This document shows positions 1-64,000 of a stretch of DNA of 64,000 nt, piece after piece (positions within the stretch are counted from its first letter, which is position 1; each line of letters begins with the position of its first letter). Position numbers and translations under genes: made by a program. Below the pieces are notes generated by a model. That model worked only from the letters and a program-made list of their open reading frames with translations. It did no database searches and was not told the DNA's origin. This stretch comes from Parcubacteria group bacterium (GTDB taxonomy: Bacteria > Patescibacteriota > Minisyncoccia > Phycocordibacterales > Phycocordibacteraceae), in contig JAQBRG010000003.1 in the NCBI GenBank assembly GCA_028286615.1, forward strand, positions 83,330-147,329, given 5' to 3'.

Positions 1-2242
1 TACCGCCTTCTGGATACTTAATCCGTGTAATGAGATCCGTAAGAGAGGTTGCGTTAGTATCGGCCGAGAATGTGTAGCTGCTGTCTTGGCGCATTGCCTT
101 CAGGAAGTCCATCACGCCATCTGAATCGATGTCCTCTATAAAGACTCCCTGGTCTGTTCCTCCGTTATTAAAAGCGTATGGAATCGTGTAGTCGGTTGTT
201 GTCGCAAAACCCGTACCTGTGTTCAACCAGACACCCGTACCGCCTGCCTCTCCAGTCCGTGACTGCACAAAGTCAACCATGCCGTCAGCGTTAATATCCA
301 TGAAGCGCACACCCAGATCGTCTCCATAAATGCGGGATATAGAGGCGGGTAGAACCCACGAAGTTTCTTCTGCCCAGCCCGTACCATCTCCCTTATTTAG
401 ATACACATGCCTATTGATGGTACCGTACTGGTCAGTGTAGGAAATAACTATATCAATAAGACCATCACTATTGATGTCTACGAGTCTCGTGGCATTTGTA
501 CCGTCAGCAAAGATTACTGGAATTGTATAATTTGTATCTTGAGTCCAGCCTGTTCCGTCTCCATTATTCAAATAGACCCTTTTAATAATTGTGCCGCCAT
601 CGTTATGAGACCGAAGCAGATCTGCATTGCCGTCTCCATTTACATCTCCGAAGCGCGTTCCCACATCACTTGAATTGCTGAATGGTTCAGGAATTGTAGA
701 GCTAGCCTGCAGGATCCATCCACCCATTTTATTATTTAAATATGTAGTGTTAGCAGACCCGGATGATGGATTCGAGTACGAGTGCAGCAGATCGGGATAC
801 TGATCTCCGTTTATATCGACAAACCGAACCCCCTCATCCGAACCATTGTTGCGTACAAAGATCTCAGGAATCGTCAGGGTACTGCTCGCAGTCCAACCAG
901 TTCCGTCGTGATTATTTAGATATACGGCTCTAGATTGGGTGCCGAAATCATCATAGGACTTCAGTAGGTCGACATACCCATCGTTATTAATATCTACAGG
1001 ACGCATACCTCGATCTCCTCCGTTCCAACTGAATATTTCAGGTATGGAGTAAGTACTACTTGCAACAAAAGCCCGAGTAGAAGTGGCGTATGTAAACTCG
1101 ATTGCCGGAAGTGTAGTGGTCGCACTAGACTCATCCGTTCCAGACTCAGTGACACTTTGAAGTAGTTTCTTTGCTCCATCATCGCCATTCGTGTAGCTCA
1201 GAGCATACGTGTGCACAGGAATGCCTCCCACTTTTGCTTGTATCTGACTTATATAGTATTTCGATGTGACGGGAAAACCGCTTGTGGTAGATGTGGCGAC
1301 ATCCGTGCGTGTAGAGCGTGTAAACTCAAGCGAGAGGTCACCGTCCGTGCTGCCGTTCCCTGTGTAACTAATACTTGCGGGGTAGATTTGGCCACTGTCT
1401 TTATAATAGGAATACTTAACGTAGTTGTCGTTTGCATCCCGAACCTCTTCAAGCATCCACTTATACACTTGAGCTGTGCTGGTCGCGTTATCCTGACGCG
1501 TTGAAGTCGCATACCCATACTTATAGGTCTTTCCTGCTTTATCCGTCGCTAACCACTGATTATTTGAGAACTCGTACTTTATAAAGTCACCGTTGTCTGC
1601 CTTCGCATAATAAGTTGTGCTCGCGGTTGATGTTGCAAGGTCTCCGGATAAAGAGGAGTAGAAATAATTACCTGAATACATATCCTCTACTCCTGTCTTG
1701 TTCGTGCGTTGAATGTACGGAATATCGATACTCCAACCCTGACCAAAGGTATTGGTTACCGAAGTATCTTGACTCGAGTATGTAAGAGTGTGCTTCGGCT
1801 CCATACCATTGCGTCCGGGAGGAGCAGTAATCTCATATCGGTAGACCAATGCCCCAGACGACCTGTCCGCTTCTGGGAGCTTTGCCTTCTCGATGGGTTC
1901 GTTCGCAATATACCCAGCCACTCCTGGAAGAAGAGCAGATTCCATCACTGGCGGATCAATTCCTTTTCCGTCTATAGTTTCTGGATTTACTTCTTTACCA
2001 GAATCCAGTGTCTCTGAGAAGTTGTTTTCCGTGCTACCTAAATCAGGGTTTGGCATTCCGAACACTTCTGTACCCGGGTTTATATCTGTGCCTTGCTCTG
2101 TAGGATCAGGAGTGTCAACCCTTTCCTCAGCTTGTACCACAGTACCAAAAGGAGAAAGAATAAAAGAAAAAAGAAGCGCCAAAGACACCGCTTTCTTAAG
2201 GAGTAGCATTCGTGCCGCCCATGTTGGGTGGTGTCTGTTCAT
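1..2242 (-). CDS. Partial N-terminal part of a large secreted SpvB/TcC-Rhs-like toxin. It has a signal peptide, an SpvB/TcaC N-terminal domain and at least six FG-GAP/VCBS repeats, and the C-terminus continues beyond the window start.
   Basis: My own reverse-strand translation from the ATG at 2240-2242: MNRHHPTWAARMLLLKKAVSLALLFSFILSPFGTVVQAEE, then ...YRYEITAPPGRNGMEPKHTLTYSS..GQGWSIDIPYIQR (SpvB-like), then repeated VDINNDGYVDLL / VDINGDQYPDLL / GDVNGDGNADLL / VDINSDGLIDIV / MDINADGMVDFV / EDIDSDGVMDFL (FG-GAP). Not in the ORF track because it has no in-window stop. Confidence 0.6.
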   Translation of the reverse strand, partial: MNRHHPTWAARMLLLKKAVSLALLFSFILSPFGTVVQAEERVDTPDPTEQGTDINPGTEVFGMPNPDLGSTENNFSETLDSGKEVNPETIDGKGIDPPVMESALLPGVAGYIANEPIEKAKLPEADRSSGALVYRYEITAPPGRNGMEPKHTLTYSSQDTSVTNTFGQGWSIDIPYIQRTNKTGVEDMYSGNYFYSSLSGDLATSTASTTYYAKADNGDFIKYEFSNNQWLATDKAGKTYKYGYATSTRQDNATSTAQVYKWMLEEVRDANDNYVKYSYYKDSGQIYPASISYTGNGSTDGDLSLEFTRSTRTDVATSTTSGFPVTSKYYISQIQAKVGGIPVHTYALSYTNGDDGAKKLLQSVTESGTDESSATTTLPAIEFTYATSTRAFVASSTYSIPEIFSWNGGDRGMRPVDINNDGYVDLLKSYDDFGTQSRAVYLNNHDGTGWTASSTLTIPEIFVRNNGSDEGVRFVDINGDQYPDLLHSYSNPSSGSANTTYLNNKMGGWILQASSTIPEPFSNSSDVGTRFGDVNGDGNADLLRSHNDGGTIIKRVYLNNGDGTGWTQDTNYTIPVIFADGTNATRLVDINSDGLIDIVISYTDQYGTINRHVYLNKGDGTGWAEETSWVLPASISRIYGDDLGVRFMDINADGMVDFVQSRTGEAGGTGVWLNTGTGFATTTDYTIPYAFNNGGTDQGVFIEDIDSDGVMDFLKAMRQDSSYTFSADTNATSLTDLITRIKYPEGG

Positions 2243-2441
2243 TGCCCGCGTACACGATCATGGTAACCCTATCTATAAAAGTAAGTAAAGGGCATTTACG
2301 AGAACAACTTTCGTATCGTTATTATTCGACCAGACTCATTTCTTAAGAACCGCGTGGGCAAGAATGAGGACTGTCGAACCTCAGAAACACCAACAGTCAC
2401 AAGGCTTTTTGAGGGCTTTGCGGCTGTTGGCTCTTCTTATG

Positions 2442-2514
2442 TGGACCCTAGCGGATTCGAACCGCTGACATCTTCATTGCAAATGAAGCGCTCTACCAAC
2501 TGAGCTAAGGGCCC
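2442..2514 (-). tRNA. tRNA-Ala (anticodon TGC)
   Basis: Reverse-strand cloverleaf GGGCCCTTAGCTCAGTTGGTAGAGCGCTTCATTTGCAATGAAG...GGTTCGAATCC...AGGGTCCA. G3:U70 Ala identity pair, anticodon loop TTTGCAA, CCA not encoded. Confidence 0.85.
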
Positions 2515-2583
2515 GTACGCTGTTCGTACGGAACTTATAGAATGTACCGTCTTTTAAAAAACGAGGCAAGTGGGAAAAGCGGA

Positions 2584-3576
2584 CTAGCGCTTCTTGCTAA
2601 TAGCGAGGTCTATAAGGTGCGAAAGGAACTCTGGGAAAGAAACTCCAACGGCAGCCAGAGACTTTGGAAGGAGAGATTCTCGAGTGAGGCCAGGAAGCGT
2701 ATTGGTTTCCAGATAGTACACACCCTTAGGAGAGATTATGAAATCTGAACGGGAATAATGCCTAAGACCTAGATGCTGGTGCATAGTCTTTGCAGCTTCC
2801 ATGAGGCTCTCAGACACATTCTTTGGAAAACGGCCTGGGCAGATCTCTTTAGTTGCTCCTGAATACTTAACATCGTACGAAAAGAATTCGGCATGTTCTG
2901 GAGGAACAATCTCAATAGGTGGAAGCATGTATATTGCTTCGTCTCGCATGTGTTCAACAACTCCAGCAGTTGCTTCAGTGCCTCGTATTAGTTCCTCAAC
3001 AAGGACACCTCCTGCACCTTCTTCTATAAGATTCGATATTGCTTGATACACGGGCAAGTATCCACCAACAATAGAAATACCCACAGACGATCCCCAACGT
3101 ATGGGCTTAACAACAACAGGTTGAGGAAAGGTGCGAATAATCTCTCGGGCAGCTATGTCCGCATCCATTCCTGGTTCAACCAAATAATACCTGGGGGTTA
3201 GAAGACCGGCTTCTCGTGCCTTCTCCTTAGCAAGCACTTTATGCATTGCGAGGTATGAACCAAAGGAATCTGAGCCCGTGAAAGGAACTCCATGACGCTC
3301 GAGAAGCTTCTGTACTTCCCCATCCTCTCCGTACTCTCCATGCAGTCCCACAACAACCACGTCAACAGAGCGAAGAATCGCCGATGGTTCTATCTTGCGT
3401 CCTCGTTCGTGCCAAGCTCCTTCCTTGTCTATGTAAATGTCACGAGTTGTATATCGTCCGTCTGGAAGATTGGAAAGAATGGCATGGCCGCTAGCGAGCG
3501 AGACTTCATGTTCGCGTGAAGGACCTCCTCGCAATACCCCAACAACAGTGCCGCGCATATGTTGAGAGTATAGCAA
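2584..3576 (-). CDS. ddl: D-alanine--D-alanine ligase (probable true start at the internal M7, MRGTVVGVLRGG, near 3558)
   Basis: ATP-grasp Ddl signature: N-terminal GVLRGGPSREHEVSL and end-to-end Ddl-like sequence in the 330-aa ORF. Confidence 0.85.
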   Translation of the reverse strand: MLYSQHMRGTVVGVLRGGPSREHEVSLASGHAILSNLPDGRYTTRDIYIDKEGAWHERGRKIEPSAILRSVDVVVVGLHGEYGEDGEVQKLLERHGVPFTGSDSFGSYLAMHKVLAKEKAREAGLLTPRYYLVEPGMDADIAAREIIRTFPQPVVVKPIRWGSSVGISIVGGYLPVYQAISNLIEEGAGGVLVEELIRGTEATAGVVEHMRDEAIYMLPPIEIVPPEHAEFFSYDVKYSGATKEICPGRFPKNVSESLMEAAKTMHQHLGLRHYSRSDFIISPKGVYYLETNTLPGLTRESLLPKSLAAVGVSFPEFLSHLIDLAISKKR

Positions 3577-3611
3577 AGGAAAAAGCTCGAAGCGTAGTAG
3601 TGCTTCGAGCT
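3575..3611 (-). terminator. Rho-independent terminator (minus strand) between the uvrC region and ddl
   Basis: Hairpin AGCTCGAAGC-GTAGTAGT-GCTTCGAGCT followed on the minus strand by a T-run. Confidence 0.5.
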
Positions 3612-3978
3612 TTGGTCCTGCATATGCAGGGATTGCCTTTGTGCGGGCAGGCTTGCCAGAGTTTGATCTGCGACTTCCCGTAATCAGTCGGTCTGGAGAT
3701 CTCTGTCAACTGAACTAGCGTGTTACCCAGTAGGCGTTTGCGAGCGGACATCCATCCGCTTGGGGCTGTGATGTAGAGTGTTGATTTTCGGCGCTTAGAG
3801 CGCGGGAATCATAACTTGAACTTGTACATGTGCGTTCCCTCTTTTGGCGAAGCGTGCGCTTTTTGTGAAGCCTGTCCCGTGAAAGCCGAATCCGTTAGAA
3901 ACGACTATGCCCATCTAAGTGAGCGCGACGGGCTGCAATGGCCATCACATCAATAGGATACATGTATATTTATATTTG

Positions 3979-5241
3979 TCAAGACGTGAGCCGCATGGCC
4001 TTAGTTCTGGCTTTTCTGTGATTCTTAAGAGAGAAGCGGTGTGCTTCAGAATTGGCGAGCACCGCATCTGCATCCGTTATGCCTGCACGAAGACTTCCGA
4101 GCACTTCTCTTGGTCTGTGCTTCTCGTCTTTAACAACGGCAACAACTGGTATGCCAACTCCCACATCCTTCAAGACATCTTCTGCCGCTTTCTTATGTGT
4201 CTTCCCTCCATCAACCACAAATGCCTTAGGAAGAGGCCATTCAGGGTGTCCCAGTCTGCGAGAAAGTATTTCTTTGAGAGAAGCGATGTCGTCATTCAGA
4301 GATTTGCCACCAGATCCTCGAATACGGAACGTGCGATACTCCTTCTTGTCTGCTAAGCCGTTCTCAACAACAACCATAACTCCAATAGCATTGGTGCCTG
4401 AGATGTGTGCAGTGTCATACGCTTCAATACGTGGTCCCAACTGATCGCTTCCCCTGTCTTCCTTTATAAGAGAGACGTCTTGTATGTGGTCTAGAGCAAA
4501 AAGCTGGCGTTTGATAAGATTTGCGTCTTCGAAGCGTTCTTCTTTGGCTGCCTGCTTCATGTCTTTTGTAAGGGTGGTGCGAAGTGCCTTAACGCGTCCA
4601 GAAAGGAACAGCGTTACGTTACGTATAGAACGCATGTAGTCGCTCTTTTCCATGTTGCGTGGGTACTGCCCAATCTGTTGGTTGAACTCAACCTTTGCTT
4701 GCGTATGCTTGTTCCCTTCGCCAACCGGCTTTGGTGTATCAAAGAAAGGAAAGATGCGTCGTATGAGACGAAGTCCTTCTCGGAGCTGGTACCCGCTTGG
4801 GAAAGGACCGTGTGTTGAACTGAGCTTTACTCCCGTTCTTGGGATTACGCACTCCTTAAAATCTATTTCTCCTCCACGAACAGCAAGTACTCGAGGAATA
4901 TATTCGTCTGTTACAACCGCATACAGGAATGTCTTATCGTCCTTGCCCATGGAGTTAGCATCTGGACGATGTTCACGTATAAGAGCCGCTTCACGCACGA
5001 GTGCCTCAAGCACGGTTGGCGTTGTCTCGTGCATAACACTGTCTGCTTTTGTAACCATATCCACAATACGAGGACCGCGAGTTGCGATGAGGTCGTCATC
5101 AAAATATGAGCGCACACGGTCACGCAAGGAAGTTGCCTTCCCAATATAAAGAATCTTCTTAGACTTCCCTTTGCCTTGGGTAAAGAGATACACCCCGGGA
5201 CAATCGGGGAGATCGAGTTTTGGTAAATCCGTGCGTTGCAT
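3979..5241 (-). CDS. uvrC: Excinuclease ABC subunit C, short form (GIY-YIG plus UvrB-interaction and endonuclease domains; no C-terminal HhH)
   Basis: N-terminal GIY-YIG block LPDCPGVYLF...ILYIGKATSLRDRVRSYF; 420 aa. Confidence 0.75.
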   Translation of the reverse strand: MQRTDLPKLDLPDCPGVYLFTQGKGKSKKILYIGKATSLRDRVRSYFDDDLIATRGPRIVDMVTKADSVMHETTPTVLEALVREAALIREHRPDANSMGKDDKTFLYAVVTDEYIPRVLAVRGGEIDFKECVIPRTGVKLSSTHGPFPSGYQLREGLRLIRRIFPFFDTPKPVGEGNKHTQAKVEFNQQIGQYPRNMEKSDYMRSIRNVTLFLSGRVKALRTTLTKDMKQAAKEERFEDANLIKRQLFALDHIQDVSLIKEDRGSDQLGPRIEAYDTAHISGTNAIGVMVVVENGLADKKEYRTFRIRGSGGKSLNDDIASLKEILSRRLGHPEWPLPKAFVVDGGKTHKKAAEDVLKDVGVGIPVVAVVKDEKHRPREVLGSLRAGITDADAVLANSEAHRFSLKNHRKARTKAMRLTS

Positions 5242-5309
5242 GTAAGAAGTGTGCAGTATTAGTACAAAAAAGAAAGTCCCGGTGCCAATTGGCCCCGGGA
5301 CTCGCCGTG

Positions 5310-6170
5310 TCAGGCAGATTCTGTAATAGGTATGAAAGATCTAAACCCGCTCACGTATTGTTGAAGATCGCTGCTCGACCACTTCTTGCGAGGAATGGTG
5401 TTCCATCCCAGGTTGGTTAGCGCGTCGTATGGGTTTTCTGGATTTACAAACCGCATTCGCACGAAACGTTCCGCACAAGTGCCGTCTCCCACCTCTCGCG
5501 TATATTCGATAATGCGGCAGTTGCGGATACGCGTCTGCTCGTTCTGGTTCAACATCGCTTCGCGCAGTTGTTGTGGCATCCAACGCTCAAGCACCGTGCG
5601 CCACACCCACATCGTTTCGCCATGAGTCACGGCGACGACATGATGCTGAGCACAGTCCCGATGAAGGGTTGAGTTCATGTCCCGCAGACGAGAGAAAACG
5701 TCCTGAAACGTTTCGCCGTTGGTTGGGCGCCAGAAGAAGGCGTGCTCTTTTCGAAGCTCCAACTGTTCTTTGAACTGGGCCACACGCTCGCCGTAGGGCA
5801 TTTGGTCAAACTCGCCCCAGTTACGTTCCATAAGGCGTGCGTCGATCTTCCAATCGTCACCGAAGCCAAGATTTGCAGCGGTTTCCATGGCTCGGATATA
5901 GGGAGAAACGTAAAAGCGTTGCAAGCCCGTAGTAAGGTGATTTGCTTGCAGCCACTCGCCAGCGGCTTTCGCTTGCCTGATACCGAGTGGTGTCAGCCGA
6001 CGCTCTGAAGTGTGCACCTTCATGAGCTCGTTTTCTGTAGCGAGCACCTCTCCGTGTTCGAACATGGATTTCGCGAGATTGCTCTCGGATTCACCGTGAC
6101 GCACCAGCGCCAATCTGATTGGCAGGGTCATTACAAGGTACTCCTTCTTTTTGCTGTAGGTTCTGCACAC
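5310..6170 (-). CDS. Histidine phosphatase superfamily protein (phosphoglycerate-mutase-like). Likely start at the internal MTLPIRLALVRHGES.
   Basis: RHG motif LVRHGESESN. Confidence 0.7.
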   Translation of the reverse strand: MCRTYSKKKEYLVMTLPIRLALVRHGESESNLAKSMFEHGEVLATENELMKVHTSERRLTPLGIRQAKAAGEWLQANHLTTGLQRFYVSPYIRAMETAANLGFGDDWKIDARLMERNWGEFDQMPYGERVAQFKEQLELRKEHAFFWRPTNGETFQDVFSRLRDMNSTLHRDCAQHHVVAVTHGETMWVWRTVLERWMPQQLREAMLNQNEQTRIRNCRIIEYTREVGDGTCAERFVRMRFVNPENPYDALTNLGWNTIPRKKWSSSDLQQYVSGFRSFIPITESA

Positions 6171-6297
6171 ACAGTACCCTCCTAGACATAAAAAGCAAAG
6201 TCTGTTCTATTCTGCAACACAACGTACTGTAATTTACATAATCTTGACTGACTGTCTAACAAAGGTACTGTAATCCTAGGTTAACTGGAGAGACGAC

Positions 6298-6633
6298 ATG
6301 GACCTTCCAATGGGATTGCTGCTCCTTCGGAAACTGATGCAGCGGGAACACGAATTAGACATCAAGACTATTGACGACCCTAAGATGCAAGAATTTCTTT
6401 CCGGCCTCGTGGCTCTAAAGAAAGTTCGATACGACTTCGTGTTTGAATACGGAATAGCTGAGTTGGTTAATCCTAATGATGAGTTGTTCGAGGAATGTGA
6501 ACTGGGCGGTTTGCCCTGCGATTACATCAGAATCAATGTGGGTCCGCCAGCAGGAGCTCGTGCGTTTACCCTCAAGATATTCTGCAACGATCTTGATTGG
6601 ACGAGTGAGCTGAAATGGCTAGACCCCGAGTAG
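6298..6633 (+). CDS. Hypothetical protein (111 aa)
   Basis: ORF with upstream AGGAG-like site (ctggagagacgacATG) and a downstream hairpin terminator. Confidence 0.45.
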   Translation: MDLPMGLLLLRKLMQREHELDIKTIDDPKMQEFLSGLVALKKVRYDFVFEYGIAELVNPNDELFEECELGGLPCDYIRINVGPPAGARAFTLKIFCNDLDWTSELKWLDPE

Positions 6634-6646
6634 CAGACCTTAGGTC

Positions 6647-6690
6647 AGTGCGGTATGAGAGAAATCTTGTACCGCACTAATTTTATTTAT
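6647..6690 (+). terminator. Rho-independent terminator
   Basis: AGTGCGGTA...TACCGCACT hairpin followed by AATTTTATTTAT. Confidence 0.55.
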
Positions 6691-6756
6691 AAATTTGACT
6701 ATCCAGACTGTTGTTATATGGTTGAACTAGTTTGAACATCAACGCTGGAGAGTGGT

Positions 6757-7188
6757 ATGGGAATTTTCAATCTGAGTGGGTCTACAAAGACCCAGAAGAT
6801 CGTTAAGGCAATGGAGCCGCTCTTTGTCGAAAGGAATGGCAGAAGAGTGTTAGGAAAAATTCGCGTCGAGACTCTATTGAAAGGAAAGAACGTCCAGTTC
6901 TCGATAACAGCCAATATGGGCAGCCATGATGGACCTGTGTTGGATCTGAAGAAAGGTGTAGACTACCCTGACGACGATCGTGCTCGAGAAACCCTGCTCG
7001 TGCTCGCGCCTTTCAGTGACGGAGCAATTGCTGAGGCTATATTTAATGGCTTCGCGTGGAATTATCTGACTTCTATGGGTCGAGGCACGGGGCCTGAAGG
7101 TGACTACTGCGAACATTCCATTGGCAATGAGAACTTCGCGAGAGAGTCGGTAGCATCAATTGCCAAGTTAGCAGATAAAATACGCTAA
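6757..7188 (+). CDS. Hypothetical protein (143 aa)
   Basis: ORF preceded by TTGACT-N16/17-TATGGT and GGAGAG, followed by a bidirectional terminator. Confidence 0.45.
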   Translation: MGIFNLSGSTKTQKIVKAMEPLFVERNGRRVLGKIRVETLLKGKNVQFSITANMGSHDGPVLDLKKGVDYPDDDRARETLLVLAPFSDGAIAEAIFNGFAWNYLTSMGRGTGPEGDYCEHSIGNENFARESVASIAKLADKIR

Positions 7189-7194
7189 AGTGTT

Positions 7195-7232
7195 TCATTA
7201 GGGACAGATTTAATCTGTCCCTAATCCTTTTT
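7195..7232. terminator. Bidirectional rho-independent terminator
   Basis: TAGGGACAGAT-TTAA-TCTGTCCCTA with an A-run before and a T-run after. Confidence 0.6.
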
Positions 7233-9896
7233 ATTCTTCTTCGCCTTCTTAAGCATCTTCAATAGGTACTCTCCTGTATGAGATCCTGGGGTATCTGCAA
7301 CTTCTTCAGGAGTACCTTTAGCTACAATCTTTCCTCCTCCGTTTCCTCCTTCAGGACCGAAGTCTATGAGATAGTCTGAGGACTTAACCACATCCAAGTT
7401 GTGCTCGATAACAACAACCGTGTTGCCACGACGAACAAGCTCCTGAAGTATTTCAATAAGCTTTCGAACGTCTTCGTAGTGAAGTCCAACCGTAGGCTCA
7501 TCGAGAAGATAAATGGTCTTCATCGTTGTGGGACGGTAAAGCTCCGAAGCAATCTTCACGCGCTGTGCCTCTCCTCCTGAAAGGGTTGTGGCGCTCTGTC
7601 CAAGCGTTAGGTATTCAAGACCAGTAGCATTAAGACTCTGAAGGCGTTCCTGTACTGAAGGAATGTCCTCAAAGAACTTCTCAGCTTCTTCAACTGTCAT
7701 CTGGAGTACTTCGTGGATGTTCTTGCCACGGAAAGTAACCTCAAGCGTCTCTTTCATGAACCTGGTTCCGTTACATACGTCACAGGTTACATACACAGTT
7801 GGAAGGAAATGCATCTCAACAGCAATAACGCCATTTCCCTGACACGCTTCGCAGCGGCCTCCAGCAACATTGAATGAAAAGCGTCCGGGCTTCCAGCCAC
7901 GTGCACGCGCTTCGCTAGCTGACGCAAAGAGATCGCGAATGTGTGTAAATGCTCCTGTGTAGGTAGCAGGGTTAGAACGAGGAGTTCGTCCAATAGCAGA
8001 CTGGTCTATGAGTACTACGCGTCCCACGTACTCCGTACCCGTCATGCTTGCTACATGCTCAAGCTTTGTTTCGCGCTTTGCAAAGCGGGCTGCAATATTC
8101 TTGTGGAGGATGTCGTAGAGGAAGGTAGATTTTCCTGAACCAGACACGCCTGTTATGCAGACAAGCTTTCCTAGAGGAATATCAACATTCTGGTTCTTAA
8201 GGTTGTGCAGTGTTGCTCCACGCACCTTAATACTTCCCTTTTCTGCGGTACGACGTTCTTCAGGTATCTCAATCTCAGTTTCTCCACGAAGATATGAAAG
8301 TGTTAAGGAACCAGTATCGTTCTTAGGAGCTGTGAGAAGTTCTTCGAGCCATCCTTCTGCAACAATCTTTCCTCCATGAGTTCCTGCACCGGGACCAATG
8401 TCGAGAATGTAGTCTGCCGCGTAGATAGTGTCTTCGTCATGCTCAACAACAAGAATGGTGTTGCCCAGCTCTTTAAGCGTTAGGAGCGTTTTGATAAGAC
8501 GATCGTTATCTCGTTGGTGGAGTCCGATGGTTGGCTCATCAAGTACATAGAGCGCTCCTACGAGTCCCGTACCAAGCTGGGACGCAAGACGAATACGCTG
8601 AGCCTCTCCTCCTGAGAGTGTTGCTGCAGAGCGATTGAGCGTTAGATAATCCAGACCCACGTTAAGCATGAAATCGAGACGCGAGGTAATCTCGCGAATG
8701 ATAGGACGTGCAATTTCCATGCGCATCTCAGAGAGCTCGAGCGTGTCCATGAACTCCTTCGCGTTTCGAATGGAGAAGTTAGTGAAGTCCACCACGTTCA
8801 TACCAAGTGGGTGGTCTTTAGGATTCTTTTTTTGAGGAATGTACACGCGGAGTGCTTCAGGACGAAGGCGCTTTCCTTCGCAAACTGGACATGGCTCGTC
8901 TGAGAACAAAGACTTGGTACCAAGTCCGTTACAGTGCGGGCAAGCTCCATACGGACTATTGAAAGAGAAGAGGCGGGGCTCAACCTCAGGGAAAGACATG
9001 CCATCGTCCGGACATATAAACTTCGAAGAGAGGGTCTCTGATGTTCCGTCTGCGTGCTTCAACTTCACCAGTCCATCGCTTTCCTTAAGAGCTAGTTCTA
9101 GAGCCTCTGAGAGGCGCTCCCGGGCTGTATCCGGGTTCTTTGTGAACTCTGAGACGTAGATACTATCTACGATTGCATCGATGTCATGGCGCTTGTTTCG
9201 GTCGAGGGTAACCTTCTCGCGAAGGGCGTGCATGTTGCCGTCTATAAGCACTCGCTCGTATCCCTTTCCGAGAAGATCGTAGAGAAGTTGGTAGTACTCC
9301 CCTTTGCGTCCAACCACTACTGGCGCGTAGATAGTTACAGCACTCTTGTCTACAGCAACACCCATAACCTGTTCCCCATTAGCTCCTGAGCGTGCGGAGA
9401 TCTTGTCGAACACAATACGAATCATCTCTTCCTTAGAGAGTTTAGAAATGGGCACATCATGCTCGGTACAGTATGGCTGTCCTGCGCGCGCGTAGAGAAC
9501 ACGGAGATAGTCATAGATCTCTGTAACGGTAGCAACCGTTGAGCGCGGGTTATTCGAACGACTCTTCTGGTCTATAGAAATAGCGGGAGAGAGACCGGTG
9601 ATCTCATCAACATCAGGCTTTTGCATCTGGTTAAGGAACTGGCGAGCATACGCTGAGAGAGACTCAACGTAGCGACGCTGCCCTTCGGCAAAGATAGTAT
9701 CGAAAGCGAACGAAGACTTACCAGAGCCTGAAAGACCTGTAACTACGGTCATAGCACCCCGAGGAAACTCAGTAGAAATGTTCTTAAGGTTATGTGTTCG
9801 TGCACCCTTTACACGTATCCATTCCCCGCCCGTATGCTGCTCATGGTGCACTTCTGCTTTTTTTGGTTTGGCCATTATGGAAAGGTCCCAGTCCAT
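7221..9896 (-). CDS. uvrA: Excinuclease ABC subunit A
   Basis: [10 protein letters not shown]...[38 protein letters not shown], two ABC modules and zinc-finger cysteines; 891 aa. Confidence 0.95.
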
Positions 9897-10054
9897 GGAG
9901 GGACTGGTACGTTATGAATATAGCACTTTACCCAAAGATTGTGTGAACTTGTGTGTTGTTCGATATTTAGTCTCCTGACAAGTTTAAATAAAATGAAAAG
10001 AGCCTCGCGATGTGGAAGTCGGGTGACTCTTTCCACTGCGAAGCTCAGGTAAGA

Positions 10055-10633
10055 CTATTGGCGGGTTGGCGCGTCGAGGAACAAAACGGTATTGAAGGGG
10101 ATGTTAGGGAACTCATCGAGATAAACGTCTGAGCTGGCGCCGCCGACCCTCATTCGATTAACAGTGTAGGTTTCGCCGAAGGTCAGATGGCGTAATGCAT
10201 GCTCTCTGTCGGATTCGCCTCCGTGACGCTCAAGGAGGGCAAAGACCACTCGGTCTCCCTTAGAGGCCTCGAGATTCATTGTTGGTGAACCTCGCACGTA
10301 ATGTTCAAGAAGTGCACGAATCACGTCGTTCTTTTCGTCAAAGCCCAGAAATGGACCGAAGAATTGACGCCACTGATCGATACTTGCTATAACACCGTTG
10401 ATTTCCAGAGTGTCGCTGTGCAGATTGCCAGTCTGCTCGTCGTCGAAATAGACTTCGAGTCTTTGGTCACAGCACCCGCAGCGAACCAAATGGCGCGGCA
10501 GCTGCTTACCTCTCTTGATAGGTCGCCCAGCCCGTGTGGTGACGCGAAGCGGCAACATCATGCTTCCAGGTCCACGATCCTCTATCTTCCTGACTTTGGG
10601 CATTGCTGCCTCCCTTGCTGAAATGTGCAACAA
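10055..10633 (-). CDS. Hypothetical protein in a GC-rich islet (192 aa)
   Basis: ORF with markedly elevated GC (about 55-60%) and GC3-rich codons compared with its neighbours. Confidence 0.45.
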   Translation of the reverse strand: MLHISAREAAMPKVRKIEDRGPGSMMLPLRVTTRAGRPIKRGKQLPRHLVRCGCCDQRLEVYFDDEQTGNLHSDTLEINGVIASIDQWRQFFGPFLGFDEKNDVIRALLEHYVRGSPTMNLEASKGDRVVFALLERHGGESDREHALRHLTFGETYTVNRMRVGGASSDVYLDEFPNIPFNTVLFLDAPTRQ

Positions 10634-10750
10634 CCATATTCAACTTTAGAATATGTGTTGTGTCAAATAGGGCGCCGAGATTTCAACTCGACCAATAAAA
10701 TATGCGCCCCGCCTCATTGGAGACAGGGCGCACAGTATTTCGCCTTGGCG

Positions 10751-11140
10751 TTAGTTGGAGGCCAGGGCGAGCTCCGTCGAGGGCTGCTTGCCGTCGACCC
10801 TGACCATCGTGATGCCGTTGGCGATCAGGATGATGGCGATCGCGATCAGGCCGAGGGTCGGGTTGCCGTCGGGGCTGCTTTCCGCGAAGGTCGCGTGATT
10901 CGCGACGAGCGTGAAAGCGATCGCGGTCTCGCAGACAGCCAGGATGCCGATCATCGGATTGTTCTGGCGCATGGCGACGAACAGCATATGGATAGCGCCG
11001 GCGAAGATCATGAAGGCGAACGCGGTCCGCCAGACATTCTCGAACGACGACATCATCTGCATATCCGCCGACATGACGACTGCGAAGACGCCGACAAATG
11101 CGAACGCGGAACCAGTGAACGAAAAGAACTTGCTAAACAT
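10751..11140 (-). CDS. Small integral membrane protein (about 4 TM helices) in a GC-rich islet
   Basis: Hydrophobic 129-aa ORF, about 62% GC, strongly GC3-biased codons. Confidence 0.5.
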   Translation of the reverse strand: MFSKFFSFTGSAFAFVGVFAVVMSADMQMMSSFENVWRTAFAFMIFAGAIHMLFVAMRQNNPMIGILAVCETAIAFTLVANHATFAESSPDGNPTLGLIAIAIILIANGITMVRVDGKQPSTELALASN

Positions 11141-11248
11141 CTGAAGTCTCCTGTTGAACCTATGGTTAGATTATACATGAATGCGTCATATTGTCAATAC
11201 GTACAGGACTTTAGCCTAACCAACGAGCTTTTAGGCTAGAATGGCAAC

Positions 11249-11875
11249 ATGGTCCGCAAGCCCGACGTTAAGCGAGAGAAACTTATACACGTAACTCTAA
11301 ACCCAGCCGCCAAGGTGTATTTGGAAGAATCGCTCGTTGTAGGAGCAAATCTCGGCAACGCAAAGTTAGAGAAGCTTTCGCTTGAAAAGTGCGTGGTTGA
11401 AAGCAGTAGTTTTAATACAACAAACGTAGCTGAGTCAGAGGTGTCAGACACCATCTTTGAGAAGTGCGATTTAACTGCCGCAGCCTTCTACGAAGCAAGG
11501 CTTGATAGGGTTCTTATAAAGTCCACGCGTTTCCAAGGGGCAACTCTTGCTGAATCCGAACTGCATGATGTGCACTTCTCTTCTTCAAAGCTCGACGGAG
11601 CTAACTTCAGATACAGCAAACTAACAGATGTGCTCTTTGAGAAATGCGAAATGGTTGAATGCGATTTCCTTGGGGCAGAGCTTGAGAATGTGGAGTTTCG
11701 TAACTGCAATTTAAAGGAATCCCAATTCCTTTCAGCAAAGCTCTATGAGGTGCAGTTCCCTGGCTCAAACATTGAGAATATCCAAATAGGTAAGACGAGC
11801 ATGGAGAATGTAACCGTCTCAACAGACCAGGCTCTATACCTCTCTGGTGCGCTTGGTCTAAAGATTAAAGACTAG
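11249..11875 (+). CDS. Pentapeptide-repeat protein
   Basis: Tandem A(D/N)LXX-type pentapeptide repeats (CDLTAAAFYEARLDRV..., ANFRYSKLTDVLFEKCEMVECDFLGAELENVEFRNCNLKESQF). Confidence 0.7.
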   Translation: MVRKPDVKREKLIHVTLNPAAKVYLEESLVVGANLGNAKLEKLSLEKCVVESSSFNTTNVAESEVSDTIFEKCDLTAAAFYEARLDRVLIKSTRFQGATLAESELHDVHFSSSKLDGANFRYSKLTDVLFEKCEMVECDFLGAELENVEFRNCNLKESQFLSAKLYEVQFPGSNIENIQIGKTSMENVTVSTDQALYLSGALGLKIKD

Positions 11876-11877
11876 CT

Positions 11878-12105
11878 ATGCGCAGAATATTTAGTGCTCT
11901 CGGCTGGTTTGTCCTAAAACTCCTCACCCGAAATCCCCTCCTGCACCCTCTCTGGGCTTGGATACGCACCTGTACACGAAAGGTTAAGCATAGAACTGAA
12001 GCAGAAGCCGTTGCCCAAGCAAGGCGTCTTGATCCCTCGCTACACGCATATAAGTGTCCGTACTGCAGAAAGTGGCACGTAGGACATAACAAAAGATCCC
12101 GCTAG
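11878..12105 (+). CDS. Small basic protein with a CxxC...H zinc-ribbon-like motif (KCPYCRKWHVGH)
   Basis: 75-aa ORF starting 3 nt after the pentapeptide gene stop, followed by a terminator. Confidence 0.35.
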   Translation: MRRIFSALGWFVLKLLTRNPLLHPLWAWIRTCTRKVKHRTEAEAVAQARRLDPSLHAYKCPYCRKWHVGHNKRSR

Positions 12106-12124
12106 ACGGGATCTTTTGTTTCTT
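12091..12124. terminator. Bidirectional rho-independent terminator
   Basis: AAAA-GATCCCGCTAGACGGGATC-TTTTGTTTCTTCTT. Confidence 0.65.
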
Positions 12125-12131
12125 CTTTGTA

Positions 12132-12545
12132 CTAAACGGCAGGAGCTGGAGTTGGTGCGGGAGCTGCTGCACTTCCAAGCAACCCTTCAATCTTTGCAAC
12201 AATTTCTTCAATAGCAACTTCGGCTTTGATGAGGTAGTCGTTTGCTCCAAGAGACTTTGCCCTATCAATATCCTTCTGCTGTCCTAGGTTTGAGACAACG
12301 ATAACGGGAGTGTCTTTAACCTCGTCAGTTCGCTTTCGGATGGTTTCAAGCACGGTAAAGCCATCCATGGTTGGAAGCATGAGATCGAGGAGAATAAGAG
12401 CCGGGTGGTTCTGCTCAATAAGAGTAAGTGCTTCAGCTCCATCACTTGCGTAGAGAGTCTGGTATTTGCCAGCAAACGTGTGCCCTAGGAGGTTTTTGAG
12501 AACTGGGTCGTCTTCAACCACGAGGATGAATTTGGTTTCGGTCAT
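12132..12545 (-). CDS. Stand-alone response-regulator receiver domain (CheY-like) with a Pro/Ala-rich tail
   Basis: VVEDDPVL...LILLDLMLPTMDGF...VIVVSNLG...K motifs. Confidence 0.8.
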   Translation of the reverse strand: MTETKFILVVEDDPVLKNLLGHTFAGKYQTLYASDGAEALTLIEQNHPALILLDLMLPTMDGFTVLETIRKRTDEVKDTPVIVVSNLGQQKDIDRAKSLGANDYLIKAEVAIEEIVAKIEGLLGSAAAPAPTPAPAV

Positions 12546-12559
12546 AGGCAGAGTATACC

Positions 12560-13660
12560 CTACGCAGCCGCAGCAGCTAGAGGGAGGGAAAGTGAGAAGG
12601 TAGTGCCCGGGCCGTCAGTATTTGTAGCAAAGTTAAGGTCCCCTCCGTGGTCTGTAGCAATGGTGCGGGCAATATAGAGCCCCAGCCCGTTACCAGCATT
12701 CTCCTTAGCAACCGCGTTCTGTGCCCTGTAGAAGCGTTCAAAGATGTTGGACTTGTCTCCAGACTGAATACCAATACCGGTGTCACGCACATGTACGTAT
12801 ACGCGAGATCCGCTCATCTCAAGTGAGACGCGCACACTTCCTCCTACAGGTGTGTAGCGAATAGCATTCTCAACAATATTGTTAAGTACCCATTTAATAC
12901 GTTCCTGGTCTGCGCGCACTGGAGCTATAGGAATTTGTGGCGGAACAAAGTTCAAAGAAACCTGACTGCGTCCTGCAAGCTCCATGAAGTCACGCACCAC
13001 GTCCTGTGTTGTGCGCATGAGATCGGTAGAGACAAACAGGTACTTGTACTTGCCCGACTCAATACTTGAGATATCAAGTAGCGTACCCACAATGTTAACC
13101 AGCTGATGGCTCTTTTCTGTAGCGCTCGTAACAAGAGCTTTCTGGTCTGGTGTAAGCGGTTCTTTCTCAAGTGCCTCAAGTGCCCAACGGATACCTGTGA
13201 GCGGCGTTCTGAACTGATGCGCCGCAGTTGATATGAAGTCGGACTTCACGCGTGACACTTCAAGGTCTCGCGCATGTGCTTGCTCAACTCCATTAGCGAA
13301 GTTCGTAAGGACGTCGGCAAGCTTACGAATCTCTGTAGGCGCATCCTGGAGAGCTGCGAAGTCGAGACGTTCGTTGTGTGACGTAAATGCCTCAAGACTA
13401 GCAACGATATTGCGAAGAGGCTTAACCACGTAATGGCTAAAGATCCATATAAGAAGAACGAGAAGCGCGAGAAGAGATATGAGAAGCAGTACTGATTGCC
13501 CTGCCAATACAGTCTCGAGTATCTGTACGTTTACACTGCTGCTGTCAGGAAACATGCCGAGCACATGCTGCTGTATGTACTGGCTTGTGAGGAAGATAAC
13601 GGCACCTCCCCAGAGGAGGAGGACAACTCCAAGCAATACCAGGAACTTCCTTAGACTCAT
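12560..13660 (-). CDS. Sensor histidine kinase (2 TM, HisKA plus HATPase_c)
   Basis: H-box AAHQFRTPLTGIRWALEAL; G-boxes VRDTGIGI...GNGLGLYIARTI. Confidence 0.85.
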   Translation of the reverse strand: MSLRKFLVLLGVVLLLWGGAVIFLTSQYIQQHVLGMFPDSSSVNVQILETVLAGQSVLLLISLLALLVLLIWIFSHYVVKPLRNIVASLEAFTSHNERLDFAALQDAPTEIRKLADVLTNFANGVEQAHARDLEVSRVKSDFISTAAHQFRTPLTGIRWALEALEKEPLTPDQKALVTSATEKSHQLVNIVGTLLDISSIESGKYKYLFVSTDLMRTTQDVVRDFMELAGRSQVSLNFVPPQIPIAPVRADQERIKWVLNNIVENAIRYTPVGGSVRVSLEMSGSRVYVHVRDTGIGIQSGDKSNIFERFYRAQNAVAKENAGNGLGLYIARTIATDHGGDLNFATNTDGPGTTFSLSLPLAAAAA

Positions 13661-13684
13661 TAGAAAAATACTAGCACGCTTCTG

Positions 13685-16600
13685 CTACCGCCTTTTTCGT
13701 GGTGTGCTTTTCTTCTTCGGTTCCCCGCCTTCAAGGGAGTAGATTTCGTCTCGTATAAGCGCTGCTGTTTCAAAATCCAGTGCCTCGACCGCTTCTTCCA
13801 TCTGTTTGCGCTTGTCTTTAATAAAGGCAACCGGGTCTTCCTTGTACAACTTCTCGTCTAGAGAGAGAAGCGAGTGGACGGTCTTCTGATGTTCGCTACG
13901 CATGGTTTCAGCAATGTCTCGAATTTCCTTCTTAATTGTTACGGGTGTTATGCCGTGCTTGTCGTTGTACGCCTTTTGTATAGTACGGCGGCGGTTAGTC
14001 TCTCCAATTGCGCGCTCCATTGAACCGGTCATAACATCGGCATAGAGAATAACCTTGCCTAGGATATTTCGGGCAGCGCGTCCGATAGTTTGAATGAGCG
14101 AGGTTTCAGAACGAAGGAACCCTTCCTTGTCAGCATCAAGAATTCCCACGAGTTCAACCTCAGGAAGATCGAGTCCTTCGCGAAGAAGGTTCACACCCAC
14201 AAGTACGTCAAAGTCCCCCTTACGGAACGCGGTGAGAATCTCAATACGTTCTATCGTCTTAATGTCGCTATGCAGGTATTCAGCTTTTATCTTCCTCTCG
14301 CGAAGGAATTCGGAAAGATCCTCTGCCATCTGTTTGGTTAGAGTTGTGGCAAGGGCACGGCCTCCACGCTTAATTACAATCTCAGCTTCGTGGATGAAGT
14401 CTGCCACCTGTCCCTTGTAGTCTCCGCTTTCAACAATTGGCTTAACCTCAAGCTCTGGGTCTATAAGTCCGGTAGGACGAATGATCTGCTCAACAACCTG
14501 TCCGTTGGGAGCAACGCTATGTTCGCGCTCGTAATTGCCTGGAGTAGCGGTGGTGTAGATAGTCTGGCCAATGCGTTTCTCAAACTCATCGAACTTGAGT
14601 GGACGGTTGTCGCGAGCTGATGGCAAACGGAATCCGTGCTCAACAAGCACGTCTTTGCGCGAGCGGTCTCCCGCATACATACCACCAACCTGAGACACCG
14701 TTACGTGCGACTCGTCGATAATAGTAAGGAAGTCAGGGGTGCCGTCCTTCTTGTGCGGGAAGTATGAAAGCAGGGTGTGTGGAGGGTCTCCAGGAGCTCG
14801 TCCATCAAAGTGTCGCGAGTAGTTCTCAATGCCGCTCGTATAGCCAATCTCACGAATAAGCGCGAGATCATGCAGGGTACGGCGTTTGATACGTTCTGCC
14901 TCAAGAAGCTTCTCTTCTCGCTTGAAGTGCGCAAGCTGCTCATCTAGCTCCCTTTTGATATCTTCGATTGCGCGGTTGCGATCGTCTTCGCTCGTAACGA
15001 AGTGTTTGGCTGGGAAAATAAACAGGGAATCTGGTTCTGCGGTCTTGGCGCGTGATACCGGATCCAAGCATTCAATGCGCCCTACCACATCCCCATCAAA
15101 GGTTATGCGGAATATGGAACGTTCGTTCGTTGGCATGAGTTCAACTGCGTTTCCAACTGCACGAAGCTTGCCGGGTTCAAGGTCTGCGTTCGTACGTTCG
15201 AAATAGATACCGACGAGTTTGCGAATAAGAGCTGCACGATTCTCTTCTGTACCCTTAATAACCTTTACGTGTCGCTTCTCGTATTCCTGGGGTGAACCAA
15301 GACCATAGATTGCAGAGACGGAGGCTACGATAATAACGTCGCTGCGTGTGAGGAGAGATTGTGTAGCTGCGTGGCGAAGACGGTCAATCTCAGCATTGAT
15401 CTGTGCCTCCTTTTCTATATAGGTATCAGAGTGAGCGATATATGCTTCCGGCTGGTAGTAGTCATAGTAGGAAACGAAGTAGTGCACTTCGTTCTCGGGA
15501 AAGAATTCACGATACTCTTGGGCTAGCTGAGCTGCCAAAGTCTTGTTATGCGCCATCACCAAAGTTGGCTTTCCGAAGTTGGCTATTACGTTAGCTGCAG
15601 TATATGTATTATGGACAAACATACCACCGCGTCCAGCAAGGAAAGTTTCATTGCCGTCAACGGCGAAGTCGTAGACCTTGCCAGTACCATGTATCTTTTC
15701 AATACTTTGCACAGGTGTCCAGAATAGATTCAGAAGTACTTCCCAGTTATCAACAATTTCTTTAACAGCTGAAATTGACTCATGTGTCTTAAAGAAAGCT
15801 ACAAGCTTCTTTGTCACTGAGTAGGAAGGCTTACGTATACCCGTTTCTAACATAGACATATACGAACGCTCGATACCGCAAGCTGCGGCTACGTCTCTTT
15901 GATGTAGAGACAGTAATGTCCTTAGCTCTTTAATCTGTAAGCCTTGTATAGGTATGAGATCTACGTTTGTATTAGCAGACGGAGGAATTATTTTTTCAAG
16001 TGCTTTTTGTTTACGCGGTAAGAAGAATCCAATTTCCTCCTGAAATCGTTCAAGGCTGTCTTTACCGGAAATACTAATCTTCCATACCTCGTTTCTAAAG
16101 GTTTTTCCGGGAACTTTAACCATTTTTCTCTTTAGGCGTGCAACGATACCAAACCGAAGAAGCGCGTATAACAATTCTGACGCAAGCTTTTTACTTACCG
16201 TAGAAGCAGATACGATATTTTTATCTACCCCGCCATCTGCAGAGAAATAGGCGCTTAGTAGCTGGGCAAGCTGTGCATTCGACAATTCATTCCAGAATGG
16301 TGGAAGCTGCTTGGTTTGGGAATGGCTACCGCACCATTCTGCTAGAACGTCATGCCATAACAGACTATTTATTTGATAGTCGTATGTGCCTGGTCGGTGA
16401 CTGAAGGTCATGCCACGCAGAGTTACCTCTTTGCGCACGTCCTCAACGATTTCCTCATCACCTGACGAAATCGTCAAATATTTTCCAGTAGCGTGTCCTT
16501 CACCTATATAGAAGCCGAGGAGTCGCAAAAATGAAGGAGTTATTACTTGGATGGGTGAGGTTGCAAGTTTTAAAGAACGGCTTCCAAGCATCATTAGATT

Positions 16601-17314
16601 AGGAGCGACTAACTGAACTGATGCTAATGATGCTCGTTCGCCCAATGCAACGCGGTGGCGTTTGTAGTAAGGGAGTGTTGAGAGAAATTCATTACCCCAT
16701 CCACTGATACCGACAGGGGCGGCATAAAAAGAGTGCGCTGATCTTAACAAGACAGGAGTTACATTTACCTCTTTTAATTCTTGTGTAGGTCCATCTATGA
16801 ATCTTGGTACTGGAAGAAAGTCTCCAGCCCTAACATCCTCTGTTTTCAAAAGTATTAGCGTGCCGTCTCGCAAGACGTAAAAGTTATGGTCGCCCGTCGC
16901 AGTCACTTTCCTCCCACAGCTGCTTTCTATATCCCAGAGTTCTTCTGGCGAATGATGTCTGGATACTTGCGTAATTTGCTTCCAGGAGGATTTTCCAGTC
17001 GTAGGGTTTACGCTATACGTTTCTATATCTAAGAACTCAGTCTCGAGTAGCTCAGTATCTCCAAGCAATAAAGCCTCGTCTTGGTAGCGTATAAACAAAT
17101 CGTCAACATAGTCTCCGATAGCCAAGCATTCTGAACGGCTTTTATCACGTACGAGTACTGCTGTATCAGGAGTGACGCTCTTTCCAGAACCCGTAACTCC
17201 GAGCAAGGTCTGGTGCCGCATGCCCTTTTTAAGACCTTCGGTTAGTTTGGCTATGGCAGCCGGCTGGTCGCCGGCAGCGGGAAATGGAATATGGAGCTTA
17301 AATTGACCGTTCAT
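13685..17314 (-). CDS. uvrB: Excinuclease ABC subunit B interrupted by a 524-aa intein. The mature extein is about 685 aa.
   Basis: N-extein ...QTLLGVTGSGK; C-extein TYTAANVIANFGKPTLVMAHNKTLAAQLAQEYREFFPENEVHYFVSYYDYYQPEAY..., and UvrB helicase motifs to the C-terminus. Confidence 0.9.
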   Translation of the reverse strand: MNGQFKLHIPFPAAGDQPAAIAKLTEGLKKGMRHQTLLGVTGSGKSVTPDTAVLVRDKSRSECLAIGDYVDDLFIRYQDEALLLGDTELLETEFLDIETYSVNPTTGKSSWKQITQVSRHHSPEELWDIESSCGRKVTATGDHNFYVLRDGTLILLKTEDVRAGDFLPVPRFIDGPTQELKEVNVTPVLLRSAHSFYAAPVGISGWGNEFLSTLPYYKRHRVALGERASLASVQLVAPNLMMLGSRSLKLATSPIQVITPSFLRLLGFYIGEGHATGKYLTISSGDEEIVEDVRKEVTLRGMTFSHRPGTYDYQINSLLWHDVLAEWCGSHSQTKQLPPFWNELSNAQLAQLLSAYFSADGGVDKNIVSASTVSKKLASELLYALLRFGIVARLKRKMVKVPGKTFRNEVWKISISGKDSLERFQEEIGFFLPRKQKALEKIIPPSANTNVDLIPIQGLQIKELRTLLSLHQRDVAAACGIERSYMSMLETGIRKPSYSVTKKLVAFFKTHESISAVKEIVDNWEVLLNLFWTPVQSIEKIHGTGKVYDFAVDGNETFLAGRGGMFVHNTYTAANVIANFGKPTLVMAHNKTLAAQLAQEYREFFPENEVHYFVSYYDYYQPEAYIAHSDTYIEKEAQINAEIDRLRHAATQSLLTRSDVIIVASVSAIYGLGSPQEYEKRHVKVIKGTEENRAALIRKLVGIYFERTNADLEPGKLRAVGNAVELMPTNERSIFRITFDGDVVGRIECLDPVSRAKTAEPDSLFIFPAKHFVTSEDDRNRAIEDIKRELDEQLAHFKREEKLLEAERIKRRTLHDLALIREIGYTSGIENYSRHFDGRAPGDPPHTLLSYFPHKKDGTPDFLTIIDESHVTVSQVGGMYAGDRSRKDVLVEHGFRLPSARDNRPLKFDEFEKRIGQTIYTTATPGNYEREHSVAPNGQVVEQIIRPTGLIDPELEVKPIVESGDYKGQVADFIHEAEIVIKRGGRALATTLTKQMAEDLSEFLRERKIKAEYLHSDIKTIERIEILTAFRKGDFDVLVGVNLLREGLDLPEVELVGILDADKEGFLRSETSLIQTIGRAARNILGKVILYADVMTGSMERAIGETNRRRTIQKAYNDKHGITPVTIKKEIRDIAETMRSEHQKTVHSLLSLDEKLYKEDPVAFIKDKRKQMEEAVEALDFETAALIRDEIYSLEGGEPKKKSTPRKRR
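15608..17179 (-). mobile_element. Intein (Hint domain, LAGLIDADG homing endonuclease and internal HTH) inserted in the UvrB Walker-A/P-loop (GSGK|T)
   Basis: Intein begins SVTPDTAVLV (block A, Ser1); TATGDHNFYV (block B, TxxH); LLGFYIGEGH and LLSAYFSADGGVD (two LAGLIDADG motifs); HTH-like RDVAAACGIERSYMSMLETGIRKPS; ends ...VYDFAVDGNETFLAGRGGMFVHN followed by extein Thr+1. Confidence 0.8.
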
Positions 17315-17371
17315 ACGCCTATTGTATAGTCGAATGTAGAAGATTGCATTAACTTCAGAAAGGCTTTCCTG

Positions 17372-17719
17372 ATGGTTAGTATTGAGCAGATAGATTTGGA
17401 CTTCTGTCCCAACCTCAACATATTACGAACTTTAATCCTCGCAACAGAAGCGGCGCAAAAACACCTGCATGGCAGCGAGCCATTCCTGATTGCAGAAAAT
17501 GGCAGTATTTCAGATATTGAGTCCTTTCAGATTACTTTGCTATTAAATCCAATCGAGCCGGGATTTGTGAGTTTCCGGTCTCAGCTTGAGGCAGTTTATT
17601 TAGCTCACGAGAAATGTACCTTGAGTGTCAGTGATATTGAGACACTTAACTCCCGTGCAGAATCCGCAGTACTTACGACAATGGATATGATTAGCAACCC
17701 TCTGAATCATACTCAATAA
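17372..17719 (+). CDS. Hypothetical protein (115 aa)
   Basis: ORF between divergent uvrB and tgt, followed by a terminator. Confidence 0.4.
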   Translation: MVSIEQIDLDFCPNLNILRTLILATEAAQKHLHGSEPFLIAENGSISDIESFQITLLLNPIEPGFVSFRSQLEAVYLAHEKCTLSVSDIETLNSRAESAVLTTMDMISNPLNHTQ

Positions 17720-17737
17720 CAAGTAACGCAGAAATAA

Positions 17738-17770
17738 AAGGCCGGTCCCAAGGGACCGGTTATTTTCTTA
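17738..17770. terminator. Bidirectional terminator
   Basis: AAAAGGCCGGTCCCAAGGGACCGGTTATTTTCTTA. Confidence 0.6.
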
Positions 17771-18988
17771 TGTGTAATAGTCTCGAACGAAGTCTTCTCT
17801 ATACTGCTCAAATGTTCCATTCAAAATAGCTTCTCGTGCATCGTCCACGAGTTTAATAATGAACCCAAGGTTGTGCATGGAGGCAATAATAGAACCGAGC
17901 ATTTCTCCGGAACGAAGGAGGTGCGACACGTAGGCACGTGTAAAAGTCTCGGTGCCGGGGATAACTGTCTCTGAGTCTAGAGGCGTTAAATCTTTCTGGT
18001 ATTTCTCTGCTTTAAGACTGATGGGACCTCGACGAGTATAGATAGTGCCATGTCGTCCGTGACGCGTTGCTGCAACACAATCAAAGGTATCCATACCTTC
18101 AGCGATTCCAAGCAATAGATCTCCTGGCTCTCCAATGCCAAGGAAGTGTCGCGGCTTCTCTTCTGGCAAGTGTTTAACTGCGGCTTGAAGTGCACCCATC
18201 ATATCTTCTTTGCTGAAGGACCCTCCAATACCAAATCCATCGAAATCCATAGATGCAATTTCTTTAGCACTTTCTTCTCGAAGATCTTCGTGGCGTCCTC
18301 CCTGCACAATGCCAAAGATTGCCTGCTTGCGGTTTGCCTCTAGATTCTGTCGATGTGCTTTAAGAGATCGTTCGGCCCAACGATGCGTACGCTCCATTGC
18401 TTCCTTCTGATATTCATAGCTTTCGGTTGGTGCCGTGCATTCGTCAAACGCAAAGAACATGTCTGCTCCAAGCGCATGCTGTATTTCAATAGAACGTTCG
18501 GGCGTAAAGCGATGGAGGGATCCGTCGAGATGCGAAGTGAAGGTAACGCCCTCGTCGTCAATAATAGCGAGCTGCCCGTGTTGGCTTTGTACGTCTTCGT
18601 CAAAGACAGCAACACCTTGTTCTCGAGGTTTCTCTTCTCCTTTAGCAATCTTGGTTATGGTTCTCCCAAACGCAGCTCCGAGCGAGAAGACTTGGAAGCC
18701 TCCTGAATCGGTCATGGTTGGTCCGTCCCACCCCATGAACATTCCAAGTCCTCCCGCATCCTTAACAAGTTGCTCTCCGGGCTGAAGATAGAGGTGGTAC
18801 GTGTTCGCAAGGACAACTTGTGCGCCAAGACCCTTGAGTTGTTCCGGAAGCACACCCTTAACTCCGGCCTTGGTACCGACAGGAACAAATACGGGGGTCT
18901 TAATATCTCCATGTGGGGTATGGATAATACCTGCCCGGGCGCGGCCATGTCGCTTTTGTATCTCAAAAGAGATGGGTCTCATACCCAA
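17768..18988 (-). CDS. tgt: Queuine tRNA-ribosyltransferase
   Basis: 406-aa ORF with Tgt-like sequence throughout (TIM barrel, zinc site). Confidence 0.85.
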   Translation of the reverse strand: MGMRPISFEIQKRHGRARAGIIHTPHGDIKTPVFVPVGTKAGVKGVLPEQLKGLGAQVVLANTYHLYLQPGEQLVKDAGGLGMFMGWDGPTMTDSGGFQVFSLGAAFGRTITKIAKGEEKPREQGVAVFDEDVQSQHGQLAIIDDEGVTFTSHLDGSLHRFTPERSIEIQHALGADMFFAFDECTAPTESYEYQKEAMERTHRWAERSLKAHRQNLEANRKQAIFGIVQGGRHEDLREESAKEIASMDFDGFGIGGSFSKEDMMGALQAAVKHLPEEKPRHFLGIGEPGDLLLGIAEGMDTFDCVAATRHGRHGTIYTRRGPISLKAEKYQKDLTPLDSETVIPGTETFTRAYVSHLLRSGEMLGSIIASMHNLGFIIKLVDDAREAILNGTFEQYREDFVRDYYT

Positions 18989-19121
18989 ACCCTAGCGGGA
19001 AGCCTGTATAAGAGCAAGGAATAAAGCCATGTTTGTTACTTGACAAAGTGTCAAGGTGTGCCTATAATAGTTCTCAGAGGGCACATGTTCTCGACAATTT
19101 TTTCCTAGAGGAGAGATCCAC

Positions 19122-19760
19122 GTGAGTGTTAAATCTTTTGGGGCTCTGGCCCTCGGTATCGTCGCTCTTGCGCTTGGCGCTTGCTCGACGACCCAGTACG
19201 CCGGCTACAGCAGGGATCCCCTGGCTGTGACGGCGATCTTCCAGAACGAAGACTGCGACCAAAGCGGCTGCGAATTCGGCTCCAACAAGAACCCGAAACG
19301 TCTGATCCCTGCTGAGGCCGCCGCCGGCATCACCCACTATGGGATGACGTGCGCCCAGGACACCGCCAAGCAAGTTGCCGGCCCAGTCCAAGCGACCGTC
19401 GACGGTATCGTTCCGAACGCGGCCGCAAGCGGCTTCGGCCTGCGCACCGGCATTCCCTACGTGAAGGGAAATCCTGCAAAATACGGCGCCTATGGGGCCG
19501 TGGTCGGAGCGTTCGGTGGCGCCAACTCTGGCGCCACCACCGGGGCGTTCTCCTCGGCCACCACGCGAGGCAAATGCGTCGACGACAAGTTCGCCGACGC
19601 CGGAGCCAAGGCCTTCCCTGGCACGCACACGGCAACCGTGACGGCCGGCAAGAAGATCGGCGCCAAGCTCGAACTCGACGAGACGCCGGTCCTGGACGCC
19701 TACTACAAGGAAAAAAACAGCACGCCCGATTCGGCCAAGAAGCCGCAAGAAGGCAGCTAA
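19122..19760 (+). CDS. Lipoprotein (signal peptide plus lipobox LGAC), about 63% GC, likely horizontally acquired; GTG start
   Basis: GGAGAG Shine-Dalgarno site then GTG; MSVKSFGALALGIVALALGAC; Gly/Ala-rich; GC far above the local background; strong terminator follows. Confidence 0.6.
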   Translation: MSVKSFGALALGIVALALGACSTTQYAGYSRDPLAVTAIFQNEDCDQSGCEFGSNKNPKRLIPAEAAAGITHYGMTCAQDTAKQVAGPVQATVDGIVPNAAASGFGLRTGIPYVKGNPAKYGAYGAVVGAFGGANSGATTGAFSSATTRGKCVDDKFADAGAKAFPGTHTATVTAGKKIGAKLELDETPVLDAYYKEKNSTPDSAKKPQEGS

Positions 19761-19782
19761 ACACCTACGGGTGCAAAGCGAA

Positions 19783-19823
19783 GACCCGGGTGTCATCACT
19801 GACACTCCGGGCCTTCTTTTTAT
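19783..19823 (+). terminator. Rho-independent terminator
   Basis: CCCGGGTGTCA-TCAC-TGACACTCCGGG followed by CCTTCTTTTTAT. Confidence 0.6.
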
Positions 19824-19829
19824 ACTTCT

Positions 19830-20351
19830 CTACTGAATACCTACGAGTTCAACGTCAAATATAAGCGTTGCGTTGGCGGGAATACCAGCTTCAGGATATC
19901 CATTAGGTCCGTATGCGAGATCGCCAGGGACGATGAGTTGGCGTTTGCCTCCTACTTTCATACCTACGATTCCTGCATCCCATCCCTTAATTACGCGTCC
20001 AACACCAATGGGGAAACTTGCAGCTCCTCCGTGTTTAGCTGACGCATCGAAGACCGTTCCGTCAGGAAGCATGCCTACGTAATTTACGGATACAGTGTCA
20101 CCTGCTTTAACTTCTGCACCAGTACCAACAACTTCATCAGTTATGGTTAGTTCAGTTGGTAGTGGCTGAGAAGGATCGTATTGCATAGCGGTTGAAGTTG
20201 CGTTAGTGCTTGAAGCGGTTATGTCCACCACTCCTGACTCTGCAGGAGTTGGCGAACTAAACGGTGTAAATACTGCTGGCCCAAAGAATAGAAATGCGAC
20301 TGCTATGACTAATGCGATAGCGACTGCGATTCCGGTACCCGTGACATTCAT
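19830..20351 (-). CDS. FKBP-type peptidyl-prolyl cis-trans isomerase with an N-terminal TM anchor
   Basis: C-terminal FKBP fold ...GWDAGIVGMKVGGKRQLIVPGDLAYGPNG...LIFDVELVGIQ. Confidence 0.8.
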   Translation of the reverse strand: MNVTGTGIAVAIALVIAVAFLFFGPAVFTPFSSPTPAESGVVDITASSTNATSTAMQYDPSQPLPTELTITDEVVGTGAEVKAGDTVSVNYVGMLPDGTVFDASAKHGGAASFPIGVGRVIKGWDAGIVGMKVGGKRQLIVPGDLAYGPNGYPEAGIPANATLIFDVELVGIQ

Positions 20352-20399
20352 AGTTCTTGTGGTTAATGCGAACTGTTCGCTAGTATAGCATCCGACTTC

Positions 20400-22622
20400 C
20401 TACTTGACTTGCTTAGTAAACAAATCTACTTTTGGTCTTCCGCTAAAGGTACTAATCTCCCTCAGCTTGGTATCAGGATTGTATACCTGCCCCTCTGTAA
20501 CGTAATACGAGACTCCATTTTCCTCCATCGTATTCTCAGATAGCGTATATACACCTATACCTGGGTTATCGAAGGAGTAGGTTTGTGCAAACAGGCTTCG
20601 CTCCTTATAAGTACCTCCATGCACAAACAAGTTGCCCTTGGTATCGCTATATACATGCGGCTCGTTAGGATTTACTTCAATTCCCTGCGCGTTACGAACT
20701 GTCTCTGAGCTTGCTTCAGGCTGCGCTTTTTCTTCAGTTACCGTGGCAGAGACAGCAGCTGGAGCAGCCTCTGGCTTGGCTTCTGTTACTTTTGCTTTCT
20801 GCTCAAGAGGAGGCTTATTTTTTATAAAGGCTTCATATGCTTTGGATTTGTACCCGACATCTCTTACCATCTTCTCTTGAGTCTGGTTGTACTGTTCACG
20901 TTCAAAACCTGGAGGTATTTCCTTAGTTGAGTGCCATATGTTGAAGGAGTTTGCAGGGTCTGGTGTTACATCCATCTTCGCTGACATCTTGTATTTCTTT
21001 GGTGCAGTTTTAACTTCTTTCTTTGCGGCTTCCTTGTTAACAACAACCTTTGGAGGAGCTTCTGCACTACTCTTTGCTACAGGAGCTTTAATGCCCGCAC
21101 TCGCAGCTGATTTAGCTGCTGCGGGCTTTGTTGTTTGCTTCTGTATTTCTTTCGTGTGGTCGTTTCCGGGGTGTGACAAACCAAAGAAAGCAGCCAAGCC
21201 AGCTATGCCTGCTGCGCCCAGACCAATGAGGCCAGCTTTTTTCTTGGAGTTCTTTTTCGCTTCTGAGGGCGGTTTCGTTCCTTTAGCATTCTGCTTTTCT
21301 AAGAACTTCTCATACTGCTTTAGCGACATGCCGTGAGACGCTGCGAGGAGGTGAGGATTAGTATCTCCACTTACTGGAGCTGGTGTACGGCCGGCTTTGG
21401 CGTCTCTTTTTGCCATAGCTTTTTCATATGCCTTAACATTTTTATATCCCATAGCAGCTGCCATAAGGTATGGATTGTGTGGCATTGGCTTCTCCTCTAG
21501 AACTGGCTCAGGTTCGACACCTGCAGCTGGTGTTTCTGTCTCAGCGAGTGCTTCTGGGGTACTTGCTGGAGCAGGTGCGGCGTCAATCTTTGTAAAGCCA
21601 CCCTCATTCACAGATCTGTAATCTACAGGCGAAGAGTTCAAAGGACTTACGCCTGGGAACTGTTGCGGGTAGTTGGGATCTTGCTGCACTGGAGAAGAAA
21701 GGCTGGCCTGTTGAAGCAATTCTGCAAGCTTTTTCTTGGCTTCATCTCTGCTATCAAACATCTTTGGCTGCGGGAGTTGCTCTCCAAGTGCTTTGTCCAT
21801 GGCCTGTTGGTACGCTTCGAACTGTCCAGGCAAGAATTCAGGGACTGTAAGAGATTCAGCTACAGGCTCAGCGTCTACAGCGAGTACTTCAGGTTCCGCT
21901 GGCTCAACTTCAACAGGCTGGTTCTCTGTGACAACTTCAGCAGGTGCTTCTGCCTTTTTTGCTTCTGCAACTTTTTGTGCTGCTTCTAAAACCTCAGGGA
22001 TTATCTTCTGATCAAACTCGTCAGAAAGAGCATCGTATTCGTCATTTATTTTTTCTATGATTCGTTTACTTGGCTCTTTTTCCATTTGAGTTACAAGGGA
22101 TGTGATCCTTTTATAGGCATCGTATGCTTTTCCCCACTCTACTGGCACATCATGTACTTGAATTCCCATCGCACGCACGTCCTCGCCTAGCCACATAAAT
22201 CTATCCTTGGCTATTTTACGAGCTCTATCATATTCGTTTTCTTCCGCTGCTTCAGCGTTCTTAGAATCTTGTGGTTGCTCAGCAGATTCTATCTTTCCTT
22301 CAGCTGCTGCAGATATTACCTGCACATCCTGAGATGCTTTATCTTCTTCGACTTTAGCAGCAGGTCCCCCCTCTACCTTATCAACAGCAAAGTCTTCATA
22401 CGCAGATTCGTATTTTTTCTGTAGCTCTGCTTTCTTTTTAGAATCTGTAGAGCCTTCATAGGCGTTTAGAGCATCAATTGCAGCATAGTATTTAGCTGCC
22501 GGCACACCTGCTTTCGTACGCTTTACATTCAAGCTAGCAAGAATGCCTCTCTCTTTATCAACATCCAGTGTCTTTTTTATTCCTGAATCAATCGGTGGGT
22601 TTGGAGGGCTATTAAGTGACAT
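20400..22622 (-). CDS. Large low-complexity (A/E/K/P-rich) membrane-anchored protein of 740 aa, with one central TM helix and a globular C-terminal domain
   Basis: Compositional bias, TM LIGLGAAGIAGLAAFFGL. Sits immediately downstream of the VirB4-like ATPase gene. Confidence 0.55.
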   Translation of the reverse strand: MSLNSPPNPPIDSGIKKTLDVDKERGILASLNVKRTKAGVPAAKYYAAIDALNAYEGSTDSKKKAELQKKYESAYEDFAVDKVEGGPAAKVEEDKASQDVQVISAAAEGKIESAEQPQDSKNAEAAEENEYDRARKIAKDRFMWLGEDVRAMGIQVHDVPVEWGKAYDAYKRITSLVTQMEKEPSKRIIEKINDEYDALSDEFDQKIIPEVLEAAQKVAEAKKAEAPAEVVTENQPVEVEPAEPEVLAVDAEPVAESLTVPEFLPGQFEAYQQAMDKALGEQLPQPKMFDSRDEAKKKLAELLQQASLSSPVQQDPNYPQQFPGVSPLNSSPVDYRSVNEGGFTKIDAAPAPASTPEALAETETPAAGVEPEPVLEEKPMPHNPYLMAAAMGYKNVKAYEKAMAKRDAKAGRTPAPVSGDTNPHLLAASHGMSLKQYEKFLEKQNAKGTKPPSEAKKNSKKKAGLIGLGAAGIAGLAAFFGLSHPGNDHTKEIQKQTTKPAAAKSAASAGIKAPVAKSSAEAPPKVVVNKEAAKKEVKTAPKKYKMSAKMDVTPDPANSFNIWHSTKEIPPGFEREQYNQTQEKMVRDVGYKSKAYEAFIKNKPPLEQKAKVTEAKPEAAPAAVSATVTEEKAQPEASSETVRNAQGIEVNPNEPHVYSDTKGNLFVHGGTYKERSLFAQTYSFDNPGIGVYTLSENTMEENGVSYYVTEGQVYNPDTKLREISTFSGRPKVDLFTKQVK

Positions 22623-22632
22623 AGATAAATAG

Positions 22633-25386
22633 TTAAGAAAGGTATCGAGCTCTAATGGTTGCTTCTATAGTGGAACGGTCTCGCCCGTAGGTCAAGTAGG
22701 AAAGCTGCCTAAGATCGTCTACCTGCGCCAAGTTCCCTTCGCTAAGTGGGAGTGTTTGCATATTGAACGGCTTCTGCGGTATGCCATGAGCAAGAAGACG
22801 GATATATGCGTTTCTGTTTTCAAGGTTTGTAAAGTCCGAAGAGGTAAATGCAGGTGCAAAAAGTTTCTCAAAGAATTCTCCGTCTTCCTGTCCAACGCGG
22901 AACGCTGCCATTGATCCAACGTTTCCGAACACCGCATCACGTATCTTCTGGTCAACCTGCGCCAGGAACTGGTGCGCAAGGGTTAGAGAGAGTTTGTACT
23001 TGCGAGCTTCTGAAAGAATACCTGGGATAGAGTCCGTAGTTATGTTCTGGAACTCGTCTATGTAGAGGTAGAACGGTGGGAAGTCTCCACGTGGATTGTC
23101 TGCACGAGATAGTGCAGCCATAAACAACTTTCCAACAAGAATAAGACCGAGCAGGTTGGCGTTTCGTTCTCCCAGTCTTCCCTTTGAAAGATTAACGAGA
23201 AGAATCTTCTTGTTGTCTATAACTTCACGGAACTTAAAGGAAGATTCCTGCTGGCCAATAATAGGACGCATGAAGTCGTTTGCCGTGAACTCGTCGAACT
23301 TGTTCGTGATATACGGCACAATGTTCTGAAGCGATGCCTCGCCTTCAGCTTTTGTAGCAATTTCCTGCCAGAACTGGTTAACGATTGGGTTGTTGCTCTT
23401 AGAAAGTTTGAGATTTCTAAACTCTGCGTTTGAAAGTACGCGTCCAATATCCATGAGTGTAGACCCTGATGCCGGATCTTCCATAACCAGCTGTGTTGCG
23501 TTACGGAAGTACTGTTCGAAGGCAGGTCCCATACTCTCGGGCACATCTCCATACAACTGCCTGAATATCATAAGCATCTCGTTCACAATGAAAGATTTCT
23601 GCTCGGGCTTAGACGGATCGTACTCAAGCATGTTGAGACCGAACGGACGGTCTAGGTATGCTGGATCAAAGTAGATAACGTCTTCGTATCGCTCCGGAGG
23701 AACGCTCGCTAGCACGTCGAGAATATCGTTGCCGTGCGGATCTATGAAGCAGACACCGTTTCCGGCTTTAATATCCTGTTCAATCATAGTCTTAAGGAAT
23801 CCAGTCTTTCCGGCTCCCGTCTGTCCAATAACATAGAGATGGCGAAGACGGTCCTCAGGTGCGAGGAATACGTCTGTAAGTGTTCCGCGGAAGTTGTTCG
23901 TACCCAGCTTCATACCTTCCTTCGGCATTTCCATAGGAGCGGCAGCTGCTGCCGTACGCGATTGTTTCAAGTGTGGCGAAGACTCAATACCCTTTGGAGG
24001 GAAGTGGTACATCGTGGTGAGTTCGCGAAGAGAAAGCGGAAGGAGAGACCCTTGTGAGAAGAGACGGAAAGAGAAGTTGCGGAAGAAGCGCTTGATATCT
24101 CCTCGCTTAGGTTCGACGAAAGCGAGTCTGTTGCCTGTTGTATTTTCAAACTGGTTAAAGGAAGATGCCAGTTCTTCAATTATTTGATGTGCACGCGAAG
24201 GATCTTGTGAGGACACGGCAAGACGAATATTTGCGGCAACAATCGGAGCAGCAATCTTCTTCTCAAGCATTTCAATACCCTTCTCATCTATTGGGCCTTT
24301 ATTCTCAGGCTTCTTAGAGTTGTTAGCGAAGATATTAAACGCTTCACGAGCCAAGTCTCCTACGAATGTTTCAGGGAGCGAGAAAGCTTCAGAACGAGTC
24401 TTTCCTTCGCGAAGTGCATGCAGCACTTTTCTATAATGTTCTACGTAATGGTTGCCAACAGGCTTGAAGATTATCTGAAGCGCAGCTCCCTCGCCCTCCG
24501 GAGCAATCTTCGCAAATGCATTTAAAAGAGAGTTGAGAGGATCGTAGTCAAAGTCTTGGTAGTCCTTAAGCGGCAACATGCCTACATCCTTAAACTTTCC
24601 AACAACTCCCACAGACGTACCTCCGTCCATGAAGATGTTGTAGTCGTTTGGTTGAGCGGTTATGTGTGCTCCCGGGAATATAGCGAGCAATTGCTTTTCA
24701 AAAAGGTCTTTGCGGGAGTTAGGGACCGCTGCGTAGAACATAAGGTGTGGATGGTCTACCGGTACCGCAAGCTCAAGCGTGAAGTATGGCGGCTCGCTTT
24801 TATGTGCTTCTCCAACTGAAAGCATGCCTGAGTAGAACTGTTCCATTGCGGACACCAGTTCCTTCAATGTCTTTTCTCTTCCTTCCTGAGTACTTGCAAC
24901 TTCAGGTAGCGCAATCTCGTAGAGGGTCATGTGCAGCGCCTTCCATTCAGGCTGTCCCTCCTTAATGCCTTGAATTGGCATTCCCTTTAAAACGTACTGC
25001 ACGAGGAAGCGATGGAAGTCGTCTTCAAGGTGCGGATTAGCTAGCTTTTCAAGTACCGCAAACGCATTTGCTACACCCTTCGTCTCCATAATGTTGCGAA
25101 GTTCTTCTATAGTTTCGTCGTCTGCCTTTGGATCAAGGTTTAGGGCAAGCTCATGCGCGGCTTCTGCAGGCATGCGGTATCCAGGAGCAAAATGTTCTTC
25201 TGCCGCATTCTCGCGATGATGCGTTATGCGTTCGTGCGCAACTTCAGCGCGCGGCATAACCGTGTTGAGCGCAGCAAGCTCTGCTTCTTTCGCAGCTACT
25301 TGCTCACGCAGATATGCAATCTCATCTTCAGGCGATGCGATCGGCCGTGTGGGTCCCTCCATTATGTAGAAGTATACGTTATTCAA
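22633..25386 (-). CDS. VirB4/TrbE-like (DUF87 / AAA_10-type) type IV secretion ATPase of 917 aa
   Basis: C-terminal-half P-loop HLYVIGQTGAGKTGFL...CFIDPHGND; Walker B FYLYIDEFQNI; KYKLSLTLAHQFLAQV resembles the VirB4/VirD4 family. A VirD4-like coupling protein cannot be excluded. Confidence 0.55.
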   Translation of the reverse strand: MNNVYFYIMEGPTRPIASPEDEIAYLREQVAAKEAELAALNTVMPRAEVAHERITHHRENAAEEHFAPGYRMPAEAAHELALNLDPKADDETIEELRNIMETKGVANAFAVLEKLANPHLEDDFHRFLVQYVLKGMPIQGIKEGQPEWKALHMTLYEIALPEVASTQEGREKTLKELVSAMEQFYSGMLSVGEAHKSEPPYFTLELAVPVDHPHLMFYAAVPNSRKDLFEKQLLAIFPGAHITAQPNDYNIFMDGGTSVGVVGKFKDVGMLPLKDYQDFDYDPLNSLLNAFAKIAPEGEGAALQIIFKPVGNHYVEHYRKVLHALREGKTRSEAFSLPETFVGDLAREAFNIFANNSKKPENKGPIDEKGIEMLEKKIAAPIVAANIRLAVSSQDPSRAHQIIEELASSFNQFENTTGNRLAFVEPKRGDIKRFFRNFSFRLFSQGSLLPLSLRELTTMYHFPPKGIESSPHLKQSRTAAAAAPMEMPKEGMKLGTNNFRGTLTDVFLAPEDRLRHLYVIGQTGAGKTGFLKTMIEQDIKAGNGVCFIDPHGNDILDVLASVPPERYEDVIYFDPAYLDRPFGLNMLEYDPSKPEQKSFIVNEMLMIFRQLYGDVPESMGPAFEQYFRNATQLVMEDPASGSTLMDIGRVLSNAEFRNLKLSKSNNPIVNQFWQEIATKAEGEASLQNIVPYITNKFDEFTANDFMRPIIGQQESSFKFREVIDNKKILLVNLSKGRLGERNANLLGLILVGKLFMAALSRADNPRGDFPPFYLYIDEFQNITTDSIPGILSEARKYKLSLTLAHQFLAQVDQKIRDAVFGNVGSMAAFRVGQEDGEFFEKLFAPAFTSSDFTNLENRNAYIRLLAHGIPQKPFNMQTLPLSEGNLAQVDDLRQLSYLTYGRDRSTIEATIRARYLS

Positions 25387-25479
25387 GCTTGCATATAGAG
25401 AGTTTTCAATGAATAACTTGCGCTTGAGAGCATACGCGCTAGTCTAACTCTAGACACATAACACAGGGAGAGACGTGCT

Positions 25480-25854
25480 ATGGAAATAACCGGTATTTTG
25501 TTGCTGACTATCGCCCTGCTCGTGATACTCGGCTGGCGCGGGTTTCGAATCTTTGGAGACGTGCTGCGTATCATGCTTGCACTTGTTGCGTGGCTGGTAT
25601 TCCTAGCAACATTTCTATGGATTCCAAAGGATCCATTCCATCCGTCGCTAAACGGCAGTTCTTTTGCAATGGAATGTCTTCCCGGCTTCGGCGCGATGCT
25701 TTACGATCACAACATCACGTGGCGTCGCGAAGTTTCGCTTGAAAGAGCTAGAGCCCGAAAAGAAGGGCGGCAACCTCAAACACTTCGGTTCTCATGGAGA
25801 CCGTTCTTTCGGCAACTTTTTACGCACCCTGCACTCCGAAGCAATCTGGACTAA
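25480..25854 (+). CDS. Hypothetical small membrane protein
   Basis: Two predicted TM helices in the N-terminal half. Weak. Confidence 0.3.
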   Translation: MEITGILLLTIALLVILGWRGFRIFGDVLRIMLALVAWLVFLATFLWIPKDPFHPSLNGSSFAMECLPGFGAMLYDHNITWRREVSLERARARKEGRQPQTLRFSWRPFFRQLFTHPALRSNLD

Positions 25855-25906
25855 CAAGACGGGCGCTGGCTTATAACCAGCGCCCGTTTAGACATTTCCC
25901 TACTAC

Positions 25907-26242
25907 TTATGTTTTCTTACCAATTGAACCAAACAATGCGTTGATAAGAGAAACAACAATTGAGAAGAAGAATGCTGCCCAGAATCCACTAACAACGAAG
26001 CCGGGCACAATCATGCCAGCAAGGAGAATAAGGAGTGCATTAACAACAAGTGAGAAGAGTCCAAGCGTAACAATGTTAATTGGAAGCGTTAGAAGTCCAA
26101 TAACAGGCTTGAAGAATACGTTTATGATACCGAGCACCACAGCAAGTACAATTGCTCCAACGAGCGTTACGTCAACTCCTGGAATAAGGTAGGCCGCTAG
26201 AAGAATCGCTATAGCGGAAATGAGCCAATGAAGAAGTGTCAT
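25907..26242 (-). CDS. Four-TM membrane protein of the phage-holin-4 / DUF360 type
   Basis: 111-aa, 4-TM hydrophobic protein with Gly-zipper-like helices. Confidence 0.45.
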   Translation of the reverse strand: MTLLHWLISAIAILLAAYLIPGVDVTLVGAIVLAVVLGIINVFFKPVIGLLTLPINIVTLGLFSLVVNALLILLAGMIVPGFVVSGFWAAFFFSIVVSLINALFGSIGKKT

Positions 26243-26260
26243 GAGGATTAGGTAAGAATA

Positions 26261-26944
26261 TTAGGGACGCGCAAAACGGAAACTTTGTACGATGGTATCA
26301 AGCTTGGCGTATTCTGCCTGTAGCTTCTCATCAGGAACATCCTTTACGCTATCTGGATCGTCCATATAGTTAGACCCGGTCTGAATCTTTTCAACTGCAA
26401 CACAAGCGCCTTCGTGTACAGCACGATAACTAACGCCACGAGAATATTGCATCATGGCTGCTTCTTGGAAACTAAATGCTTTGAACACAGTACCGTTAAG
26501 CGTTACATCCGGAAGCGCAGTCTCTCCACGATCTGGAGTTACCTTCTCACAAGATGCAACTTCCCCAGGATCCTTGCTTGCTCCAATACGAACCATTGCT
26601 ACGAAATAGCGTGGGTATGAATCCTCACTTGCTGTCTGGTATCCGATAACAGCCGCAATAGGGGTACCGGTAGCATCGATAGAAACTGGGTTGGCACGCC
26701 AGGTTGGCGGAAGATGGTAGAAGGCTGTAAATGTGTTTTCAACCTTGGCTCCTTGTGGGTACACGAGAGAGAACCCGTACTCGCCATTCGTATAGATGTT
26801 GCTTTGCTCAGTAGGCATTGGAATGGCCGCTGAAGGTATATCAGCTTCCCTGTCTGCCTGAGGAGTTCTAAGGAACCAGAAGCCCCACACAAGGCCAGCT
26901 AGCACCAGCACGACGACAATCCAGACTTGGTACTGTTGTTTCAT
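26261..26944 (-). CDS. Hypothetical secreted or anchored protein (N-terminal TM)
   Basis: ORF with a signal-anchor. Confidence 0.45.
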   Translation of the reverse strand: MKQQYQVWIVVVLVLAGLVWGFWFLRTPQADREADIPSAAIPMPTEQSNIYTNGEYGFSLVYPQGAKVENTFTAFYHLPPTWRANPVSIDATGTPIAAVIGYQTASEDSYPRYFVAMVRIGASKDPGEVASCEKVTPDRGETALPDVTLNGTVFKAFSFQEAAMMQYSRGVSYRAVHEGACVAVEKIQTGSNYMDDPDSVKDVPDEKLQAEYAKLDTIVQSFRFARP

Positions 26945-26981
26945 ATGTATGTAAGTATACGGTATTCAGAAAATGCTGCAG

Positions 26982-27407
26982 TTACAGAAGTGCGAGCTTT
27001 GACACCTCTACGGTATCGTCCTTAATTGTCCCTTCCACATGCACCGGCGTGTCAGCTCTAACCGGATTAGCTTCGTCTGGAGTTGCGCAAGGCAAGTTGC
27101 TTTGCTGGCATTCGGCCTGATCCAGGAATACTAATCTCTTTGTCTTAACCGAAGGCTTTCCTCCAGCATCATAGGTTGTGTAGAGAATGTACGGTACACC
27201 CGGACTTCCATTGGTCTCATCCAGAATAATAGTTCCATTCTCTGAGAAGTTACCCATATCCGCATTAGCTACACTTGCTGAGAGTGTCGAAGGAGTTGAA
27301 GATACGTCAGCAGTAATAAGCGCGGGCATGCCTGCGCCATACATGTATATGGACAGGCCAATGGCTGCCACAACCGCAAGTAAACCTCCTAACAGAATAG
27401 GCATCAT
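26982..27407 (-). CDS. Hypothetical secreted or anchored protein
   Basis: ORF with an N-terminal TM. Confidence 0.45.
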   Translation of the reverse strand: MMPILLGGLLAVVAAIGLSIYMYGAGMPALITADVSSTPSTLSASVANADMGNFSENGTIILDETNGSPGVPYILYTTYDAGGKPSVKTKRLVFLDQAECQQSNLPCATPDEANPVRADTPVHVEGTIKDDTVEVSKLALL

Positions 27408-27427
27408 ACAACCTTACAATATGGCAG

Positions 27428-29008
27428 TTAAAGCCTAGATGAAGCTTCTTTCAGCCTCTTTAGCACGAAGTCTCGAGGAAGCACCGACAAGAACCAGCCA
27501 ACTTGTGGACCTGAAGTTCGCGCAAGGAAGATATGGTAGAGCGCAGTAAAAAGTTCTTTTGCAGGAATCGGGACTGTTGTTTTTAATTCGTGCAGCTTGG
27601 TATGTATTTCAACTCCCGTACGCGGTTCTGCTTCTATGTATTCTGTAAGAGCAACGAGAGCTGCCTTTTGGGTATCCGAAAGTGTGCCTTCAGGAAGAGT
27701 TTCTTGGAGATTGAAACGGAACTGCTCTGTGGCATAGGTTGAAAGCCAGAACTTTGCATACTCAGCGCGCTCAGTCAGAGCTACTTTTTCTGTATCGGTA
27801 AGAGAGCTTCCTTTTACACGCTCGGCTTCTTCCTCAAGCGAGAGATGTGGCATCTGCACCACAAAAGCAACCTGTCCGAAGCGCAACTGCCAAGGTGCGG
27901 CAGCTTCCGCTTGGTTCGCAGGCAGCTGAGTCAACATGTAGAGACGGGTAAAGTCGTCAGCAACACCCTGTCGCACGAGTTCAGCGAGCTCGTCATACCA
28001 ATCAAACCAACGCGGAATACTATCTCCCTCAGGATCTACATCAATCTGCTGGTTGATGTCTTTGCCAATAAGCGCAAGACGCAGCACTTCTGATGGAAAC
28101 AGTTCAGCAATTTCTCGTGCTGAAGAACCTCGTCCTTTAGACGAAGACATTTTCTTTCCTCCAACCAGGAAGAACTCATAGGGAATATCGTATGGAGGCG
28201 TTATATCAAAAACTTCGCGTGCAATATGGTTTGCTACGTCTCGAGACCCACCTTTAGTTGAGTGGTCTTTGCCTCCTCCTTCAATATCAACGCCGAGCAC
28301 AGCCCACTTAACTGCCCAATCTGCTTTCCAAAACAGTTTCGCGGCTCCTTTAAATGGAGCAACGCGTCCTTTATGTCCGCAGGGAACGCATCCGTCCGGA
28401 CTCTTCTCGCAGCTGTATGCAACAGTCTCACCATCAAAATCACTTGCGTTTGTGGTCATCATCTTTCCGCACTCCTCACACACAACAGATATTGGAAGCC
28501 ATCCCTCAGGCTTGTCTGAGCCGGATGTTTCTTTCAAGATACGTCGAATATCTGAAGCACGCTCAAGAGCGATGCGGATATACGAATCCATCTTTCCTGC
28601 GCAATACAGATCTTTGTATGCGTGGTAATAGATTGGAGTGAATCCAGACTTCTTATGCACTTCTATAAATTCTGCAGCAAAGTACTCAGCAAAGTTTTCA
28701 AAGCCTTCTACAGGAGAAGGGACCGCGTACAATGGTTTTCCAAGATAGGGCGTGAAGCGCTCCTGGTCTAAATAACTTTGCACCGTATCAAAAGGATCAA
28801 AGTCATTTAACTCGTACTGGTACTCGTTTGGAATACCGTATTCAGAAAGCACTTCGCTAACGAGACCATGTATAGCAACACCACGCATTGACCCGATATG
28901 GATGCGGCCAGAAAGCGTCTTTTCATCACGAATGAGAAGCGGCTTTCCACCCGCTTTTGGAGCGCGTGTATCTTGAATTTCTTTAGCGATTCGGTCTACC
29001 CAGAACAT
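27428..29008 (-). CDS. lysK: Lysine--tRNA ligase, class I
   Basis: HIGH-type motif RIHIGSMRGV; KMSKS-type GKKMSSSKGRG; 526 aa. Confidence 0.85.
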   Translation of the reverse strand: MFWVDRIAKEIQDTRAPKAGGKPLLIRDEKTLSGRIHIGSMRGVAIHGLVSEVLSEYGIPNEYQYELNDFDPFDTVQSYLDQERFTPYLGKPLYAVPSPVEGFENFAEYFAAEFIEVHKKSGFTPIYYHAYKDLYCAGKMDSYIRIALERASDIRRILKETSGSDKPEGWLPISVVCEECGKMMTTNASDFDGETVAYSCEKSPDGCVPCGHKGRVAPFKGAAKLFWKADWAVKWAVLGVDIEGGGKDHSTKGGSRDVANHIAREVFDITPPYDIPYEFFLVGGKKMSSSKGRGSSAREIAELFPSEVLRLALIGKDINQQIDVDPEGDSIPRWFDWYDELAELVRQGVADDFTRLYMLTQLPANQAEAAAPWQLRFGQVAFVVQMPHLSLEEEAERVKGSSLTDTEKVALTERAEYAKFWLSTYATEQFRFNLQETLPEGTLSDTQKAALVALTEYIEAEPRTGVEIHTKLHELKTTVPIPAKELFTALYHIFLARTSGPQVGWFLSVLPRDFVLKRLKEASSRL

Positions 29009-29029
29009 GCCGGAATCCTACCACGAACT

Positions 29030-29926
29030 TTAGAATCCGTTGGCCTTGAAACTCCACCAAGACTGCTTAGGAGTTGCTGTGCTTTCGGTACTGGTTGCAG
29101 ATGCCTCAACTTCCATAGTTGAAGAAGCGGTACTCGTTGCTACAGGAGTATCGATACCAATGACACCTGTCTGAATCAGGACTTTTGCATCAGCTTGGTC
29201 GTGACCTAGAGATTCGCGAAGTGTTGCAACAGCAGCACTCGTAACGTCAGGCACAACCCCAGCCTCAACACGATCAAGTGCGGCGGAAGCAAGTGTTGCT
29301 TTCTCTTCCACCTGCTTTGTAAGGTCGTCAGTTGCTGTGTTGGCTTCGTCAGACTGTACAACAGCTAATGCATGTAGATCCTCTGCACGAGCTAGCAGGT
29401 GCTGCTCTAGTTCGGCGCGCACAGCAATAGAAGCACCGTCTCCTCCTGTTTCCTCTGCTTTGTTTGCTTCAGTGACAGAGGCGTCAACATGCTCAGAGAA
29501 TTGTGCTGCAAGGTATGTCGCCTTTTCTTCGTCTAGCTTCCCTTCCTCGGCTAGGGCAAGTGCTTCTTCTATGCGGCGGTCTGCGCGCTTGGCGAGTGCG
29601 TGGGCACGCTCCTCGGGAGTATTAGCAAGGGCGAGTGTAAAAGGCTCGTTAACGCCAACCTTAAGAGAGTAGAGTGCGTCTCCAGGCACGGCTTTTTCTG
29701 CAGCAAAAGTTGCGCTGCTTCCTACGAGCAACACCACCAGTAATGTAGAGACTCCCGCACGGAACTGCCAGGAAGAGAAGATTGGTATAAAAGTACTTAC
29801 AGGCTTCGCAAACATAGGGTGCATGTCTGCATACGCCGCAAGTTTGCTTCGTATAGATTCACGTGTGGAAACAGAGAGACGAATCTCCTGAAGATGTGCG
29901 AACGTTTTTTGTATAAGGTGGTTCAT
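29030..29926 (-). CDS. Membrane protein with an extracytoplasmic coiled-coil domain (DUF5667-like); putative anti-sigma factor
   Basis: Overlaps the sigma-factor stop by 4 nt; single TM; helical A/E-rich ectodomain. Confidence 0.45.
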   Translation of the reverse strand: MNHLIQKTFAHLQEIRLSVSTRESIRSKLAAYADMHPMFAKPVSTFIPIFSSWQFRAGVSTLLVVLLVGSSATFAAEKAVPGDALYSLKVGVNEPFTLALANTPEERAHALAKRADRRIEEALALAEEGKLDEEKATYLAAQFSEHVDASVTEANKAEETGGDGASIAVRAELEQHLLARAEDLHALAVVQSDEANTATDDLTKQVEEKATLASAALDRVEAGVVPDVTSAAVATLRESLGHDQADAKVLIQTGVIGIDTPVATSTASSTMEVEASATSTESTATPKQSWWSFKANGF

Positions 29927-30483
29927 ATTGCGTGTATAAGGTCCTGCACTTTCTTGATGGCGCGATTGATGCGAACAGAAATGACATTGGCGGTCTCTTC
30001 GGTTATCTCAGCAATCTCCTGAGGCGAGAGTCCTTCCACGTAGCGCATAAGAAGCGCATCGCGCGAAGGCTCGTCGAGCTGGTTTATAACCTTAAGCACT
30101 TCCTGCATTTCAGCATCGCGCACTATGCCTTTGTGATCTTCGGAACCGAAGTCGATTCCCATATCCGTAAGCACATCAAGTGAGGATTCCTTCTTCTTTC
30201 GATACCAATCGATAACAAGGTTGCGGGCAATGGTGTAGAGGAGTGCGCGAGGGTTGCGTAATTCAGTCCCGTCGCGAAGTGCCTGCCAGAGCCGCATGAA
30301 CACCTCCTGGGTGATGTCTTCAGCTACTTCCCGATTACTTATCTTCATCGAGCAGAACCTGAAGATGTCGCCAGCATACTGGTCATAGGTTTCCAGGAAT
30401 GTGGCCTTCATTTCGTCTTGGTTCATAGTATAGGACGCTGGGCAGAGCTCAGTCTTACTGCCAATTATAAGGCATAACGCCAA
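29923..30483 (-). CDS. RNA polymerase ECF-type sigma-70 family factor (likely start at MNQDEMKATF near 30426)
   Basis: Region 2 ...DITQEVFMRLWQAL...; region 4 LSPQEIAEITEETANVISVRINRAIKKV. Confidence 0.8.
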   Translation of the reverse strand: MALCLIIGSKTELCPASYTMNQDEMKATFLETYDQYAGDIFRFCSMKISNREVAEDITQEVFMRLWQALRDGTELRNPRALLYTIARNLVIDWYRKKKESSLDVLTDMGIDFGSEDHKGIVRDAEMQEVLKVINQLDEPSRDALLMRYVEGLSPQEIAEITEETANVISVRINRAIKKVQDLIHAI

Positions 30484-30519
30484 AGATGCAGGGTTTTAAG
30501 ACCCTGCATCTTTATTCTT
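30481..30519. terminator. Bidirectional terminator
   Basis: AAAGATGCAGGGT-TTTA-AGACCCTGCATCTTTATTCTT. Confidence 0.6.
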
Positions 30520-30528
30520 AAATACCTA

Positions 30529-31251
30529 TTATTTAGCGGCCGTAGAAGCTCTCATAGCGAATGCCTCTCGAATAGAATCAAAGAGACTAGCTTGAGCACT
30601 TGCTGAGACTGTTGTGGAAGCCATCTGGTCTTTCCATGCCGCTACACGTGCCTCAATATCTGCACGGAGCTCGTCATCGTTGCTCATAGATACCAAGAAG
30701 CGGTACCAAGGATATGAGATTGAAACTGTACCGTCAGCGTTCACGTGTGTCTTTGCGTGCATCAACATTGGAATAAATCCAAGGAATCGTCCCTCTGTTT
30801 TGTAATCCATGTCTACAGAATTGTCTTCGCCAACACCAACTGAATTTATGTGATCGTCGTCATGCATAACGGAACGGAAGTATAGATCAAGATCATCACT
30901 GGTCTTAATGCTGTCGCGAGATTGGCTTTGGCTGGAATCCTCATCTGAAAGATCTGCTCGAAGAACGCTGAATGAGTGGTGTCCTGAATCATCCGTGCTT
31001 CCTGGAGTGCTTGAAGCTGAGCCCGTGTGATGCGAAGAATCATCGTTTCCAGTGCGCGAGTCATCATTCACATCGTGATCACTGCCATCATCTGAGCCAT
31101 CTCTTCCGCTATTAGCTGAGACCTGCGCTGAGGCATTCAATGTCTGTCCATTCCCGCTTCCCGTGGTATCAGCGGCGATGGCCGGAACTCCTGCGCTCAC
31201 AGCGAGTGCAAGCATCGTGAAAGTCGAGAAAAGATATTTGATCATAGGCAT
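30529..31251 (-). CDS. Secreted acidic Ser/Asp/His-rich protein
   Basis: Signal peptide MIKYLFSTFTMLALAVSAGVPAIAA; low-complexity D/S/H-rich middle. Confidence 0.5.
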   Translation of the reverse strand: MPMIKYLFSTFTMLALAVSAGVPAIAADTTGSGNGQTLNASAQVSANSGRDGSDDGSDHDVNDDSRTGNDDSSHHTGSASSTPGSTDDSGHHSFSVLRADLSDEDSSQSQSRDSIKTSDDLDLYFRSVMHDDDHINSVGVGEDNSVDMDYKTEGRFLGFIPMLMHAKTHVNADGTVSISYPWYRFLVSMSNDDELRADIEARVAAWKDQMASTTVSASAQASLFDSIREAFAMRASTAAK

Positions 31252-31352
31252 ATAGGTTATGTGCCCGTAACCGTAACCTAGGCTCTATGAACTCTCGCTG
31301 AAGAAAAACACCGCCTTGTGAGCGGTGTTTTTCTTCGAAAGATTTCTCTTTA

Positions 31353-31817
31353 TTACTTTCTTTTCTTTGCTGCCTTCTTAACTGCTTTCTTTGCAGTCTT
31401 AGCTCCGCCCGTTACTTTCTTTACGGTCTTCTTAACAGCTGCTGAGGGCTGGAGCTCACGCTTTACCTGCTCCCAGTTCTGTTTAAGCTCTTTAACCGCT
31501 CCTTTAAGATCACCGTCTGCTACACCACGAGCTCCTGCATATGCAGCAGCTGCTTCGTCTACGATCTTTCCAACAGCACGTGCATCGATGTTCTTAAGGG
31601 CCTTGGCTCGCTTAACCACATCCTTCTTAAGGCCCTTTGCCCAGGTGCTAGCTGCTGCCCGATGCTTCTTAGCGTTCTTAGTGCCGTAGAAGTAGTATCC
31701 TGCAGCGCCTGCTGCAGCCGCTGCTACAAGTACGCCTGCACCGATCTCAGCTGCTTGTACGCCTGACATCTTCTTCTTTGCGGGTGTCTTCTTAGCTGCT
31801 TGCTTTTTCGTTGCCAT
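31353..31817 (-). CDS. Lys/Ala-rich protein with a Gly-zipper TM (YtxH-like). Start at the internal MATKKQAAKK.
   Basis: The track ORF is 31353..31958, but the N-terminal extension looks non-coding; K-rich. Confidence 0.4.
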   Translation of the reverse strand: MATKKQAAKKTPAKKKMSGVQAAEIGAGVLVAAAAAGAAGYYFYGTKNAKKHRAAASTWAKGLKKDVVKRAKALKNIDARAVGKIVDEAAAAYAGARGVADGDLKGAVKELKQNWEQVKRELQPSAAVKKTVKKVTGGAKTAKKAVKKAAKKRK

Positions 31818-31839
31818 ACCAATGAGTCTATGAATAGAA

Positions 31840-32118
31840 TTAAGATTTTGTAGAACGACGGCGTTTGGGCTTATCGAGTACCTTGAAGAAACTAAACATA
31901 TGTTTGAGGCGAAGACCTTCACTGCGAACCTTTGCGCGTACATCAGCGATGTCGTCACGCAAATGCTCGCCTTCTTCCTCCACCAATTCAGACACGTGCT
32001 CCACTCGTTTCAAGATACGGATAAGCCAGACGAGAACGATTACAAGAAGGACAGTTACAACAATCACTGCGACTGTTGTCACGCCAAAGAAAATATCCAT
32101 CTTGAGAAAATCATTCAT
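31840..32118 (-). CDS. Small membrane protein (DUF948-like: N-terminal TM plus coiled coil)
   Basis: 92 aa; TM then charged helix. Confidence 0.45.
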   Translation of the reverse strand: MNDFLKMDIFFGVTTVAVIVVTVLLVIVLVWLIRILKRVEHVSELVEEEGEHLRDDIADVRAKVRSEGLRLKHMFSFFKVLDKPKRRRSTKS

Positions 32119-32248
32119 CCGTAAGGGTATGTTAGCCCGCCAGAATAGGAGTGCAAGGGCAAGTGTGTATTACTTTATTCACTTAAAATTAATACTTTGT
32201 AGCCTGTGGTATAGTCCTGACTAGAACTGGAAAGCAAAGGAGCTTTGC

Positions 32249-32722
32249 ATGACATCGTTCTCTCCGCCCGTGGCCCTTTCGTTGTTTGGAAGTCAAAGTG
32301 CGCTTTTCCGAAGATATGAGAGCTATTACGATCGAATCTCAGAAGAGACAGGGGAGCCTGTGCCTGAGCCAATCTCTGAGTTCCCTGAAGCGCTGGTATA
32401 TCTGTTCGAGAGAATGAACGACCGTACAAGGCGTTCCCTAGTCTTGAATGCAAATTTCAAAGATGGTTCTTCCGGTCCCGCCATCAAGATAGGCATCTAC
32501 AACGGAGGGTACGGAAGCGATCAACTAACCAAGGAGCACTACTTTCCCGTCACGCCGGAAGTTGTCCAAGAGCTCCAGCGCTCAGGCGTTCTTTCGGGCA
32601 TACCCTACCTGGGTTATACCGACAACAATGAGCTGCGTTTAAACGAGAATGCAGTTACGAGAATCCTCGCTGAAATCGGCAAGTATGGAGCAAGTCTGTT
32701 AAAGCAATCCACAGCGCATTGA
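32249..32722 (+). CDS. Hypothetical protein (157 aa)
   Basis: ORF with AAGGAG-like site (gcaaaggagctttgcATG). Confidence 0.45.
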   Translation: MTSFSPPVALSLFGSQSALFRRYESYYDRISEETGEPVPEPISEFPEALVYLFERMNDRTRRSLVLNANFKDGSSGPAIKIGIYNGGYGSDQLTKEHYFPVTPEVVQELQRSGVLSGIPYLGYTDNNELRLNENAVTRILAEIGKYGASLLKQSTAH

Positions 32723-32770
32723 AGTTTTGTCGCCTAGCAAGGTCGCCTGGCTTGCTAGGCGACTTTTGTT

Positions 32771-33025
32771 TTATTCCTTTTCTATGCGTACAAACCTTGG
32801 ACCCTTATACCCGAACTCCGGCTTATCAACCTCCTCAAGAAACATTGATACGGGACGAGCGTACAACTTTCCTTCAGCATAGAGTGCCTTATATATAACT
32901 AACTCCTCTTCTGTTTCTGTATGCATGGCGGTTCCAAGAACCTCGTAGTGCTGCTCTGGATGCTTGAAGTGATAGTAGAGGCCAGGAGTAATTTCCATAC
33001 AGGAAGTATACCAAGCTGCCTGCAT
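32771..33025 (-). CDS. DUF1653-family protein
   Basis: GLYYHFKHPEQHYEVLGTAMHTETEEELVIYKALY...ARPVSMF. Confidence 0.6.
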   Translation of the reverse strand: MQAAWYTSCMEITPGLYYHFKHPEQHYEVLGTAMHTETEEELVIYKALYAEGKLYARPVSMFLEEVDKPEFGYKGPRFVRIEKE

Positions 33026-33041
33026 GCGCTATGGTTAGTAT

Positions 33042-33782
33042 ATGAAGAGAGAACCGGCTCCAGAAACCAAGCCTACATACCCCATGCGCATCAACAAATA
33101 CCTCGCTATGAAGGGGTATTCAACACGTCGAGATGCTGATGCGCTTGTGGAGCGAAAGCAGGTATATATCAACGGAAGCATCGCTCAACTTGGAGACAAG
33201 GTACTCGAAACCGACGAGGTTGATGTAAAACGACGTACCAATCCTCAGACCCATGTCTACATCGCCTTCAACAAACCAGAGGGCATGGACACGCATCGGG
33301 AAGACACAGGAACCAAGAACGTACTTGATTCCCTTCCAGCTGATTTGAAGCACATGAATTTGTTCCCTGTTGGCAGACTGGACCAAGCATCTCGCGGTCT
33401 TATTCTCCTCACGAACGACGGACGTATAACAGACCGTCTCTTGAATCCAAAGCACGCGCACGAAAAGACCTATGAGGTCCGCACTAAGAAGCCTCTCCGA
33501 GCAACAGCTAAAGAAAGACTTGAGGAAGGAGTTGATATTGAAGGCTACGTAACTAAACCAGCAAAGGTTACTATTCTCGACGCGCAGCGTTTTCGCATAA
33601 CGCTAACTGAAGGAAAGACGCATCAAGTGCGTCGCATGGTTGTTGCACTCTTTAACGAAGTTGCGGACCTTAAGCGCACCAGCATTATGAACATCAAACT
33701 TGGTCCTATGAAAGAAGGCGGATACCGTCTTATTGAAGGAGCGGAGCTTACCGAGCTTCTCAAATCGCTTGGTCTTGCTTAA
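33042..33782 (+). CDS. rRNA pseudouridine synthase of the RsuA/RluB family (S4 domain plus PseudoU_synth_2). Alternative start MRINKYLA near 33084.
   Basis: GRLDQASRGLILLTNDG motif. Confidence 0.8.
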   Translation: MKREPAPETKPTYPMRINKYLAMKGYSTRRDADALVERKQVYINGSIAQLGDKVLETDEVDVKRRTNPQTHVYIAFNKPEGMDTHREDTGTKNVLDSLPADLKHMNLFPVGRLDQASRGLILLTNDGRITDRLLNPKHAHEKTYEVRTKKPLRATAKERLEEGVDIEGYVTKPAKVTILDAQRFRITLTEGKTHQVRRMVVALFNEVADLKRTSIMNIKLGPMKEGGYRLIEGAELTELLKSLGLA

Positions 33783-34096
33783 GACTTTGGCTTCCAACCA
33801 GAAACGGAGAGGTCTACTTTCTCTCCTTTAAATACAACTCCTTCTTTCGAAAGAATGCTTTTCTTGGTGCTCGTACCTTTCCCGAAAGCATATCCAGTTA
33901 GAGATCCGTTAGATCCAACAACGCGATGGCATGGGACTGCTTTTCTATCCTTGTTCGTGCGCATAACAGCGCCAACAGCCCGTGCAGCTCCTGGAGAACC
34001 GGCTAGAGTTGCTAGCTGTCCGTACGTAGCAACTTTTCCTGGAGGAATCTTGCCAGAGATAGTGCGTACTTTGTCCGCAAAAGTGTCCGTTTTCAT
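33779..34096 (-). CDS. Methylated-DNA-protein-cysteine methyltransferase (MGMT/Ogt DNA-binding and active-site domain only)
   Basis: PCHRVV active-site motif; 105 aa. Confidence 0.75.
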   Translation of the reverse strand: MKTDTFADKVRTISGKIPPGKVATYGQLATLAGSPGAARAVGAVMRTNKDRKAVPCHRVVGSNGSLTGYAFGKGTSTKKSILSKEGVVFKGEKVDLSVSGWKPKS

Positions 34097-34123
34097 ACCT
34101 CTATATTATCGCATTTTGCATAT

Positions 34124-34160
34124 GTATAAAAATAGCCCGCTCTGGCTTAGCCAGGCGGGC
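34124..34160 (-). terminator. Terminator (minus strand)
   Basis: GCCCGCCTGGCTAAGCCAGAGCGGGC hairpin then TATTTTTAT on the minus strand. Confidence 0.5.
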
Positions 34161-34175
34161 GTAGTTGGTTGAGGA

Positions 34176-34331
34176 CTATTCCTCTTCGGAAGCTTCGTCT
34201 TCGGAGACCTGTTCGTCGAGCGCTTCCTGCTCCTTGCGGTCTTCCTTCAGGTTTTCGGCGACCTGAGCCTGATCGGCAGAAGCGTTCTCAGCTTTTTCGA
34301 TCTTCTGATCCAAATCCTTCACTTCGGCCAT
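34176..34331 (-). CDS. Candidate 51-aa acidic coiled-coil micro-protein (MAEVKDLDQKIEKAENASADQAQVAENLKEDRKEQEALDEQVSEDEASEEE)
   Basis: GGAGGA Shine-Dalgarno site 5-9 nt upstream of the ATG; GC-rich; flanked by two similar terminator hairpins; below the ORF-track length cutoff. Confidence 0.3.
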   Translation of the reverse strand: MAEVKDLDQKIEKAENASADQAQVAENLKEDRKEQEALDEQVSEDEASEEE

Positions 34332-34444
34332 TTCGTCCTCCTGGACACTAACGTTACCTGCACTTCGCAGGAAATATGAATGTATCTCAAGTTATAAATA
34401 TGTCAAAGATAGATATTGCTAATTTCCATTAAACTTGAGCTGGC

Positions 34445-34479
34445 ATAAAAAATAGCCCGCTTGCGGTTGCAAGACGGGC
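34445..34479 (-). terminator. Terminator (minus strand), paralogous to the 34124-34160 hairpin
   Basis: GCCCGTCTTGC-AACC-GCAAGCGGGC then TATTTTTTATG on the minus strand. Confidence 0.45.
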
Positions 34480-34678
34480 AATGAACCAAGAACAGAGATA
34501 CTTATCTCACGCTCCTTGGTTAAGAGCTTGTGTTCTTCCCCAGAAGGGACAGCGTCTCACGTTAACCGCAGGTTTGAACACCTACCGGACCTCCCTTAGT
34601 TCCGGGAGAACTGCTGCAGTCCGTACATAACGTACTCTTCTGAGCCTGAATATGAGGTGAAAAACGTAGGGAAGTAAT

Positions 34679-34933
34679 CTAGTTCGGTGAGACCTTAACC
34701 AAATGCTTAACGGATATTGGCTTTCCGTTGTCTAACGTATGAAGTGGACGAATGTATGCAACATCATTGCCTTGGCTGTGCTTCTCTGTTCTTACAACTT
34801 CATACCGTTCGTTAGGATCTATAACTCCTGAAAGAGCCTTTCTAACCTCGTCTGGGATAGAGTCGCTAAGTCTAACAGTGTCTCCAGCTTCAAGACTAGG
34901 TTTCTCTGGTTTGCCGGGTGCTGCTTCTGTCAT
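34679..34933 (-). CDS. Hypothetical protein (84 aa)
   Basis: ORF 13 nt downstream of the GIY-YIG gene, same strand. Confidence 0.4.
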   Translation of the reverse strand: MTEAAPGKPEKPSLEAGDTVRLSDSIPDEVRKALSGVIDPNERYEVVRTEKHSQGNDVAYIRPLHTLDNGKPISVKHLVKVSPN

Positions 34934-34945
34934 AGGTGAAGTATA

Positions 34946-35194
34946 TCAAATACCGAGGAGTACAAGCTTCTGTTCTCTTGGGAGATTCTTTATCTCAGCC
35001 TCTCTCTTCTGAGCTTGGCTACGTGTAGCCCACTCCTCACTGTATCTAAGTGCAACTGGCCTACGCACTCTCGTATACTTCGCACCTTTATTTGAACCAT
35101 TGTGCTCCTCTACCCGTCTTTCAAGATTTGTTGTTACGCCCGTATACAAAGTCCCATCTGCGCACTCCAGGATATATACCTGCCACTTATTCAT
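34946..35194 (-). CDS. GIY-YIG nuclease family protein (YhbQ-like, single domain)
   Basis: WQVYILECADGTLYTGVTTNLERRVEEHN... Confidence 0.75.
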   Translation of the reverse strand: MNKWQVYILECADGTLYTGVTTNLERRVEEHNGSNKGAKYTRVRRPVALRYSEEWATRSQAQKREAEIKNLPREQKLVLLGI

Positions 35195-35209
35195 TCGTTT
35201 TAGTATGAC

Positions 35210-36703
35210 CTACTTTTCAAGGTCTAGTGTGTCGTCTATACGAATTTGTGCCACGAACTCAGGCACGTGACTAACGAGCACCATAGCGCCTTCGTACTGG
35301 TCTAGAGCCTTAGCAATAACAGGAAGATGGCGGAAGTTAATGTGGTTGGTTGGCTCGTCAAGAATAAGGAGTCCGGGGCGTTGAAGCACGAGACTTGCAA
35401 ATGCAACAAGTCCTTTCTGTCCTTCAGAAAGTACCCCGATTTTCTTTTGCATAACCTCGCCTGAAAGAATGAAGCCAGCTGCGGTTGCACGCATAACCTG
35501 CTCGTCCGGCTTATCCATAGAACGCATGAGAGCATCGTATACCGTGTGCTCAAAGTTAAGCGTTGAGAAGTCTTGTCGGTAGTAGCCGACACGTACTTCT
35601 TTTCCGATAGTTGCACCCTCTGCTTTTCCGCTTGCGAGCGCTTCAAGGAGTGTGGACTTTCCGATACCGTTTGGTCCCTTAAGGAGAAGATGGTTTGTTT
35701 TCTTAAGAGAAATGCTTGCCTTGTGTGCTTTGGGCTTATGCGTCTTAGGGTCCATCGTGCTGAACGAGGTTATAGAAAGGTATTCGCCGTTAAGGTCTGG
35801 CTGAGCTGGGATAGTGAAATTGCGGATGGTCTTATCTTCTTTACGCACATCAACCTTCTCTTCTTCCATTTCTTCAGCCTCTTCACGCATCTTTTTAGCA
35901 ACAAGACGCATCTTACCTCCCTTCTGTGCGAAGAAGTTGGCTTTATCCTTGTTGTCTTGAATCTTCTTGGCGAGCTGTGCGTTCTTTCGGTTCTCACGCT
36001 CAATACGAGCTGAGATCTCTTTGAGGAGATCGTAGTAGTTGCCGATGTACTGTTCAACCTTTCGGGTATGCACATCAAGATAGAGCACGCCGTCTGAGAA
36101 GGAGTTAAGGAATTCTGCATCATGGGAAATAACCATGCAGGTCTTTTCGTATTCTTGGAGGAACTTCGTGAGATGCTCGATGCCTGCGTGATCCAGGTTG
36201 TTTGTAGGCTCGTCCAGAAGAAGGAGGTCTGGGTCTTGGATAACCGCTGAAGCAAGAAGGAGACGTGCTTGCTGTCCTCCTGAGAAAGATTTAACAATGC
36301 GATCGTGGTCTGCGATATGCAGGTTAACAACTTCAAGTGCTGCATCAATCTTAGGATCGATGTCGTATACCTTCTGGTCGAAGCACTTCTCAAAGAATGC
36401 CCGGATGGTTAGCTCGCGTTCAGCGGGTGCTATAACCTGGCGCGCCATTGCAACCGTAAGTCCTGGAGCGCTCCAGATCTTTCCATCTTCAGGGTGCAGC
36501 TCCTCGGTTATGAGTTTGAAGATAGTACTTTTGCCAGCTCCGTTCTGTCCCATAACCGTAACCTTCATGCCACGACGCAGAGAAAAATCTACCGTATCGA
36601 GAATAGGGTAGTTATGCCCGTAGTTAAACGAGAGTTCTTCAAAACGAAGAACGGCTCCTTGTGAGCCGCCAGCGCCGCCTTCTTTAGTACCTTTTGCTAC
36701 CAT
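35210..36703 (-). CDS. ABC-F family ATPase (two tandem ABC domains, no TMD)
   Basis: Two Walker A sites (GQNGAGKST / GPNGIGKST), signature and Walker B in each half, charged inter-domain linker. Confidence 0.85.
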   Translation of the reverse strand: MVAKGTKEGGAGGSQGAVLRFEELSFNYGHNYPILDTVDFSLRRGMKVTVMGQNGAGKSTIFKLITEELHPEDGKIWSAPGLTVAMARQVIAPAERELTIRAFFEKCFDQKVYDIDPKIDAALEVVNLHIADHDRIVKSFSGGQQARLLLASAVIQDPDLLLLDEPTNNLDHAGIEHLTKFLQEYEKTCMVISHDAEFLNSFSDGVLYLDVHTRKVEQYIGNYYDLLKEISARIERENRKNAQLAKKIQDNKDKANFFAQKGGKMRLVAKKMREEAEEMEEEKVDVRKEDKTIRNFTIPAQPDLNGEYLSITSFSTMDPKTHKPKAHKASISLKKTNHLLLKGPNGIGKSTLLEALASGKAEGATIGKEVRVGYYRQDFSTLNFEHTVYDALMRSMDKPDEQVMRATAAGFILSGEVMQKKIGVLSEGQKGLVAFASLVLQRPGLLILDEPTNHINFRHLPVIAKALDQYEGAMVLVSHVPEFVAQIRIDDTLDLEK

Positions 36704-36747
36704 TACAGATACCCTACCGTATTTTCTTAAAAAACTAAACTATATTC

Positions 36748-37992
36748 TTATGCATTCCCTCCGGCGACATAACCAGTAGTCCAGCAAAGTTGAAGCGAAT
36801 ACCCTCCTGAAGGACGCGTAATGTGAAGCAGGTCTCCTGTTATAAAAAGATTCTCAATCTTAAGAGAGCGCATGGTTTTGGTATCAATTTCTGAAAGCGG
36901 CACGCCTCCGTCTGCTACAACTGCTTTCTCAAAACCAAGAAGACCTGTAACAGTAATGGAGAGAGCTTTGAGAAGATCAATTAAGATTCTGCGTTCTTCT
37001 TTGGTTACGCTATGTACTTTCTTCTCTGGATCGATGGTTGAGAGAGCAAGCAAAAGGTCGTTCATGCCAGCAGGCGCAAAACCTTTAAATACATTCTTGA
37101 GGAGCTTGTTCTTATTCTCGTCTAAGAGTGCCATGAGCTGCTTATCGAGAATACCCAGGTCGATAGTTGGGAACATATCAATTGTGGCAGTAACGGCTCC
37201 TTCGTGTAGCAGGTCGTCCACCTTTCCAGCTGCGTTGAGAATAGTTGGTCCCGAGATACCAAAGTGTGTAAAGAGAAGCGGCCCTTTTGTAGAAAACTTT
37301 CGTACTCCTTCTACAAAGAAAGATATTTTCATCTCGGGAAGCGCTACGCCACTTACCTCTTTAACCCAGACCTCTTTAACTTTAAGAGGAACAATAGTTG
37401 GTGTTGGCTTGTGTACGGTATGTCCAAGTTTCGTTAACCACTCAAATCCATCTCCTGTTGAGCCGGTTTCTGGATGTGAGACACCCCCTGTTGCAAGAAT
37501 GTACGAGTTAGCTCGATACTCTTTCCCGTCTGCAACAATGAAATCTATCTGTCCCTTCTTCATAACCACGTTCTCAACCGCAGACCGAAGTTTGATATCA
37601 ACTTTTCCTTCTTTTAAATACTCAAGAAAGAACCGCACAACATCAACCGCTTTCTCGCTTTGAGGAAACGCCCGCTTGCGAGCCTCAACCTTTAAAGGGA
37701 GTCCTCGAGATTCAAAGAAGGCGTACGCTTCAGACATGCCGAATTCCGAGAAAGGAGAGAAAAGAAAATTCTTAGCGTCTCCGTATTGAGCCAGAAGTAC
37801 ATTCTCGTCCTCTTCTGCATTCAATATGTTGCAACGGCCTCCACCGGATATAGCCAGTTTCTCTCCGAGCTTTGCATTCTTCTCAAGCAAAAGTACCCGT
37901 TTGCCTTGTGCAGCGGCTACACCAGCAGCCATAAGGCCTGCAGCGCCACCTCCTATTACGAGCACGTCGTGAGACACCTCTCCTTTTCGCAT
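36748..37992 (-). CDS. FAD-dependent oxidoreductase, HI0933/YhiN (aminoacetone-oxidase-like) family
   Basis: DVLVIGGGAAGLMAA...GGGRCN. Confidence 0.75.
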   Translation of the reverse strand: MRKGEVSHDVLVIGGGAAGLMAAGVAAAQGKRVLLLEKNAKLGEKLAISGGGRCNILNAEEDENVLLAQYGDAKNFLFSPFSEFGMSEAYAFFESRGLPLKVEARKRAFPQSEKAVDVVRFFLEYLKEGKVDIKLRSAVENVVMKKGQIDFIVADGKEYRANSYILATGGVSHPETGSTGDGFEWLTKLGHTVHKPTPTIVPLKVKEVWVKEVSGVALPEMKISFFVEGVRKFSTKGPLLFTHFGISGPTILNAAGKVDDLLHEGAVTATIDMFPTIDLGILDKQLMALLDENKNKLLKNVFKGFAPAGMNDLLLALSTIDPEKKVHSVTKEERRILIDLLKALSITVTGLLGFEKAVVADGGVPLSEIDTKTMRSLKIENLFITGDLLHITRPSGGYSLQLCWTTGYVAGGNA

Positions 37993-38093
37993 AATATGCC
38001 AACCATACTACAAACTTGCGAAAGAGTTAGCTTTAGCCATAATGCTGGCAGAGTGCAATATCCTGCATTAGTCATGAATTCAAGGAGGCAGTT

Positions 38094-38441
38094 ATGCCGA
38101 AGGACACGTCTCTACTAACTCGAGTAAGGCCGCAAACATACTATCAACGTAAAAGGGAGATCAGATGGGGCGCTGATATCGATGCAGAATTTCCTTCTCC
38201 ATCAGCTATTGCAAAGTTGCTGCCAAGTCTTTCTAAAGCGGAAAGGGATGTCGTTAAACTTATGGCGGAAGGCAAACCCTTCTTCAGGATTGGAGTTCTG
38301 CTTGATCGGGGAGAAGCTTACGTAGTGTCTGTTTCGAGTTCTGCACTCGAAAAACTTGGACTCCCCAGGACTTTCAACGAACTTAAGCGTGAAAGACGAG
38401 CTTGCCGTGCCTACATAATCGCTGAAGCACTGAAGATATAG
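38094..38441 (+). CDS. Hypothetical protein (115 aa)
   Basis: ORF with AGGAGG site (caaggaggcagttATG) and its own terminator. Confidence 0.45.
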   Translation: MPKDTSLLTRVRPQTYYQRKREIRWGADIDAEFPSPSAIAKLLPSLSKAERDVVKLMAEGKPFFRIGVLLDRGEAYVVSVSSSALEKLGLPRTFNELKRERRACRAYIIAEALKI

Positions 38442-38467
38442 AACATGTGCTCGTGCAAAACCTTAGA

Positions 38468-38545
38468 GGGGACGAATCTGAATACAGTTCGTCCTTTTCT
38501 CTTAAATAAAAAGGCCCCGCTCTATAGAGCGGGGCCTTTTTATAA
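38468..38545. terminator. Two adjacent terminators, one for the plus gene and one bidirectional for the minus gene
   Basis: GGACGAATCTGAATACAGTTCGTCCTTTTCT and AAAAAGGCCCCGCTCTATAGAGCGGGGCCTTTTTAT. Confidence 0.6.
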
Positions 38546-38550
38546 GAAAC

Positions 38551-38805
38551 TTATGCAGCGCGACGAACCATCTTTACGATTGCAATAAGTACAACCGCTC
38601 CGAGAAGTGCCACGAGGAAGCTGTAGAGATTGAAACCGCTTATGTCACCTTGACCAAGCATGCTCATAATCCAGCCTCCAAGCACCGCACCTACGATACC
38701 AACAATGATATCCATGAAGAGTCCCTGCTGGCCGTTTGTCTTCATAATAATAGAAGCGAGCCAACCTACGATTGCACCAAATACGATCCAAAGAAGAATA
38801 CCCAT
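38551..38805 (-). CDS. GlsB/YeaQ/YmgE-family (transglycosylase-associated) membrane protein
   Basis: MGILLWIVFGAIVGWLASIIM...; 84 aa; 3 TM. Confidence 0.75.
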   Translation of the reverse strand: MGILLWIVFGAIVGWLASIIMKTNGQQGLFMDIIVGIVGAVLGGWIMSMLGQGDISGFNLYSFLVALLGAVVLIAIVKMVRRAA

Positions 38806-38844
38806 AGTGAAGTAAATTAATTTTGTAAGCTATCCTCGATACAC

Positions 38845-39183
38845 TTATCGTGCTGTACCGGTTGCGGTGGTGGTTCCGCCATTCATAAGCACGGTGGTGG
38901 TGCTATTAACCGTAGTTGTTGTGAATGCGGGAGCCTGTCCAGATCCATTATTGTTAGTACTGCCAGTTTGCCCCTGCTGTGCACCCTCTAAGTTTGCGTT
39001 GGGGTTCATAAGCTTTGGCAGAAGGAACATTGCGAGCAGTACCAGTACTATGATCGCGATTAGGGCCACGATCCAGCCGCCGGCACCTGCACTTTCTGGA
39101 GTACCGTCCGGTCCTGGGTTATTAATTATTGTTGCCATATATTTGCGATATAACGTATCCGTTAGACTGGTACGCTGAAACAA
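38845..39183 (-). CDS. Small membrane protein with a Gly/Thr/Asn-rich tail
   Basis: One TM, low-complexity C-terminus. Confidence 0.4.
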   Translation of the reverse strand: MFQRTSLTDTLYRKYMATIINNPGPDGTPESAGAGGWIVALIAIIVLVLLAMFLLPKLMNPNANLEGAQQGQTGSTNNNGSGQAPAFTTTTVNSTTTVLMNGGTTTATGTAR

Positions 39184-39241
39184 TAAAATACTTATGATGA
39201 AGACCTCATTAAGCCACTGGTCTTCGTCTAACGACCTATTG

Positions 39242-40150
39242 TTATCCCTCGCTGGCTTCTTTTAGGGCAGCGATGTCAAACTTCTTCATCTTAAGAAATG
39301 CCTGTGTCATACGGGCAATCTTCTCCTTATCTCCGCTTTGCATAACTTCGTTCATTAGCGTAGGTACGATCTGCCAGGACACTCCGTACTTGTCCTTAAG
39401 CCATCCACATTGCTCTGATTCAGGAACTGCTGAGAGCTCTTTCCAGTAGTAATCAATTTCCTCTTGGGTCTCACAATTAACTATCAAGGAGACTGCTTCG
39501 TTAAAGGAGAAGTTGTGCGGACCTGCGCTGTCCATAGCGGTAAACCAGAGATCGGCAAGCTTGAAGTCGGTAAACATAATCGTGCCCTCTTTGCTTGGCT
39601 CCATGCCTGCGGGATACCTTGCAAGCGTACCGCGCTTTGCGTCCTTAAAAACAGAAAGATAGAAGTCAGAAGCTTCCTCGGCCTTCCCACACATCTCCTT
39701 TGTGAACATCAGGGAAGGAATGATGGGTGGTCGTTCCTCACCTTCAGGATTTGTGAAAATTAACTGCCAAGTAAGTCCATATTTATCCTCTACCCAACCG
39801 TATCGCTCGCTAAATGGGTACTTATCGAGAGGCATGAGTGCCTTCCCACCTTCTAAGAGTCTTTCCCATGTCTCGTCGATTCGTTTCCGTGCATCAGCAT
39901 CCTTCGAGGGGTCAAAGTTAACCATGAACGATATTGCGGGATTGAACTTGAAGAAAGGTCCCGCGCTTATAGCCTGGAACGAGGTTCCCATGATGTCGAA
40001 AGATACGATATCGCAATCTCCCGATGGAGTGTCCGTGATTACGGTAGTATTCGTTACTTTCGAGTTGGGAAAGATAGAAGTATAGAAACCGGCTGCTTCT
40101 ACGGCCTCCTTATCAAACCAGAGGTGTGGGACTATCTTTTGCATATACAA
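39242..40150 (-). CDS. VOC/glyoxalase-superfamily protein (tandem PhnB-like domains)
   Basis: [11 protein letters not shown]...AGFY and a repeated half; 302 aa. Confidence 0.6.
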
Positions 40151-40197
40151 ATTATATTAAATTAATTTGAAACAACAAACACTTCAATTCGGTTCTT

Positions 40198-40222
40198 ATG
40201 GGGCAATGCTGGAATTTTACCA
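40198..40222 (+). repeat. Degenerate copy of the cassette repeat (R1)
   Basis: GGCAATGCTGGAATTTT compared with GACGATGTTGGAACCTTT. Confidence 0.3.
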
Positions 40223-40435
40223 AGGCCACACAAGAGATATCTTTGGTTGCGGAAGCTTGAACAATATCGCCAAAACGACGTAGACAAGACTGACCACAAA
40301 GTACGTAATAATAAACGAGATTATAAGACCTCCGATACGCATATCCGGATACATGCCCTTAATTACCACTTGAGCGAGGAGCGAAAGAGTAATTAAGACA
40401 ACATCAAGAACGATATTTCCTTTCTTGTTTTTCAT
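40217..40435 (-). CDS. Small 2-TM membrane protein (72 aa); cassette gene
   Basis: ORF between repeats R1 and R2, with TATACT about 6 nt upstream of the ATG. Confidence 0.45.
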   Translation of the reverse strand: MKNKKGNIVLDVVLITLSLLAQVVIKGMYPDMRIGGLIISFIITYFVVSLVYVVLAILFKLPQPKISLVWPW

Positions 40436-40453
40436 AGCTTGAGTATAGCTCAG

Positions 40454-40483
40454 TTACTGGCTGCTTGGGACAATGCTGGAACC
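40454..40483 (+). repeat. Cassette repeat R2 (TTACTGGCTGCTTGGGACAATGCTGGAACC)
   Basis: 26/30 identity to the consensus. Confidence 0.7.
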
Positions 40484-40491
40484 TTGTTTGG

Positions 40492-40836
40492 CTAATTCCG
40501 CAGAATTACAAAGACAAGGCACACGAGACCGAATGTTGCTGCCCACACCACTGCCGCGGCTGCCAGATCCTTACTACGTCCAATTGCCTCGTCGTACTCA
40601 GGATGAATCTTGCTAAGTGCTATTTCAATAGATGAATTTTGAAGTTCGGTAACCATTACAAAAAACCAACAGAATACAAGTAACAACAACTCGTCCTTAG
40701 AAATATCGAACAGGAAATAAACAGTTGGCAGGCCGATCGCAGCAAGAAGTATTTCGATACGAACAGCGCTATCGTGATTAACCGCATAATGCAATCCACG
40801 AAACGGGTGCGACAATCGCTTAATCCAGTACTTCAT
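40492..40836 (-). CDS. Diacylglycerol / undecaprenol kinase (DgkA family); cassette gene
   Basis: ...ELQNSSIEIALSKI....DLAAAAVVWA...; 3-TM DAGK_prok pattern. Confidence 0.65.
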   Translation of the reverse strand: MKYWIKRLSHPFRGLHYAVNHDSAVRIEILLAAIGLPTVYFLFDISKDELLLLVFCWFFVMVTELQNSSIEIALSKIHPEYDEAIGRSKDLAAAAVVWAATFGLVCLVFVILRN

Positions 40837-40853
40837 ACTAATCAGTATATCCC

Positions 40854-40883
40854 TAGATGGGAGCCTGAAATGATCTTGGAACC
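40854..40883 (+). repeat. Cassette repeat R3 (diverged)
   Basis: TAGATGGGAGCCTGAAATGATCTTGGAACC. Confidence 0.5.
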
Positions 40884-40890
40884 GTTATAC

Positions 40891-40919
40891 TTGACACTAA
40901 GCTTTAATAGTGTTATCTT
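40891..40919 (+). promoter_or_regulatory. Sigma-70 promoter TTGACA-N17-TATCTT
   Basis: Directly after R3, about 28 nt before the 33-aa ORF's Shine-Dalgarno site. Confidence 0.5.
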
Positions 40920-40946
40920 TCTATTAGGAACAGAAGGGAGACCGGT

Positions 40947-41048
40947 ATGAAAACGCCAACCATCGTGCGCCATCGGAACAATGGTCGTGGCGGCTGGGAA
41001 ACCTGGCACAGCTACGACAACGGCAAGACCTGGACTATGGTGACCTGA
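40947..41048 (+). CDS. 33-aa Trp-rich micro-protein (MKTPTIVRHRNNGRGGWETWHSYDNGKTWTMVT)
   Basis: Own promoter, GAAGGGAG Shine-Dalgarno site, and a perfect 10-bp-stem terminator immediately downstream. Confidence 0.45.
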   Translation: MKTPTIVRHRNNGRGGWETWHSYDNGKTWTMVT

Positions 41049-41068
41049 TATCACCGCTCCAGCCCCCA

Positions 41069-41104
41069 CGCGACCCTCGAGAATTCGAGGGTCGCTTCTT
41101 TATT
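41069..41104 (+). terminator. Rho-independent terminator
   Basis: GCGACCCTCG-AGAATT-CGAGGGTCGC then TTCTTTATT. Confidence 0.65.
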
Positions 41105-41109
41105 ACTAA

Positions 41110-41139
41110 ATGCTGGCAGACAGGGGCAGTATCGGGACT
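41110..41139 (+). repeat. Cassette repeat R3b (partial: TGCTGGCAGACAGGGGCAGTATCGGGAC)
   Basis: 5' half matches the consensus TGCTGGCAGTCTGGG. Confidence 0.4.
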
Positions 41140-41143
41140 TTTA

Positions 41144-41635
41144 TTACCATGGGCACAGGGGTGTTTCAGTGCCCGGAATAACTTCCTGACTCCCCCATAC
41201 GAGAGCGTGGGTCGACCAGAACTCCTTGCTCTGCTCGGATAAGTGGTCCCCTCCTGGAAATGAAGGTGTGTCCCGTCCAACAAATGCCGTATATAAATCA
41301 TACCCGCCCTCAGACTTTCGGAGTGCGATGGTAATCCAGCTTGTGGGGGTTGATTCTTTGCCTTTTACAAAGCGTGAGTAGATGCTGCGACGAGGACGCA
41401 AGGCATAAACAATCTCATCTCCTTCTACGGTCTCCACCAAGTCTGTTGTACCAATTATCTCTCCCAGGTCCTTCTCCACACGTATCCACTCCCCACCACC
41501 CTCAAGTGTGGGAATAATGTGCTCAACAACATCCAGCAGCTTTGGATGGTGTTTAAAATGCGTCATTGAGTGGGAAGTGTCTGTATCCAAATATACGTCC
41601 TCGCCATTTTTTGTCTTACTAATTAGCTTCCTCAT
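41144..41635 (-). CDS. Hypothetical protein (163 aa); cassette gene
   Basis: ORF between R3b and R4. Confidence 0.5.
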   Translation of the reverse strand: MRKLISKTKNGEDVYLDTDTSHSMTHFKHHPKLLDVVEHIIPTLEGGGEWIRVEKDLGEIIGTTDLVETVEGDEIVYALRPRRSIYSRFVKGKESTPTSWITIALRKSEGGYDLYTAFVGRDTPSFPGGDHLSEQSKEFWSTHALVWGSQEVIPGTETPLCPW

Positions 41636-41655
41636 TGGGTGAAGTGTACCAAATA

Positions 41656-41685
41656 TTGCCGGATGGCTGGGACGGTGTTGGAACC
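41656..41685 (+). repeat. Cassette repeat R4
   Basis: TTGCCGGATGGCTGGGACGGTGTTGGAACC. Confidence 0.7.
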
Positions 41686-41688
41686 TTT

Positions 41689-42354
41689 CTACGTATTCTC
41701 CGAGTTTCCAGATAGCGAAGCAAGGAGCACTGGCAATTCGTTTAATGACTGAATGTGATACTCCGCCTTTGTTATGTCTAATGTATTGAAATCAGGATTC
41801 AGAATACTCACCACCCTGATGCCGGCTCTTTGCGCTGCTTCGATACCACGCGGAGCATCCTCGACGACAATAGCTTGACCTGCAGATGCATTCATTCTTT
41901 TGAGAGCCGTTATGTAGCTATCAGGAGATGGCTTCGGCTCTTTATAATCTTCGCGGAAAATAATTGTCTTGAGCAGGTCTCTAATAGGACTATCCTTGTA
42001 TGACAGCTCAAACATTTCCTTCCGTGTATTTGTAACTACACATAAGTCATAGGTCTTTGCGAGTTCTGAAAGAACCTTTGGAGCAGAAGGCTCTGTCATG
42101 TTGCCAAGCTCCGCCTGCTTCCATTTCCTGTCCCGTTCTGCAGTAAACTTTTCTGCAATATTGCTGTCATATCCCTTACTCTTAAGCCAGCCGGATGAAC
42201 CCAAGCCTGTTAGGAACGTATGCTGAATAAAATCCTCACGCGTATATGTAATTCCTAACGATTCGAATACCTCCTGGTTTAATTCAAAGATAAAGCGTTC
42301 GGTATGCACTAACACGCCATCATTATCAAAAAGAATTGTTGTTATCTTGGCCAT
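41689..42354 (-). CDS. HAD-superfamily hydrolase (cassette gene)
   Basis: N-terminal DxD motif ILFDNDGVL; HAD motifs II-IV. Confidence 0.7.
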   Translation of the reverse strand: MAKITTILFDNDGVLVHTERFIFELNQEVFESLGITYTREDFIQHTFLTGLGSSGWLKSKGYDSNIAEKFTAERDRKWKQAELGNMTEPSAPKVLSELAKTYDLCVVTNTRKEMFELSYKDSPIRDLLKTIIFREDYKEPKPSPDSYITALKRMNASAGQAIVVEDAPRGIEAAQRAGIRVVSILNPDFNTLDITKAEYHIQSLNELPVLLASLSGNSENT

Positions 42355-42377
42355 ATAAAAACTATAGCAGCTCTAAG

Positions 42378-42408
42378 TGTGGCTGGCAGTCTGGGACCAT
42401 GTTGGAAC
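42378..42408 (+). repeat. Cassette repeat R5
   Basis: GTGGCTGGCAGTCTGGGACCATGTTGGAACT. Confidence 0.7.
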
Positions 42409-42412
42409 TTAT

Positions 42413-43069
42413 TTAAATATCGAGATAGGTAATATCAGGAATAATCGTCTCAGCTCCTAAATCTTTCGCCTCCTCCTCTGTTAGCTGCCCCGTAAGGACA
42501 ACGATAGGCTGTACCTTTGCCGCTTGAGCCATGAGAACGTCGCCCTTGGCATCACCTACCATAACTGCCTCTTCAGGAAGGATAGTAAGTTCTTTCAGGA
42601 TTTTAAGAAGCAGGTCAGGATATGGCTTTCCACGTGAGGGATCAGGTAGCTCTGAACTTGAAGCTATAGTCGAAAAAATCCCCTCCATGTTAAAGCGCGG
42701 CAATATCTGTTCCCTAAGCAGCGTTCCGTTCATTCCCGTAGCGATGGCAAGTTGATACGTCTCTTTCAATTCTCTCAGCTTCTCGTCTGCGCCAGGGATG
42801 AGTTCTAATGCTGCAGAGAAGGTATTAGTGAAAATACATTGCTCATAGTATTCAGAGATACTATTTAGTAACGGATTCTTATCTCCTACAATGCTCGCGA
42901 TAACATCGCGGTGCGGCCTTCCCCAAAGTTCGCGCACCTTTGTGCGTATCTCATCAGGATCTTTCTCTACTCCCAAATGCTTTATGGCAGCGGTATAACA
43001 TGCGTAGTATCCCTCGGATGAGCCGCGCGTAATACAGTCGTCCCAATCGAGGACTACGAGTTTGATCAT
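42413..43069 (-). CDS. HAD-superfamily hydrolase (second, divergent paralogue; cassette gene)
   Basis: LVVLDWDDCI DxD motif; ...VGDAKGD... motif IV. Confidence 0.7.
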   Translation of the reverse strand: MIKLVVLDWDDCITRGSSEGYYACYTAAIKHLGVEKDPDEIRTKVRELWGRPHRDVIASIVGDKNPLLNSISEYYEQCIFTNTFSAALELIPGADEKLRELKETYQLAIATGMNGTLLREQILPRFNMEGIFSTIASSSELPDPSRGKPYPDLLLKILKELTILPEEAVMVGDAKGDVLMAQAAKVQPIVVLTGQLTEEEAKDLGAETIIPDITYLDI

Positions 43070-43093
43070 GTGCGAAGTATATCAGCCGGAATA

Positions 43094-43123
43094 TTGCTGG
43101 CAGTCTGGGACGATGTTGGAACC
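43094..43123 (+). repeat. Cassette repeat R6 (perfect consensus TTGCTGGCAGTCTGGGACGATGTTGGAACC)
   Basis: Identical to R7. The following roughly 30 nt (..TGCAAC..GGTTCTGTCTAG) are also shared with R7. Confidence 0.8.
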
Positions 43124-43171
43124 TTTCTGCAACGTATGGTAGGTTCTGTCTAGGATAGAAGGAACCTGAAC

Positions 43172-43375
43172 ATGTGCAATGAAGTTGACTGCGTCATCCT
43201 TTGGCACTATTACGACGCCAACCATCAGCTCGTAAACTCGTCCAGCACCCATTTGACGGGTTCGATGGAGAATCTCAACGAACGCATACGGGAGGCTCAT
43301 GGGGAGACTACGGCTAACCAGCTCGCGGGAAAACCGTATTCGGTAGTCGCGCAGATCATTCCAAGTAGAGTTTAA
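43172..43375 (+). CDS. Small hypothetical protein (67 aa); cassette gene
   Basis: Shine-Dalgarno site GAAGGA, followed by a hairpin terminator (GCACCCAGCGG...CCGTTGGGTGC, TTCTGTTTTT). Confidence 0.45.
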   Translation: MCNEVDCVILWHYYDANHQLVNSSSTHLTGSMENLNERIREAHGETTANQLAGKPYSVVAQIIPSRV

Positions 43376-43430
43376 ATTTGGGTATGCACCCAGCGGGAGT
43401 CATTCATCCGTTGGGTGCTTCTGTTTTTCG

Positions 43431-43460
43431 TTGCTGGCAGTCTGGGACGATGTTGGAACC
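43431..43460 (+). repeat. Cassette repeat R7 (perfect consensus)
   Basis: TTGCTGGCAGTCTGGGACGATGTTGGAACC. Confidence 0.8.
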
Positions 43461-43508
43461 TCCCTGCAATTTATGCTAGGTTCTGTCTAGACAACAAAGG
43501 AGGTCATC

Positions 43509-43718
43509 GTGTCCAAGACACCAGCTACCAAGCCCATCAATCCAGCTGAAGTGCGAGCTGCCATCAAGAAACTGGCTGCCCATGGATTTCATGAACGTAT
43601 GCGCCAAGTGACTGGCGATCAAGCACATCGCATCTTGCCGGAAATCTGGCCTGTCATCGAGGAGATCTGTCTCATAGCTGACGCGTGCGAGGCCGAAATC
43701 ATCGAGGTGCAGGGTTAA
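43509..43718 (+). CDS. Small hypothetical protein (69 aa, GTG start); cassette gene
   Basis: AAAGGAGG Shine-Dalgarno site 5 nt upstream of GTG; terminator downstream. Confidence 0.5.
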   Translation: MSKTPATKPINPAEVRAAIKKLAAHGFHERMRQVTGDQAHRILPEIWPVIEEICLIADACEAEIIEVQG

Positions 43719-43752
43719 GGTATCTGACACTCGCCCCAGTTTATAGATTCGC

Positions 43753-43797
43753 GACCGAACAAGGAAAGACCGTTCCTGTGTTCGGTCTTTTCTTTTG
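43753..43797 (+). terminator. Rho-independent terminator
   Basis: GACCGAACA...TGTTCGGTC then TTTTCTTTT. Confidence 0.6.
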
Positions 43798-43827
43798 TTG
43801 CTGGCTGTGTGGGACGATGTTGGAACT
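43798..43827 (+). repeat. Cassette repeat R8
   Basis: TTGCTGGCTGTGTGGGACGATGTTGGAACT. Confidence 0.75.
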
Positions 43828-43834
43828 TTTATAC

Positions 43835-43863
43835 TTGACAATTACTATCAATAGTAGTAAGAT
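43835..43863 (+). promoter_or_regulatory. Sigma-70 promoter TTGACA-N17-TAAGAT
   Basis: Immediately after R8. Confidence 0.5.
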
Positions 43864-43962
43864 GCAGTTAATTCTAGTTCGTATGAGCTAGTCGTTCCGT
43901 TCGCGGGATAAGGAGGTTCGGTTCCTGCCTCATTCAAGGAACCATGTACTTTGGAGGGTCGT

Positions 43963-44271
43963 ATGACCACCATTTCCGCAACTATAACTGGTGGGCCGTC
44001 GAAGTTCGATTTGATGCTCGCGCTGTTTGACCGCAAGTCAATCAACACGCGAGATGTCGAGTTCAAGCTTGGTGGCCCCGGCAAGATTTCGGCGCTCGTC
44101 GTCATTGATGCCGTCGAAGCCCAAAATGCCTCCGGCGACTACTGGAGCTACAAGGGCCATGTGCGGAGAATGCTTCCGCACCAGAAAGATGGTGTTCCTC
44201 CCCCACCTCTAAAGGTTGAGGGCTCGTATCACACCACCGACCGGCAAGGTTCGATGCGAACCGTCGACTGA
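43963..44271 (+). CDS. Hypothetical protein of about 102 aa, GC-rich (cassette gene). The track ORF starts at 43951.
   Basis: GGAGGG then ATG; about 57% GC. The antisense ORFs 43848..44105 and 44102..44347 are judged spurious. Confidence 0.45.
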   Translation: MTTISATITGGPSKFDLMLALFDRKSINTRDVEFKLGGPGKISALVVIDAVEAQNASGDYWSYKGHVRRMLPHQKDGVPPPPLKVEGSYHTTDRQGSMRTVD

Positions 44272-44347
44272 CGAACATGGGCCCGGACGAGATTAACTTC
44301 TCGCTCCGGGCTCTAACTATTTCCCGTTTGCACACTTTTGATAGCAC

Positions 44348-44377
44348 TTGCTGGCAGTCTGGGACGATATTGGAACC
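44348..44377 (+). repeat. Cassette repeat R9
   Basis: TTGCTGGCAGTCTGGGACGATATTGGAACC. Confidence 0.8.
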
Positions 44378-44387
44378 CTGTTTGCAT

Positions 44388-44825
44388 CTAATCTATAAGG
44401 TCTTTGGCCTTAAGGTCATCAAAAATGATTTGATCGACTGGAGAAGTAATATCTTTCTTTGAGTAATCAAACCAATCCATCAGCTCTACTTCGGCACTAG
44501 GTGTCAGATTGCCCGAATACTGTGCTTGATAACATGTCATGCGTACGACTGTTCCTTCAGGCTTTCCATGTGCCTGAGCCTCAAAAATGCCGTAGAGGAC
44601 AATAGTTGACGGGTCGATATCTACGTCCAGCTCCTCTTTCACTTCTCGAATTAGCGCTTGCTCATCAGTTTCTTGACCATCACGCTTTCCGCCTGGTATA
44701 TACCACGTATCTTTGCCCAGACTCTTAGTTTCAAGAACCTTTCTGTCTCGCAGCTCAATAAAGGCTAGCTTGTCGATGTATGTTTTCTCCATGTCTTTAG
44801 ATTCTAACTTAAGTGCTGCGGGCAT
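44388..44825 (-). CDS. NUDIX hydrolase (cassette gene)
   Basis: Nudix box GGKRDGQETDEQALIREVKEELDVD. Confidence 0.75.
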   Translation of the reverse strand: MPAALKLESKDMEKTYIDKLAFIELRDRKVLETKSLGKDTWYIPGGKRDGQETDEQALIREVKEELDVDIDPSTIVLYGIFEAQAHGKPEGTVVRMTCYQAQYSGNLTPSAEVELMDWFDYSKKDITSPVDQIIFDDLKAKDLID

Positions 44826-44842
44826 TGAGCGGGGTTAGAACT
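44802..44842 (+). repeat. Cassette repeat R10, second variant, with terminal inverted repeats TTCTAAC...GTTAGAA
   Basis: ATTCTAACTTAAGTGCTGCGGGCATTGAGCGGGGTTAGAAC. Confidence 0.65.
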
Positions 44843-44860
44843 AACTTACTCTCCGTACAT

Positions 44861-44889
44861 TGACATATTCACTAAAAGTAAGTATCATG
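44861..44889 (+). promoter_or_regulatory. Sigma-70 promoter TTGACA-N17-TATCAT
   Basis: Right after R10, upstream of the 45009 gene. Confidence 0.55.
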
Positions 44890-45008
44890 ATGTCGGCTGT
44901 ATATTGAAACGCTAGTTGCGTTCACCGCAGCAGAAAGGGGCTTATGGCCCTTCCCTGCTGTGGTGAACCCATACCGGGAAGACTGCGGTATATGAGAAGG
45001 AGATTGTC

Positions 45009-45638
45009 ATGGCGGGAACCCCTGTCGACGGCGATCTGTTCTATGCAATAGACGGCAAACTGCACGAGCTTAAGGGGCAGACACGCCTCAAGAGTGGCTA
45101 TCCGTTCAATCCACGTCGATTGAACTGGATGCTCCAGCAGCTCATTGAGGGCAACTTCTGCTCCGAGCTGCTCGACTTCAAAATGGATCTGCTGCTCAAG
45201 GGTGCAGAACGCTTCCACGTCGCTGAACACTTCAAGCAAGCTGCATCGAAGGATGCAGAAGTCCAAATGGAGCAGACGCACATCTGCGACATCGAGACCG
45301 GCATGAGTGTGGACCCTGAGTGGCTTAACTACTTCGAGGAACATGTCCCAGACGTGGCCGCGAAACTCTTCCGGATCAAATCCATGGGTGCTCAGGCCGC
45401 TGTCACGTGGCGGGAACTCGAGGAATGCTACGGCGCAAGGCCGGTCCGGTTCGTTCACATCTACGACTTCCTGAGGCAGAAGATTCCCCTTTCAGGAGGT
45501 TATCTCACCTTCTTCGCAGAGAAGGACGGCAAGATGTGCACGGTTGTCGCCCAAAAGCTTTCTCGGGGGTGGCACATAATGGTCTATCCGGTCTATCTGG
45601 AACTTCTGAGTGAAACGTACATCATCGTAGCCGTCTAG
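45009..45638 (+). CDS. Hypothetical protein (209 aa), GC-rich; cassette gene
   Basis: AAGGAG Shine-Dalgarno site; promoter upstream; structured leader. The antisense ORF 44922..45458 is judged spurious. Confidence 0.55.
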   Translation: MAGTPVDGDLFYAIDGKLHELKGQTRLKSGYPFNPRRLNWMLQQLIEGNFCSELLDFKMDLLLKGAERFHVAEHFKQAASKDAEVQMEQTHICDIETGMSVDPEWLNYFEEHVPDVAAKLFRIKSMGAQAAVTWRELEECYGARPVRFVHIYDFLRQKIPLSGGYLTFFAEKDGKMCTVVAQKLSRGWHIMVYPVYLELLSETYIIVAV

Positions 45639-45754
45639 ACCGCAACTAGCGATCGCCCGCCATGTCCTCGGACCTTTGGCGGGTTTTCGTTTATATAAAA
45701 GTTCTAACTTCAATAATCCTTCGTCACAGAACCTCTTACTTAAGACGTTATTTG

Positions 45755-45784
45755 AGTGCTGCGGGAACTGAACGAGGTTAGAAC
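45755..45784 (+). repeat. Cassette repeat R11 (second variant)
   Basis: AGTGCTGCGGGAACTGAACGAGGTTAGAAC; abuts the stop of the YbaK-like gene. Confidence 0.65.
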
Positions 45785-46341
45785 TATACTGCAGGGTTCG
45801 CCAGCCCTTCTACTACCTCGACATTCGACTGTGTCTTAAGAAAAGCAGTCGGGACAAGCAGTTTAGAAACTTGCTTCCCACCTCCGACAATAATCTTCTC
45901 TTTCTGCATTAACCGACTATCGATAAGCACTTTCCACGATTCTGGAAGGCCTACGGGGGTAATGCTTCCGTATTCCATGCCAGTTTCCTGTATGACCTCT
46001 TCCAAAGGGGCCATGGATACTTTCTTTGCGTTCAGTTTCTCGCAGACAAGACCGTTAAGGTCAGCGCGGTAGCCAACCGGAACAAGCACGGCAGCCATCA
46101 TTCTTTCTTCTCCCCTCTTTCCTTTCACAACTATGCAGTTTGCTCCGTCTTCAAGATTCACGTCATAGTGATCTGAAAGAGCACTTCCATTCATATACTG
46201 AGGGTCGATCTTCCCCACTAGCACCTCAGAATCCTTTACAACCGCATACACAGATTTGCTGACCAGTTCTGCGTGGTCTTTTACTGGCTGAAAATCGAGA
46301 TGTTCTTTCATATAGAAAGTGTACCAAGTTCTAATGTCCAA
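45784..46341 (-). CDS. YbaK/ProX/EbsC-family aminoacyl-tRNA deacylase-like protein
   Basis: 185 aa with a YbaK-like editing-domain pattern (..KGKRG....AAVL..). Confidence 0.55.
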   Translation of the reverse strand: MDIRTWYTFYMKEHLDFQPVKDHAELVSKSVYAVVKDSEVLVGKIDPQYMNGSALSDHYDVNLEDGANCIVVKGKRGEERMMAAVLVPVGYRADLNGLVCEKLNAKKVSMAPLEEVIQETGMEYGSITPVGLPESWKVLIDSRLMQKEKIIVGGGKQVSKLLVPTAFLKTQSNVEVVEGLANPAV

Positions 46342-46388
46342 AACACCTGCGTCAGAAAACCCAATATTTAATACCTTTCCAAGCGAGC

Positions 46389-46457
46389 TGGGAGACTAGG
46401 GATCGAACCTAGATTCACGGCTTCAAAGGCCGCTGTCCTACCATTAGACGATCTCCC
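46389..46457 (-). tRNA. tRNA-Gln (anticodon TTG), compact 69-nt form
   Basis: Reverse strand GGGAGAT...GCGGC-CTTTGAA-GCCGT...CTAGG-TTCGATC-CCTAG-TCTCCC-A. Clear T-arm and anticodon arm; short D-arm. Confidence 0.7.
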
Positions 46458-46496
46458 AATATCTGTATCCTGCCTGAGAATTAGGGCGCGAGCAAG

Positions 46497-47417
46497 CTAC
46501 TCAATCGCACAAACCTCCCTTAGTGCAGCAATATCCTCAGTTGTTAATTTGAATTCGTTGCCAAGATCGTAGGAATACATAATTGAATCGGGATTTTCTA
46601 CATGGTCTAGACCAAGAGCGTGCCCGAATTCGTGCGCCAAAACACGCTTTAGTTCCGTTCGAGTTGAGAACTCGTAAATATTAATGCGCTCTCCTTCTGC
46701 GTCAGATACGTAGTTGCCTTGATCAAAGTCGTCTCCAACCGCCTTGTTGTATACGCTAACTTTGCTGTTAGTCCTCTGGGCAAGATTATTTAGTTCGTCA
46801 ACTATTACATTCAAGCGGTTGGCCATGGAATTAACTTGCGCAACCTGCCTATTCAACTGGTTTTGACGTGTCTCAAGGCGAGATCGCTGTTGCGCAAGCT
46901 CTTCGTACTTTCCTGGGGGTGCACCTCCCTGTTTGTTCCAGTACTCAACTTCTTTTTCATATGCTTTGTTGTCTGCATCAAACTTTGCAGCGGCTGCTTC
47001 GTACTGTGTTTTAAGCGCTGAGTATTCCTTTCTCAGAGACTCAACTTCAGCTTTCTTTGCATCATATGCAGACTGCTCGGTGCTAATGGCTTTGCCTAGC
47101 TCAACGGCCTGTTGATGCTCTCCGTAGATTAAGTTAACAGGCACCGTTCCCGTAGCAGCGTAGGTGACAACCGTTTTTCCAGCTGCGGTATTCCAAAGGT
47201 CCGCCGCTTCTTTGAGTGCGCTCTCATATTCAGTTTGGGAAATACCAAAGCGCTCGTCATACGCGCCTATCGAATACACCACAGGCTTGTCGCAAGGCTT
47301 GTTAAAGTACGCGAGTGAAGGAAAGAGATTGTAGTGTATGCCGGTATACGCAACCGCTCCGAGTATGGCTACCGGAAGCAAATACTGCGTAACTGGTTTA
47401 AATTTCTCTAATTTCAT
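46497..47417 (-). CDS. Matrixin-like zinc metalloprotease with an N-terminal anchor and a coiled-coil region
   Basis: HEFGHALGLDH zinc-binding motif and a Met-turn (SIMYSY). Confidence 0.75.
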   Translation of the reverse strand: MKLEKFKPVTQYLLPVAILGAVAYTGIHYNLFPSLAYFNKPCDKPVVYSIGAYDERFGISQTEYESALKEAADLWNTAAGKTVVTYAATGTVPVNLIYGEHQQAVELGKAISTEQSAYDAKKAEVESLRKEYSALKTQYEAAAAKFDADNKAYEKEVEYWNKQGGAPPGKYEELAQQRSRLETRQNQLNRQVAQVNSMANRLNVIVDELNNLAQRTNSKVSVYNKAVGDDFDQGNYVSDAEGERINIYEFSTRTELKRVLAHEFGHALGLDHVENPDSIMYSYDLGNEFKLTTEDIAALREVCAIE

Positions 47418-48466
47418 TCTGGAAATAGTTCGAGTGTTGCCAGTTCAAGAGGAAGAGCTGGAATAGGTGCGAAACGGATACGTGCAGCGGCATCAAGGAA
47501 GGCCGCGAGTGTCTTGTGCGTTAGAAGAGAATCTTTTGCACTTGCGAGTTCCTCAATCTCTTTAAAAGCATCCTCTCCCGCTTCCTCGGCAAGCTCCATC
47601 CTAAGCTCGGGAGCAAAGCGCACAAGAAGAACTACACGTAGGTATTCAAGAAGAAGTGAGAGGAAGAGCGTCATGTCTATGTTCTCTTCTGAGACATTGC
47701 GTATAGCAGTGAGTGCTTTTGCTTTGTCTCCTTCAGAAAGAGCTTTAGCGAGTGCGTACACTAGCTCGTGCTTTGGCGCACCCGTTGCAACCTCAGCTTC
47801 AGCACGCGTTAGCTTCTTGTTGTTAGAGGACGCTAGAGCTTTCTCAAGTACTGAGAGCGCATCTCTGTACGAGCCGTCTGCAAGGAGGGCAATGAGATCA
47901 GTTGCTGCGGGCTCAACGGAATACCCCTCTTTCTTTGCAGTCTCTGCTACGAGCTTTGCAAGACCTGCGCGGGTTGGCTTCTTGAGTTGAAAGACTTGGC
48001 AACGAGAGCGTACGGTCTCGGGCACCTTTTCTAATTCTGTCGTAGCGAGAATGAAGATGGCATGTGCAGGAGGTTCCTCAAGTGTCTTAAGAAACGCATT
48101 CCATGCGCCCTTAGAAAGCATGTGGGCCTCGTCCAGGATATAGACCTTGTACTTGGAAGAGAATGGAAGCGTGTATACCTGCTCGGTTAAATCCCGAATA
48201 GCATCAACACCGTTGTTAGACGCAGCGTCTATTTCAAAGAGATCGTTCTCTCCCGTTCCGAGCTCCCGAGCAAAGATACGGGCAATGGAGGTTTTTCCTA
48301 GACCTCGAGAACCTGCAAACAAGTACGCATGTCCAACCTTTCCTGTTGCTATCTGCTCTGCAAGCGGCTTTGTTACCTGCTCTTGCCCCATAACCTCAGC
48401 AAAGGTCTGGGGACGGTATGCACGATACAAAGACTGGTGCGCCATATGGCTAGGAGTATACCGCAA
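47414..48466 (-). CDS. dnaX: DNA polymerase III subunit gamma/tau (short)
   Basis: AYLFAGSRGLGKTSIARIFA Walker A; SRC motif ETVRSRCQVFQLKKP. Confidence 0.85.
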   Translation of the reverse strand: MRYTPSHMAHQSLYRAYRPQTFAEVMGQEQVTKPLAEQIATGKVGHAYLFAGSRGLGKTSIARIFARELGTGENDLFEIDAASNNGVDAIRDLTEQVYTLPFSSKYKVYILDEAHMLSKGAWNAFLKTLEEPPAHAIFILATTELEKVPETVRSRCQVFQLKKPTRAGLAKLVAETAKKEGYSVEPAATDLIALLADGSYRDALSVLEKALASSNNKKLTRAEAEVATGAPKHELVYALAKALSEGDKAKALTAIRNVSEENIDMTLFLSLLLEYLRVVLLVRFAPELRMELAEEAGEDAFKEIEELASAKDSLLTHKTLAAFLDAAARIRFAPIPALPLELATLELFPE

Positions 48467-49433
48467 TCTGCTTCAGTTCTTCTACTGAATTAGTCTCCAT
48501 AAGTTTTGCTCGAAGTTCAGCGGCGCCCGGCCATCCGTGTATAAACGCTTTAAAGTGCTTCTTAAGCAGGTGGAAAGATTTGGTTGGTTTCAGTTCCATA
48601 AAATACTCTGCAAGCGTGATGAGTGCCGCTATGCGTTCTTGCGGAGACACGTCCTCAATGGGACGTCCGGTAAAGAGCCAGGGGTTCCCAAAGATTGCAC
48701 GGCCAAGCATGATGCCGTCTGCACCAGTGTCCTCTACTTTCTTCTTTGCATTAGCAAGACTCTCCACGTCTCCATTGCCTAAGATTAATGTCTCGGGACT
48801 AATCTTGTCTCGAAGCTCAACGGCGTACGGCATAAGATCCCAATGTGCAGGAACACTCGACATCTCTTTGCGTGTACGAAGATGCACTGTTAGAGCGGCA
48901 AGATTCTCTTCAAGCAATGCTGGAAGCCAGGTGTCCATTTCGTTCCTGTTGTATCCGATACGTGTCTTAACAGAAATAGGCAGACCTCCTTCCTTTCCTT
49001 TTGCTGCACCCTCTCTCGCAGCTTGTATAACTGCTTTAGCAATCTCAGGTGTTTTAATCATGCCGGCCCCACATCCTTGTTTCTCAATAGACTTGTCTGG
49101 GCAACCCATATTTATATCGATGCCATCAAAACCTAGACGTGCACAGAGCTCTGACGCATATTCCATCATTTCAGGCTTGCTTGAAAATAACTGAGCAACT
49201 ATTGGGCGCTCTGCTTCTGTGTAGAGAAGATCACGCATAAGCGGATTCTCGCTATCTGGCAGACCCTTCTTCTCACGTGTGTGATACAAGCCGTCGCAAG
49301 AAACGAACTCAGTCCAGGTTACGTCTGGCTTTCCGTATTCAGCTATAAGCTTGCGGTAGGCAGCATCAGTTACGTCCGCCATAGGCGCGAGTACGAAAAA
49401 AGGCTTGGGTAGCTTCTGCCAGAACGATTGCAT
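48450..49433 (-). CDS. dus: tRNA-dihydrouridine synthase
   Basis: LAPMADVTDAAYR...INMGCP... motifs. Confidence 0.85.
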   Translation of the reverse strand: MQSFWQKLPKPFFVLAPMADVTDAAYRKLIAEYGKPDVTWTEFVSCDGLYHTREKKGLPDSENPLMRDLLYTEAERPIVAQLFSSKPEMMEYASELCARLGFDGIDINMGCPDKSIEKQGCGAGMIKTPEIAKAVIQAAREGAAKGKEGGLPISVKTRIGYNRNEMDTWLPALLEENLAALTVHLRTRKEMSSVPAHWDLMPYAVELRDKISPETLILGNGDVESLANAKKKVEDTGADGIMLGRAIFGNPWLFTGRPIEDVSPQERIAALITLAEYFMELKPTKSFHLLKKHFKAFIHGWPGAAELRAKLMETNSVEELKQIAVYS

Positions 49434-49494
49434 AGCCTATATCCTACGCGGTAGCGCATTTCTTGACAATCATGGGGAATAATACAAAATCAGC

Positions 49495-49947
49495 GTGTAC
49501 CTTAAATCAATTAGGAGAAGTGATATGTGTAAGGTCGTACGAATTGTCGTGCGAACCTCGCACGGCATTATTTGCACACAAGAAGACCCGGATGGGGATT
49601 ATGCGTTGATTACCATCCCAATACGTGAAAACGAGACTTGGGAACAAGCCGCAGTACGCGGCCTGAAAGAAAGTACTGGTCTTGATATTCGAGGATACAA
49701 GCTCAAGATAATCTTTCCTCGGAATAAGCCTCGGGAACATGACAAGATTATCTGTTGCGAAGCAGTTTTCGAAGGCGCGGACTTTATCGCAAACATTAAC
49801 TCCACCGGAACCAACGGCAAGGTGGACGAGATCGAATACGGAGCGTTCGACTCAGTGATGAACTTCGATAAAGCGGACAGACAGTTCCTTGCGAGATACA
49901 GATTACTTAAGCCTCGTCGACAAGAGACGAGGAGAAGGCGTAGATAG
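49495..49947 (+). CDS. NUDIX hydrolase (likely start at MCKVV, 49528)
   Basis: Nudix-box-like RENETWEQAAVRGLKESTGL. Confidence 0.6.
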   Translation: MYLKSIRRSDMCKVVRIVVRTSHGIICTQEDPDGDYALITIPIRENETWEQAAVRGLKESTGLDIRGYKLKIIFPRNKPREHDKIICCEAVFEGADFIANINSTGTNGKVDEIEYGAFDSVMNFDKADRQFLARYRLLKPRRQETRRRRR

Positions 49948-49949
49948 AT

Positions 49950-50996
49950 TTATTCTTCTGCGCCTTTTACTATGTCCTTCCGTTTCAGATACGCCTTCCC
50001 TTCAAAACGGAGATCTACATATTCAACCGAACCGTCGTTTAGGTTAAGTGTTGGGAATGCTGAGGCTGCAAGAGATCCTGCCACATCTTCCCTTCCTCCT
50101 ACGTACGTTATACGTGTCCCTCCAACCGTATACAGATCTATCTCGTCGTCTCTGAATGCAACTGAGGTAACGTTCGCATTTAATGATTTAACTAACTTAA
50201 CGAAACGAAGAATGTCAGGGAGTTCTGTTGCTTTAGACACTCTCGCTCCAAGCGGATACTGGAGTCCTTCGTTCGTAGCTTCGGCTGTAGCGTAGACCAT
50301 AAGATCTGCCGGACCCGCGGTATCAACGGGCGCAAAGATCAGACCTTCAGTATCTGCCTGCCAACACGGCTCCACTTTCGTATCAAAGGAGGTGCCGCAC
50401 CACACAAACGCACGGGTGCGAGATACGGTTTCGATAACAAGCGTATTCAACCCATCTGCAGAGGTTGAGACCGTCTGTATAGCTGGTATCTCTCGCACAA
50501 TACTCTCTCGTATGTCGGTTTCAGGAAGAAGGAAAATAGAATTGCGTGGAAGTATATACAAGTATGAACCGTACGTTTGTACGCGGGCAATTGATGCAGC
50601 TTCGTCTCCATAAGCCCCTTCTCCGCGAACTTGTTGAATACGAAAAGCAGGAAGCCAGAGTGCGTAGAAAATACCTCCAATTACTAGAAGAGCGAGTACT
50701 ACAAGAAGTATGAGCCACACCTTTCGTCTCTTCTGGCGACGCTTCTTAAGAGGCTGAGCAGTTTCCTTCGTAGCGCGTTCGACTTTTGCAGAACCCTTTG
50801 GACGAGGCATGCGTGTATCGCTATACGCTTCTTTACGTACAGGAACTCGTGGAGCAGCTTTAGCTTTCTCAGGAGCGGCACGCCTTTTCATATCCATAGG
50901 ACCAGTACTCCGTGCTGACGAAGTTTGTGCAGGCTGTGGAGCAGCCTTTGGTTTCGGCCGATTAGGCGCTATGTCCCAGGATTTCTTTACCGACAT
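49950..50996 (-). CDS. FtsQ/DivIB-like cell-division protein (basic N-tail, TM, POTRA-like)
   Basis: Architecture only; low sequence certainty. Confidence 0.45.
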   Translation of the reverse strand: MSVKKSWDIAPNRPKPKAAPQPAQTSSARSTGPMDMKRRAAPEKAKAAPRVPVRKEAYSDTRMPRPKGSAKVERATKETAQPLKKRRQKRRKVWLILLVVLALLVIGGIFYALWLPAFRIQQVRGEGAYGDEAASIARVQTYGSYLYILPRNSIFLLPETDIRESIVREIPAIQTVSTSADGLNTLVIETVSRTRAFVWCGTSFDTKVEPCWQADTEGLIFAPVDTAGPADLMVYATAEATNEGLQYPLGARVSKATELPDILRFVKLVKSLNANVTSVAFRDDEIDLYTVGGTRITYVGGREDVAGSLAASAFPTLNLNDGSVEYVDLRFEGKAYLKRKDIVKGAEE

Positions 50997-52233
50997 ACGG
51001 GACGAGTGCTTCTGGCACCTTTATAGTGCCGTCTTCTTGCTGGCAGTTCTCAACGAGCACCGCAAGGAAACGAGGCGTTGCAAGCGCAGTGTTGTTGAGC
51101 GAGTGTGCGAACTTCATGGAACCGTCTTCTGCGCGGTATCGAATATTAAGGCGACGTGTCTGAAAATCATGGAAGTACGAGGAGGAATGTGTCTCTCGGT
51201 ATTTCTGCTCAGAAGGCATCCAGCATTCAATGTCGTATTTCTTCACCTGTCCGAGTCCGAGATCTCCTCCGCAGTTAACAACAATATGGTACGGGATATT
51301 GAGAAGCTGGAGCATTTCTTCTGCATTAGTTGTAAGGGCCTCGTGGTGTGTTACGGACTCTTCATGTGAGGCTTCGCAAAGTACTACCTGCTCGAACTTG
51401 TAAAACTCATGCACGCGCACCATGCCTTTAGTGTCCTTGCCGTGGCTTCCCGCTTCACGACGGAAACAAGGAGAGAAGGACAAATACTTTAGAGGTAGCT
51501 CGCTACGTTCTATAACCTCATCCATGTGGTATGCCATGGTTGCAACTTCAGCAGTGCCTGCAAGATACTCTCCGTCTTGGGTTCTGTAGAGATCTTCTTC
51601 GCTTTGAGGAAGATAGCCGGTACCCATAAATCCTTCGCGCCGCACGAGTGAAGGAACGATCATAGGAACGAAACCTCCCTTCTGTGTGAAGTGGTCCGTA
51701 AGGAAACGCCAAAGAGCAAAGGATAGAAGTGCCCCGTCTCCCTTGAGGAAGTAGCCGCGGAATCCCGCAACCTTAGTACCGCGCTCAAAGTCCGCCATGC
51801 CGTTCTTGGTCATGAGCTCTACATGGTCTTTTGGCGTAAATGCGAATTGCGGCATCGTGCCCCACGTCTTAATCTCTACATTCTCCGCGTCGCTCTTTCC
51901 TTCAGGCACTGACATGTCTGGAAGGTTTGGCACCGCAAGCATAAGCTTCTGCCATTCCTCCATAGCCTTGGTGTACTGCTCCTCGAGTTCTGCCATCCCT
52001 TCTTTAACATGACGCATAGCTTCGAGAAGTCTCTCGCGTTCGTCTCCCTTAGCAAGCGCTATGGTCTGGCTAGCGCGGTTCTGTTCTGCACGACGCTCGT
52101 CGAGCTGCTGGCGTATAGATTTACGCAGATCATCCACCTCTATAAGGCGGTCTATATCTACCTCTATGAGTTTCTTGGCAGCACCTGCCTTTATAAGGTC
52201 GGCGTTTTCCCTGATGAAATGAATATCAAGCAT
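50962..52233 (-). CDS. serS: Serine--tRNA ligase
   Basis: Class II motifs; N-terminal coiled coil MLDIHFIRENADLI... Confidence 0.9.
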   Translation of the reverse strand: MLDIHFIRENADLIKAGAAKKLIEVDIDRLIEVDDLRKSIRQQLDERRAEQNRASQTIALAKGDERERLLEAMRHVKEGMAELEEQYTKAMEEWQKLMLAVPNLPDMSVPEGKSDAENVEIKTWGTMPQFAFTPKDHVELMTKNGMADFERGTKVAGFRGYFLKGDGALLSFALWRFLTDHFTQKGGFVPMIVPSLVRREGFMGTGYLPQSEEDLYRTQDGEYLAGTAEVATMAYHMDEVIERSELPLKYLSFSPCFRREAGSHGKDTKGMVRVHEFYKFEQVVLCEASHEESVTHHEALTTNAEEMLQLLNIPYHIVVNCGGDLGLGQVKKYDIECWMPSEQKYRETHSSSYFHDFQTRRLNIRYRAEDGSMKFAHSLNNTALATPRFLAVLVENCQQEDGTIKVPEALVPYVGKEILGHSA

Positions 52234-52377
52234 GTGAACTTCACTATACGCCAGGATAGGAAGGCAGAAAAGCTCTTAATATTTAAGTGCGGGTAAAAGA
52301 AGTGTATAAGTGGCTTGCACTTTAAGAAATGATATGCTATACATGTCAATAGCATCGGTTCTTGTAGAGGAGAGATC

Positions 52378-52524
52378 ATGCGTAAGCTATTCGAGTTCCT
52401 GGAAACGAGGGACGGTCCCTGGCTGGCATTGTGCGCATCTGTGTTGATTCTGATTGCAGGGGCTGTGATCCTTGTCGGCACACTAAGCGTCTTTCATCAG
52501 GCAGTAGTCTCTGTCGTCGGCTAA
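52378..52524 (+). CDS. 48-aa small membrane protein (MRKLFEFLETRDGPWLALCASVLILIAGAVILVGTLSVFHQAVVSVVG)
   Basis: GAGGAGAG Shine-Dalgarno site 5 nt before the ATG; strong terminator right after; below the track cutoff. Confidence 0.4.
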   Translation: MRKLFEFLETRDGPWLALCASVLILIAGAVILVGTLSVFHQAVVSVVG

Positions 52525-52544
52525 GAAGTCGGGGTCTAAAAAGT

Positions 52545-52580
52545 GACTCGCAATCCCCGTGGTTGCGAGTCTTTTTATAT
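52545..52580 (+). terminator. Rho-independent terminator
   Basis: GACTCGCAATCCCCGTGGTTGCGAGTC then TTTTTATAT. Confidence 0.6.
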
Positions 52581-52662
52581 AAAGTTTAAAAGTATTTCAT
52601 ACTCGGTGTTCTATACTCACCGCTTGACCATATATAGGTATGCGCGGTATGAGTTAGCACAC

Positions 52663-55074
52663 ATGGCAAAGAGACTATTAATTGTTGAGTCGCCTGCAAA
52701 GGCGCGCACTATCCAGCAGTACCTCGGAAAAGACTACGAGGTGCTTGCTTCTGTGGGCCACGTGCGGGACCTCCCTAAGAGCAACAAAGATGCGGTTAAC
52801 ATCGAAGACGGCTTCATTCCCCGCTACATAATCTCTCCTGATAAGCGGGAGGTTATTGAGAAGATCAAGCGTGCTGCAGACAAGGCAGACGAGGTATTTC
52901 TTGCAACTGACCCGGACCGCGAGGGAGAGGCTATTGCGTGGCATATAAAGGAGGCGGTTGGCCTTAAGAAGCCAAAGCGCGTTGTATTCCATGAGATTAC
53001 CAAAGCCGCCGTTGAGGAAGCTATCGCGCATCCTCGCGCTATAGACGAAGACCTGCGCCAGGCACAGGAAGCTCGTCGCGTGCTCGATCGCATTGTTGGA
53101 TACGATCTTTCCGGTCTTATCTGGAAGAAAGTTCGCTACGGGCTTTCAGCAGGACGCGTGCAGTCTCCCGCTCTTCGTATTCTTGCTGAACGTGAACGTG
53201 AAATTAAAGCGTTCATTCCTGAAACCTATTACACGCTCGACGCATCTTTCAAAGCAAAAGCAGGAGGTACGCTTCCTGCAACCTGTGTCGAGGAACCAAA
53301 GACAGCCGCTGAGTCTGAACGCATCGTTACGCTTGGACGTGCTGCTTCTTGGAAGATTGCAGAAATAAAAGAACGAGCTGAGGAGCGCCAGCCACGTCCT
53401 CCGTTTACAACCTCAACACTTCAGCAGGTTGCTTCAACCCGTCTTGGTTTCTCTCCAAGCCGTACCATGCGTGCTGCACAGAAGTTATACGAAGCAGGAC
53501 ATATAACCTACATGCGTACGGACTCCGTTAACTTGGGAGAGTCTGCTGTAGATAACATTTTGAATACTGTTACAGAAACGTTTGGCAAGGAATATGCAGA
53601 ACGTCGTGTATACAAAACCAAGAGCAAGAATGCGCAGGAAGCCCATGAAGCGGTTCGCCCTACAGACTCTTCTCGAATTAAGGCTGGTACGGTGCCAGAC
53701 GAAACATCTTTGTACGAACTTATTCGTACCCGCACACTTGCTTCTCAAATGGTTGCAGCAAAGGTACTACGAACCAGTGTTAAGGCCGAAGCCGATGCAG
53801 ACATTCCTCTATTCTCTTCTAACGGTTCTCGCGTGATGTTTCCAGGATGGCTTGCGTGCGACACCAAAGCACGAGGCGAAGATGTTGAGCTTCCAGAACT
53901 AACCGAGGGAAATCCGCTCACGCTTCTTTCTCTTGGCTCAATTGAAAAACAGACCGAACCACCGAACCGCTACACCGAAGCTGGTCTCATTAAAGAACTT
54001 GAGAAGCGAGGTATTGGACGCCCGTCTACATACGCTTCAACCATGAAGACTATTCAAGATCGCGGCTACGTGGAAAAGACAGGACGTACTCTAACCCCAA
54101 CCGCTACCGGCATGGTTGTATCGGGATGGCTTGAGGAACACTTCGCCGAATATATTTCAGATTCTTTTACAGCAGAGATGGAAGACAACCTCGACGAGAT
54201 AGCACGAGGCGAACGCGGATACGAACCAACCCTCAAAGAATTCTACGGACCTTTCGAGAAGGCAGTTCTTGCTAAGGACAAGCTTCCAAAAGCAACTTCT
54301 CTAGGAAAAGTACCGGACGGATTCCCTTGTCCTATTTGTGGCGCTGATATGGAATTCAAACTTGGACGTGGCGGTATATTCATGAGCTGTACCCGCTATC
54401 CAGATTGTGACGGAGCTCGCCAAGAAGACGGTACCGAACTTAAGAGCGACGAGCCAATTGGCATACACCCCGAAACTGGCTCTCCTATATTTATAAAGAC
54501 CGGAAGATACGGACCGTATGTAGAAATGGCACTGCCTGAAGCAGTTGAGCCCGAGGCTACACCTGTTGAGGAACCTAAAAAGAAAGGGGCAAAGAAAAAG
54601 GTTGCGAAAAAGAAGAAAGCGAAGGGACGTCCAAAGCTCGCGGCCAAGCGTGCAAGTATTCCTCCAGGCACAGACCTCTCTGCAATAACTCTTGCGCAGG
54701 CTGTGCACTATCTTTCTCTTCCTCGAGAACTTGGCAACCACCCAAGTAGCGGAAAGCCTGTTGTTGCAAACATCGGACGCTTCGGTCCATACCTCGCACA
54801 TGACGGAGAGTTCCGTTCTCTCAAGGGTGCCGACGATCCCTACACCGTTACGCTAGACCGGGCACTTGAAATATTAGCAATGCCAAAGCAACCTCCTAAG
54901 GGAGTTGAGATTGTGCGTGAGATTGGCAAGCACCCGAAGACTGGCAAATCTATAACGCTCTACAAATCCAAACAAGGACTCTTCCTTAAGAAAGGTCTCC
55001 GCCGCATCTACTTGCCTGAGAGCCAGAACGCAGACGAGCTAACACCGCTTGAAGCTGGAGAGTATCTGAAATAG
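52663..55074 (+). CDS. topA: DNA topoisomerase I. The track ORF starts at 52543; the likely start is MAKRLLIVESPAKA.
   Basis: TOPRIM plus topo IA core, C-terminal zinc ribbon CPICGADM...C..C and a Lys-rich tail. Confidence 0.9.
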   Translation: MAKRLLIVESPAKARTIQQYLGKDYEVLASVGHVRDLPKSNKDAVNIEDGFIPRYIISPDKREVIEKIKRAADKADEVFLATDPDREGEAIAWHIKEAVGLKKPKRVVFHEITKAAVEEAIAHPRAIDEDLRQAQEARRVLDRIVGYDLSGLIWKKVRYGLSAGRVQSPALRILAEREREIKAFIPETYYTLDASFKAKAGGTLPATCVEEPKTAAESERIVTLGRAASWKIAEIKERAEERQPRPPFTTSTLQQVASTRLGFSPSRTMRAAQKLYEAGHITYMRTDSVNLGESAVDNILNTVTETFGKEYAERRVYKTKSKNAQEAHEAVRPTDSSRIKAGTVPDETSLYELIRTRTLASQMVAAKVLRTSVKAEADADIPLFSSNGSRVMFPGWLACDTKARGEDVELPELTEGNPLTLLSLGSIEKQTEPPNRYTEAGLIKELEKRGIGRPSTYASTMKTIQDRGYVEKTGRTLTPTATGMVVSGWLEEHFAEYISDSFTAEMEDNLDEIARGERGYEPTLKEFYGPFEKAVLAKDKLPKATSLGKVPDGFPCPICGADMEFKLGRGGIFMSCTRYPDCDGARQEDGTELKSDEPIGIHPETGSPIFIKTGRYGPYVEMALPEAVEPEATPVEEPKKKGAKKKVAKKKKAKGRPKLAAKRASIPPGTDLSAITLAQAVHYLSLPRELGNHPSSGKPVVANIGRFGPYLAHDGEFRSLKGADDPYTVTLDRALEILAMPKQPPKGVEIVREIGKHPKTGKSITLYKSKQGLFLKKGLRRIYLPESQNADELTPLEAGEYLK

Positions 55075-55117
55075 GAAGCGCCGGAACCAATAGGTCCCGG
55101 CGTTCTTTCGACGTTGG

Positions 55118-55351
55118 CTATCCGCAGCATTCTGCTGGATCGTGCGGTTGCCCGCACTTTGCGCATGGATCGTAATCCAGCATTCCCGGTTCTTCTGGAA
55201 TGCTGGGACGTCCTCCGTCGAGACTGATGAGATTTTCTTGAGCCTGCCTTAAGTACAAGCCTTGTTCGTATGCCCTGCTGTTCATGGTTTCCTCCCAGAA
55301 GCCGTGTTGGTGCCAAATGCTATACTGGCCCTTACGCATGACTACTGTCAA
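55118..55351 (-). CDS. Possible small Cys-rich protein (CAKCGQPHDPAECCG)
   Basis: ORF in the topA-rel intergenic region; weak. Confidence 0.25.
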   Translation of the reverse strand: MTVVMRKGQYSIWHQHGFWEETMNSRAYEQGLYLRQAQENLISLDGGRPSIPEEPGMLDYDPCAKCGQPHDPAECCG

Positions 55352-56972
55352 GGAAATTCTTGCTCAGATGAAAAGCCCTACGCCTGCAGACGTAGCGTTA
55401 GTTGAGAAAGCGTACGAATTCGCGAAGAAAGCGCACGAAGGCCATACCCGCTACTCGGGCGAACCCTATTTCATACACCCCTCTGCTGTAGCAAAGCATC
55501 TTGCAGAACTTGGCATGGATGCGCCAACCATTGCCGCAGCTCTCATGCACGACGCAATCGAAGACGCCAAAGCAACTCCCGAAGAAGTGCTCGAGCAATT
55601 TGGCCCTGAGGTGCTCTTCTTAGTTGAAGGTGTTACCAAGCTCGGAAAGCACAAGTACCAGGGCGGAGAACGCCACGCAGAGTCTCTGAGACGCCTTCTC
55701 GTTGCGACCGCGTCCGATGTACGCGTGCTAATCATCAAACTTGCGGACCGGTATCACAACATGACAACTATAGAGCATGTTCCGGAACACAAACGAAAAC
55801 GAATTGCTCTTGAGACTCTTGAAATCTATGCACCAATTGCAGACCGTCTTGGTATGGGACGTATTAAGAGCGAGCTTGAAGACTTCGCGTTTCCCGCCAT
55901 AGACCCGGATGCGTACCAGCATGCGCTTGAGGTGCGCAAGTTAAAGAGAAAGGAAACAGAAGTTGGTCTTGCACGAGTGCAAAAGGATCTGCAGCACGCA
56001 TTCGTTCGTAAAGAGATCAAAGACTTCTCAACCTCTATTCGTATGAAAGGTTTGTGGAGCTTGCACCAGAAGCTTATTCGCAAGAAGGATGACATAACTA
56101 AAATCCACGATATCGCGGCTCTCCGCGTTATTGTCCCAACCATAGACGATTGCTATACCGCACTCGGAGTTATCCATGCCCTCTGGAAGCCGCTTCCGGG
56201 CGAGTTCAAGGACTACATCTCCTTCCCGAAGCCTAACGGATACCAATCTCTCCACACAACGGTTATAACCGCAGACGCGGGCATCGTTGAAATGCAGGTA
56301 CGTACAAAGGAAATGCATCAAGCAGCGCAATTCGGTATTGCGTCACACATGTCATACAAAGTACTAGGCAAAGAGGCAGGCAAGAATGCTTTCCAGAGAC
56401 TTTCCTTTCCTTGGGTGCGAGACCTGGTGCCTACACTCCTTAATTTCCGTAGACGCGCACCTATCGCACCTCCTGAAGGGAAGAAAGACACGCATGACAC
56501 ACAGGCGCCACGTTGGCTAACAGAACTTGCAGACGCACATGGCACCGAAGCGAGCGAGACAGGAGAATTCGTAGAAGGATTGAAGTCTGATTTCTTCTCG
56601 CACCGTATCTTCGTCTTCACACCAAGAGGCGATGTTATAGACCTTCCGAACGAATCAACACCCGTAGACTTTGCCTATGCCATACATAGCGACCTTGGAA
56701 ATCACATGCAGGGTGTAAAGATTAATGGAAAGCTTGTCTCCTTTGATACCAAACTTGGCAACGGGGATATTATCGAAATAACGAAGAGCAAAACTGCACG
56801 CCCAACTGCGAAATGGCTCGAGTATGCAAAGACTTCCCTTGCACGCAGACATGTGCGAAGCGCGCTTGAAGAACATGATCCTGTTAATGCGCGCAGACCT
56901 ATAGCGGAGCCTAAGGTTGAGAAGAAGAAACGGAAAATATTCAAAGCTCCAAAGAAAGGAGGAAAAGCATAA
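55341..56972 (+). CDS. rel: RelA/SpoT-family (p)ppGpp synthetase/hydrolase (HD, synthetase, TGS). The track ORF starts at 55284.
   Basis: HD motif HEGHTRYSGEPYFIHP...MHDAIED; RelA_SpoT region ...YQSLHTTV... Confidence 0.85.
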   Translation, partial: TTVKEILAQMKSPTPADVALVEKAYEFAKKAHEGHTRYSGEPYFIHPSAVAKHLAELGMDAPTIAAALMHDAIEDAKATPEEVLEQFGPEVLFLVEGVTKLGKHKYQGGERHAESLRRLLVATASDVRVLIIKLADRYHNMTTIEHVPEHKRKRIALETLEIYAPIADRLGMGRIKSELEDFAFPAIDPDAYQHALEVRKLKRKETEVGLARVQKDLQHAFVRKEIKDFSTSIRMKGLWSLHQKLIRKKDDITKIHDIAALRVIVPTIDDCYTALGVIHALWKPLPGEFKDYISFPKPNGYQSLHTTVITADAGIVEMQVRTKEMHQAAQFGIASHMSYKVLGKEAGKNAFQRLSFPWVRDLVPTLLNFRRRAPIAPPEGKKDTHDTQAPRWLTELADAHGTEASETGEFVEGLKSDFFSHRIFVFTPRGDVIDLPNESTPVDFAYAIHSDLGNHMQGVKINGKLVSFDTKLGNGDIIEITKSKTARPTAKWLEYAKTSLARRHVRSALEEHDPVNARRPIAEPKVEKKKRKIFKAPKKGGKA

Positions 56973-57003
56973 CCGCGAATCTTTCAATTCGCGGTTATCG
57001 ATG

Positions 57004-57369
57004 TTAGCAGCAGCTGTTGAGATAAGCTGCCAGTATAAGAACATTGCTAACGGAAGACAGACCTGCTCTGGCAGCACTCGCGCTTAAAGACATGGAGCTA
57101 TTTCTACTTTCCTCATAGAATAGCTTCTGGATAGCTTCGGCGAGTCTGCTTTGTTGGTCAGGCGCCATATGTGCTGAAGCATTAACTAGGTCGGCAAGCG
57201 TCTGAAATACAGTGACTGAAAAATGAGACTCGCCAGTGATGTCTGCATTATTCTGAATTTTCTCTTTGTGAACCTGAACCTGTTCTCTGAGCCAGTCTTT
57301 TGCACGGCGGTGATTAGAAATATCTGCTTCGCTCACGTCTCTCTCCCACTTGAATGAACCTAGACACAC
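57004..57369 (-). CDS. Hypothetical protein (121 aa)
   Basis: ORF downstream of parB. Confidence 0.4.
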   Translation of the reverse strand: MCLGSFKWERDVSEADISNHRRAKDWLREQVQVHKEKIQNNADITGESHFSVTVFQTLADLVNASAHMAPDQQSRLAEAIQKLFYEESRNSSMSLSASAARAGLSSVSNVLILAAYLNSCC

Positions 57370-57392
57370 CTTAGGCTAGCGAATTAGGAGTG

Positions 57393-58457
57393 TCAAACAA
57401 CGAAGTTTCGTATTGAATAGAGTTCGTCGTCTTCGGGCGTAGGCTGTACTTCTGCAACTGGAGCTGCAGGTGCTTCTACAGGAAGCTGTGTGGTATTCGG
57501 GTATTCCTCAACAAGACTTTCAGGAGGAGTCTCAATATTTGCCTCAGGAGCAAAGGCTTCTTCGCTTGCCATACGTGCCTCTTCGCGAGCAGCAAGAATG
57601 TCTGCAATGTGTGCCAGATCTTCTGGAGAGAAGAACTCGATAAGAACACGGCCTCCGTTGGGACGGTTCTCAATTAATACACGGGTACCAAGTGTTTCTG
57701 TAAGACTCTTCTCGAGTTCCATCATCTCAGGAGTCTTGTCATGCTTGCGAATCTTGTCTTGCGCTATACGTCGAGCAAGTTGTTCAACAACACGCACTGA
57801 AGTCTTCTTGAGAACAATTTCCTTAAAGAGAGTATCTCGTTCTAGAGGCCTATCTGTAAGCATGAGAAGAGCTCGCGCATGTCCCTCGGTTATTTCCTTA
57901 TCAACAACTGCCTGCTGAATTGACTCAGGGAGCATGAGGAGACGGATGGAGTTAGAGACGTACTCACGACTTCGTCCAACTTTAGCTCCAATCTCTGAGT
58001 GCGAGAGGCCGAATGCTTCCATAAGCTGCGCGAGTGCTTTGGCGCGATCTATAGCATTAAGATCTTCTCGCTGAAGGTTCTCGATTATAGCGAGCTCAAG
58101 CTTCATTTTGTCAGACTGCTCACCTGCACGAATAACAACCGGCACTTCCTTAAGACCAATAAGGCGAGAAGCACGAAGACGTCGCTCTCCTGCTATAAGC
58201 TCATAGACGCTTTGGAGACCACCGTCAGGCTTCTGTACATCTGTACGCGTAACAACGAGTGGCTGGAGCACACCGTACTGTCGAATAGATTCAGCGAGTG
58301 CTTTGAGACGCTCTTCGTCGAACTCGCGGCGAGGTTGGTACGGGTTTGGTTCAATACGGTTAACCTCAACCCAGAAAATAGAATCGTACCGCGTTGGTTC
58401 GTGGTAGTTGCTCATGCCCTTCGTTTCGCTCATTGAAGGTATTGTAGCATCGAGCAT
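57393..58457 (-). CDS. parB: ParB/Spo0J partition protein
   Basis: ParB box ...GERRLRASRLIGL..; HTH; 354 aa. Confidence 0.85.
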   Translation of the reverse strand: MLDATIPSMSETKGMSNYHEPTRYDSIFWVEVNRIEPNPYQPRREFDEERLKALAESIRQYGVLQPLVVTRTDVQKPDGGLQSVYELIAGERRLRASRLIGLKEVPVVIRAGEQSDKMKLELAIIENLQREDLNAIDRAKALAQLMEAFGLSHSEIGAKVGRSREYVSNSIRLLMLPESIQQAVVDKEITEGHARALLMLTDRPLERDTLFKEIVLKKTSVRVVEQLARRIAQDKIRKHDKTPEMMELEKSLTETLGTRVLIENRPNGGRVLIEFFSPEDLAHIADILAAREEARMASEEAFAPEANIETPPESLVEEYPNTTQLPVEAPAAPVAEVQPTPEDDELYSIRNFVV

Positions 58458-58500
58458 TTACTTTGCGAGAGACTCAGGTGTGAAGTAGGATACTTCTATT

Positions 58501-58582
58501 GCCGGAGTGGCGGAGTTGGTATACGCGGAGGATTCAAAACCCTCTTCTTCACGGATCGTGGGTTCGAGTCCCACCTCCGGCA
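58501..58582 (+). tRNA. tRNA-Leu (anticodon CAA), long variable arm
   Basis: GCCGGAG...loop TTCAAAA...GTGGG-TTCGAGT-CCCAC-CTCCGGC-A; 82 nt. Confidence 0.8.
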
Positions 58583-58647
58583 CTTGCATTTTATAGATAA
58601 GGTGCTATAGTATATTTGTTCGTAACCACTGACAAAAGGGGAGCTAC

Positions 58648-58812
58648 ATGGATCTCGCTGGTAACATCGGGATTTCGGTTTTGGGCTTGTGCGCTTGCGC
58701 ACTGCTCGCCATGGGATACGTGCATACGGGCGTCCTGACGCACTTGAGCTGCGTCGGACCTCCCATCCGTCCTCATCGCCGAGGGCGGCCAAGAAAATAC
58801 AATTACGCCTAA
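58648..58812 (+). CDS. Candidate 54-aa GC-rich micro-protein (MDLAGNIGISVLGLCACALLAMGYVHTGVLTHLSCVGPPIRPHRRGRPRKYNYA)
   Basis: AAAGGGGAG then ATG; about 60% GC; terminator-like hairpin after. Confidence 0.3.
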   Translation: MDLAGNIGISVLGLCACALLAMGYVHTGVLTHLSCVGPPIRPHRRGRPRKYNYA

Positions 58813-58927
58813 AAAGGGCGATTCCTCGCAGTATGCGAGAAGAGCCGATCGGAGAAATCTGGTCGGCTTTTTATTTTGCACACACTTAACATCTTTGCTA
58901 CTGTCCTTTCAGAGCGGAGAACGAACA

Positions 58928-59641
58928 ATGGCATTTTCAAGAAGCGAGATGATGGCCGACGGGCCAATCAAAGATATTCTGCCCAAACTATCAAAAGCAG
59001 GTGTGGCGCAATGGAAAAATACACCTGTCCTACTCAAGTCACGAGTGGAGTCACATGTCTATGTATCTGGACGTGAGGAACTAACTGAGGAAGTGGAGGT
59101 GCTGCTTGAGTTGTGCGAGTTAATTGGCAAGCAAACTCAAGCTTATACGAAAGAGTTGCCTGTTAGCCGTGGAGGTCGGAAAATATGTTACATAGGTCTT
59201 CCAACTGCCGGCACTGCACTAGCCATGGGTGCTGCCGTATATAACATCAATACTCCTTTCATGATGAACTCGTGCTTTCGTATCATGCGAGAGGTACGTA
59301 AGGGGCATGGGGCACATAATTTCTGGGTCAATGGCAAACCCGATAATGGAGACTATGTGTATGTAACCGTGGACAATGTGATAACAACGGGTACGTCTAT
59401 CCTTGAAGGAATCGAAAGACTGCGCGAAGACGGGTACGCTGTAGAGGATGTGCTGCACATAGTTGTCATAGATCGACAACAAGGGGGATTGGAAAGCCTT
59501 GTAGCACGCGGAATTAAAGTTGAGGCGTTATTCAATCTACTCGACCTGGTATGGGCTTTCGGAGAACTGAACCTTTGGCCTAAAGATCGCGTTAAAGCGG
59601 TTGAAATAGAAATTGAAGCCCACAAGTCGCGTGATCTTTAA
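58928..59641 (+). CDS. Type I phosphoribosyltransferase (orotate-PRTase-like). The track ORF starts at 58895.
   Basis: PRPP-binding motif VYVTVDNVITTGTS. Confidence 0.65.
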   Translation: MAFSRSEMMADGPIKDILPKLSKAGVAQWKNTPVLLKSRVESHVYVSGREELTEEVEVLLELCELIGKQTQAYTKELPVSRGGRKICYIGLPTAGTALAMGAAVYNINTPFMMNSCFRIMREVRKGHGAHNFWVNGKPDNGDYVYVTVDNVITTGTSILEGIERLREDGYAVEDVLHIVVIDRQQGGLESLVARGIKVEALFNLLDLVWAFGELNLWPKDRVKAVEIEIEAHKSRDL

Positions 59642-59689
59642 GCAAAGCCGGCGCCCCTCACGGAGCGCCGGCCTTTCTTTTACACAAAC

Positions 59690-60364
59690 TTAAATCTTCC
59701 CAACCAAATCCATTCCCGGCTCTAGCGTATCGTCTCCTGGCTCCCAAGAAGCAGGACATACTTTGCCTTGGTTCTTCTCAACAAACTGTGCTGCCTGAAG
59801 CTTTCGGAACGTCTCTTTCGCTGAGCGTCCGATGTTGTTGTCATGTATCTCCATAGTGCGAAGTACGCCATTTGGATCAACAAGGAAGGTACCACGAAGA
59901 GCAAGACCTTCGTCAGCTGCGAGAGTTAGATCTCCTCCTTCTATAAGCACGCCGAATGCATCGGATACTTTGCCTGAAGGATCTGCACCCATGGGGTATT
60001 CAATCTTCTTAATGGCTTCAGAGGTGTCGTGCCATGCCTTGTGTACGAACACCGTATCGGTTGAGAACGAGAGTACCTCAGCTCCTGCCTCTTTGATTTT
60101 TGGATAGAGCTTTGCCATGTCCTCAAGTTCGGTTGGGCACACGAATGTGAAGTCTGCCGGATAGAACATAACGATAAGCCATTTGCCACGGAAGTCAGAG
60201 AACTTCATGGTCTTAACCTCGTCGTTCTGGAAGGCTTCGAACTCGTAGTCTGGGATAGTCTCTCCCACACGTACAGAGCTCATATATTCCCCGTATGGAT
60301 CATGGAAATCTCCACAGTACTCACAATAGTTGCTTTTTTGTTCCTTATGCATAAGTTCGCTCAA
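59690..60364 (-). CDS. Peroxiredoxin (AhpC/Prx1-type 2-Cys)
   Basis: FTFVCPTEL peroxidatic-Cys motif. Confidence 0.85.
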   Translation of the reverse strand: MSELMHKEQKSNYCEYCGDFHDPYGEYMSSVRVGETIPDYEFEAFQNDEVKTMKFSDFRGKWLIVMFYPADFTFVCPTELEDMAKLYPKIKEAGAEVLSFSTDTVFVHKAWHDTSEAIKKIEYPMGADPSGKVSDAFGVLIEGGDLTLAADEGLALRGTFLVDPNGVLRTMEIHDNNIGRSAKETFRKLQAAQFVEKNQGKVCPASWEPGDDTLEPGMDLVGKI

Positions 60365-60419
60365 TTAGTCTTTACAGTTACCTTTAAAAGTATGATAGCA
60401 TTCTGGCCACTAGGCAGCC

Positions 60420-61265
60420 ATGTCCGACGACCCCTCCCCCAAACCTCACATAATTGCTGTTGTAGGCCCTACGGCTTCCGGCAAGTCAGCTCGAGCAATT
60501 CAGTTAGCACAGGAACGTAACGGCGAAGTTATATCCGTAGACTCTCGTCAGGTGTACCGCATGCTCGACATCGGTACCGAGAAAACAACCCCGGAAGAAA
60601 TGCAGGGTATTCCCCATTACCTCATAGACATACGCGACCCGAAAGAAACGTATGGAGCTGGAGACTTTGTAGAGGATGCTACAAAACTAATTGAAGACAT
60701 CACTGCTCGCGGAAAGACTCCCATACTCGCGGGCGGCACGCATTTCTATTTCGAAGCGCTCCTGTACGGACTTCCAGCTGAGATGCCCGCCAATCCAGAG
60801 CTCCGCAAGACATTAGAAGCTAGGAGTACTGAAGAACTAATGAGCGAGATACGTACGCGAGATCCACGACGCGCTGCTCGCATAGATCCTCAAAACAAGC
60901 GCCGCTTGGTTCGTGCGCTTGAGATTATTGAAACCAAAGGGTTCGTACCTGAGCGCGATACCCTAACACCTCTATACGATGTTGAATGGGTGATTATTAA
61001 TCCAGAACGAGACGAGCTTCGTTCACGTATACATACCCGTCTAGAACAGGCTCTTTCTCGAGGACTTATAGAAGAAGTGCGAAAGGTTAGAGAATACGTA
61101 GGAGACGACAGACTCAACGAGCTTGGTCTTGAGTATCGAATTGTTGGAGAATTCCTCCGGGGAGAACGCTCTGAAGAATCATTACTACCTTCCCTCTCCT
61201 CACGTGTATGGCATTACGCACGGCATCAGAAGGCGTGGCTTCGCAAACTCGGACAGACTACTTAG
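60420..61265 (+). CDS. miaA: tRNA dimethylallyltransferase
   Basis: P-loop VGPTASGKS...; ...DSRQVYR.LDIGT.K... motifs. Confidence 0.85.
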   Translation: MSDDPSPKPHIIAVVGPTASGKSARAIQLAQERNGEVISVDSRQVYRMLDIGTEKTTPEEMQGIPHYLIDIRDPKETYGAGDFVEDATKLIEDITARGKTPILAGGTHFYFEALLYGLPAEMPANPELRKTLEARSTEELMSEIRTRDPRRAARIDPQNKRRLVRALEIIETKGFVPERDTLTPLYDVEWVIINPERDELRSRIHTRLEQALSRGLIEEVRKVREYVGDDRLNELGLEYRIVGEFLRGERSEESLLPSLSSRVWHYARHQKAWLRKLGQTT

Positions 61266-62206
61266 TTACAGCCACAGGAAGCACCAATACTTACATGGAG
61301 ATGGGTTCCTTCGAATCCCGTGTATGTTGCGCCACATGCTTTTGCTGCAGCTGCTAGAACATTGCTATTCTGGTCATCACCAAAGTCTGCTGCGTAAGAA
61401 CTTCCCACACAGGTCTTTCCTCCATAGTGACAAGAGTTAGCGGTATGGGCGCAACCTGCACCCTGTCCCCCTGCGGCGCACTGTGCAAAGGTCTTGGAAC
61501 CACTAACGATCTTACTATCTGATATTGATGAAATCTGTCCTACGTTTGCGGGTACACGGTTTGCTATACATGAAAGAAGTGCATTGAGTTTTGCTGATGC
61601 CTGGCCCTTTTGAGCTTCAATACCTTTTTGGTAGGTAAACACGCCGTCTGCGCCAGCTGCAGGTGCTGTAGTTGGTGTTGGTGTTGTCGGAGTGCCGCCG
61701 CTAGCAGGATTTGCTACGGGATTTAATGTTGGGTTTTGGAAGTTTCCTGCGAGTCCTCCACTAAAGAGTGCTGTATTTGTGGATGCTTTCACGCACGCGT
61801 CTCCACCCGTGAGGATACTGTTCCAGGGACCAAACTCTGCACTCGTTCCATCCTCTCCTACGTACAGTTTCTTCATAACGAAATCAACAACAAGCCATGC
61901 AGACAAGAAGACAAGGAGTCCAACCATTGTATTCATAAGAATCTTGTTCGCCTTTCCCCTGCTTTCAGGATTCGCACCAGATGTCATGTAAAGCGCACCT
62001 GCCCACACCAACATAAGTGTTGCTATAACTCCTATGATCCCCATGAAGAAGTTAATCAGGTTTTGCAGCAATTTAAGAACACTTCCCATGCCTAGAGGTG
62101 CTCCGTCTGCACAAACAGGCACCAGCCCTGTTGCTTCCTGCGCATACGCAAGTACAGGTAGCGTAAAGAGTGCAAGTAAAGCAAGAGTAATTAGAAATCG
62201 TCTCAT
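61262..62206 (-). CDS. Secreted protein with a TrbC/VirB2-pilin-like N-terminal domain fused to a zinc D-Ala-D-Ala-carboxypeptidase (M15)-like domain
   Basis: Signal peptide; 2-TM pilin-like block ...MGIIGVIATLMLVWAGALYMTSG...LLVFLSAWLVVDFV; C-terminal SCHYGG...AADFG and THLHVS (H...D...HxH zinc triad). Confidence 0.55.
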   Translation of the reverse strand: MRRFLITLALLALFTLPVLAYAQEATGLVPVCADGAPLGMGSVLKLLQNLINFFMGIIGVIATLMLVWAGALYMTSGANPESRGKANKILMNTMVGLLVFLSAWLVVDFVMKKLYVGEDGTSAEFGPWNSILTGGDACVKASTNTALFSGGLAGNFQNPTLNPVANPASGGTPTTPTPTTAPAAGADGVFTYQKGIEAQKGQASAKLNALLSCIANRVPANVGQISSISDSKIVSGSKTFAQCAAGGQGAGCAHTANSCHYGGKTCVGSSYAADFGDDQNSNVLAAAAKACGATYTGFEGTHLHVSIGASCGCN

Positions 62207-62210
62207 GGGG

Positions 62211-62753
62211 TTATGGAAGATTTACGCTTCCTTCGCAGAACGAGAGTCCTAAGTTGTCATACTCCGAATACAATTCGTTCACATCTGCCTGCACCACAAC
62301 CGAGGTATTAAGCGCACACAATTGCGCATCAGTTAGCTTAAGTAGAGTACGCATGTAAGTTTCAGCATCGCTTCTAGCGTCACGAAGCGGCTCTGAGATT
62401 AGTGTTATGAGAAATTCTGAATCGTTCTCTCCGTACTGCACTGAGAAGGTAAATCCTTGTGTGCTGTATTCAGGACCATACAACTGGTAGTAGACCCCAT
62501 TGGGAGTTTGAAGAGGTTCTTTAGACTCGGTGAAGTCAGGCACAGAAACAACTTGCCCTGAACGGTCGTGAATCGCCTTCTGCTTTGTTGTCCCGCCCGT
62601 ACCTGATGTAACCAAGCCGCCAAAAGGATCGTTGTTTGTAACAACTGGAGCTACGGACTCCTTCTTGAAGAGGGTTATGCCTACCCATATCAAAATACCT
62701 ATAGCAAGGACGACGAGCACTACTGCAGCGAGAATAATTAGGTGACGCTTCAT
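62211..62753 (-). CDS. Hypothetical secreted or anchored protein (start at the internal MKRHLIILAAVV)
   Basis: N-terminal TM then soluble domain; the track ORF extends to 62840. Confidence 0.4.
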   Translation of the reverse strand: MKRHLIILAAVVLVVLAIGILIWVGITLFKKESVAPVVTNNDPFGGLVTSGTGGTTKQKAIHDRSGQVVSVPDFTESKEPLQTPNGVYYQLYGPEYSTQGFTFSVQYGENDSEFLITLISEPLRDARSDAETYMRTLLKLTDAQLCALNTSVVVQADVNELYSEYDNLGLSFCEGSVNLP

Positions 62754-63811
62754 AGGAATGATGATACCGCACCCATAAGTCGGGATCGTAGGTTTTCCGA
62801 AGCAAGTCCGCAATCTTTCGCCGTAGACCATTCCCTCCATCCTGTTCGTTTATACGTAGCGACGGCCTCAGCAATGTTCTTTTCTGCATCTTTAGCTGCA
62901 GAGACGCATTGTGCATACAGTGCTTCGTTCTTCACACGAGCTGTATAGTTCTTACCTGAAAATGCTGCAGGGCAATTCAATCCCGCAACCTCGTGATAGG
63001 TAAGATTTATTTGAAAGAGTCCAAATGAGAAGGCTCGCTTCTGGGGGTCGTTACGCATGTAATCTGACGTGCTGACATTTATAATATTGCCTTTGCTTTC
63101 TTTGTAACAAATTTGCGAGGCTTGATTTGCTGCTGTACCGAAGTATGGAGCAAGCGCGGATGCTGAGCAGTTACCGGTATTCTTAACCGTACACGATCCT
63201 CCGGCACTTGAACTGCTCGTGGTACTTCCTCCCCTTGGTTTGGCTCCTCCGCCTGTTACAGCAATGCCTCCCTGTCCTGGTGCGCTGACTCCATTGTAAA
63301 GCGGTTGATTTGTACTTGCCACGATACAGTAGTCTCCTCCTGTAAGAACGGCGTTCCATGGACCAAAGGTTTTGCTCTCTCCGTCCTGTCCTACATAGAG
63401 CGTAGTCATAACGAAGTCCACGATAAGCCACGCAGCGAGCACTATGATGAATCCAATAATTGCATTTGAGATCATGCTCTTGGCCTTGCTCTTGTTCTCA
63501 GGATTTGTTGGCGAGAGCATGAGAATTGCTCCTGCATAGGCAATGGTGAGCGTAATAACAAGGAGCCCTACGGACACACTTGCGTTCATGAGGTTCTGGA
63601 CGAGTTGTAAGAAGCCAGCGAATCCAAGTGGCGCGTTTGCAAGACAGTCTGGATCCAGAGCATTAGCATCCGGCACAATCTGGAAGTCTGGGTTAAGTAT
63701 GGGGAGATTTAAATCTGCTGCATGTGCAGACACAGGAAGTGTGGCTACGAAAGCCACAAGTAGTAAAAGAAGGAGCGCCCGAAACCGGTACATGGCTGTA
63801 TTGTAACGCAC
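62750..63811 (-). CDS. Secreted protein with a TrbC/VirB2-pilin-like N-terminal domain fused to a lysozyme-like (SLT lytic transglycosylase) domain
   Basis: Signal peptide; pilin-like 2-TM block ...VSVGLLVITLTIAYAGAILMLSP...IIGFIIVLAAWLIVDFV; C-terminal YKESKGN...SFGLFQIN (E-S...GLxQ motif). Confidence 0.55.
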   Translation of the reverse strand: MRYNTAMYRFRALLLLLLVAFVATLPVSAHAADLNLPILNPDFQIVPDANALDPDCLANAPLGFAGFLQLVQNLMNASVSVGLLVITLTIAYAGAILMLSPTNPENKSKAKSMISNAIIGFIIVLAAWLIVDFVMTTLYVGQDGESKTFGPWNAVLTGGDYCIVASTNQPLYNGVSAPGQGGIAVTGGGAKPRGGSTTSSSSAGGSCTVKNTGNCSASALAPYFGTAANQASQICYKESKGNIINVSTSDYMRNDPQKRAFSFGLFQINLTYHEVAGLNCPAAFSGKNYTARVKNEALYAQCVSAAKDAEKNIAEAVATYKRTGWREWSTAKDCGLASENLRSRLMGAVSSFL

Positions 63812-63871
63812 CTAGTTAGTCTATATACGCTCTTTGCCCACACTCTAAGGTTCTGTTATCGTAGCGCTATA

Positions 63872-63942
63872 GGGCCTGTAGTTAAATGGTATAACTTCGG
63901 ATTCCAAACCCGACGTCCTAGGTTCGATTCCTAGTGGGCCCG
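63872..63942 (+). tRNA. tRNA-Trp (anticodon CCA)
   Basis: GGGCCTG-TA-GTTA-AATGGTA-TAAC...loop TTCCAAA...CTAGG-TTCGATT-CCTAG-TGGGCCC-G. Confidence 0.8.
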
Positions 63943-64000
63943 CATCTACATAAAGCAGAAGGCGCTGGAATTTCCAACGCCTTAAGCACTACGCCACAGA

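Follow-up and report, generated by a model that had tools for sequence, protein, structure and literature searches.

What kind of protein begins, and is then cut off, at the edge of a 64-kb stretch of a Parcubacteria-group chromosome (64,000 nucleotides, referred to here as the window)? An open reading frame on the minus strand runs from an ATG at position 2242 to position 2, comprises 747 codons with zero stops and continues past the window end. Its start is well defined because an in-frame TGA (2258..2260) is located five codons upstream of the ATG; this and all other features described below are on the minus strand. The original prediction had relied on a hand-translated frame that was missing from the ORF track, and this frame is real, its absence from the ORF lists being due to its exit through the window end. 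Positions 1..2242 are consequently delimited as the 5' part of a gene (747 codons plus one base) on the basis of the open frame, of Pfam matches to SpvB and FG-GAP domains and of homologues that are 2000-3400 aa long. Very probably, the gene encodes a polymorphic Rhs toxin that is exported through Sec and belongs to the fused TcB-TcC type, termed a “BC cocoon”, and the ORF covers roughly the N-terminal 30% of this protein.

Upstream of the gene by ~200 bp is a tRNA-Ala(UGC) gene (2441..2514) that is a possible island boundary. The GC content of the ORF is 46.5% versus 48.2% for the window, a composition that gives no sign of recent horizontal transfer. A scan of positions 1-3700 revealed no promoters or terminators near the gene start above shuffle expectation, and a tblastn search of the 64-kb window found no further RHS or SpvB pieces. 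The genome is of CPR origin, its TopA and Ddl being 100% identical to MDB5264716.1 and MDB5264659.1 of a Parcubacteria group bacterium MAG.

The encoded protein opens with a signal-like N-terminus, as had been claimed for it. A hydropathy scan shows basic residues, then hydrophobic ones over residues 18-36, and a VQA/EE site, and the AlphaFold2 model has a helix at residues 6-29 followed by a disordered linker over residues 30-114 with pLDDT values below 50. A hydrophobic N-terminus of similar kind is present in 95 of 104 long relatives that start with Met. From hydropathy, inspection by eye, the AlphaFold2 helix and these relatives, we assign residues 1-38 (MNRHHPTWAARMLLLKKAVSLALLFSFILSPFGTVVQA; 2129..2242) as a putative signal peptide with putative cleavage after VQA. 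Residues 39-120 (1883..2128) form an acidic linker rich in Pro, Gly and Thr that has a net charge of -14 and is disordered as judged by pLDDT and composition. Two relatives (P0350 and P0351) have comparable linkers.

The linker is followed by an SpvB/TcaC-type N-terminal beta domain at residues 121-394 (1061..1882), which Pfam identifies as SpvB (PF03534) with an E-value of 1.4e-12 and a score of 47.9 bits (cut-off 22). Foldseek matches this domain to TcdB2, YenB and the N-domain of SpvB (6p0x), and profile searches match it to TcdB1, YenB and SpvB, so the assignment to this domain type made in the original prediction is borne out by a Pfam score above cut-off together with fold and profile matches. 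In TcB, an SpvB/TcaC-type beta domain forms the start of the shell.

Residues 395-733 (44..1060) constitute a six-bladed FG-GAP beta-propeller with four strands per blade. The Pfam family FG-GAP_3 (PF13517) is detected with an E-value of 1.5e-23 in six stretches, and DSSP analysis of the AlphaFold2 model resolves six four-stranded blades with pLDDT above 90, while Foldseek matches the propeller to TcB propellers and to integrin-like lectins. The motif DxNxD[GQ]xxD, of which shuffled sequences contain a mean of 0.014 (2000 shuffles), is found six times with a spacing of 55-60 residues. These Ca2+-loop motifs are DINNDGYVD at residues 417-425 (968..994), DINGDQYPD at 476-484 (791..817), DVNGDGNAD at 533-541 (620..646), DINSDGLID at 589-597 (452..478), DINADGMVD at 649-657 (272..298) and DIDSDGVMD at 704-712 (107..133). 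Six Pfam stretches and six motifs thus agree with the expectation of at least six FG-GAP repeats. The propeller gives way to residues 734-747 (LTDLITRIKYPEGG; 2..43), the putative first strand of a TcdB_midN/RHS shell that is cut at the window edge. This 14-residue piece is too short for Pfam scoring, but it aligns with the consensus DLLxxITxPxGG, and in 37 of 40 aligned homologues TcdB_midN follows directly on this consensus.

The AlphaFold2 model of the whole window protein has a mean pLDDT of 85.5, and its best Foldseek matches are TcB chains, led by 6h6e_F (E=1.1e-27, query-normalised TM 0.61) and also including TcdB1 and YenB. A search of PDB sequences with the single sequence returned nothing; TcB was reached only by a family profile, which matches TcdB1 with an E-value of 3.1e-46 and YenB with 1.4e-44. 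By predicted fold and profile, the front end therefore matches a TcB-type module such as that of TcdB2 and YenB. The protein had been described as carrying the front end shared by Tc-toxin C, Rhs and teneurin-like proteins. The combination of an SpvB domain with an FG-GAP propeller stands as a TcB front end; it is not that of TcC, of a T6SS-type Rhs protein or of a teneurin.

Comparison with TcB (TcdB2 and TcdB1 of Photorhabdus, YenB of Yersinia entomophaga; PDB 6h6e, 6l7i, 4igl) shows the same order of SpvB-type N-domain, propeller and, as far as the putative first strand indicates, TcdB_midN shell, with the TcB propeller also being six-bladed (PMC6868009). Sequence identity to TcB is only 16-18%, and the window protein adds a putative Sec-type signal peptide and an acidic linker of ~80 residues. 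Its propeller also keeps six DxNxDGxxD loops, whereas those of TcdB1 are mostly degenerate (for example, DLKGEGVPG, DLMGAGLSD and DVLGSGQAH). Additionally, relatives of the window protein are fused to a TcC-like half and have immunity genes, and no TcA is seen nearby. In the Tc (ABC) complex TcB and TcC are separate and lack a signal peptide, while the relatives are single chains, and the window protein and 95 of 104 long relatives have signal-like N-termini. The N-domain of Salmonella SpvB (PDB 6p0x) has the fold in common (target-normalised TM 0.59, profile E=1.8e-13), but in that protein a short linker leads to an ADP-ribosyltransferase and there is neither a propeller nor a cocoon.

The shell, cleavage motif, tip and immunity gene expected for this gene would lie beyond position 1, and what follows the window edge can be predicted from relatives, which are single polypeptides of 2000-3400 aa. 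Scans of genome and metagenome contigs with the window protein gave only relatives of 22-51% identity. The closest relative is P0350, a protein of 2644 aa that shows 52% identity from residue 2 onward and contains RHS repeats, the TIGR03696 core and, after the motif NSYSYARNNPIRYSDPEGL, a variable tip; its locus is not syntenic with the window. An Rhs core end with a 139-231-aa tip is present in 102 of the 111 representatives that reach 1800 aa, while the remaining nine stop within a repeat. A core end and tip are likewise present in all seven relatives with a readable complete gene context, and TIGR03696 scores above cut-off in P0350, P0351, L002 and L003. The tips are diverse, with 78 of them falling into 54 sequence clusters. 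For example, L002 has a barnase-type RNase tip (PF00545) followed by two Barstar genes, and an RNase tip is also found in P0352. The relatives thus agree with the original prediction of a variable toxin domain and a cognate immunity gene. The gene is followed by small ORFs without annotation in L003, L004, L006, L010, L012 and L013, orphan Rhs-tip cassettes occur at L006 and L001, and Ig, LamG or Gly-rich domains are inserted into the shell of relatives. Carriage by phage is unsupported, as viral contigs give only FG-GAP-level matches at 21-33% identity. Relatives carry generic annotations such as “SpvB/TcaC N-terminal domain-containing” or “FG-GAP-like repeat-containing” protein.

These features place the relatives close to Rhs/YD polymorphic toxins, a class that includes the T6SS-associated RhsA, Tse5 and Tse15 as well as WapA of Bacillus subtilis. 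With this class the relatives share RHS repeats, the TIGR03696 core and the PxxxxDPxG cleavage site, and hypervariable tips, downstream immunity genes and orphan cassettes are also common to both. The T6SS Rhs proteins differ at the front, where they have a PAAR or plug N-module (PMC8765631) in place of the SpvB domain and propeller cap, and in their export, which is through the T6SS in their case and presumably through Sec here. Pfam detected no PAAR/prePAAR, VgrG-binding or plug domain in the 747 residues, and T6SS Rhs structures align poorly with the window fragment in Foldseek (TM at most 0.22). Natural TcB-TcC fusions, such as ABA52082.1 of Burkholderia pseudomallei, likewise have B and C parts in one polypeptide (PMC7861908). 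These fusions occur in Proteobacteria that also encode Tc loci, whereas the present protein belongs to a CPR lineage and has a putative signal peptide, and its relatives have Ig, LamG or Gly-rich domains in the shell. A propeller-capped YD shell is also a feature of teneurins and of mosquito SGS1, the latter being matched by Foldseek (8fjp, E=1.6e-13). In contrast, no teneurin is present among the top 50 fold matches; teneurins combine an FN-plug with an NHL propeller and have their toxin-like domain outside the shell (PMC8765631), while the window propeller is of FG-GAP type. Another giant CPR Rhs toxin has received a passing mention in the Saccharibacteria genome T. rhizospherense, where a 2487-aa RHS/YD protein was called a “possible secreted toxin” with an adjoining immunity gene (PMC6031116). 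It was described with PA14 and galactose-binding domains, with an SpvB/FG-GAP front end not being stated.

A Rhs toxin is not the only protein that could start in this manner. A stand-alone surface adhesin or lectin, serving host attachment and carrying no toxin, could be built mainly from an SpvB domain and an FG-GAP propeller that depends on Ca2+, possibly with a LamG or Ig domain added. All six integrin-type Ca2+ loops are kept in the propeller, which resembles GlcNAc-binding fungal lectins and integrin alpha chains; many database homologues are merely 500-1300 aa; and P0037 is complete at 1211 aa with a LamG domain and very few YD repeats. However, even this “mini” protein ends in the Rhs core motif and a 203-aa tip, most of the short homologues inspected are truncated, either where a contig ends or at one stop codon, and the window fragment itself ends in the putative strand that leads into TcdB_midN. 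Together with the high frequency of Rhs core ends among the long relatives, this makes an adhesin very unlikely. Inspection of short homologues on long contigs also led to the rejection of two further candidates for a toxin-less adhesin: the frame of P0004 is interrupted by just one TAG, beyond which RHS repeats and a core end follow, and P0005 stops within 30 nt of the end of its contig. A gene that has decayed, with an intact N-terminal part followed by a pseudogene or remnant, is very unlikely as well. One relative (L010) is indeed split by a single in-frame TAG, and Rhs loci are hot spots of recombination in which orphan fragments occur, but the window frame maintains its 747 codons without a stop, invariant or near-invariant residues of the family domains are listed at positions in the window sequence, and the AlphaFold2 model is confident. 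Decay would bear only on present function and is compatible with the family assignment.

The TcB likeness also raises the prospect that the protein is the B or BC part of a classical Tc toxin, which would attach to a TcA pentamer from another place in the genome and inject a toxin into a eukaryotic or bacterial cell. By fold and by profile, the likeness to TcB extends across the SpvB domain, the propeller and midN, and in Tc toxins a six-bladed propeller is the TcA-binding gate (PMC6868009, PMC8765631). Against this, we found no TcA-like gene in the 64-kb window or within ~10 kb around eight related loci (L001-L004, L006, L010, L012 and L013), and in a survey of Tc loci 96.4% of TcC proteins were from Proteobacteria and 3.2% from Firmicutes (PMC7861908). 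Moreover, the relatives carry Sec-type signal peptides and antibacterial-type tips (RNase plus barstar), have B and C fused and are accompanied by immunity genes, all of which are traits of interbacterial Rhs toxins and not of insecticidal Tc toxins. We regard a classical Tc component as very improbable.

If the gene does encode a Sec-exported Rhs toxin, then its relatives suggest how the remainder would be built. The protein would continue for ~1300-1900 more residues as a cocoon of RHS/YD repeats, one that in relatives is often decorated with Ig, LamG or Gly-rich inserts, with the Rhs-associated core at its end. This core is an aspartyl autoprotease and carries a PxxxxDPxG site. Cleavage at this site would free a variable toxin tip of ~140-230 aa that is retained inside the cocoon, and at least one small immunity gene would be expected after the toxin gene. 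The pre-protein would leave the cell unfolded via Sec and fold outside, with the cocoon either anchored through the N-terminal helix and the linker or else released, and with the propeller capping it as in TcB. Since no TcA translocator was seen at the loci covered, delivery would probably be TcA-independent, and the toxin would probably reach neighbouring bacteria, either the host cell or rival epibionts, on cell contact.

A more specific proposal, which we offer tentatively and hold to be less likely than its alternatives taken together, is that single-chain BC cocoons exported through Sec by CPR bacteria are self-contained, TcA-independent toxin-delivery devices at the epibiont-host interface, with the propeller acting as a lectin-like sensor. 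In Tc toxins the propeller serves as the gate at which TcA docks; here it would keep six functional Ca2+ sites and sense receptors, and the role that receptor-binding domains have in TcA would fall to the Ig, LamG and Gly-rich domains inserted into the shell. Attachment to the target envelope would then open the propeller gate and release the toxin. Should this be true, it would represent a third way of emptying an Rhs cocoon, in addition to TcA injection and T6SS firing. More generally, the gene raises the question of how cargo leaves a TcB-type cocoon and is translocated without TcA and without a T6SS, which a truncated copy cannot address.

The gene is genuine, but it belongs to a large family that is already known and is an ordinary example of it. 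The presence of such a toxin had been thought notable for a reduced genome, but it is unexceptional because the family is very common in CPR bacteria, with 8459 representatives at 50% clustering. As the family is large and already generically annotated, the gene adds a member and not a principle. It indicates that this Parcubacteria genome, though small, devotes perhaps 7-8 kb to a single gene for antagonism, which is in keeping with the idea that CPR epibionts use polymorphic toxins as weapons against their hosts or against rival epibionts.

The minus strand of the window carries 747 codons without a stop, from an ATG at 2242 to position 2, in a frame that crosses the window edge. The start is well defined because a TGA lies in frame five codons 5' of the ATG (2258-2260), and the ORF is missing from the ORF lists only because these leave out ORFs crossing an end. 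The ORF has 46.5% GC against 48.2% for the window, a small difference. The open minus-strand ORF placed at this edge by the original prediction is confirmed in every particular. In order, the encoded residues form a putative export signal, an acidic linker that is flexible, the SpvB-type first part of the shell and a six-bladed propeller. The N-terminal 38 residues contain basic residues, a hydrophobic core (18-36) and a VQA|EE site, and an AlphaFold2 model built with 41 homologues (mean pLDDT 85.5, pTM 0.79) predicts a signal or anchor helix at residues 6-29. The model continues with a disordered linker (30-114) that by composition is acidic, Pro/Gly/Thr-rich and has a net charge of -14, an all-beta domain (about 121-394) and six blades of four strands each (395-733). 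Pfam searches match PF03534 (SpvB; E=1.4e-12, 47.9 bits, cut-off 22) and, in six stretches, PF13517 (FG-GAP_3; E=1.5e-23). The motif DxNxD[GQ]xxD occurs six times (residues 417, 476, 533, 589, 649 and 704; spacing 55-60 residues) versus a mean of 0.014 expected per shuffled sequence. The putative signal peptide, the SpvB/TcaC-type N-domain and at least six FG-GAP calcium-binding repeats of the original prediction are thus all present, and the HMM check that it proposed for SpvB and FG-GAP found both. Only the final 14 residues (LTDLITRIKYPEGG) lie past the propeller within the window, and these match the consensus DLLxxITxPxGG, a strand that in 37 of 40 aligned homologues runs directly into the TcdB_midN shell (...TYKxSxxY...NPxLPF...DGxG...YxYxGGxYY...DRKFAGF).

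We consider it very probable that the window ORF encodes the N-terminal part of an Rhs polymorphic toxin of the fused TcB-TcC type. The top Foldseek match in the PDB is TcdB2-TccC3 (6h6e_F; E=1.1e-27, query-normalised TM 0.61), followed by the TcB chains TcdB1 (6l7i_F) and YenB (9c4k, 4igl, 5kis), and below TcB come mosquito SGS1, fungal GlcNAc lectins whose propellers are integrin-like, and the N-domain of SpvB (6p0x). A single-sequence search of PDB sequences gave no match to the window protein, and a profile of its family matches TcdB1 (E=3.1e-46), YenB (E=1.4e-44) and SpvB (E=1.8e-13). Two elements of the TcB N-terminal module, the SpvB domain and the six-bladed FG-GAP propeller, are present; however, most DxNxDGxxD-type loops are degenerate in the aligned TcdB1 sequence, whereas the integrin-type loop is kept in all six blades of the window protein. 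Three traits place the protein outside the Tc complex: no gene for TcA (the translocator subunit) in the window or near eight related loci, fusion of the B and C parts in the relatives, and a signal-like N-terminus. Nor is it a T6SS-type Rhs protein since a PAAR or plug domain is absent, and T6SS Rhs structures align poorly with the model (TM <=0.22, Foldseek). Its front end is also of a different type from that of teneurins, while its relatives have the features of the Rhs polymorphic-toxin class. Consequently, the original description as a TcC/Rhs/teneurin front end is better replaced by a front end of TcB type, belonging to a probable Rhs toxin in which B and C are fused.

Scans of GTDB representative genomes and JGI metagenomes with the window protein yielded relatives only, and these, with further homologues from a search of representative proteins, stand in for the sequence past position 1. 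Complete genes from Adlerbacteria (L001, 2567 aa), Saccharibacteria (L002, 2074 aa), Peribacteria (L003, 2303 aa), Parcubacteria (L004, 2535 aa) and a fifth locus (L006, 2334 aa) all encode a signal-like N-terminus, SpvB, FG-GAP and RHS repeats (5/5), and in all five the core-end motif NSY.YA.NNP....DP.G. precedes C-terminal tips that are unrelated to each other. The closest relative in the HMMER search described below, P0350 (2644 aa), is 52% identical from residue 2 with a near-identical signal peptide. It has RHS repeats, two Ig_Rha78A_N inserts and the Rhs-associated core TIGR03696; after the motif NSYSYARNNPIRYSDPEGL the protein ends in a tip of roughly 190 aa that resembles a glycine zipper, and an 87-aa ORF comes next downstream. 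Shell inserts in CPR members (L001, L004, L010, P0350, P0351) include Laminin_G_3, Ig_Rha78A_N, Gly_rich_2 and Bact_surface_Ig-like, and several of their tips are glycine-zipper-like and membrane-active in appearance. Another homologue, P0352 (3129 aa), has SpvB, TcdB_midN and FG-GAP matches at two separate places, which points to a tandemly duplicated N-terminal module, as well as LamG and an RNase tip. Further polymorphic-toxin hallmarks are observed among the relatives, namely immunity genes and orphan cassettes. For example, the barnase-type RNase tip (PF00545) of L002 is followed by two Barstar genes, and downstream of the main toxin gene in L006 an orphan cassette (17459-18553) has the core end PIAGSDPSGL once more, here joined to another tip that is alpha/beta-hydrolase-like. 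An orphan Rhs fragment also lies downstream of the main toxin gene in L001 (15564-16349), and a large, putative transposase ORF is found nearby.

An exhaustive HMMER search of 1.84 billion representatives returned 8459 proteins at E<=0.001 and 1399 at E<=1e-30, and among the 150 best matches about three quarters measure 1800-3900 aa. The core-end HMM matches 102 of 111 representatives of >=1800 aa, and the remaining nine break off mid-repeat or mid-insert, which suggests contig truncation. Tips range from 139 to 231 aa, and BLAST sorts 78 of them into 54 clusters. That short members are adhesins without a toxin is unlikely from locus inspection of P0004, P0005 and P0037. The 975-aa P0004 and the following 1384-aa gene (L010, 10001-17311) are one frame cut by a single in-frame TAG. 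RHS repeats and the core end lie in the second part, as do Gly-rich and Ig-like inserts. The TAG could mean that the gene is a pseudogene or is read through, or it could be a sequencing error. This locus also has a phage integrase, ArdC, an OLD-family nuclease and a PIN-domain protein. P0005 terminates <30 nt from its contig end. P0037 (L012, 10001-13636) is a complete "mini" member of 1211 aa with SpvB, LamG and three FG-GAP repeats. Its YD repeats span only some 230 aa, seemingly too little to form a closed cocoon, and it still terminates in the Rhs core end (NSYSYANDNPIVYKDPNG) and a 203-aa glycine-zipper-like tip.

TopA and Ddl of the window are 100% identical to MDB5264716.1 and MDB5264659.1, respectively, of the NCBI MAG "Parcubacteria group bacterium", with next-best matches in Patescibacteria and Paceibacterota at 75-84% identity. 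On the minus strand 5' of the toxin gene are tRNA-Ala(UGC), Ddl, a short UvrC, a histidine phosphatase, UvrA, a pentapeptide-repeat protein, a histidine kinase, an intein-containing UvrB and TGT, with class-I LysRS, SerRS, TopA, RelA/SpoT and ParB more distant; the setting is therefore an ordinary chromosome. Apart from the toxin gene there are no further RHS fragments in the 64-kb window. Because the tRNA-Ala(UGC) gene (2441-2514, minus strand) is about 200 bp upstream, and integrase or recombinase genes adjoin the toxin genes of L010 and L013, the toxin gene may sit on an island integrated at this tRNA with its far boundary beyond the window. Several neighbors have features of their own. UvrC (3979-5241, minus) is only 420 aa long with GIY-YIG, UVR and RNase-H-like endonuclease domains and no Pfam match for a C-terminal HhH region. 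The 1209-aa UvrB (13685-17314, minus) is split by an intein with LAGLIDADG homing-endonuclease and HTH domains, and DnaB of the related CPR locus L012 likewise contains an intein. Adjoining ORFs at 20400-25386 (minus) of 917 aa (a weak HerA/DUF87 P-loop match only) and 740 aa (no Pfam match) may act together in secretion or DNA translocation, as a pair of VirB4-like or other type. The lysyl-tRNA synthetase (27428-29008, minus) is of the class-I type (PF01921).

Natural B-C fusions are already known (PMC7861908), and one Saccharibacteria genome is reported to encode a giant RHS toxin accompanied by an immunity gene (PMC6031116). NCBI names the homologues "SpvB/TcaC N-terminal domain-containing" or "FG-GAP-like repeat-containing" proteins, and our literature search found no paper devoted to the SpvB/FG-GAP Rhs family in CPR. 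The feature is real and its earlier reading correct; the family is large and already annotated, and the informative half lies past the window edge.

[quoted passage not shown] No TcA-like gene was found within the 64-kb window, nor was a TcA seen in the roughly 10 kb around eight related loci. A Sec-exported contact toxin is favored because no TcA is seen there, the proteins of the family have putative signal peptides and are B-C fusions, and their known tips and immunity pairs are of an antibacterial kind. Judging from the relatives, the RHS cocoon would enclose a tip of 15-25 kDa that is freed by autoproteolysis, and immunity proteins would shield the producer. The cocoon would be exported via Sec and then either tethered to the surface or released. 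One could speculate that it does its own receptor binding, as could follow from the six intact Ca2+-type loops together with the LamG, Ig and Gly-rich shell inserts of CPR relatives. Delivery would be TcA-independent, with contact leading to intoxication of neighboring bacteria, either the epibiont's host or rival epibionts.

Follow-up and report, generated by a model that had tools for sequence, protein, structure and literature searches.

Why is the uvrB gene of this Parcubacteria group bacterium almost twice as long as normal, and what does it carry inside its Walker A motif? UvrB is the ATPase at the centre of damage verification when bacteria carry out nucleotide-excision repair. In the window, which is the whole stretch of 64,000 nucleotides analysed here, its gene is a single uninterrupted ORF of 3630 nt coding for 1209 residues plus a stop. 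The complete ORF is recognised by the NCBIfam UvrB equivalog profile PRK05298 (NF003673; 921 bits for a cut-off of 743) and by TIGR00631 (908 bits, cut-off 750), and Pfam detects in it the UvrB_inter, Helicase_C, UvrB and UVR domains. The insert consists of residues 46-569 and separates Lys45 from Thr46, and the best stretch of PRK05298 restarts at model position 42, immediately past it. Without these 524 residues the protein would be 685 aa long, and this reconstituted extein is 80-87% identical to intein-less UvrB proteins over 98-100% of at least 120 of them. The original prediction had proposed a 524-aa intein at 15608-17179, in a 1209-aa ORF with an extein of about 685 aa, inserted exactly at GSGK|T of the P-loop. 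Its figures are matched exactly, and alignment with insert-free UvrB bears out the insertion point. A frameshifted fusion, which it had named as the other way to read the ORF, is excluded by the two in-frame junctions and by exteins that form one contiguous UvrB when joined. The near-double length is explained by the intein without invoking fusion or pseudogene.

We favour, with a probability of about 0.85, a canonical class-1 intein lodged between Lys45 and Thr46 of the UvrB Walker A motif, in which are nested a double-motif LAGLIDADG endonuclease, probably still active, and an XRE-type helix-turn-helix (HTH) domain. Coordinates of these elements are collected in the table.

Features of the uvrB precursor gene and its intein (window coordinates)
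Feature	Position	Strand	Basis
uvrB precursor ORF (N-extein, intein, C-extein)	13685..17314	-	ORF list; PRK05298 921 bits; UvrB Pfam domains
N-extein, residues 1-45, ending in the Walker A residues GVTGSGK	17180..17314	-	alignment to TLLGVTGSGK in the L002 intein-less orthologue
Intein, Ser1 to Asn524, 524 aa	15608..17179	-	Pfam/NCBIfam profiles; AF2 pLDDT 86; Foldseek PI-TkoII, TliVMA, PI-PfuI
N-terminal half of HINT splicing domain (intein 1-128), block A SVTPDTAVLV, block B TATGDHNF	16796..17179	-	TIGR01445 over intein 2-102; beta-rich model
Linker or small helical region of low conservation (intein 129-210)	16550..16795	-	pLDDT 46-67; mean pairwise identity 0.21
LAGLIDADG homing-endonuclease domain (intein 211-398)	15986..16549	-	LAGLIDADG_3 73.5 bits, two stretches; model; Foldseek
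LAGLIDADG motif 1, Glu227	16493..16522	-	LLGFYIGEGH, intein 220-229
LAGLIDADG motif 2, Asp315	16229..16261	-	LLSAYFSADGG, intein 307-317
XRE-type HTH accessory domain (intein 413-482, five helices)	15734..15943	-	Pfam HTH_3; isolated-domain model; fold matches
C-terminal intein segment	15608..15733	-	TIGR01443 over intein 501-524; aligns with PI-PkoII C-terminus; D504, H523, N524 invariant
C-extein, residues 570-1209 plus stop, from Thr+1 (TYTAANV...), completing Walker A GSGKT	13685..15607	-	extein alignments

The insert is a canonical class-1 intein which, judging from its conserved residues, would splice autocatalytically. Pfam Intein_splicing (PF14890) reaches 59.5 bits for a cut-off of 35.8, and the insert taken alone scores above the curated cut-offs at both ends, with 35.0 bits for intein_Nterm (TIGR01445, cut-off 24.5) and 24.5 bits for intein_Cterm (TIGR01443, cut-off 15.6), as the profile search suggested in the original prediction had anticipated. 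These matches go well beyond what chance would produce. The blocks that it had read in the sequence are all present: SVTPDTAVLV at positions 1-10, opening with the nucleophile Ser1; TATGDHNFYV at 93-102, which contains the block B Thr-x-x-His as T95-G-D-H98; and the terminal H523-N524 followed by Thr+1, Asn524 being the C-terminal splicing Asn on which it had made the intein depend. The AF2 model of the intein has a pLDDT of 86 and a pTM of 0.85, and its Foldseek matches include mini-inteins at an rmsd of about 2-3 Å, pointing to the HINT fold.

In the endonuclease part, Pfam LAGLIDADG_3 (PF14528) finds two stretches with 73.5 bits for a cut-off of 22.5, and the model displays twice the alpha-beta-beta-alpha-beta-beta-alpha unit. 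I-DmoI and I-Tsp061I are among the fold matches (TM 0.62 on target). Both predicted LAGLIDADG motifs exist, each helix ending in an acidic residue, and the profile supports a double-motif enzyme. Between this domain and the C-terminal HINT segment lies the HTH, preceded by a conserved NTNVDxIP linker (intein 403-410); profiles and model thus give the HINT-HEN-ACD order by which Beyer and Iwai (2022, PMC8966425) define HEN-associated inteins with an accessory domain. The HTH_3 score is 32.3 bits (cut-off 23), with the motif DVAAACGIERSYMSMLETGIRKPS at 428-451. In the model, helices 413-422, 427-434, 438-446, 453-464 and 470-482 form a five-helix bundle. Modelled in isolation (pLDDT 87), the domain finds as best folds C.BclI, SinR, C.AhdI, DdrO, HipB and lambda repressor; the first five match at TM 0.6-0.75 and an rmsd of about 1 Å over 50-56 columns, with Foldseek E-values of 2e-3 and weaker.

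The sequence shows that the gene is read through as a single 1209-aa precursor with a P-loop split by 524 residues. According to the mechanism that we propose, the HINT domain would assemble from its two halves and Ser1 would undergo an N-O acyl shift, aided by Thr95 and His98 of block B. Attack of Thr+1 on the resulting ester would achieve the transesterification, cyclisation of Asn524, with help from the block F Asp504 and from His523, would release the intein, and an O-N shift would close the chain by a normal peptide bond, so that the 685-aa UvrB regains its GSGKT. As the P-loop is restored by splicing, nucleotide-excision repair would depend on this predicted reaction. The freed 524-aa protein could then act as a site-specific endonuclease whose target is the P-loop coding region of uvrB alleles that lack the insert, around GTTACGGGTTCTGGAAAG|ACATATACTGC, with catalytic metals bound by Glu227 and Asp315 and extra DNA contacts beside the core site provided by the HTH. 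If an intein-bearing copy then served as template for mending the break, the element would spread (homing). The reconstituted intein-less site, its predicted substrate, contains CTCGGAGTTACGGGTTCTGGAAAGACATATACTGCAGCTAACGTAATA.

This arrangement is not an isolated case. A homologous intein occupies the same uvrB site in 56 metagenomic loci, all on separate contigs, with the junction pattern TG[ST]GK|S...HN|T. Metagenomic relatives number roughly 215 in all. In an alignment of 41 non-redundant full-length copies of 32-60% identity, Ser1, Thr95, His98, Glu227, Lys290, Asp504, His523 and Asn524 are invariant. Position 315 is Asp in 40 copies and Asp or Glu in all 41; because the metagenome scan used both LAGLIDADG motifs as search patterns, the invariance of these acids is partly an ascertainment effect. 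Mean pairwise identity is 0.48 in the endonuclease domain and 0.40 in the N-terminal HINT half, the linker (129-210) being the least conserved of all segments. Such conservation of the endonuclease above the HINT half is consistent with selection on cleavage, as far as sequences tell. HTH_3 is detected at E <= 0.001 in 39 of the 41 members, and R438 and E445 of the HTH are invariant. The original prediction had taken the Ser1/Thr+1 pair and the extra HTH for less common features. Both are present, and the XRE-type identity of the HTH stands, but they are family-wide rather than rare, Ser1 occurring in 41/41 copies and HTH_3 in nearly as many.

Judged by source names, the carriers include Staskawiczbacteria, other Patescibacteria, one Bacteroidota MAG and Limnocylindrales, so the distribution is sporadic and crosses phyla. 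Beyond UvrB, the nearest relatives interrupt the P-loops of HerA-like (P0150, GKGK|S) and TraG/VirB4-like (P0165, GGGK|S) ATPases, and an archaeal MCM relative (P0156, GAAK|C...HN|T) also carries HTH_3. A single-sequence search of species-representative genomes, with patterns that were too specific, returned one distant archaeal intein as sole match. Identities of inteins and of their exteins are weakly correlated (rho 0.28, from pairs that are not independent), which is only suggestive of horizontal transfer.

Does the element still move? A check for homing-site polymorphism had been suggested, and at the clade level it is positive: the intein is absent from all 120 best extein relatives among the matches listed, and one intein-less allele, in L002, is syntenic, in the order histidine kinase (HisKA/HATPase_c), uvrB, small ORF, tgt, unrelated ORF, FKBP. 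At the strain level none was found: the closest intein-less allele is 74.8% identical in DNA, the site of the L002 allele agrees at 44 of 60 positions, and an exact search of the metagenome collection for the reconstituted 24-nt site GGGTTCTGGAAAGACATATACTGC gave no match. Since no relative of the intein exceeds 60% identity and in none of the compared pairs of carriers are the inteins closer to each other than the exteins, there is no direct sign of recent transfer. These observations would also suit a splicing-competent intein with an immobile endonuclease, fixed and vertically inherited as a relic, whose HEN and HTH are kept through folding coupled to splicing. We hold this to be unlikely. 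E227, K290 and D315 are conserved in the best-conserved large segment of the protein, simple vertical fixation agrees poorly with 120 intein-less closest relatives, and the protein matches selected without motifs contain no mini-intein derivative. The idea that there is no functional intein, and that the insert arose by misassembly, by fusion of genes or as a decaying insertion inactivating uvrB, could draw on two relatives, one with uvrB broken into three ORFs (P0001, in L003) and another with a frameshifted C-terminal part (P0147). Its chance is practically negligible for the copy in the window, where the 3630-nt frame is open throughout, both junctions are codon-exact and every splicing residue is intact, in an architecture that recurs in the 56 independent contigs.

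A role at the level of the host is also conceivable, in which splicing is conditional and controls nucleotide-excision repair, or the intein, once excised, binds DNA as a regulator through its XRE-type HTH. The retention of the HTH with its invariant residues, the resemblance of the isolated domain to the repressors DdrO and SinR and to restriction-modification controller (C) proteins, and the conditional splicing reported for the P-loop intein of mycobacterial DnaB (PMC6195587) all speak for it. We nevertheless consider it very improbable: no secondary or operator-like copy of the homing site lies within 3 mismatches in the window, the Ser1/Thr+1 pair offers no redox-sensitive thiol, and HTH-like accessory domains of solved inteins are already accounted for by DNA-substrate recognition (PMC8966425). 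A wider speculation, quite improbable too, is that the intein is not purely selfish and would serve, excised with its HTH or through conditional splicing, to link regulation with DNA damage in bacteria of reduced genome, for example if its XRE-type domain bound DNA or if splicing controlled how much active UvrB is supplied. In its milder form, a shared HEN-HTH module would let an intein clade jump from the Walker A site of one ATPase to that of another, unrelated one (UvrB, HerA-like, TraG/VirB4-like, MCM) across Bacteria and Archaea.

The Walker A site ahead of Thr/Ser is a well-known intein hot spot, and the P-loop inteins of DnaB-b, MCM-a, RFC-a and RadA are inserted, as in UvrB, before the Thr/Ser that follows the Walker A Lys, according to Novikova et al. 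2016 (PMC4760082); the top-15 bacterial hosts tabulated there include UvrD and RecG, with UvrB absent. The best structural match of the UvrB intein is PI-TkoII (PI-PkoII, intein 2 of the Thermococcus kodakarensis DNA polymerase; PDB 2cw7; Foldseek E 1e-27), also the best PDB sequence match (E 5.8e-20). It shares the block F/G pattern (DNENFLVG...AHN, for DGNETFLAG...VHN in UvrB) and an HTH-like accessory domain (PMC8966425), but differs by its family B polymerase host, a site outside any P-loop, an additional domain IV and an identity of 18%. Second comes the TliVMA intein (Thermococcus litoralis V-ATPase subunit A, VMA-b site; PDB 7qss; PMC8966425), at E 4e-27 and TM 0.80 normalised on target; PI-PfuI is also among the best matches. 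TliVMA likewise lies in a P-loop, with its domains arranged as in the UvrB intein (HINT-N, LAGLIDADG HEN, HTH-like accessory domain, HINT-C), whereas its host is an archaeal ATPase, its identity is about 17% and it is shorter (432 residues in the crystal). Moreover, its accessory domain was likened to 434 repressor by structure only, while that of UvrB is recognisable by sequence, as HTH_3. In both TliVMA and PI-TkoII the HTH-like domain modulates DNA cleavage (PMC8966425), and the HTH of the UvrB intein has the same place in the topology as theirs, between endonuclease and C-terminal splicing half.

UvrB inteins are already present among deposited proteins (for example OGZ63752.1, Candidatus Staskawiczbacteria, 1206 aa; MBU0668452.1, Patescibacteria), at the same site, with the same architecture and 38-47% intein identity, and their annotations read only 'hypothetical protein', 'UvrABC system protein B', 'helix-turn-helix domain-containing protein' or 'LAGLIDADG family homing endonuclease'. 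Our literature search on UvrB, excinuclease ABC and Patescibacteria inteins found no description of one. Within that search UvrB is an intein host without prior description; the element itself is of textbook selfish style. UvrB joins the proteins that carry a homing intein in their P-loop, and dozens of copies of this allele make up a family, spread over several phyla of uncultivated bacteria, which databases list under names such as those above. Given a uniformly conserved endonuclease, an XRE-type domain evident from the sequence itself and close relatives at other Walker A sites, the 41-sequence alignment offers material for testing whether, as proposed, inteins are retargeted by accessory DNA-binding domains. 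For protein engineering, the family is a source of Ser1/Thr+1 inteins, with thiol-independent catalysis.

When every window ORF of 60 aa or more was searched with the intein by phmmer, uvrB alone matched, and an Rfam scan of the window found four tRNAs alone, none of them associated with the intein. Low GC3 was rejected as proof of foreign origin, as the intein is no outlier among the window genes (GC3 z = -1.4, GC z = -1.8). Compared with its own extein, its GC3 is 0.38 versus 0.51 (two-proportion z about 4.3).

The frame at 13685..17314 (-) is a single uninterrupted ORF of 1209 aa and is UvrB at equivalog level (NCBIfam PRK05298, 921 bits for a cut-off of 743; TIGR00631, 908 bits). The UvrB profile matches it in two stretches, the best of which restarts at model position 42, directly past an insert. 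The N-terminal part of the host protein (N-extein) ends in ...GVTGSGK, the insert begins with SVTPDTAVLV... and closes with ...GGMFVHN, and the C-extein starts with TYTAANV; when the insert is removed in silico, the Walker A motif GSGKT is restored in a 685-aa protein. The original prediction, a LAGLIDADG intein with an embedded HTH splitting the UvrB P-loop, had placed it at 15608-17179 (524 aa), in exact agreement with the computed bounds, and every motif it cited is present. The intein HMM check proposed with it also came out in its favour: Intein_splicing (Pfam, 59.5 bits, cut-off 35.8), intein_Nterm (NCBIfam, 35.0 bits, 24.5) and intein_Cterm (24.5 bits, 15.6) all lie above curated cut-offs. 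Pfam further recognizes LAGLIDADG_3 in two stretches (73.5 bits, cut-off 22.5) and HTH_3 (32.3 bits, cut-off 23).

Coordinates of the UvrB intein, its parts and the tRNA genes of the window
Feature	Position	Strand	Description
Intein	ORF residues 46-569; window 15608..17179	-	524 aa
HINT (splicing domain) N-half	intein 1-128		beta-rich (AlphaFold2 model)
Low-confidence, low-conservation stretch	intein 129-210		AlphaFold2 model
LAGLIDADG domain	intein 211-398		alpha-beta-beta-alpha-beta-beta-alpha unit, twice; LLGFYIGE227GH, LLSAYFSAD315GG
NTNVDxIP linker	intein 403-410		conserved
Helical segment	intein 413-482		five helices
HINT C-terminal strands	intein 483-524
tRNA-Ala (TGC)	window 2441-2514
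tRNA-Gln (TTG)	window 46387-46458
tRNA-Leu (CAA)	window 58501-58583
tRNA-Trp (CCA)	window 63872-63943

The AlphaFold2 model of the intein, built on a nine-sequence alignment (pLDDT 86, pTM 0.85), has PI-TkoII (2cw7, E 1e-27) as first Foldseek match in the PDB, followed by the TliVMA intein (7qss, E 4e-27, TM 0.80 on target) and PI-PfuI, with PI-SceI, mini-inteins and I-DmoI as further matches. By sequence, the best PDB match is PI-PkoII, whose block F/G is nearly identical to that of the window's intein. Modelled in isolation (pLDDT 87), the helical segment resembles HTH proteins of the XRE family (C.BclI, SinR, C.AhdI, C.Kpn2I, DdrO, HipB and lambda repressor), with TM 0.6-0.75 and rmsd of about 1 A over 50-56 columns; Foldseek gives these matches weak E-values (2e-3 and above), a usual outcome with such small domains. 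The intein contains only four Cys (18, 88, 283 and 434), none of them a splicing nucleophile. All 41 UvrB inteins have Cys88 (window 16916-16918), which lies in a CGR motif shortly before block B, and Ser occupies this position (SGR) in related inteins of HerA-like, TraG-like and DNA polymerase hosts.

Initial protein searches brought up no more than about eight close relatives, at 38-49% identity; each is a UvrB fragment with GSGK/S...HN/T junctions. Metagenome contigs were then scanned with the family alignment, which extended this to 215 relatives; 80 loci were kept. Fifty-six of them (L004-L059) are all uvrB, with one open frame through both junctions (N-side TG[ST]GK/S, C-side HN/T), and this same architecture in 56 independent contigs contradicts the possibility that the insert is an artefact or a gene fusion. 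In an alignment of 41 non-redundant full-length inteins of 515-560 aa, which share 32-60% identity with that of the window, S1, T95, H98, E227, K290, R438, E445, D504, H523 and N524 are invariant, and position 315 holds Asp in 40 copies and Glu in the other. The constancy of E227 and D315 is partly built in, because the two LAGLIDADG motifs were the scan patterns; these would miss mini-inteins and copies whose endonuclease has degenerated. The exhaustive HMMER search does not depend on these motifs, and no obvious mini-intein is among the best UvrB-type matches that it listed. All 41 inteins match Intein_splicing and LAGLIDADG_3 in Pfam, and 39 of them match HTH_3; mean pairwise identity is 0.48 in the endonuclease domain, 0.40 in the HINT N-half, 0.32 in the HTH and 0.21 in the linker 129-210. 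Such conservation of residues and domains makes it improbable that the intein is a fixed relic whose endonuclease is dead, as does the prevalence of intein-less alleles in the nearest relatives.

The spliced 685-aa query matches at least 120 listed proteins of 682-717 aa, named UvrB of Candidatus Paceibacterota, Parcubacteria or Patescibacteria, none of which contains an intein; the alignment to insert-less UvrB suggested with the original prediction thus gives 80-87% identity across 98-100% of the query. P0022, the best match among those listed, is encoded at a locus (L002) sharing the window's gene order: histidine kinase (HisKA/HATPase_c), uvrB, small divergent ORF, tgt, unannotated ORF and FKBP isomerase. 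Its uvrB has 74.8% DNA identity to that of the window, its P-loop is uninterrupted and reads TLLGVTGSGKTYTIANV, and 44/60 nt are identical around the insertion point. Because the best extein relatives and the P0022 locus are without intein, the empty allele is the norm in the clade of the host, which answers the homing-site polymorphism check at clade level. At strain level, an exact search of the metagenome collection with the reconstituted 24-nt site gave no match and hence no same-strain empty allele.

Beside the directly observed frame, P-loop position, intact residues, folds and family, the splicing steps proposed here follow general knowledge of class-1 intein chemistry, Ser1 and Thr+1 being accepted intein nucleophiles. 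An N-O shift at Ser1 would give an ester, Thr+1 would attack it by transesterification, Asn524 would cyclise, aided by His523, and an O-N shift would restore the peptide bond. In the precursor, 524 residues separate Lys45 from Thr46 of Walker A, so that splicing should be a prerequisite of ATP binding and, with it, of nucleotide-excision repair; the repair deficiency of E. coli UvrB Lys45 mutants supports this dependence. The freed intein would cleave the intein-less site and spread via gene conversion, with the HTH supplying flanking DNA contacts. This role would agree with that of the HTH-like accessory domains of TliVMA and PI-TkoII, whose deletion or swap altered cleavage behaviour (Beyer & Iwai, PMC8966425). 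The family-wide retention of the HTH and its repressor-like fold could also fit a regulatory role, as regulator or through conditional splicing, which we consider very improbable.

The exhaustive HMMER search retrieved 4360 proteins at E <= 0.001, 111 of them at E <= 1e-30. Outside UvrB, the closest relatives are likewise inteins that interrupt a Walker A motif, in a HerA/DUF87-like ATPase (GTGKGK/S...FVHN/S), a TraG/VirB4-like ATPase (GTSGGGK/S...FVHN/S) and archaeal MCM (GDPGAAK/C...VVHN/T), the last with an HTH_3 following the endonuclease domain. P-loop insertion before Thr/Ser is a documented hot spot, known from DnaB-b, MCM-a and RFC-a (PMC4760082), and the architecture of splicing domain, homing endonuclease and accessory domain has already been solved structurally (PMC8966425); no feature of the UvrB intein is new in kind. 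As a host, UvrB is absent from the top-15 table of the survey PMC4760082, which has UvrD and RecG, and no description of a UvrB intein was found in the literature searched.

By source name, and with junctions checked in the sequences, family members come from Candidatus Staskawiczbacteria (OGZ63752.1, 1206 aa, labelled 'UvrABC system protein B' in UniRef), unclassified Patescibacteria, one Bacteroidota MAG and Candidatus Limnocylindrales; the intein also occurs in some GC-rich contigs. The exteins share 49% to 82% identity with that of the window. The UvrB intein is clearly sporadic across lineages. Intein and extein identities correlate only weakly over all pairs (Spearman 0.28), but no pair compared has inteins more similar than exteins, and recent transfer is not demonstrated. 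The allele is under-annotated although deposited sequences exist, and five intein-bearing UvrBs (P0002, P0290, P0144, P0158, P0152) bear names such as 'helix-turn-helix domain-containing protein', 'hypothetical protein', 'LAGLIDADG family homing endonuclease' or 'intein/homing endonuclease/DNA-binding XRE family transcriptional regulator'. The closest intein relative is that of L004 (60% identity) and the second is P0001 (47%), encoded at L003 1594-5307, where gene calling breaks uvrB into three successive ORFs (751 + 127 + 346 aa), reflecting either frameshift errors or a gene decaying downstream of the intein. In P0147, a GC-rich member, the C-terminal part is frameshifted.

GC3 is 0.38 in the intein versus 0.51 in the extein; base composition was rejected as decisive evidence of a foreign intein, with a z of only -1.4 among the window's genes. 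The window contains neither off-target copies of the homing site nor further inteins, and its Rfam scan gives four tRNAs and no other family at gathering score. A 917-aa ORF at 22633-25386 (-), coupling-protein-like with a HerA/DUF87 P-loop and a TraG-D_C domain, has no intein in this P-loop, though the nearest non-UvrB intein relatives occupy HerA-like/TraG-like P-loops; it is adjoined by a 740-aa ORF without Pfam match (20400-22622, -). A GC-rich island at 19074-19805 (GC 0.61-0.65 vs 0.48 for the window, strong AT skew) holds a Gly/Ala-rich ORF of 212 aa (19122..19760, +) with a lipoprotein-like N-terminus (LALGAC), no Pfam match and no homology to the L002 ORF in the equivalent tgt-FKBP slot. 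uvrA (7221-9896, -) shares the strand of uvrB at a distance of only about 4 kb, and in L002 it likewise comes a few genes after uvrB. Between uvrB and tgt, a small divergent ORF of 115 aa without Pfam match (17372-17719, +) is weakly matched (E 0.001, 23% identity over 60 aa) by an ORF in the corresponding place of L002.

Follow-up and report, generated by a model that had tools for sequence, protein, structure and literature searches.

Three kinds of described systems come closest to the repeat array in a 64-kb stretch of Patescibacteria DNA (the window), whose units are bounded by an element we call E and which is headed by a site we call P. In integrons (sedentary chromosomal integrons and CALINs, which are attC clusters lacking an integrase), as in the E arrays, the cassettes are mostly single ORFs of about 0.5 kb, the cargo is extremely diverse and mostly unannotatable, one recombination-type site lies directly past each ORF stop with all sites in direct orientation, the head site is of another type (attI there, P here), and the arrays differ completely between related genomes with conserved flanks. 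The E arrays depart from integrons in that E is a linear, sequence-conserved double-strand motif of 30-35 bp, whereas attC is a structure-conserved hairpin of 57-141 bp. They also have no adjacent intI, their cassettes have their own promoters (leaderless TG-extended -10 or full) with about 35% of the cassettes inverted, several arrays occur per genome with the tRNA-Gln 3' end or copies of it as heads, and the host clade is the CPR.

Genomic islands and prophages targeted to tRNA genes, including those that grow by tandem accretion, use the 3' part of the tRNA as att core. They resemble the E arrays in lying directly 3' of a tRNA that stays intact and in having direct repeats related to the T-arm and acceptor 3' segment, and some relatives of the array have real partial tRNA-Gln duplications at the same gene. 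Unlike such islands, the units of E arrays are single genes of 0.25-2.3 kb that have neither an integrase or excisionase nor arm sites, their internal repeats follow a distinct derived consensus rather than copying the tRNA end, and the head sequence is also found detached from tRNAs, after housekeeping genes. The third group comprises Xer-dependent modules (IMEX at dif and the pdif modules of Acinetobacter plasmids), small modules without a recombinase of their own that can form tandem arrays, are bounded by sites of ~28-35 bp and use the host recombinase in trans; a XerD-like protein is likewise the only tyrosine recombinase seen in E-bearing genomes, where it is conserved. The differences are that E and P do not have the 11-6-11 inverted-arm architecture, that pdif sites alternate in orientation and that dif occurs once, at the replication terminus, while E arrays have many heads per genome.

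The array in the window

The original prediction described a 30-bp repeat, always on the same strand, in every gap of a cluster of small genes. The conserved element is ~35 nt long, TTGCTGGCAGTCTGGGACGATGTTGGAACCTTTnT on the + strand of the window (GGTTCCAACATCGTCCCAGACTGCCAGCAA when read in the direction of the tRNA), and has three YTGGNA hexamers in phase. Between 40187 and 45790 every gap between genes does hold one copy, nine clear and three degenerate and all on the + strand; E is absent from the - strand and from the remainder of the 64-kb window. The full 30-mer with up to three mismatches gave five matches, all + (0 expected, 100 shuffles), and the 16-nt core TGGGACNRTRYTGGAA gave eight, again all + (0.6 expected). 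A 35-nt weight matrix trained on 146 copies from other genomes scored 13-61 bits at 40454, 40854, 41110, 41656, 42380, 43094, 43431, 43798 and 44348, against a top score of 6 in 20 shuffled windows. The next-ranked positions in 37.9-46.5 kb (45756, 40187 and 44813; scores -3.5 to -11.5) coincide exactly with the three other copies of the original prediction, are on the + strand and in register, and are plausibly decayed or variant relatives of E that are individually without significance. The elements at 44813 and 45756 are 86% identical to each other (direct-repeat family D7) and match the main type at ~18 of 30 positions; the sequence of the one at 45756 was not found at other loci. The core of the element at 40187, TGGGGCAATGCTGGAA, departs from the 16-nt pattern at one position only (15 of 16 match).

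The genes had been correctly named, with Pfam assigning DAGK_prokar, two HAD, NUDIX and tRNA_edit/YbaK domains, and gene orientation flips as described (seven genes on -, five on +) while that of the repeats is fixed. Unit lengths are 256-943 bp instead of 335-930 bp, and the 33-aa and 163-aa ORFs, which had been assigned to one unit, are separated by the degenerate copy at 41110. The tRNA-Gln on the - strand at the head of the array, and the origin of E from the tRNA-Gln 3' end, had been overlooked. From head to distal end, the features are:

46387-46458, -, tRNA-Gln(UUG), heading the array (ARAGORN and Rfam)
46387-46409, -, head site P, the last 23 nt of the tRNA-Gln, GGTTCGATCCCTAGTCTCCCAGC
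45784-46341, -, cassette 1, head-proximal, protein with YbaK/aminoacyl-tRNA-editing domain (Pfam PF04073, E=1.5e-18), oriented as the tRNA; stop adjoins the variant element, start codon uncertain
45756-45790, +, variant boundary element GTGCTGCGGGAACTGAACGAGGTTAGAACTATACT (D7 repeat), aligned in register with E and P; third among the sub-threshold matrix scores of the region
45009-45638, +, cassette 2, 209-aa ORF, anti-oriented, no Pfam match; own TTGACA/TATCAT promoter (44860-44888), SD, hairpin and T-run terminator (~45655-45697)
44813-44847, +, variant boundary element GTGCTGCGGGCATTGAGCGGGGTTAGAACTAACTT (D7 repeat; matrix; alignment with E and P)
44388-44825, -, cassette 3, NUDIX hydrolase (Pfam PF00293), co-oriented, likely ATG at 44792; stop 5 nt from the 35-nt element at 44348 and 10 nt from its 30-nt core
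44348-44382, +, E, score 52, between convergent 3' ends
43951-44271, +, cassette 4, 102/106-aa ORF, anti-oriented; own TTGACA-17-TAAGAT promoter (43835-43863), SD, terminator hairpin
43798-43832, +, E, score 56
43509-43718, +, cassette 5, 69-aa ORF, anti-oriented; conserved promoter module (43466-43492) with TTGGAA of E as -35, terminator hairpin (43758-43799)
43431-43465, +, E, perfect 30-mer, score 56
43172-43375, +, cassette 6, 67-aa ORF, anti-oriented; conserved promoter module (43129-43155), terminator (~43387-43430)
43094-43128, +, E, perfect consensus, score 61
42413-43069, -, cassette 7, HAD hydrolase (Pfam), co-oriented; leaderless-type TG-extended -10 (TATACT) 6 nt ahead of the ATG; stop overlaps the 35-nt element end at 42380 by 2 nt and lies 3 nt past the 30-nt core
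42380-42414, +, E, score 51
41689-42354, -, cassette 8, HAD hydrolase HAD1 (Pfam), co-oriented
41656-41690, +, E, score 37
41144-41635, -, cassette 9, 163-aa ORF, co-oriented, no Pfam match
41110-41144, +, E, degenerate, score 14
40947-41048, +, cassette 10, 33-aa ORF, anti-oriented; TTGACA promoter (40891-40919), SD, strong terminator (41070-41095)
40854-40888, +, E, degenerate, score 13
40492-40836, -, cassette 11, DgkA-type diacylglycerol kinase (Pfam PF01219), co-oriented
40454-40488, +, E, score 38
40217-40435, -, cassette 12, 72-aa ORF, co-oriented, no Pfam match
40187-40221, +, most distal E, strongly decayed, score -5
39242-40150, -, PhnB/3-dmu-9_3-mt-like protein (Pfam), past the last recognisable element; may be an old cassette
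36748-37992 and 35210-36703, yhiN and ABC-F, conserved flank beyond the PhnB-like gene

Arrays and cassette exchange across Patescibacteria

An exact-pattern scan found E in more than 116 8-kb blocks from ~69 Patescibacteria assemblies, counted by accession prefix. The matrix placed 347 copies, on one strand only within each array; the only locus with E on both strands, L061, contains two arrays, each with its own head. The copies are clustered in arrays and are neither scattered by operons nor bound to promoters, and the sequence of E is constant across host loci of 32-60% GC. The 226 units have a median length of 554 bp, and 160 of them contain exactly one ORF. The cargo (236 ORFs) falls into 221 BLASTP clusters and consists of small accessory enzymes: NUDIX and HAD proteins, GNAT, methyltransferases, S51 peptidases and zeta toxin. 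A typical cassette consists of a TG-extended -10, a leaderless ORF, its stop codon and, within a few nt, E; the stop codon of co-oriented genes falls within 7 nt of the end of E on either side (-7 to +7) and the next start codon 15-23 nt past E, with TGnTAnAnT ahead of it. The inverted cassettes, about a third of all, have genes with their own promoter, SD and hairpin terminator, and often take TTGGAA of E as -35.

P has the sequence of the 3' end of tRNA-Gln, GGTTCGATCCCTAGTCT[C/G]CCAGCAA, and occurs either as part of a real tRNA-Gln gene, as in the window, or as an isolated 25-nt copy of that end, which can lie far from any tRNA. Of 118 arrays in other genomes, 60 have a P-type head, which in 19 cases lies within a tRNA-Gln gene, and the first E stands one unit downstream (median 484 nt). 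P-like matches were oriented along the array in 64 cases and opposite to it in three. Looser matching adds ~17 heads, and among the roughly 90 arrays whose upstream region is visible ~13 had no recognisable head site. E differs from P by a 5-nt insertion in the T-loop part and four substitutions, and the two align in MAFFT with a single 5-nt indel. E derives from the 23 nt that end tRNA-Gln.

Whole units bounded by E have been replaced and reassorted between genomes, and the order of the genes is not that of a conserved block. At the orthologous loci L004 and L042 the flanks are 74-80% identical and the arrays are unrelated (five vs three elements), and one cassette of L004 shares 88% identity with one at L053, a different locus of the genome that contains L042. 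The HAD1 cassette of the window is 79% identical to copies at L001 and L127, in two other genomes, and the three copies differ in array rank, head and neighbours; dnaX and dus, two housekeeping genes, share only 69% identity between the window and L001. Homology of shared cassettes begins directly past the upstream E and spans the whole downstream E including private variants, and nine inter-genome alignments within arrays stop 0-4 nt from elements on both sides. These comparisons support mobility of the cassettes. The closest shared cassettes are 79-88% identical, and no recent transfer (>95% identity) was observed.

A proposed cassette-capture platform and its alternatives

We consider it rather likely that the array belongs to a new integron-like platform for cassette capture, which is widespread in Patescibacteria and served by a putative recombinase in trans. 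In such a platform P is best read as the counterpart of attI and E as that of attC. A circular cassette with one E would recombine with P or with a resident E, and the exchange would be conservative and site-specific, so that all sites would be direct repeats whatever the orientation of the genes; excision between two Es would cause units to be lost or reshuffled. If exchange took place at the CCAGCAA end of the site or close to it, P would stay at the head, the tRNA would stay intact and each E would remain bound to the ORF upstream. A tyrosine recombinase would be the default guess for the enzyme supplied in trans, given the origin of the site in a tRNA 3' end.

Several observations count against this platform. 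As had been predicted, a motif search found no tyrosine recombinase in the window, and the search of 116 loci gave a single one (L010), whose orthologues lie in a conserved housekeeping context (rpsO-xer-xthA-cca) without E or P nearby; no array-linked recombinase was found. The difference between E and P falls in the T-loop segment, the usual crossover place of T-loop-targeting integrases. Simple tyrosine or serine recombinase sites show dyad symmetry, which E lacks, as it lacks a palindrome and terminal inverted repeats. Neither a circular cassette nor an empty and filled site at strain level was observed, and there was no clear site-decay gradient with distance from the head. The ~13 arrays without a recognisable head site count against the platform too. 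Of the integron-like array originally proposed, the exchange of repeat-delimited units between genomes stands; the likeness of the site to attC or VCR does not, as E was unpaired in single-strand folds of eight copies on both strands (z-scores -1.9 to +1.5) and forms no attC-like hairpin.

It is unlikely, though it deserves the most attention among the alternatives, that E is a polar protein-dependent terminator or insulator after leaderless genes and that ordinary homologous recombination or gene conversion between the 35-bp repeats, perhaps after natural transformation, gave rise to the mosaicism as a side effect. Co-oriented genes have no hairpin terminator and E stands exactly at that place, anti-oriented genes have hairpins of their own, no dedicated recombinase was found by the motif search of 116 loci, and in about 75-78% of loci E is oriented with the local direction of the genes and with the GC skew. 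However, E also occurs, with equal conservation, between pairs of anti-oriented genes (28 cases) and upstream of anti-oriented genes, where it cannot terminate a co-oriented transcript. A terminator also leaves unexplained the tRNA-Gln-derived sequence, the distinct P head and why the window's other 58 kb contain no E. RecA-dependent exchange at 35-bp repeats could produce the same mosaic patterns, but 35 bp is a poor substrate for RecA.

The position of the array beside tRNA-Gln, the derivation of its repeats from the 3' end of that tRNA and the genuine partial tRNA-Gln duplications at L002, L026, L033 and L118 would also fit scars of serial integrase insertions of ordinary islands, later deleted to single genes, with no dedicated system. 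We find this improbable: E is a distinct, sharp consensus common to the ~69 assemblies and not a decayed P, the units are uniformly small with one ORF, no integrase remnants were seen among the 236 cassette ORFs, and arrays also begin at isolated P copies far from tRNAs. It is still less probable that E is a short selfish repeat like REP, MITE or Correia elements, which fills gaps of accessory regions without mobilising genes. E is indeed short, intergenic, multi-copy, highly conserved and often directly past stop codons, but it has none of the palindromes, terminal inverted repeats or hairpins of such repeats, the copies of an array strictly face the same way with exactly one in each gap, the arrays have a distinct head site, and the stretches homologous between genomes comprise a gene together with its E and stop at the elements.

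An operator, UP element or promoter element uniting the cluster in one regulon, the alternative offered by the original prediction, is very improbable: the phased hexamers, the use of TTGGAA as -35 of 35 of 347 downstream anti-oriented genes and CTGCCA at -35 distance for two co-oriented genes in the window speak for it, but a quarter of the E copies lie between convergent 3' ends (55 observed, 59 expected with independent neighbour orientations) with undiminished conservation, the strand of E never tracks that of the genes, co-oriented genes have TG-extended -10 promoters at variable distance from E, which need no -35, and the cargo is functionally unrelated and different in every genome.

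We return to the cassette platform as the preferred explanation. A search of the accessible literature found no paper on such arrays in CPR bacteria, in line with the original prediction. The tRNA-Gln-headed arrays, which recur in dozens of genomes of these ultra-small bacteria, look like a means of gathering and exchanging genes that resembles integrons and has not been described.

The repeat array of the window

The original prediction described a family of same-strand repeats in this region, and the sequence of 39.8-46.2 kb, a repeat finder and pattern searches all bear this out. The 30-mer TTGCTGGCAGTCTGGGACGATGTTGGAACC occurs 5 times in the window at up to 3 mismatches (0 expected) and its 16-nt core occurs 8 times (0.6 expected), with every match of either on the + strand and between 40.2 and 44.4 kb. 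For the boundary element (E), copies from other genomes served to construct a weight matrix of 35 nt. The matrix scores 13-61 bits at 40454, 40854, 41110, 41656, 42380, 43094, 43431, 43798 and 44348, against a best score of 6 for the shuffled window, and its next-best positions in the region (40187, 44813 and 45756), which are in register and degenerate or variant, are the three remaining copies that had been predicted. Every intergenic gap of the array contains one copy of E and no more, and all 12 window copies are confined to 5.6 kb of the 64 kb. The genes described between the repeats also hold, 7 on the - strand and 5 on the +; what that account of repeats and genes left unmentioned is a tRNA-Gln(UUG) gene whose own 3' end forms the head site (P) of the array.

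46387-46458, - strand: tRNA-Gln(UUG) gene, 3' end facing the array
46387-46409, - strand: P of the window, the 3' end of the tRNA-Gln gene itself

The array is flanked by dus-dnaX-M10 peptidase-tRNA-Gln on one side and by yhiN-ABC-F on the other. The two variant repeats (44813-44847 and 45756-45790), 86% identical to each other, flank a 209-aa ORF and are not matched at any of the 116 other loci; either a site variant specific to the lineage or a separate insertion between direct repeats could account for them. Between the last recognisable E and the conserved yhiN flank (38094-40150) lie three more genes of small or accessory type, a 115-aa ORF, a 112-aa ORF and a PhnB-like gene, which may be old cassettes with boundary sites decayed past detection. 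Across the whole window, the cumulative GC skew reaches its maximum near 16-17 kb and declines steadily from there to the window end, a pattern that may mark an origin or terminus of replication; the AT skew has a strong dip (-0.21) at 20-23 kb.

Boundary elements and head sites in other genomes

One genome per species was scanned with the pattern CTGGCNGNNTGGGACNRTRYTGGAAC, a survey whose counts are lower bounds. At least 116 blocks from at least about 69 assemblies match, and among the matches listed all hosts are Patescibacteria/CPR by record title, including Parcubacteria/Paceibacteria, Saccharibacteria, Nomurabacteria, Kaiserbacteria, Berkelbacteria and a complete Woesebacteria genome, at loci with a GC content of 32 to 60%. 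The matrix finds at least 347 copies of E in the loci listed, on a single strand within each array; several genomes have at least 6 separate arrays, and two contiguous blocks (L032 and L049) place 14 copies behind one tRNA-Gln. E was not found in IMG/VR viral contigs or in phage or plasmid collections. The conserved stretch is TTGCTGGCAGTCTGGGACGATGTTGGAACCTTTnT, about 35 nt, with no conservation beyond either end, and among the 180 copies that the search pattern misses, 87-97% carry the consensus base at each of positions 13-29 (73% at position 21). The orientation of E tracks the direction of flanking genes (282 against 96), GC skew (agreement in 91 of 117 loci) and tRNA direction (37 against 9), and the arrays are therefore polar relative to the likely direction of replication.

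A tRNA-Gln gene lies one cassette-length upstream of the first E in about 30 loci and is always co-directional, and two arrays linked to tRNA-Pro (L004 and L042) carry an isolated stretch that is identical to the final 23 nt of tRNA-Gln. With up to 4 mismatches allowed, a site of the P consensus, tAGGTTCGATCCCTAGTCTGCCAGCAAt, stands at the head of 60 of the 118 arrays; 19 such heads are inside a tRNA-Gln gene and the other 41 are isolated fragments of about 25 nt; some 17 additional heads have 5-8 mismatches. Matches to P number 64 in array orientation and 3 opposite, and the median distance from P to the first E is 484 nt. Within 10 nt of its 5' end, a stop triplet accompanies 29 of the 41 isolated copies, as expected if P directly follows the flanking gene, and the genes adjoining the heads are dnaX, M10-like peptidase, tRNA-Gln and M23 peptidase. 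Compared without gaps, E matches the window tRNA-Gln at only 9 of 30 positions, and the E matrix has no match in tRNA 3' halves; the relation is visible once gaps are allowed. In the MAFFT alignment P and E differ by one 5-nt indel and four substitutions, with agreement at 21 of 25 positions (P row, AGGTTCGATC-----CCTAGTCTGCCAGCAA; E row, AGGTTCCAACATCGTCCCAGACTGCCAGCAA). We accept a tRNA origin of E on account of the isolated tRNA-Gln 3' fragment at the L004 and L042 heads, the P survey and this gapped alignment: judged by sequence, E is a derived version of the tRNA-Gln 3' end and not a copy of that end.

At four loci the full tRNA-Gln gene is followed directly, on its downstream side, by tandem partial copies of its 3' ~55 nt. 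They are joined by the conserved motif ACAGCACATTTCACTCnCTCnCTTG or a close variant and have the look of an att duplication that belongs to another, classical integrative element at the same tRNA.

L002, 6285-6493: tRNA-Gln partial duplicate
L026, ~7112-7194: tRNA-Gln partial duplicate
L033, ~3816-3900: tRNA-Gln partial duplicate
L118, 2995-3080: tRNA-Gln partial duplicate

The last of these loci (metagenome contig JACCDN010432299.1, 2995-6054) shares the dus-dnaX-M10 peptidase-tRNA-Gln flank of the window. There a leaderless-type gene follows the partial duplicate and no E is found within 3 kb downstream, so not every relative with this flank has an E array.

Contents, expression and reassortment of cassettes

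The loci listed contain 226 E-to-E units with a median length of 554 bp (interquartile range 417-733), and 160 of them hold exactly one ORF. BLASTP grouped 236 cassette ORFs into 221 clusters, 211 of which are singletons. Pfam gave no match for most of 150 cassette ORFs; the families found are those of small accessory enzymes, namely S51 peptidase, NUDIX, HAD, DUF218, AAA_33 kinases, methyltransferases, GNAT, zeta toxin and PIG-L. Some cassettes (L018 258-1172, L041 6582-7499, L084 1316-2611 and several loci) have mobile-element- or defence-associated cargo, namely a ParB_N-domain protein, a 5-hmdU DNA kinase-like protein, a Hint-domain protein and zeta toxins.

About two thirds of the genes are co-oriented, reading in the tRNA direction (153 co-oriented, 83 anti-oriented). 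A co-oriented gene has its stop codon -7 to +7 nt from the end of E, and the following co-oriented start codon is 15-23 nt past E. These starts carry TGnTAnAnT at -15 to -7 (box 6-7 nt before the ATG) without a Shine-Dalgarno (SD) sequence, which indicates that co-oriented genes are leaderless and have an extended -10 promoter. Anti-oriented genes have their own full promoter, SD sequence and hairpin terminator. A 27-nt promoter module, GCAACATATGGTAGGTTCTGTCTAGA, occurs at 35 of the 347 E copies, takes the TTGGAA of E as its -35 and precedes unrelated anti-oriented genes.

Window 43129-43155: module GCAACATATGGTAGGTTCTGTCTAGA
Window 43466-43492: module GCAACATATGGTAGGTTCTGTCTAGA
Other loci: 33 more copies of the module

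The module reads as a promoter, TTGGAA-N18 with TGn-TAGGTT, and its conservation, including the transcribed CTGTCTAGA, exceeds the needs of a promoter alone.

Comparison between genomes gives evidence of replacement and reassortment of cassettes. Flanks of the window type are found at many loci, around arrays whose E copies number from 1 to at least 14. At L004 and L042, which are orthologous loci of two Parcubacteria, the flanks are 74% and 80% identical and the DNA between them (3.8 kb with 5 E versus 1.7 kb with 3 E) is unrelated; one of the L004 cassettes shares 88% identity with a cassette in L053, which is a different locus of the genome that carries L042. Nine inter-genome alignments within arrays have both ends 0-4 nt from an E. 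The HAD1 cassette (cassette 8 of the window) recurs at 79% identity in L001, at rank 3 behind tRNA-Gln, where dnaX and dus are only 69% identical in nucleotide sequence to those of the window, and also in L127, a contig from a JGI metagenome, where it has rank 5 in an array headed by an isolated P; its neighbours differ among the three. In shared cassettes the homology starts directly past the upstream E and takes in the whole downstream E with its private variants. Because it spans the ORF and the downstream E, we infer an exchange point at the ...CCAGCAA end of the site, which would keep P at the head and the tRNA intact. Site decay, compared with rank from the head as a test of head-proximal insertion, gave no clear gradient. 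Exact-protein look-ups for a strain-level variant of the window array recovered none, giving only one colinear 3.5-kb contig, and a metagenome scan with the M10 peptidase found relatives at up to 52% identity.

Integron analogy and alternative readings

We think it probable that the region is a cassette-capture platform analogous to an integron, with P corresponding to attI and E to attC. This reading draws strength from the direct orientation of the sites, the head site, the presence of one site per single-ORF unit, the hyperdiverse cargo and the unit-precise mosaicism. The main rival, to which we give a small chance, holds that E functions as a polar boundary of transcription, the mosaicism being due to homologous exchange. 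Under the cassette-capture reading, a cassette circle would integrate through its own site into a resident site, the one process that would force all sites to be direct whatever the orientation of the cargo, and a putative recombinase would act in trans on P and E.

The box I/II motif search agrees with the earlier statement that no tyrosine recombinase is encoded in the 64-kb window, and the same search over 116 loci found only one, in L010. This XerD-type gene (4195-5142, - strand) has its stop codon adjoining the last E of a two-cassette array. Its orthologues, 78-100% identical, occur in many Patescibacteria MAGs (L131-L134 among them), and one comes from a sequencing run shared with a contig of the genome of the window. 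In the three orthologue contexts examined, the gene has a conserved rpsO-xer-xthA-cca housekeeping setting and neither E nor P is close by; L133 and L134 carry, immediately behind xer, an insertion of two small genes on the opposite strand (N_methyl and NUDIX). This search for an integrase, which also covered the 10 largest cassette ORFs by Pfam, brought to light no recombinase linked to the arrays.

The original prediction had offered a shared operator as its alternative, and this does not agree with the gene contexts of E: convergent contexts are not depleted (55 of 224 versus 59 expected), the median E score is 47 in them and 45-49 in other contexts, the orientations of left and right neighbours are statistically independent, and the strand of E never follows the gene strand. 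The attC-like site that it suggested fails as well. E is without dyad symmetry. Folded as single-stranded DNA together with 40 nt on either side, 8 window copies have on neither strand a stability above that of shuffles (z-scores from -1.9 to +1.5), and E is unpaired in these folds; an Rfam gathering scan returned tRNAs only. Three defining features of integrons failed on testing, and the system is therefore not a member of that family: the intI gene next to the array head is absent; attC is an imperfect palindrome of 57-141 bp forming a bulged hairpin (R''/L''/L'/R' boxes), whereas E has about 35 nt without inverted repeats; and integron cassettes are promoterless and co-oriented behind a common Pc, whereas those here carry their own promoters in both orientations. 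The similarity, in single-ORF cassettes, a site at the ORF 3' end, hyperdiverse cargo and a distinct head site, is one of grammar only, the sites here being linear, sequence-conserved and derived from a tRNA end and the cassettes self-expressing.

A tRNA-targeted island inserts at the 3' part of a tRNA gene and is flanked by direct repeats of that tRNA segment; here the array head is the tRNA-Gln 3' end, and the internal repeats are a derived version of it and not copies. Such islands encode their own integrase, and the motif and Pfam searches found none belonging to the arrays. We do not take the system for an ordinary tRNA-targeted island, and it is not a dif module. A Xer/dif site (IMEX, pdif; ~28 bp, inverted 11-bp arms, 6-8-bp spacer) was rejected because, with an 11-6-11 split read directly from the E consensus, its two arms agree at about 3 positions in 11, and the repeat finder likewise gave no palindrome at the copies. 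The remaining candidates were dismissed as follows: REP/BIME or MITE, by the missing palindrome or terminal inverted repeats, the single orientation per array and the clustering of window copies; a CRISPR array (~30-nt repeats with non-coding spacers of 26-72 nt), by a spacing of 256-943 bp with an ORF and expression signals in each unit; a sigma-54 or ECF promoter reading of CTGGCA/GGAAC, by spacing and by the orientation argument; a retroelement primer-binding site complementary to a tRNA 3' end, by P copying the genomic flank AA and not CCA; and a DNA-uptake sequence, by clustering and single orientation instead of dispersal. A possible resemblance to Tus/Ter-like and Tn7 TnsB sites (ATGTTGGAAC) was set aside; to our knowledge neither family is expected in CPR.

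CPR/Patescibacteria have tiny genomes in which few mobile elements can be recognised, and the source of their accessory functions is a standing question; we know of no integrons described in them. A literature search that included the literal E sequence found no description, in a paper collection that is incomplete, and a prior description is possible. Even if only homologous exchange is at work, the arrays constitute the chief compartments for accessory genes in these genomes, and E and P together provide a concrete, searchable signature of hypervariable cassette-structured regions in dozens of genomes, where the cargo amounts to hundreds of small, unrelated genes, each equipped with a minimal signal for expression. 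If a site-specific enzyme acts on E and P, this would be a second, independently evolved integron-type system, offering a new recombinase and 30-bp-site pair as a possible tool and a means to measure gene flow among uncultivated episymbionts. Our broadest proposal is made tentatively, at a little short of even chances: Patescibacteria may possess a gene-capture platform of their own that has so far gone unrecognised, a 'tRNA-mimic integron', in which a conserved trans-acting recombinase would insert and excise self-expressing single-gene cassettes at the tRNA-Gln-3'-end-mimicking P and at E, in several arrays per genome. If true, IntI/attC would have in the recombinase-site pair an analogue of independent evolutionary origin, and the platform would be a major route of accessory-gene gain and exchange across deep lineages of ultra-small, host-dependent bacteria.
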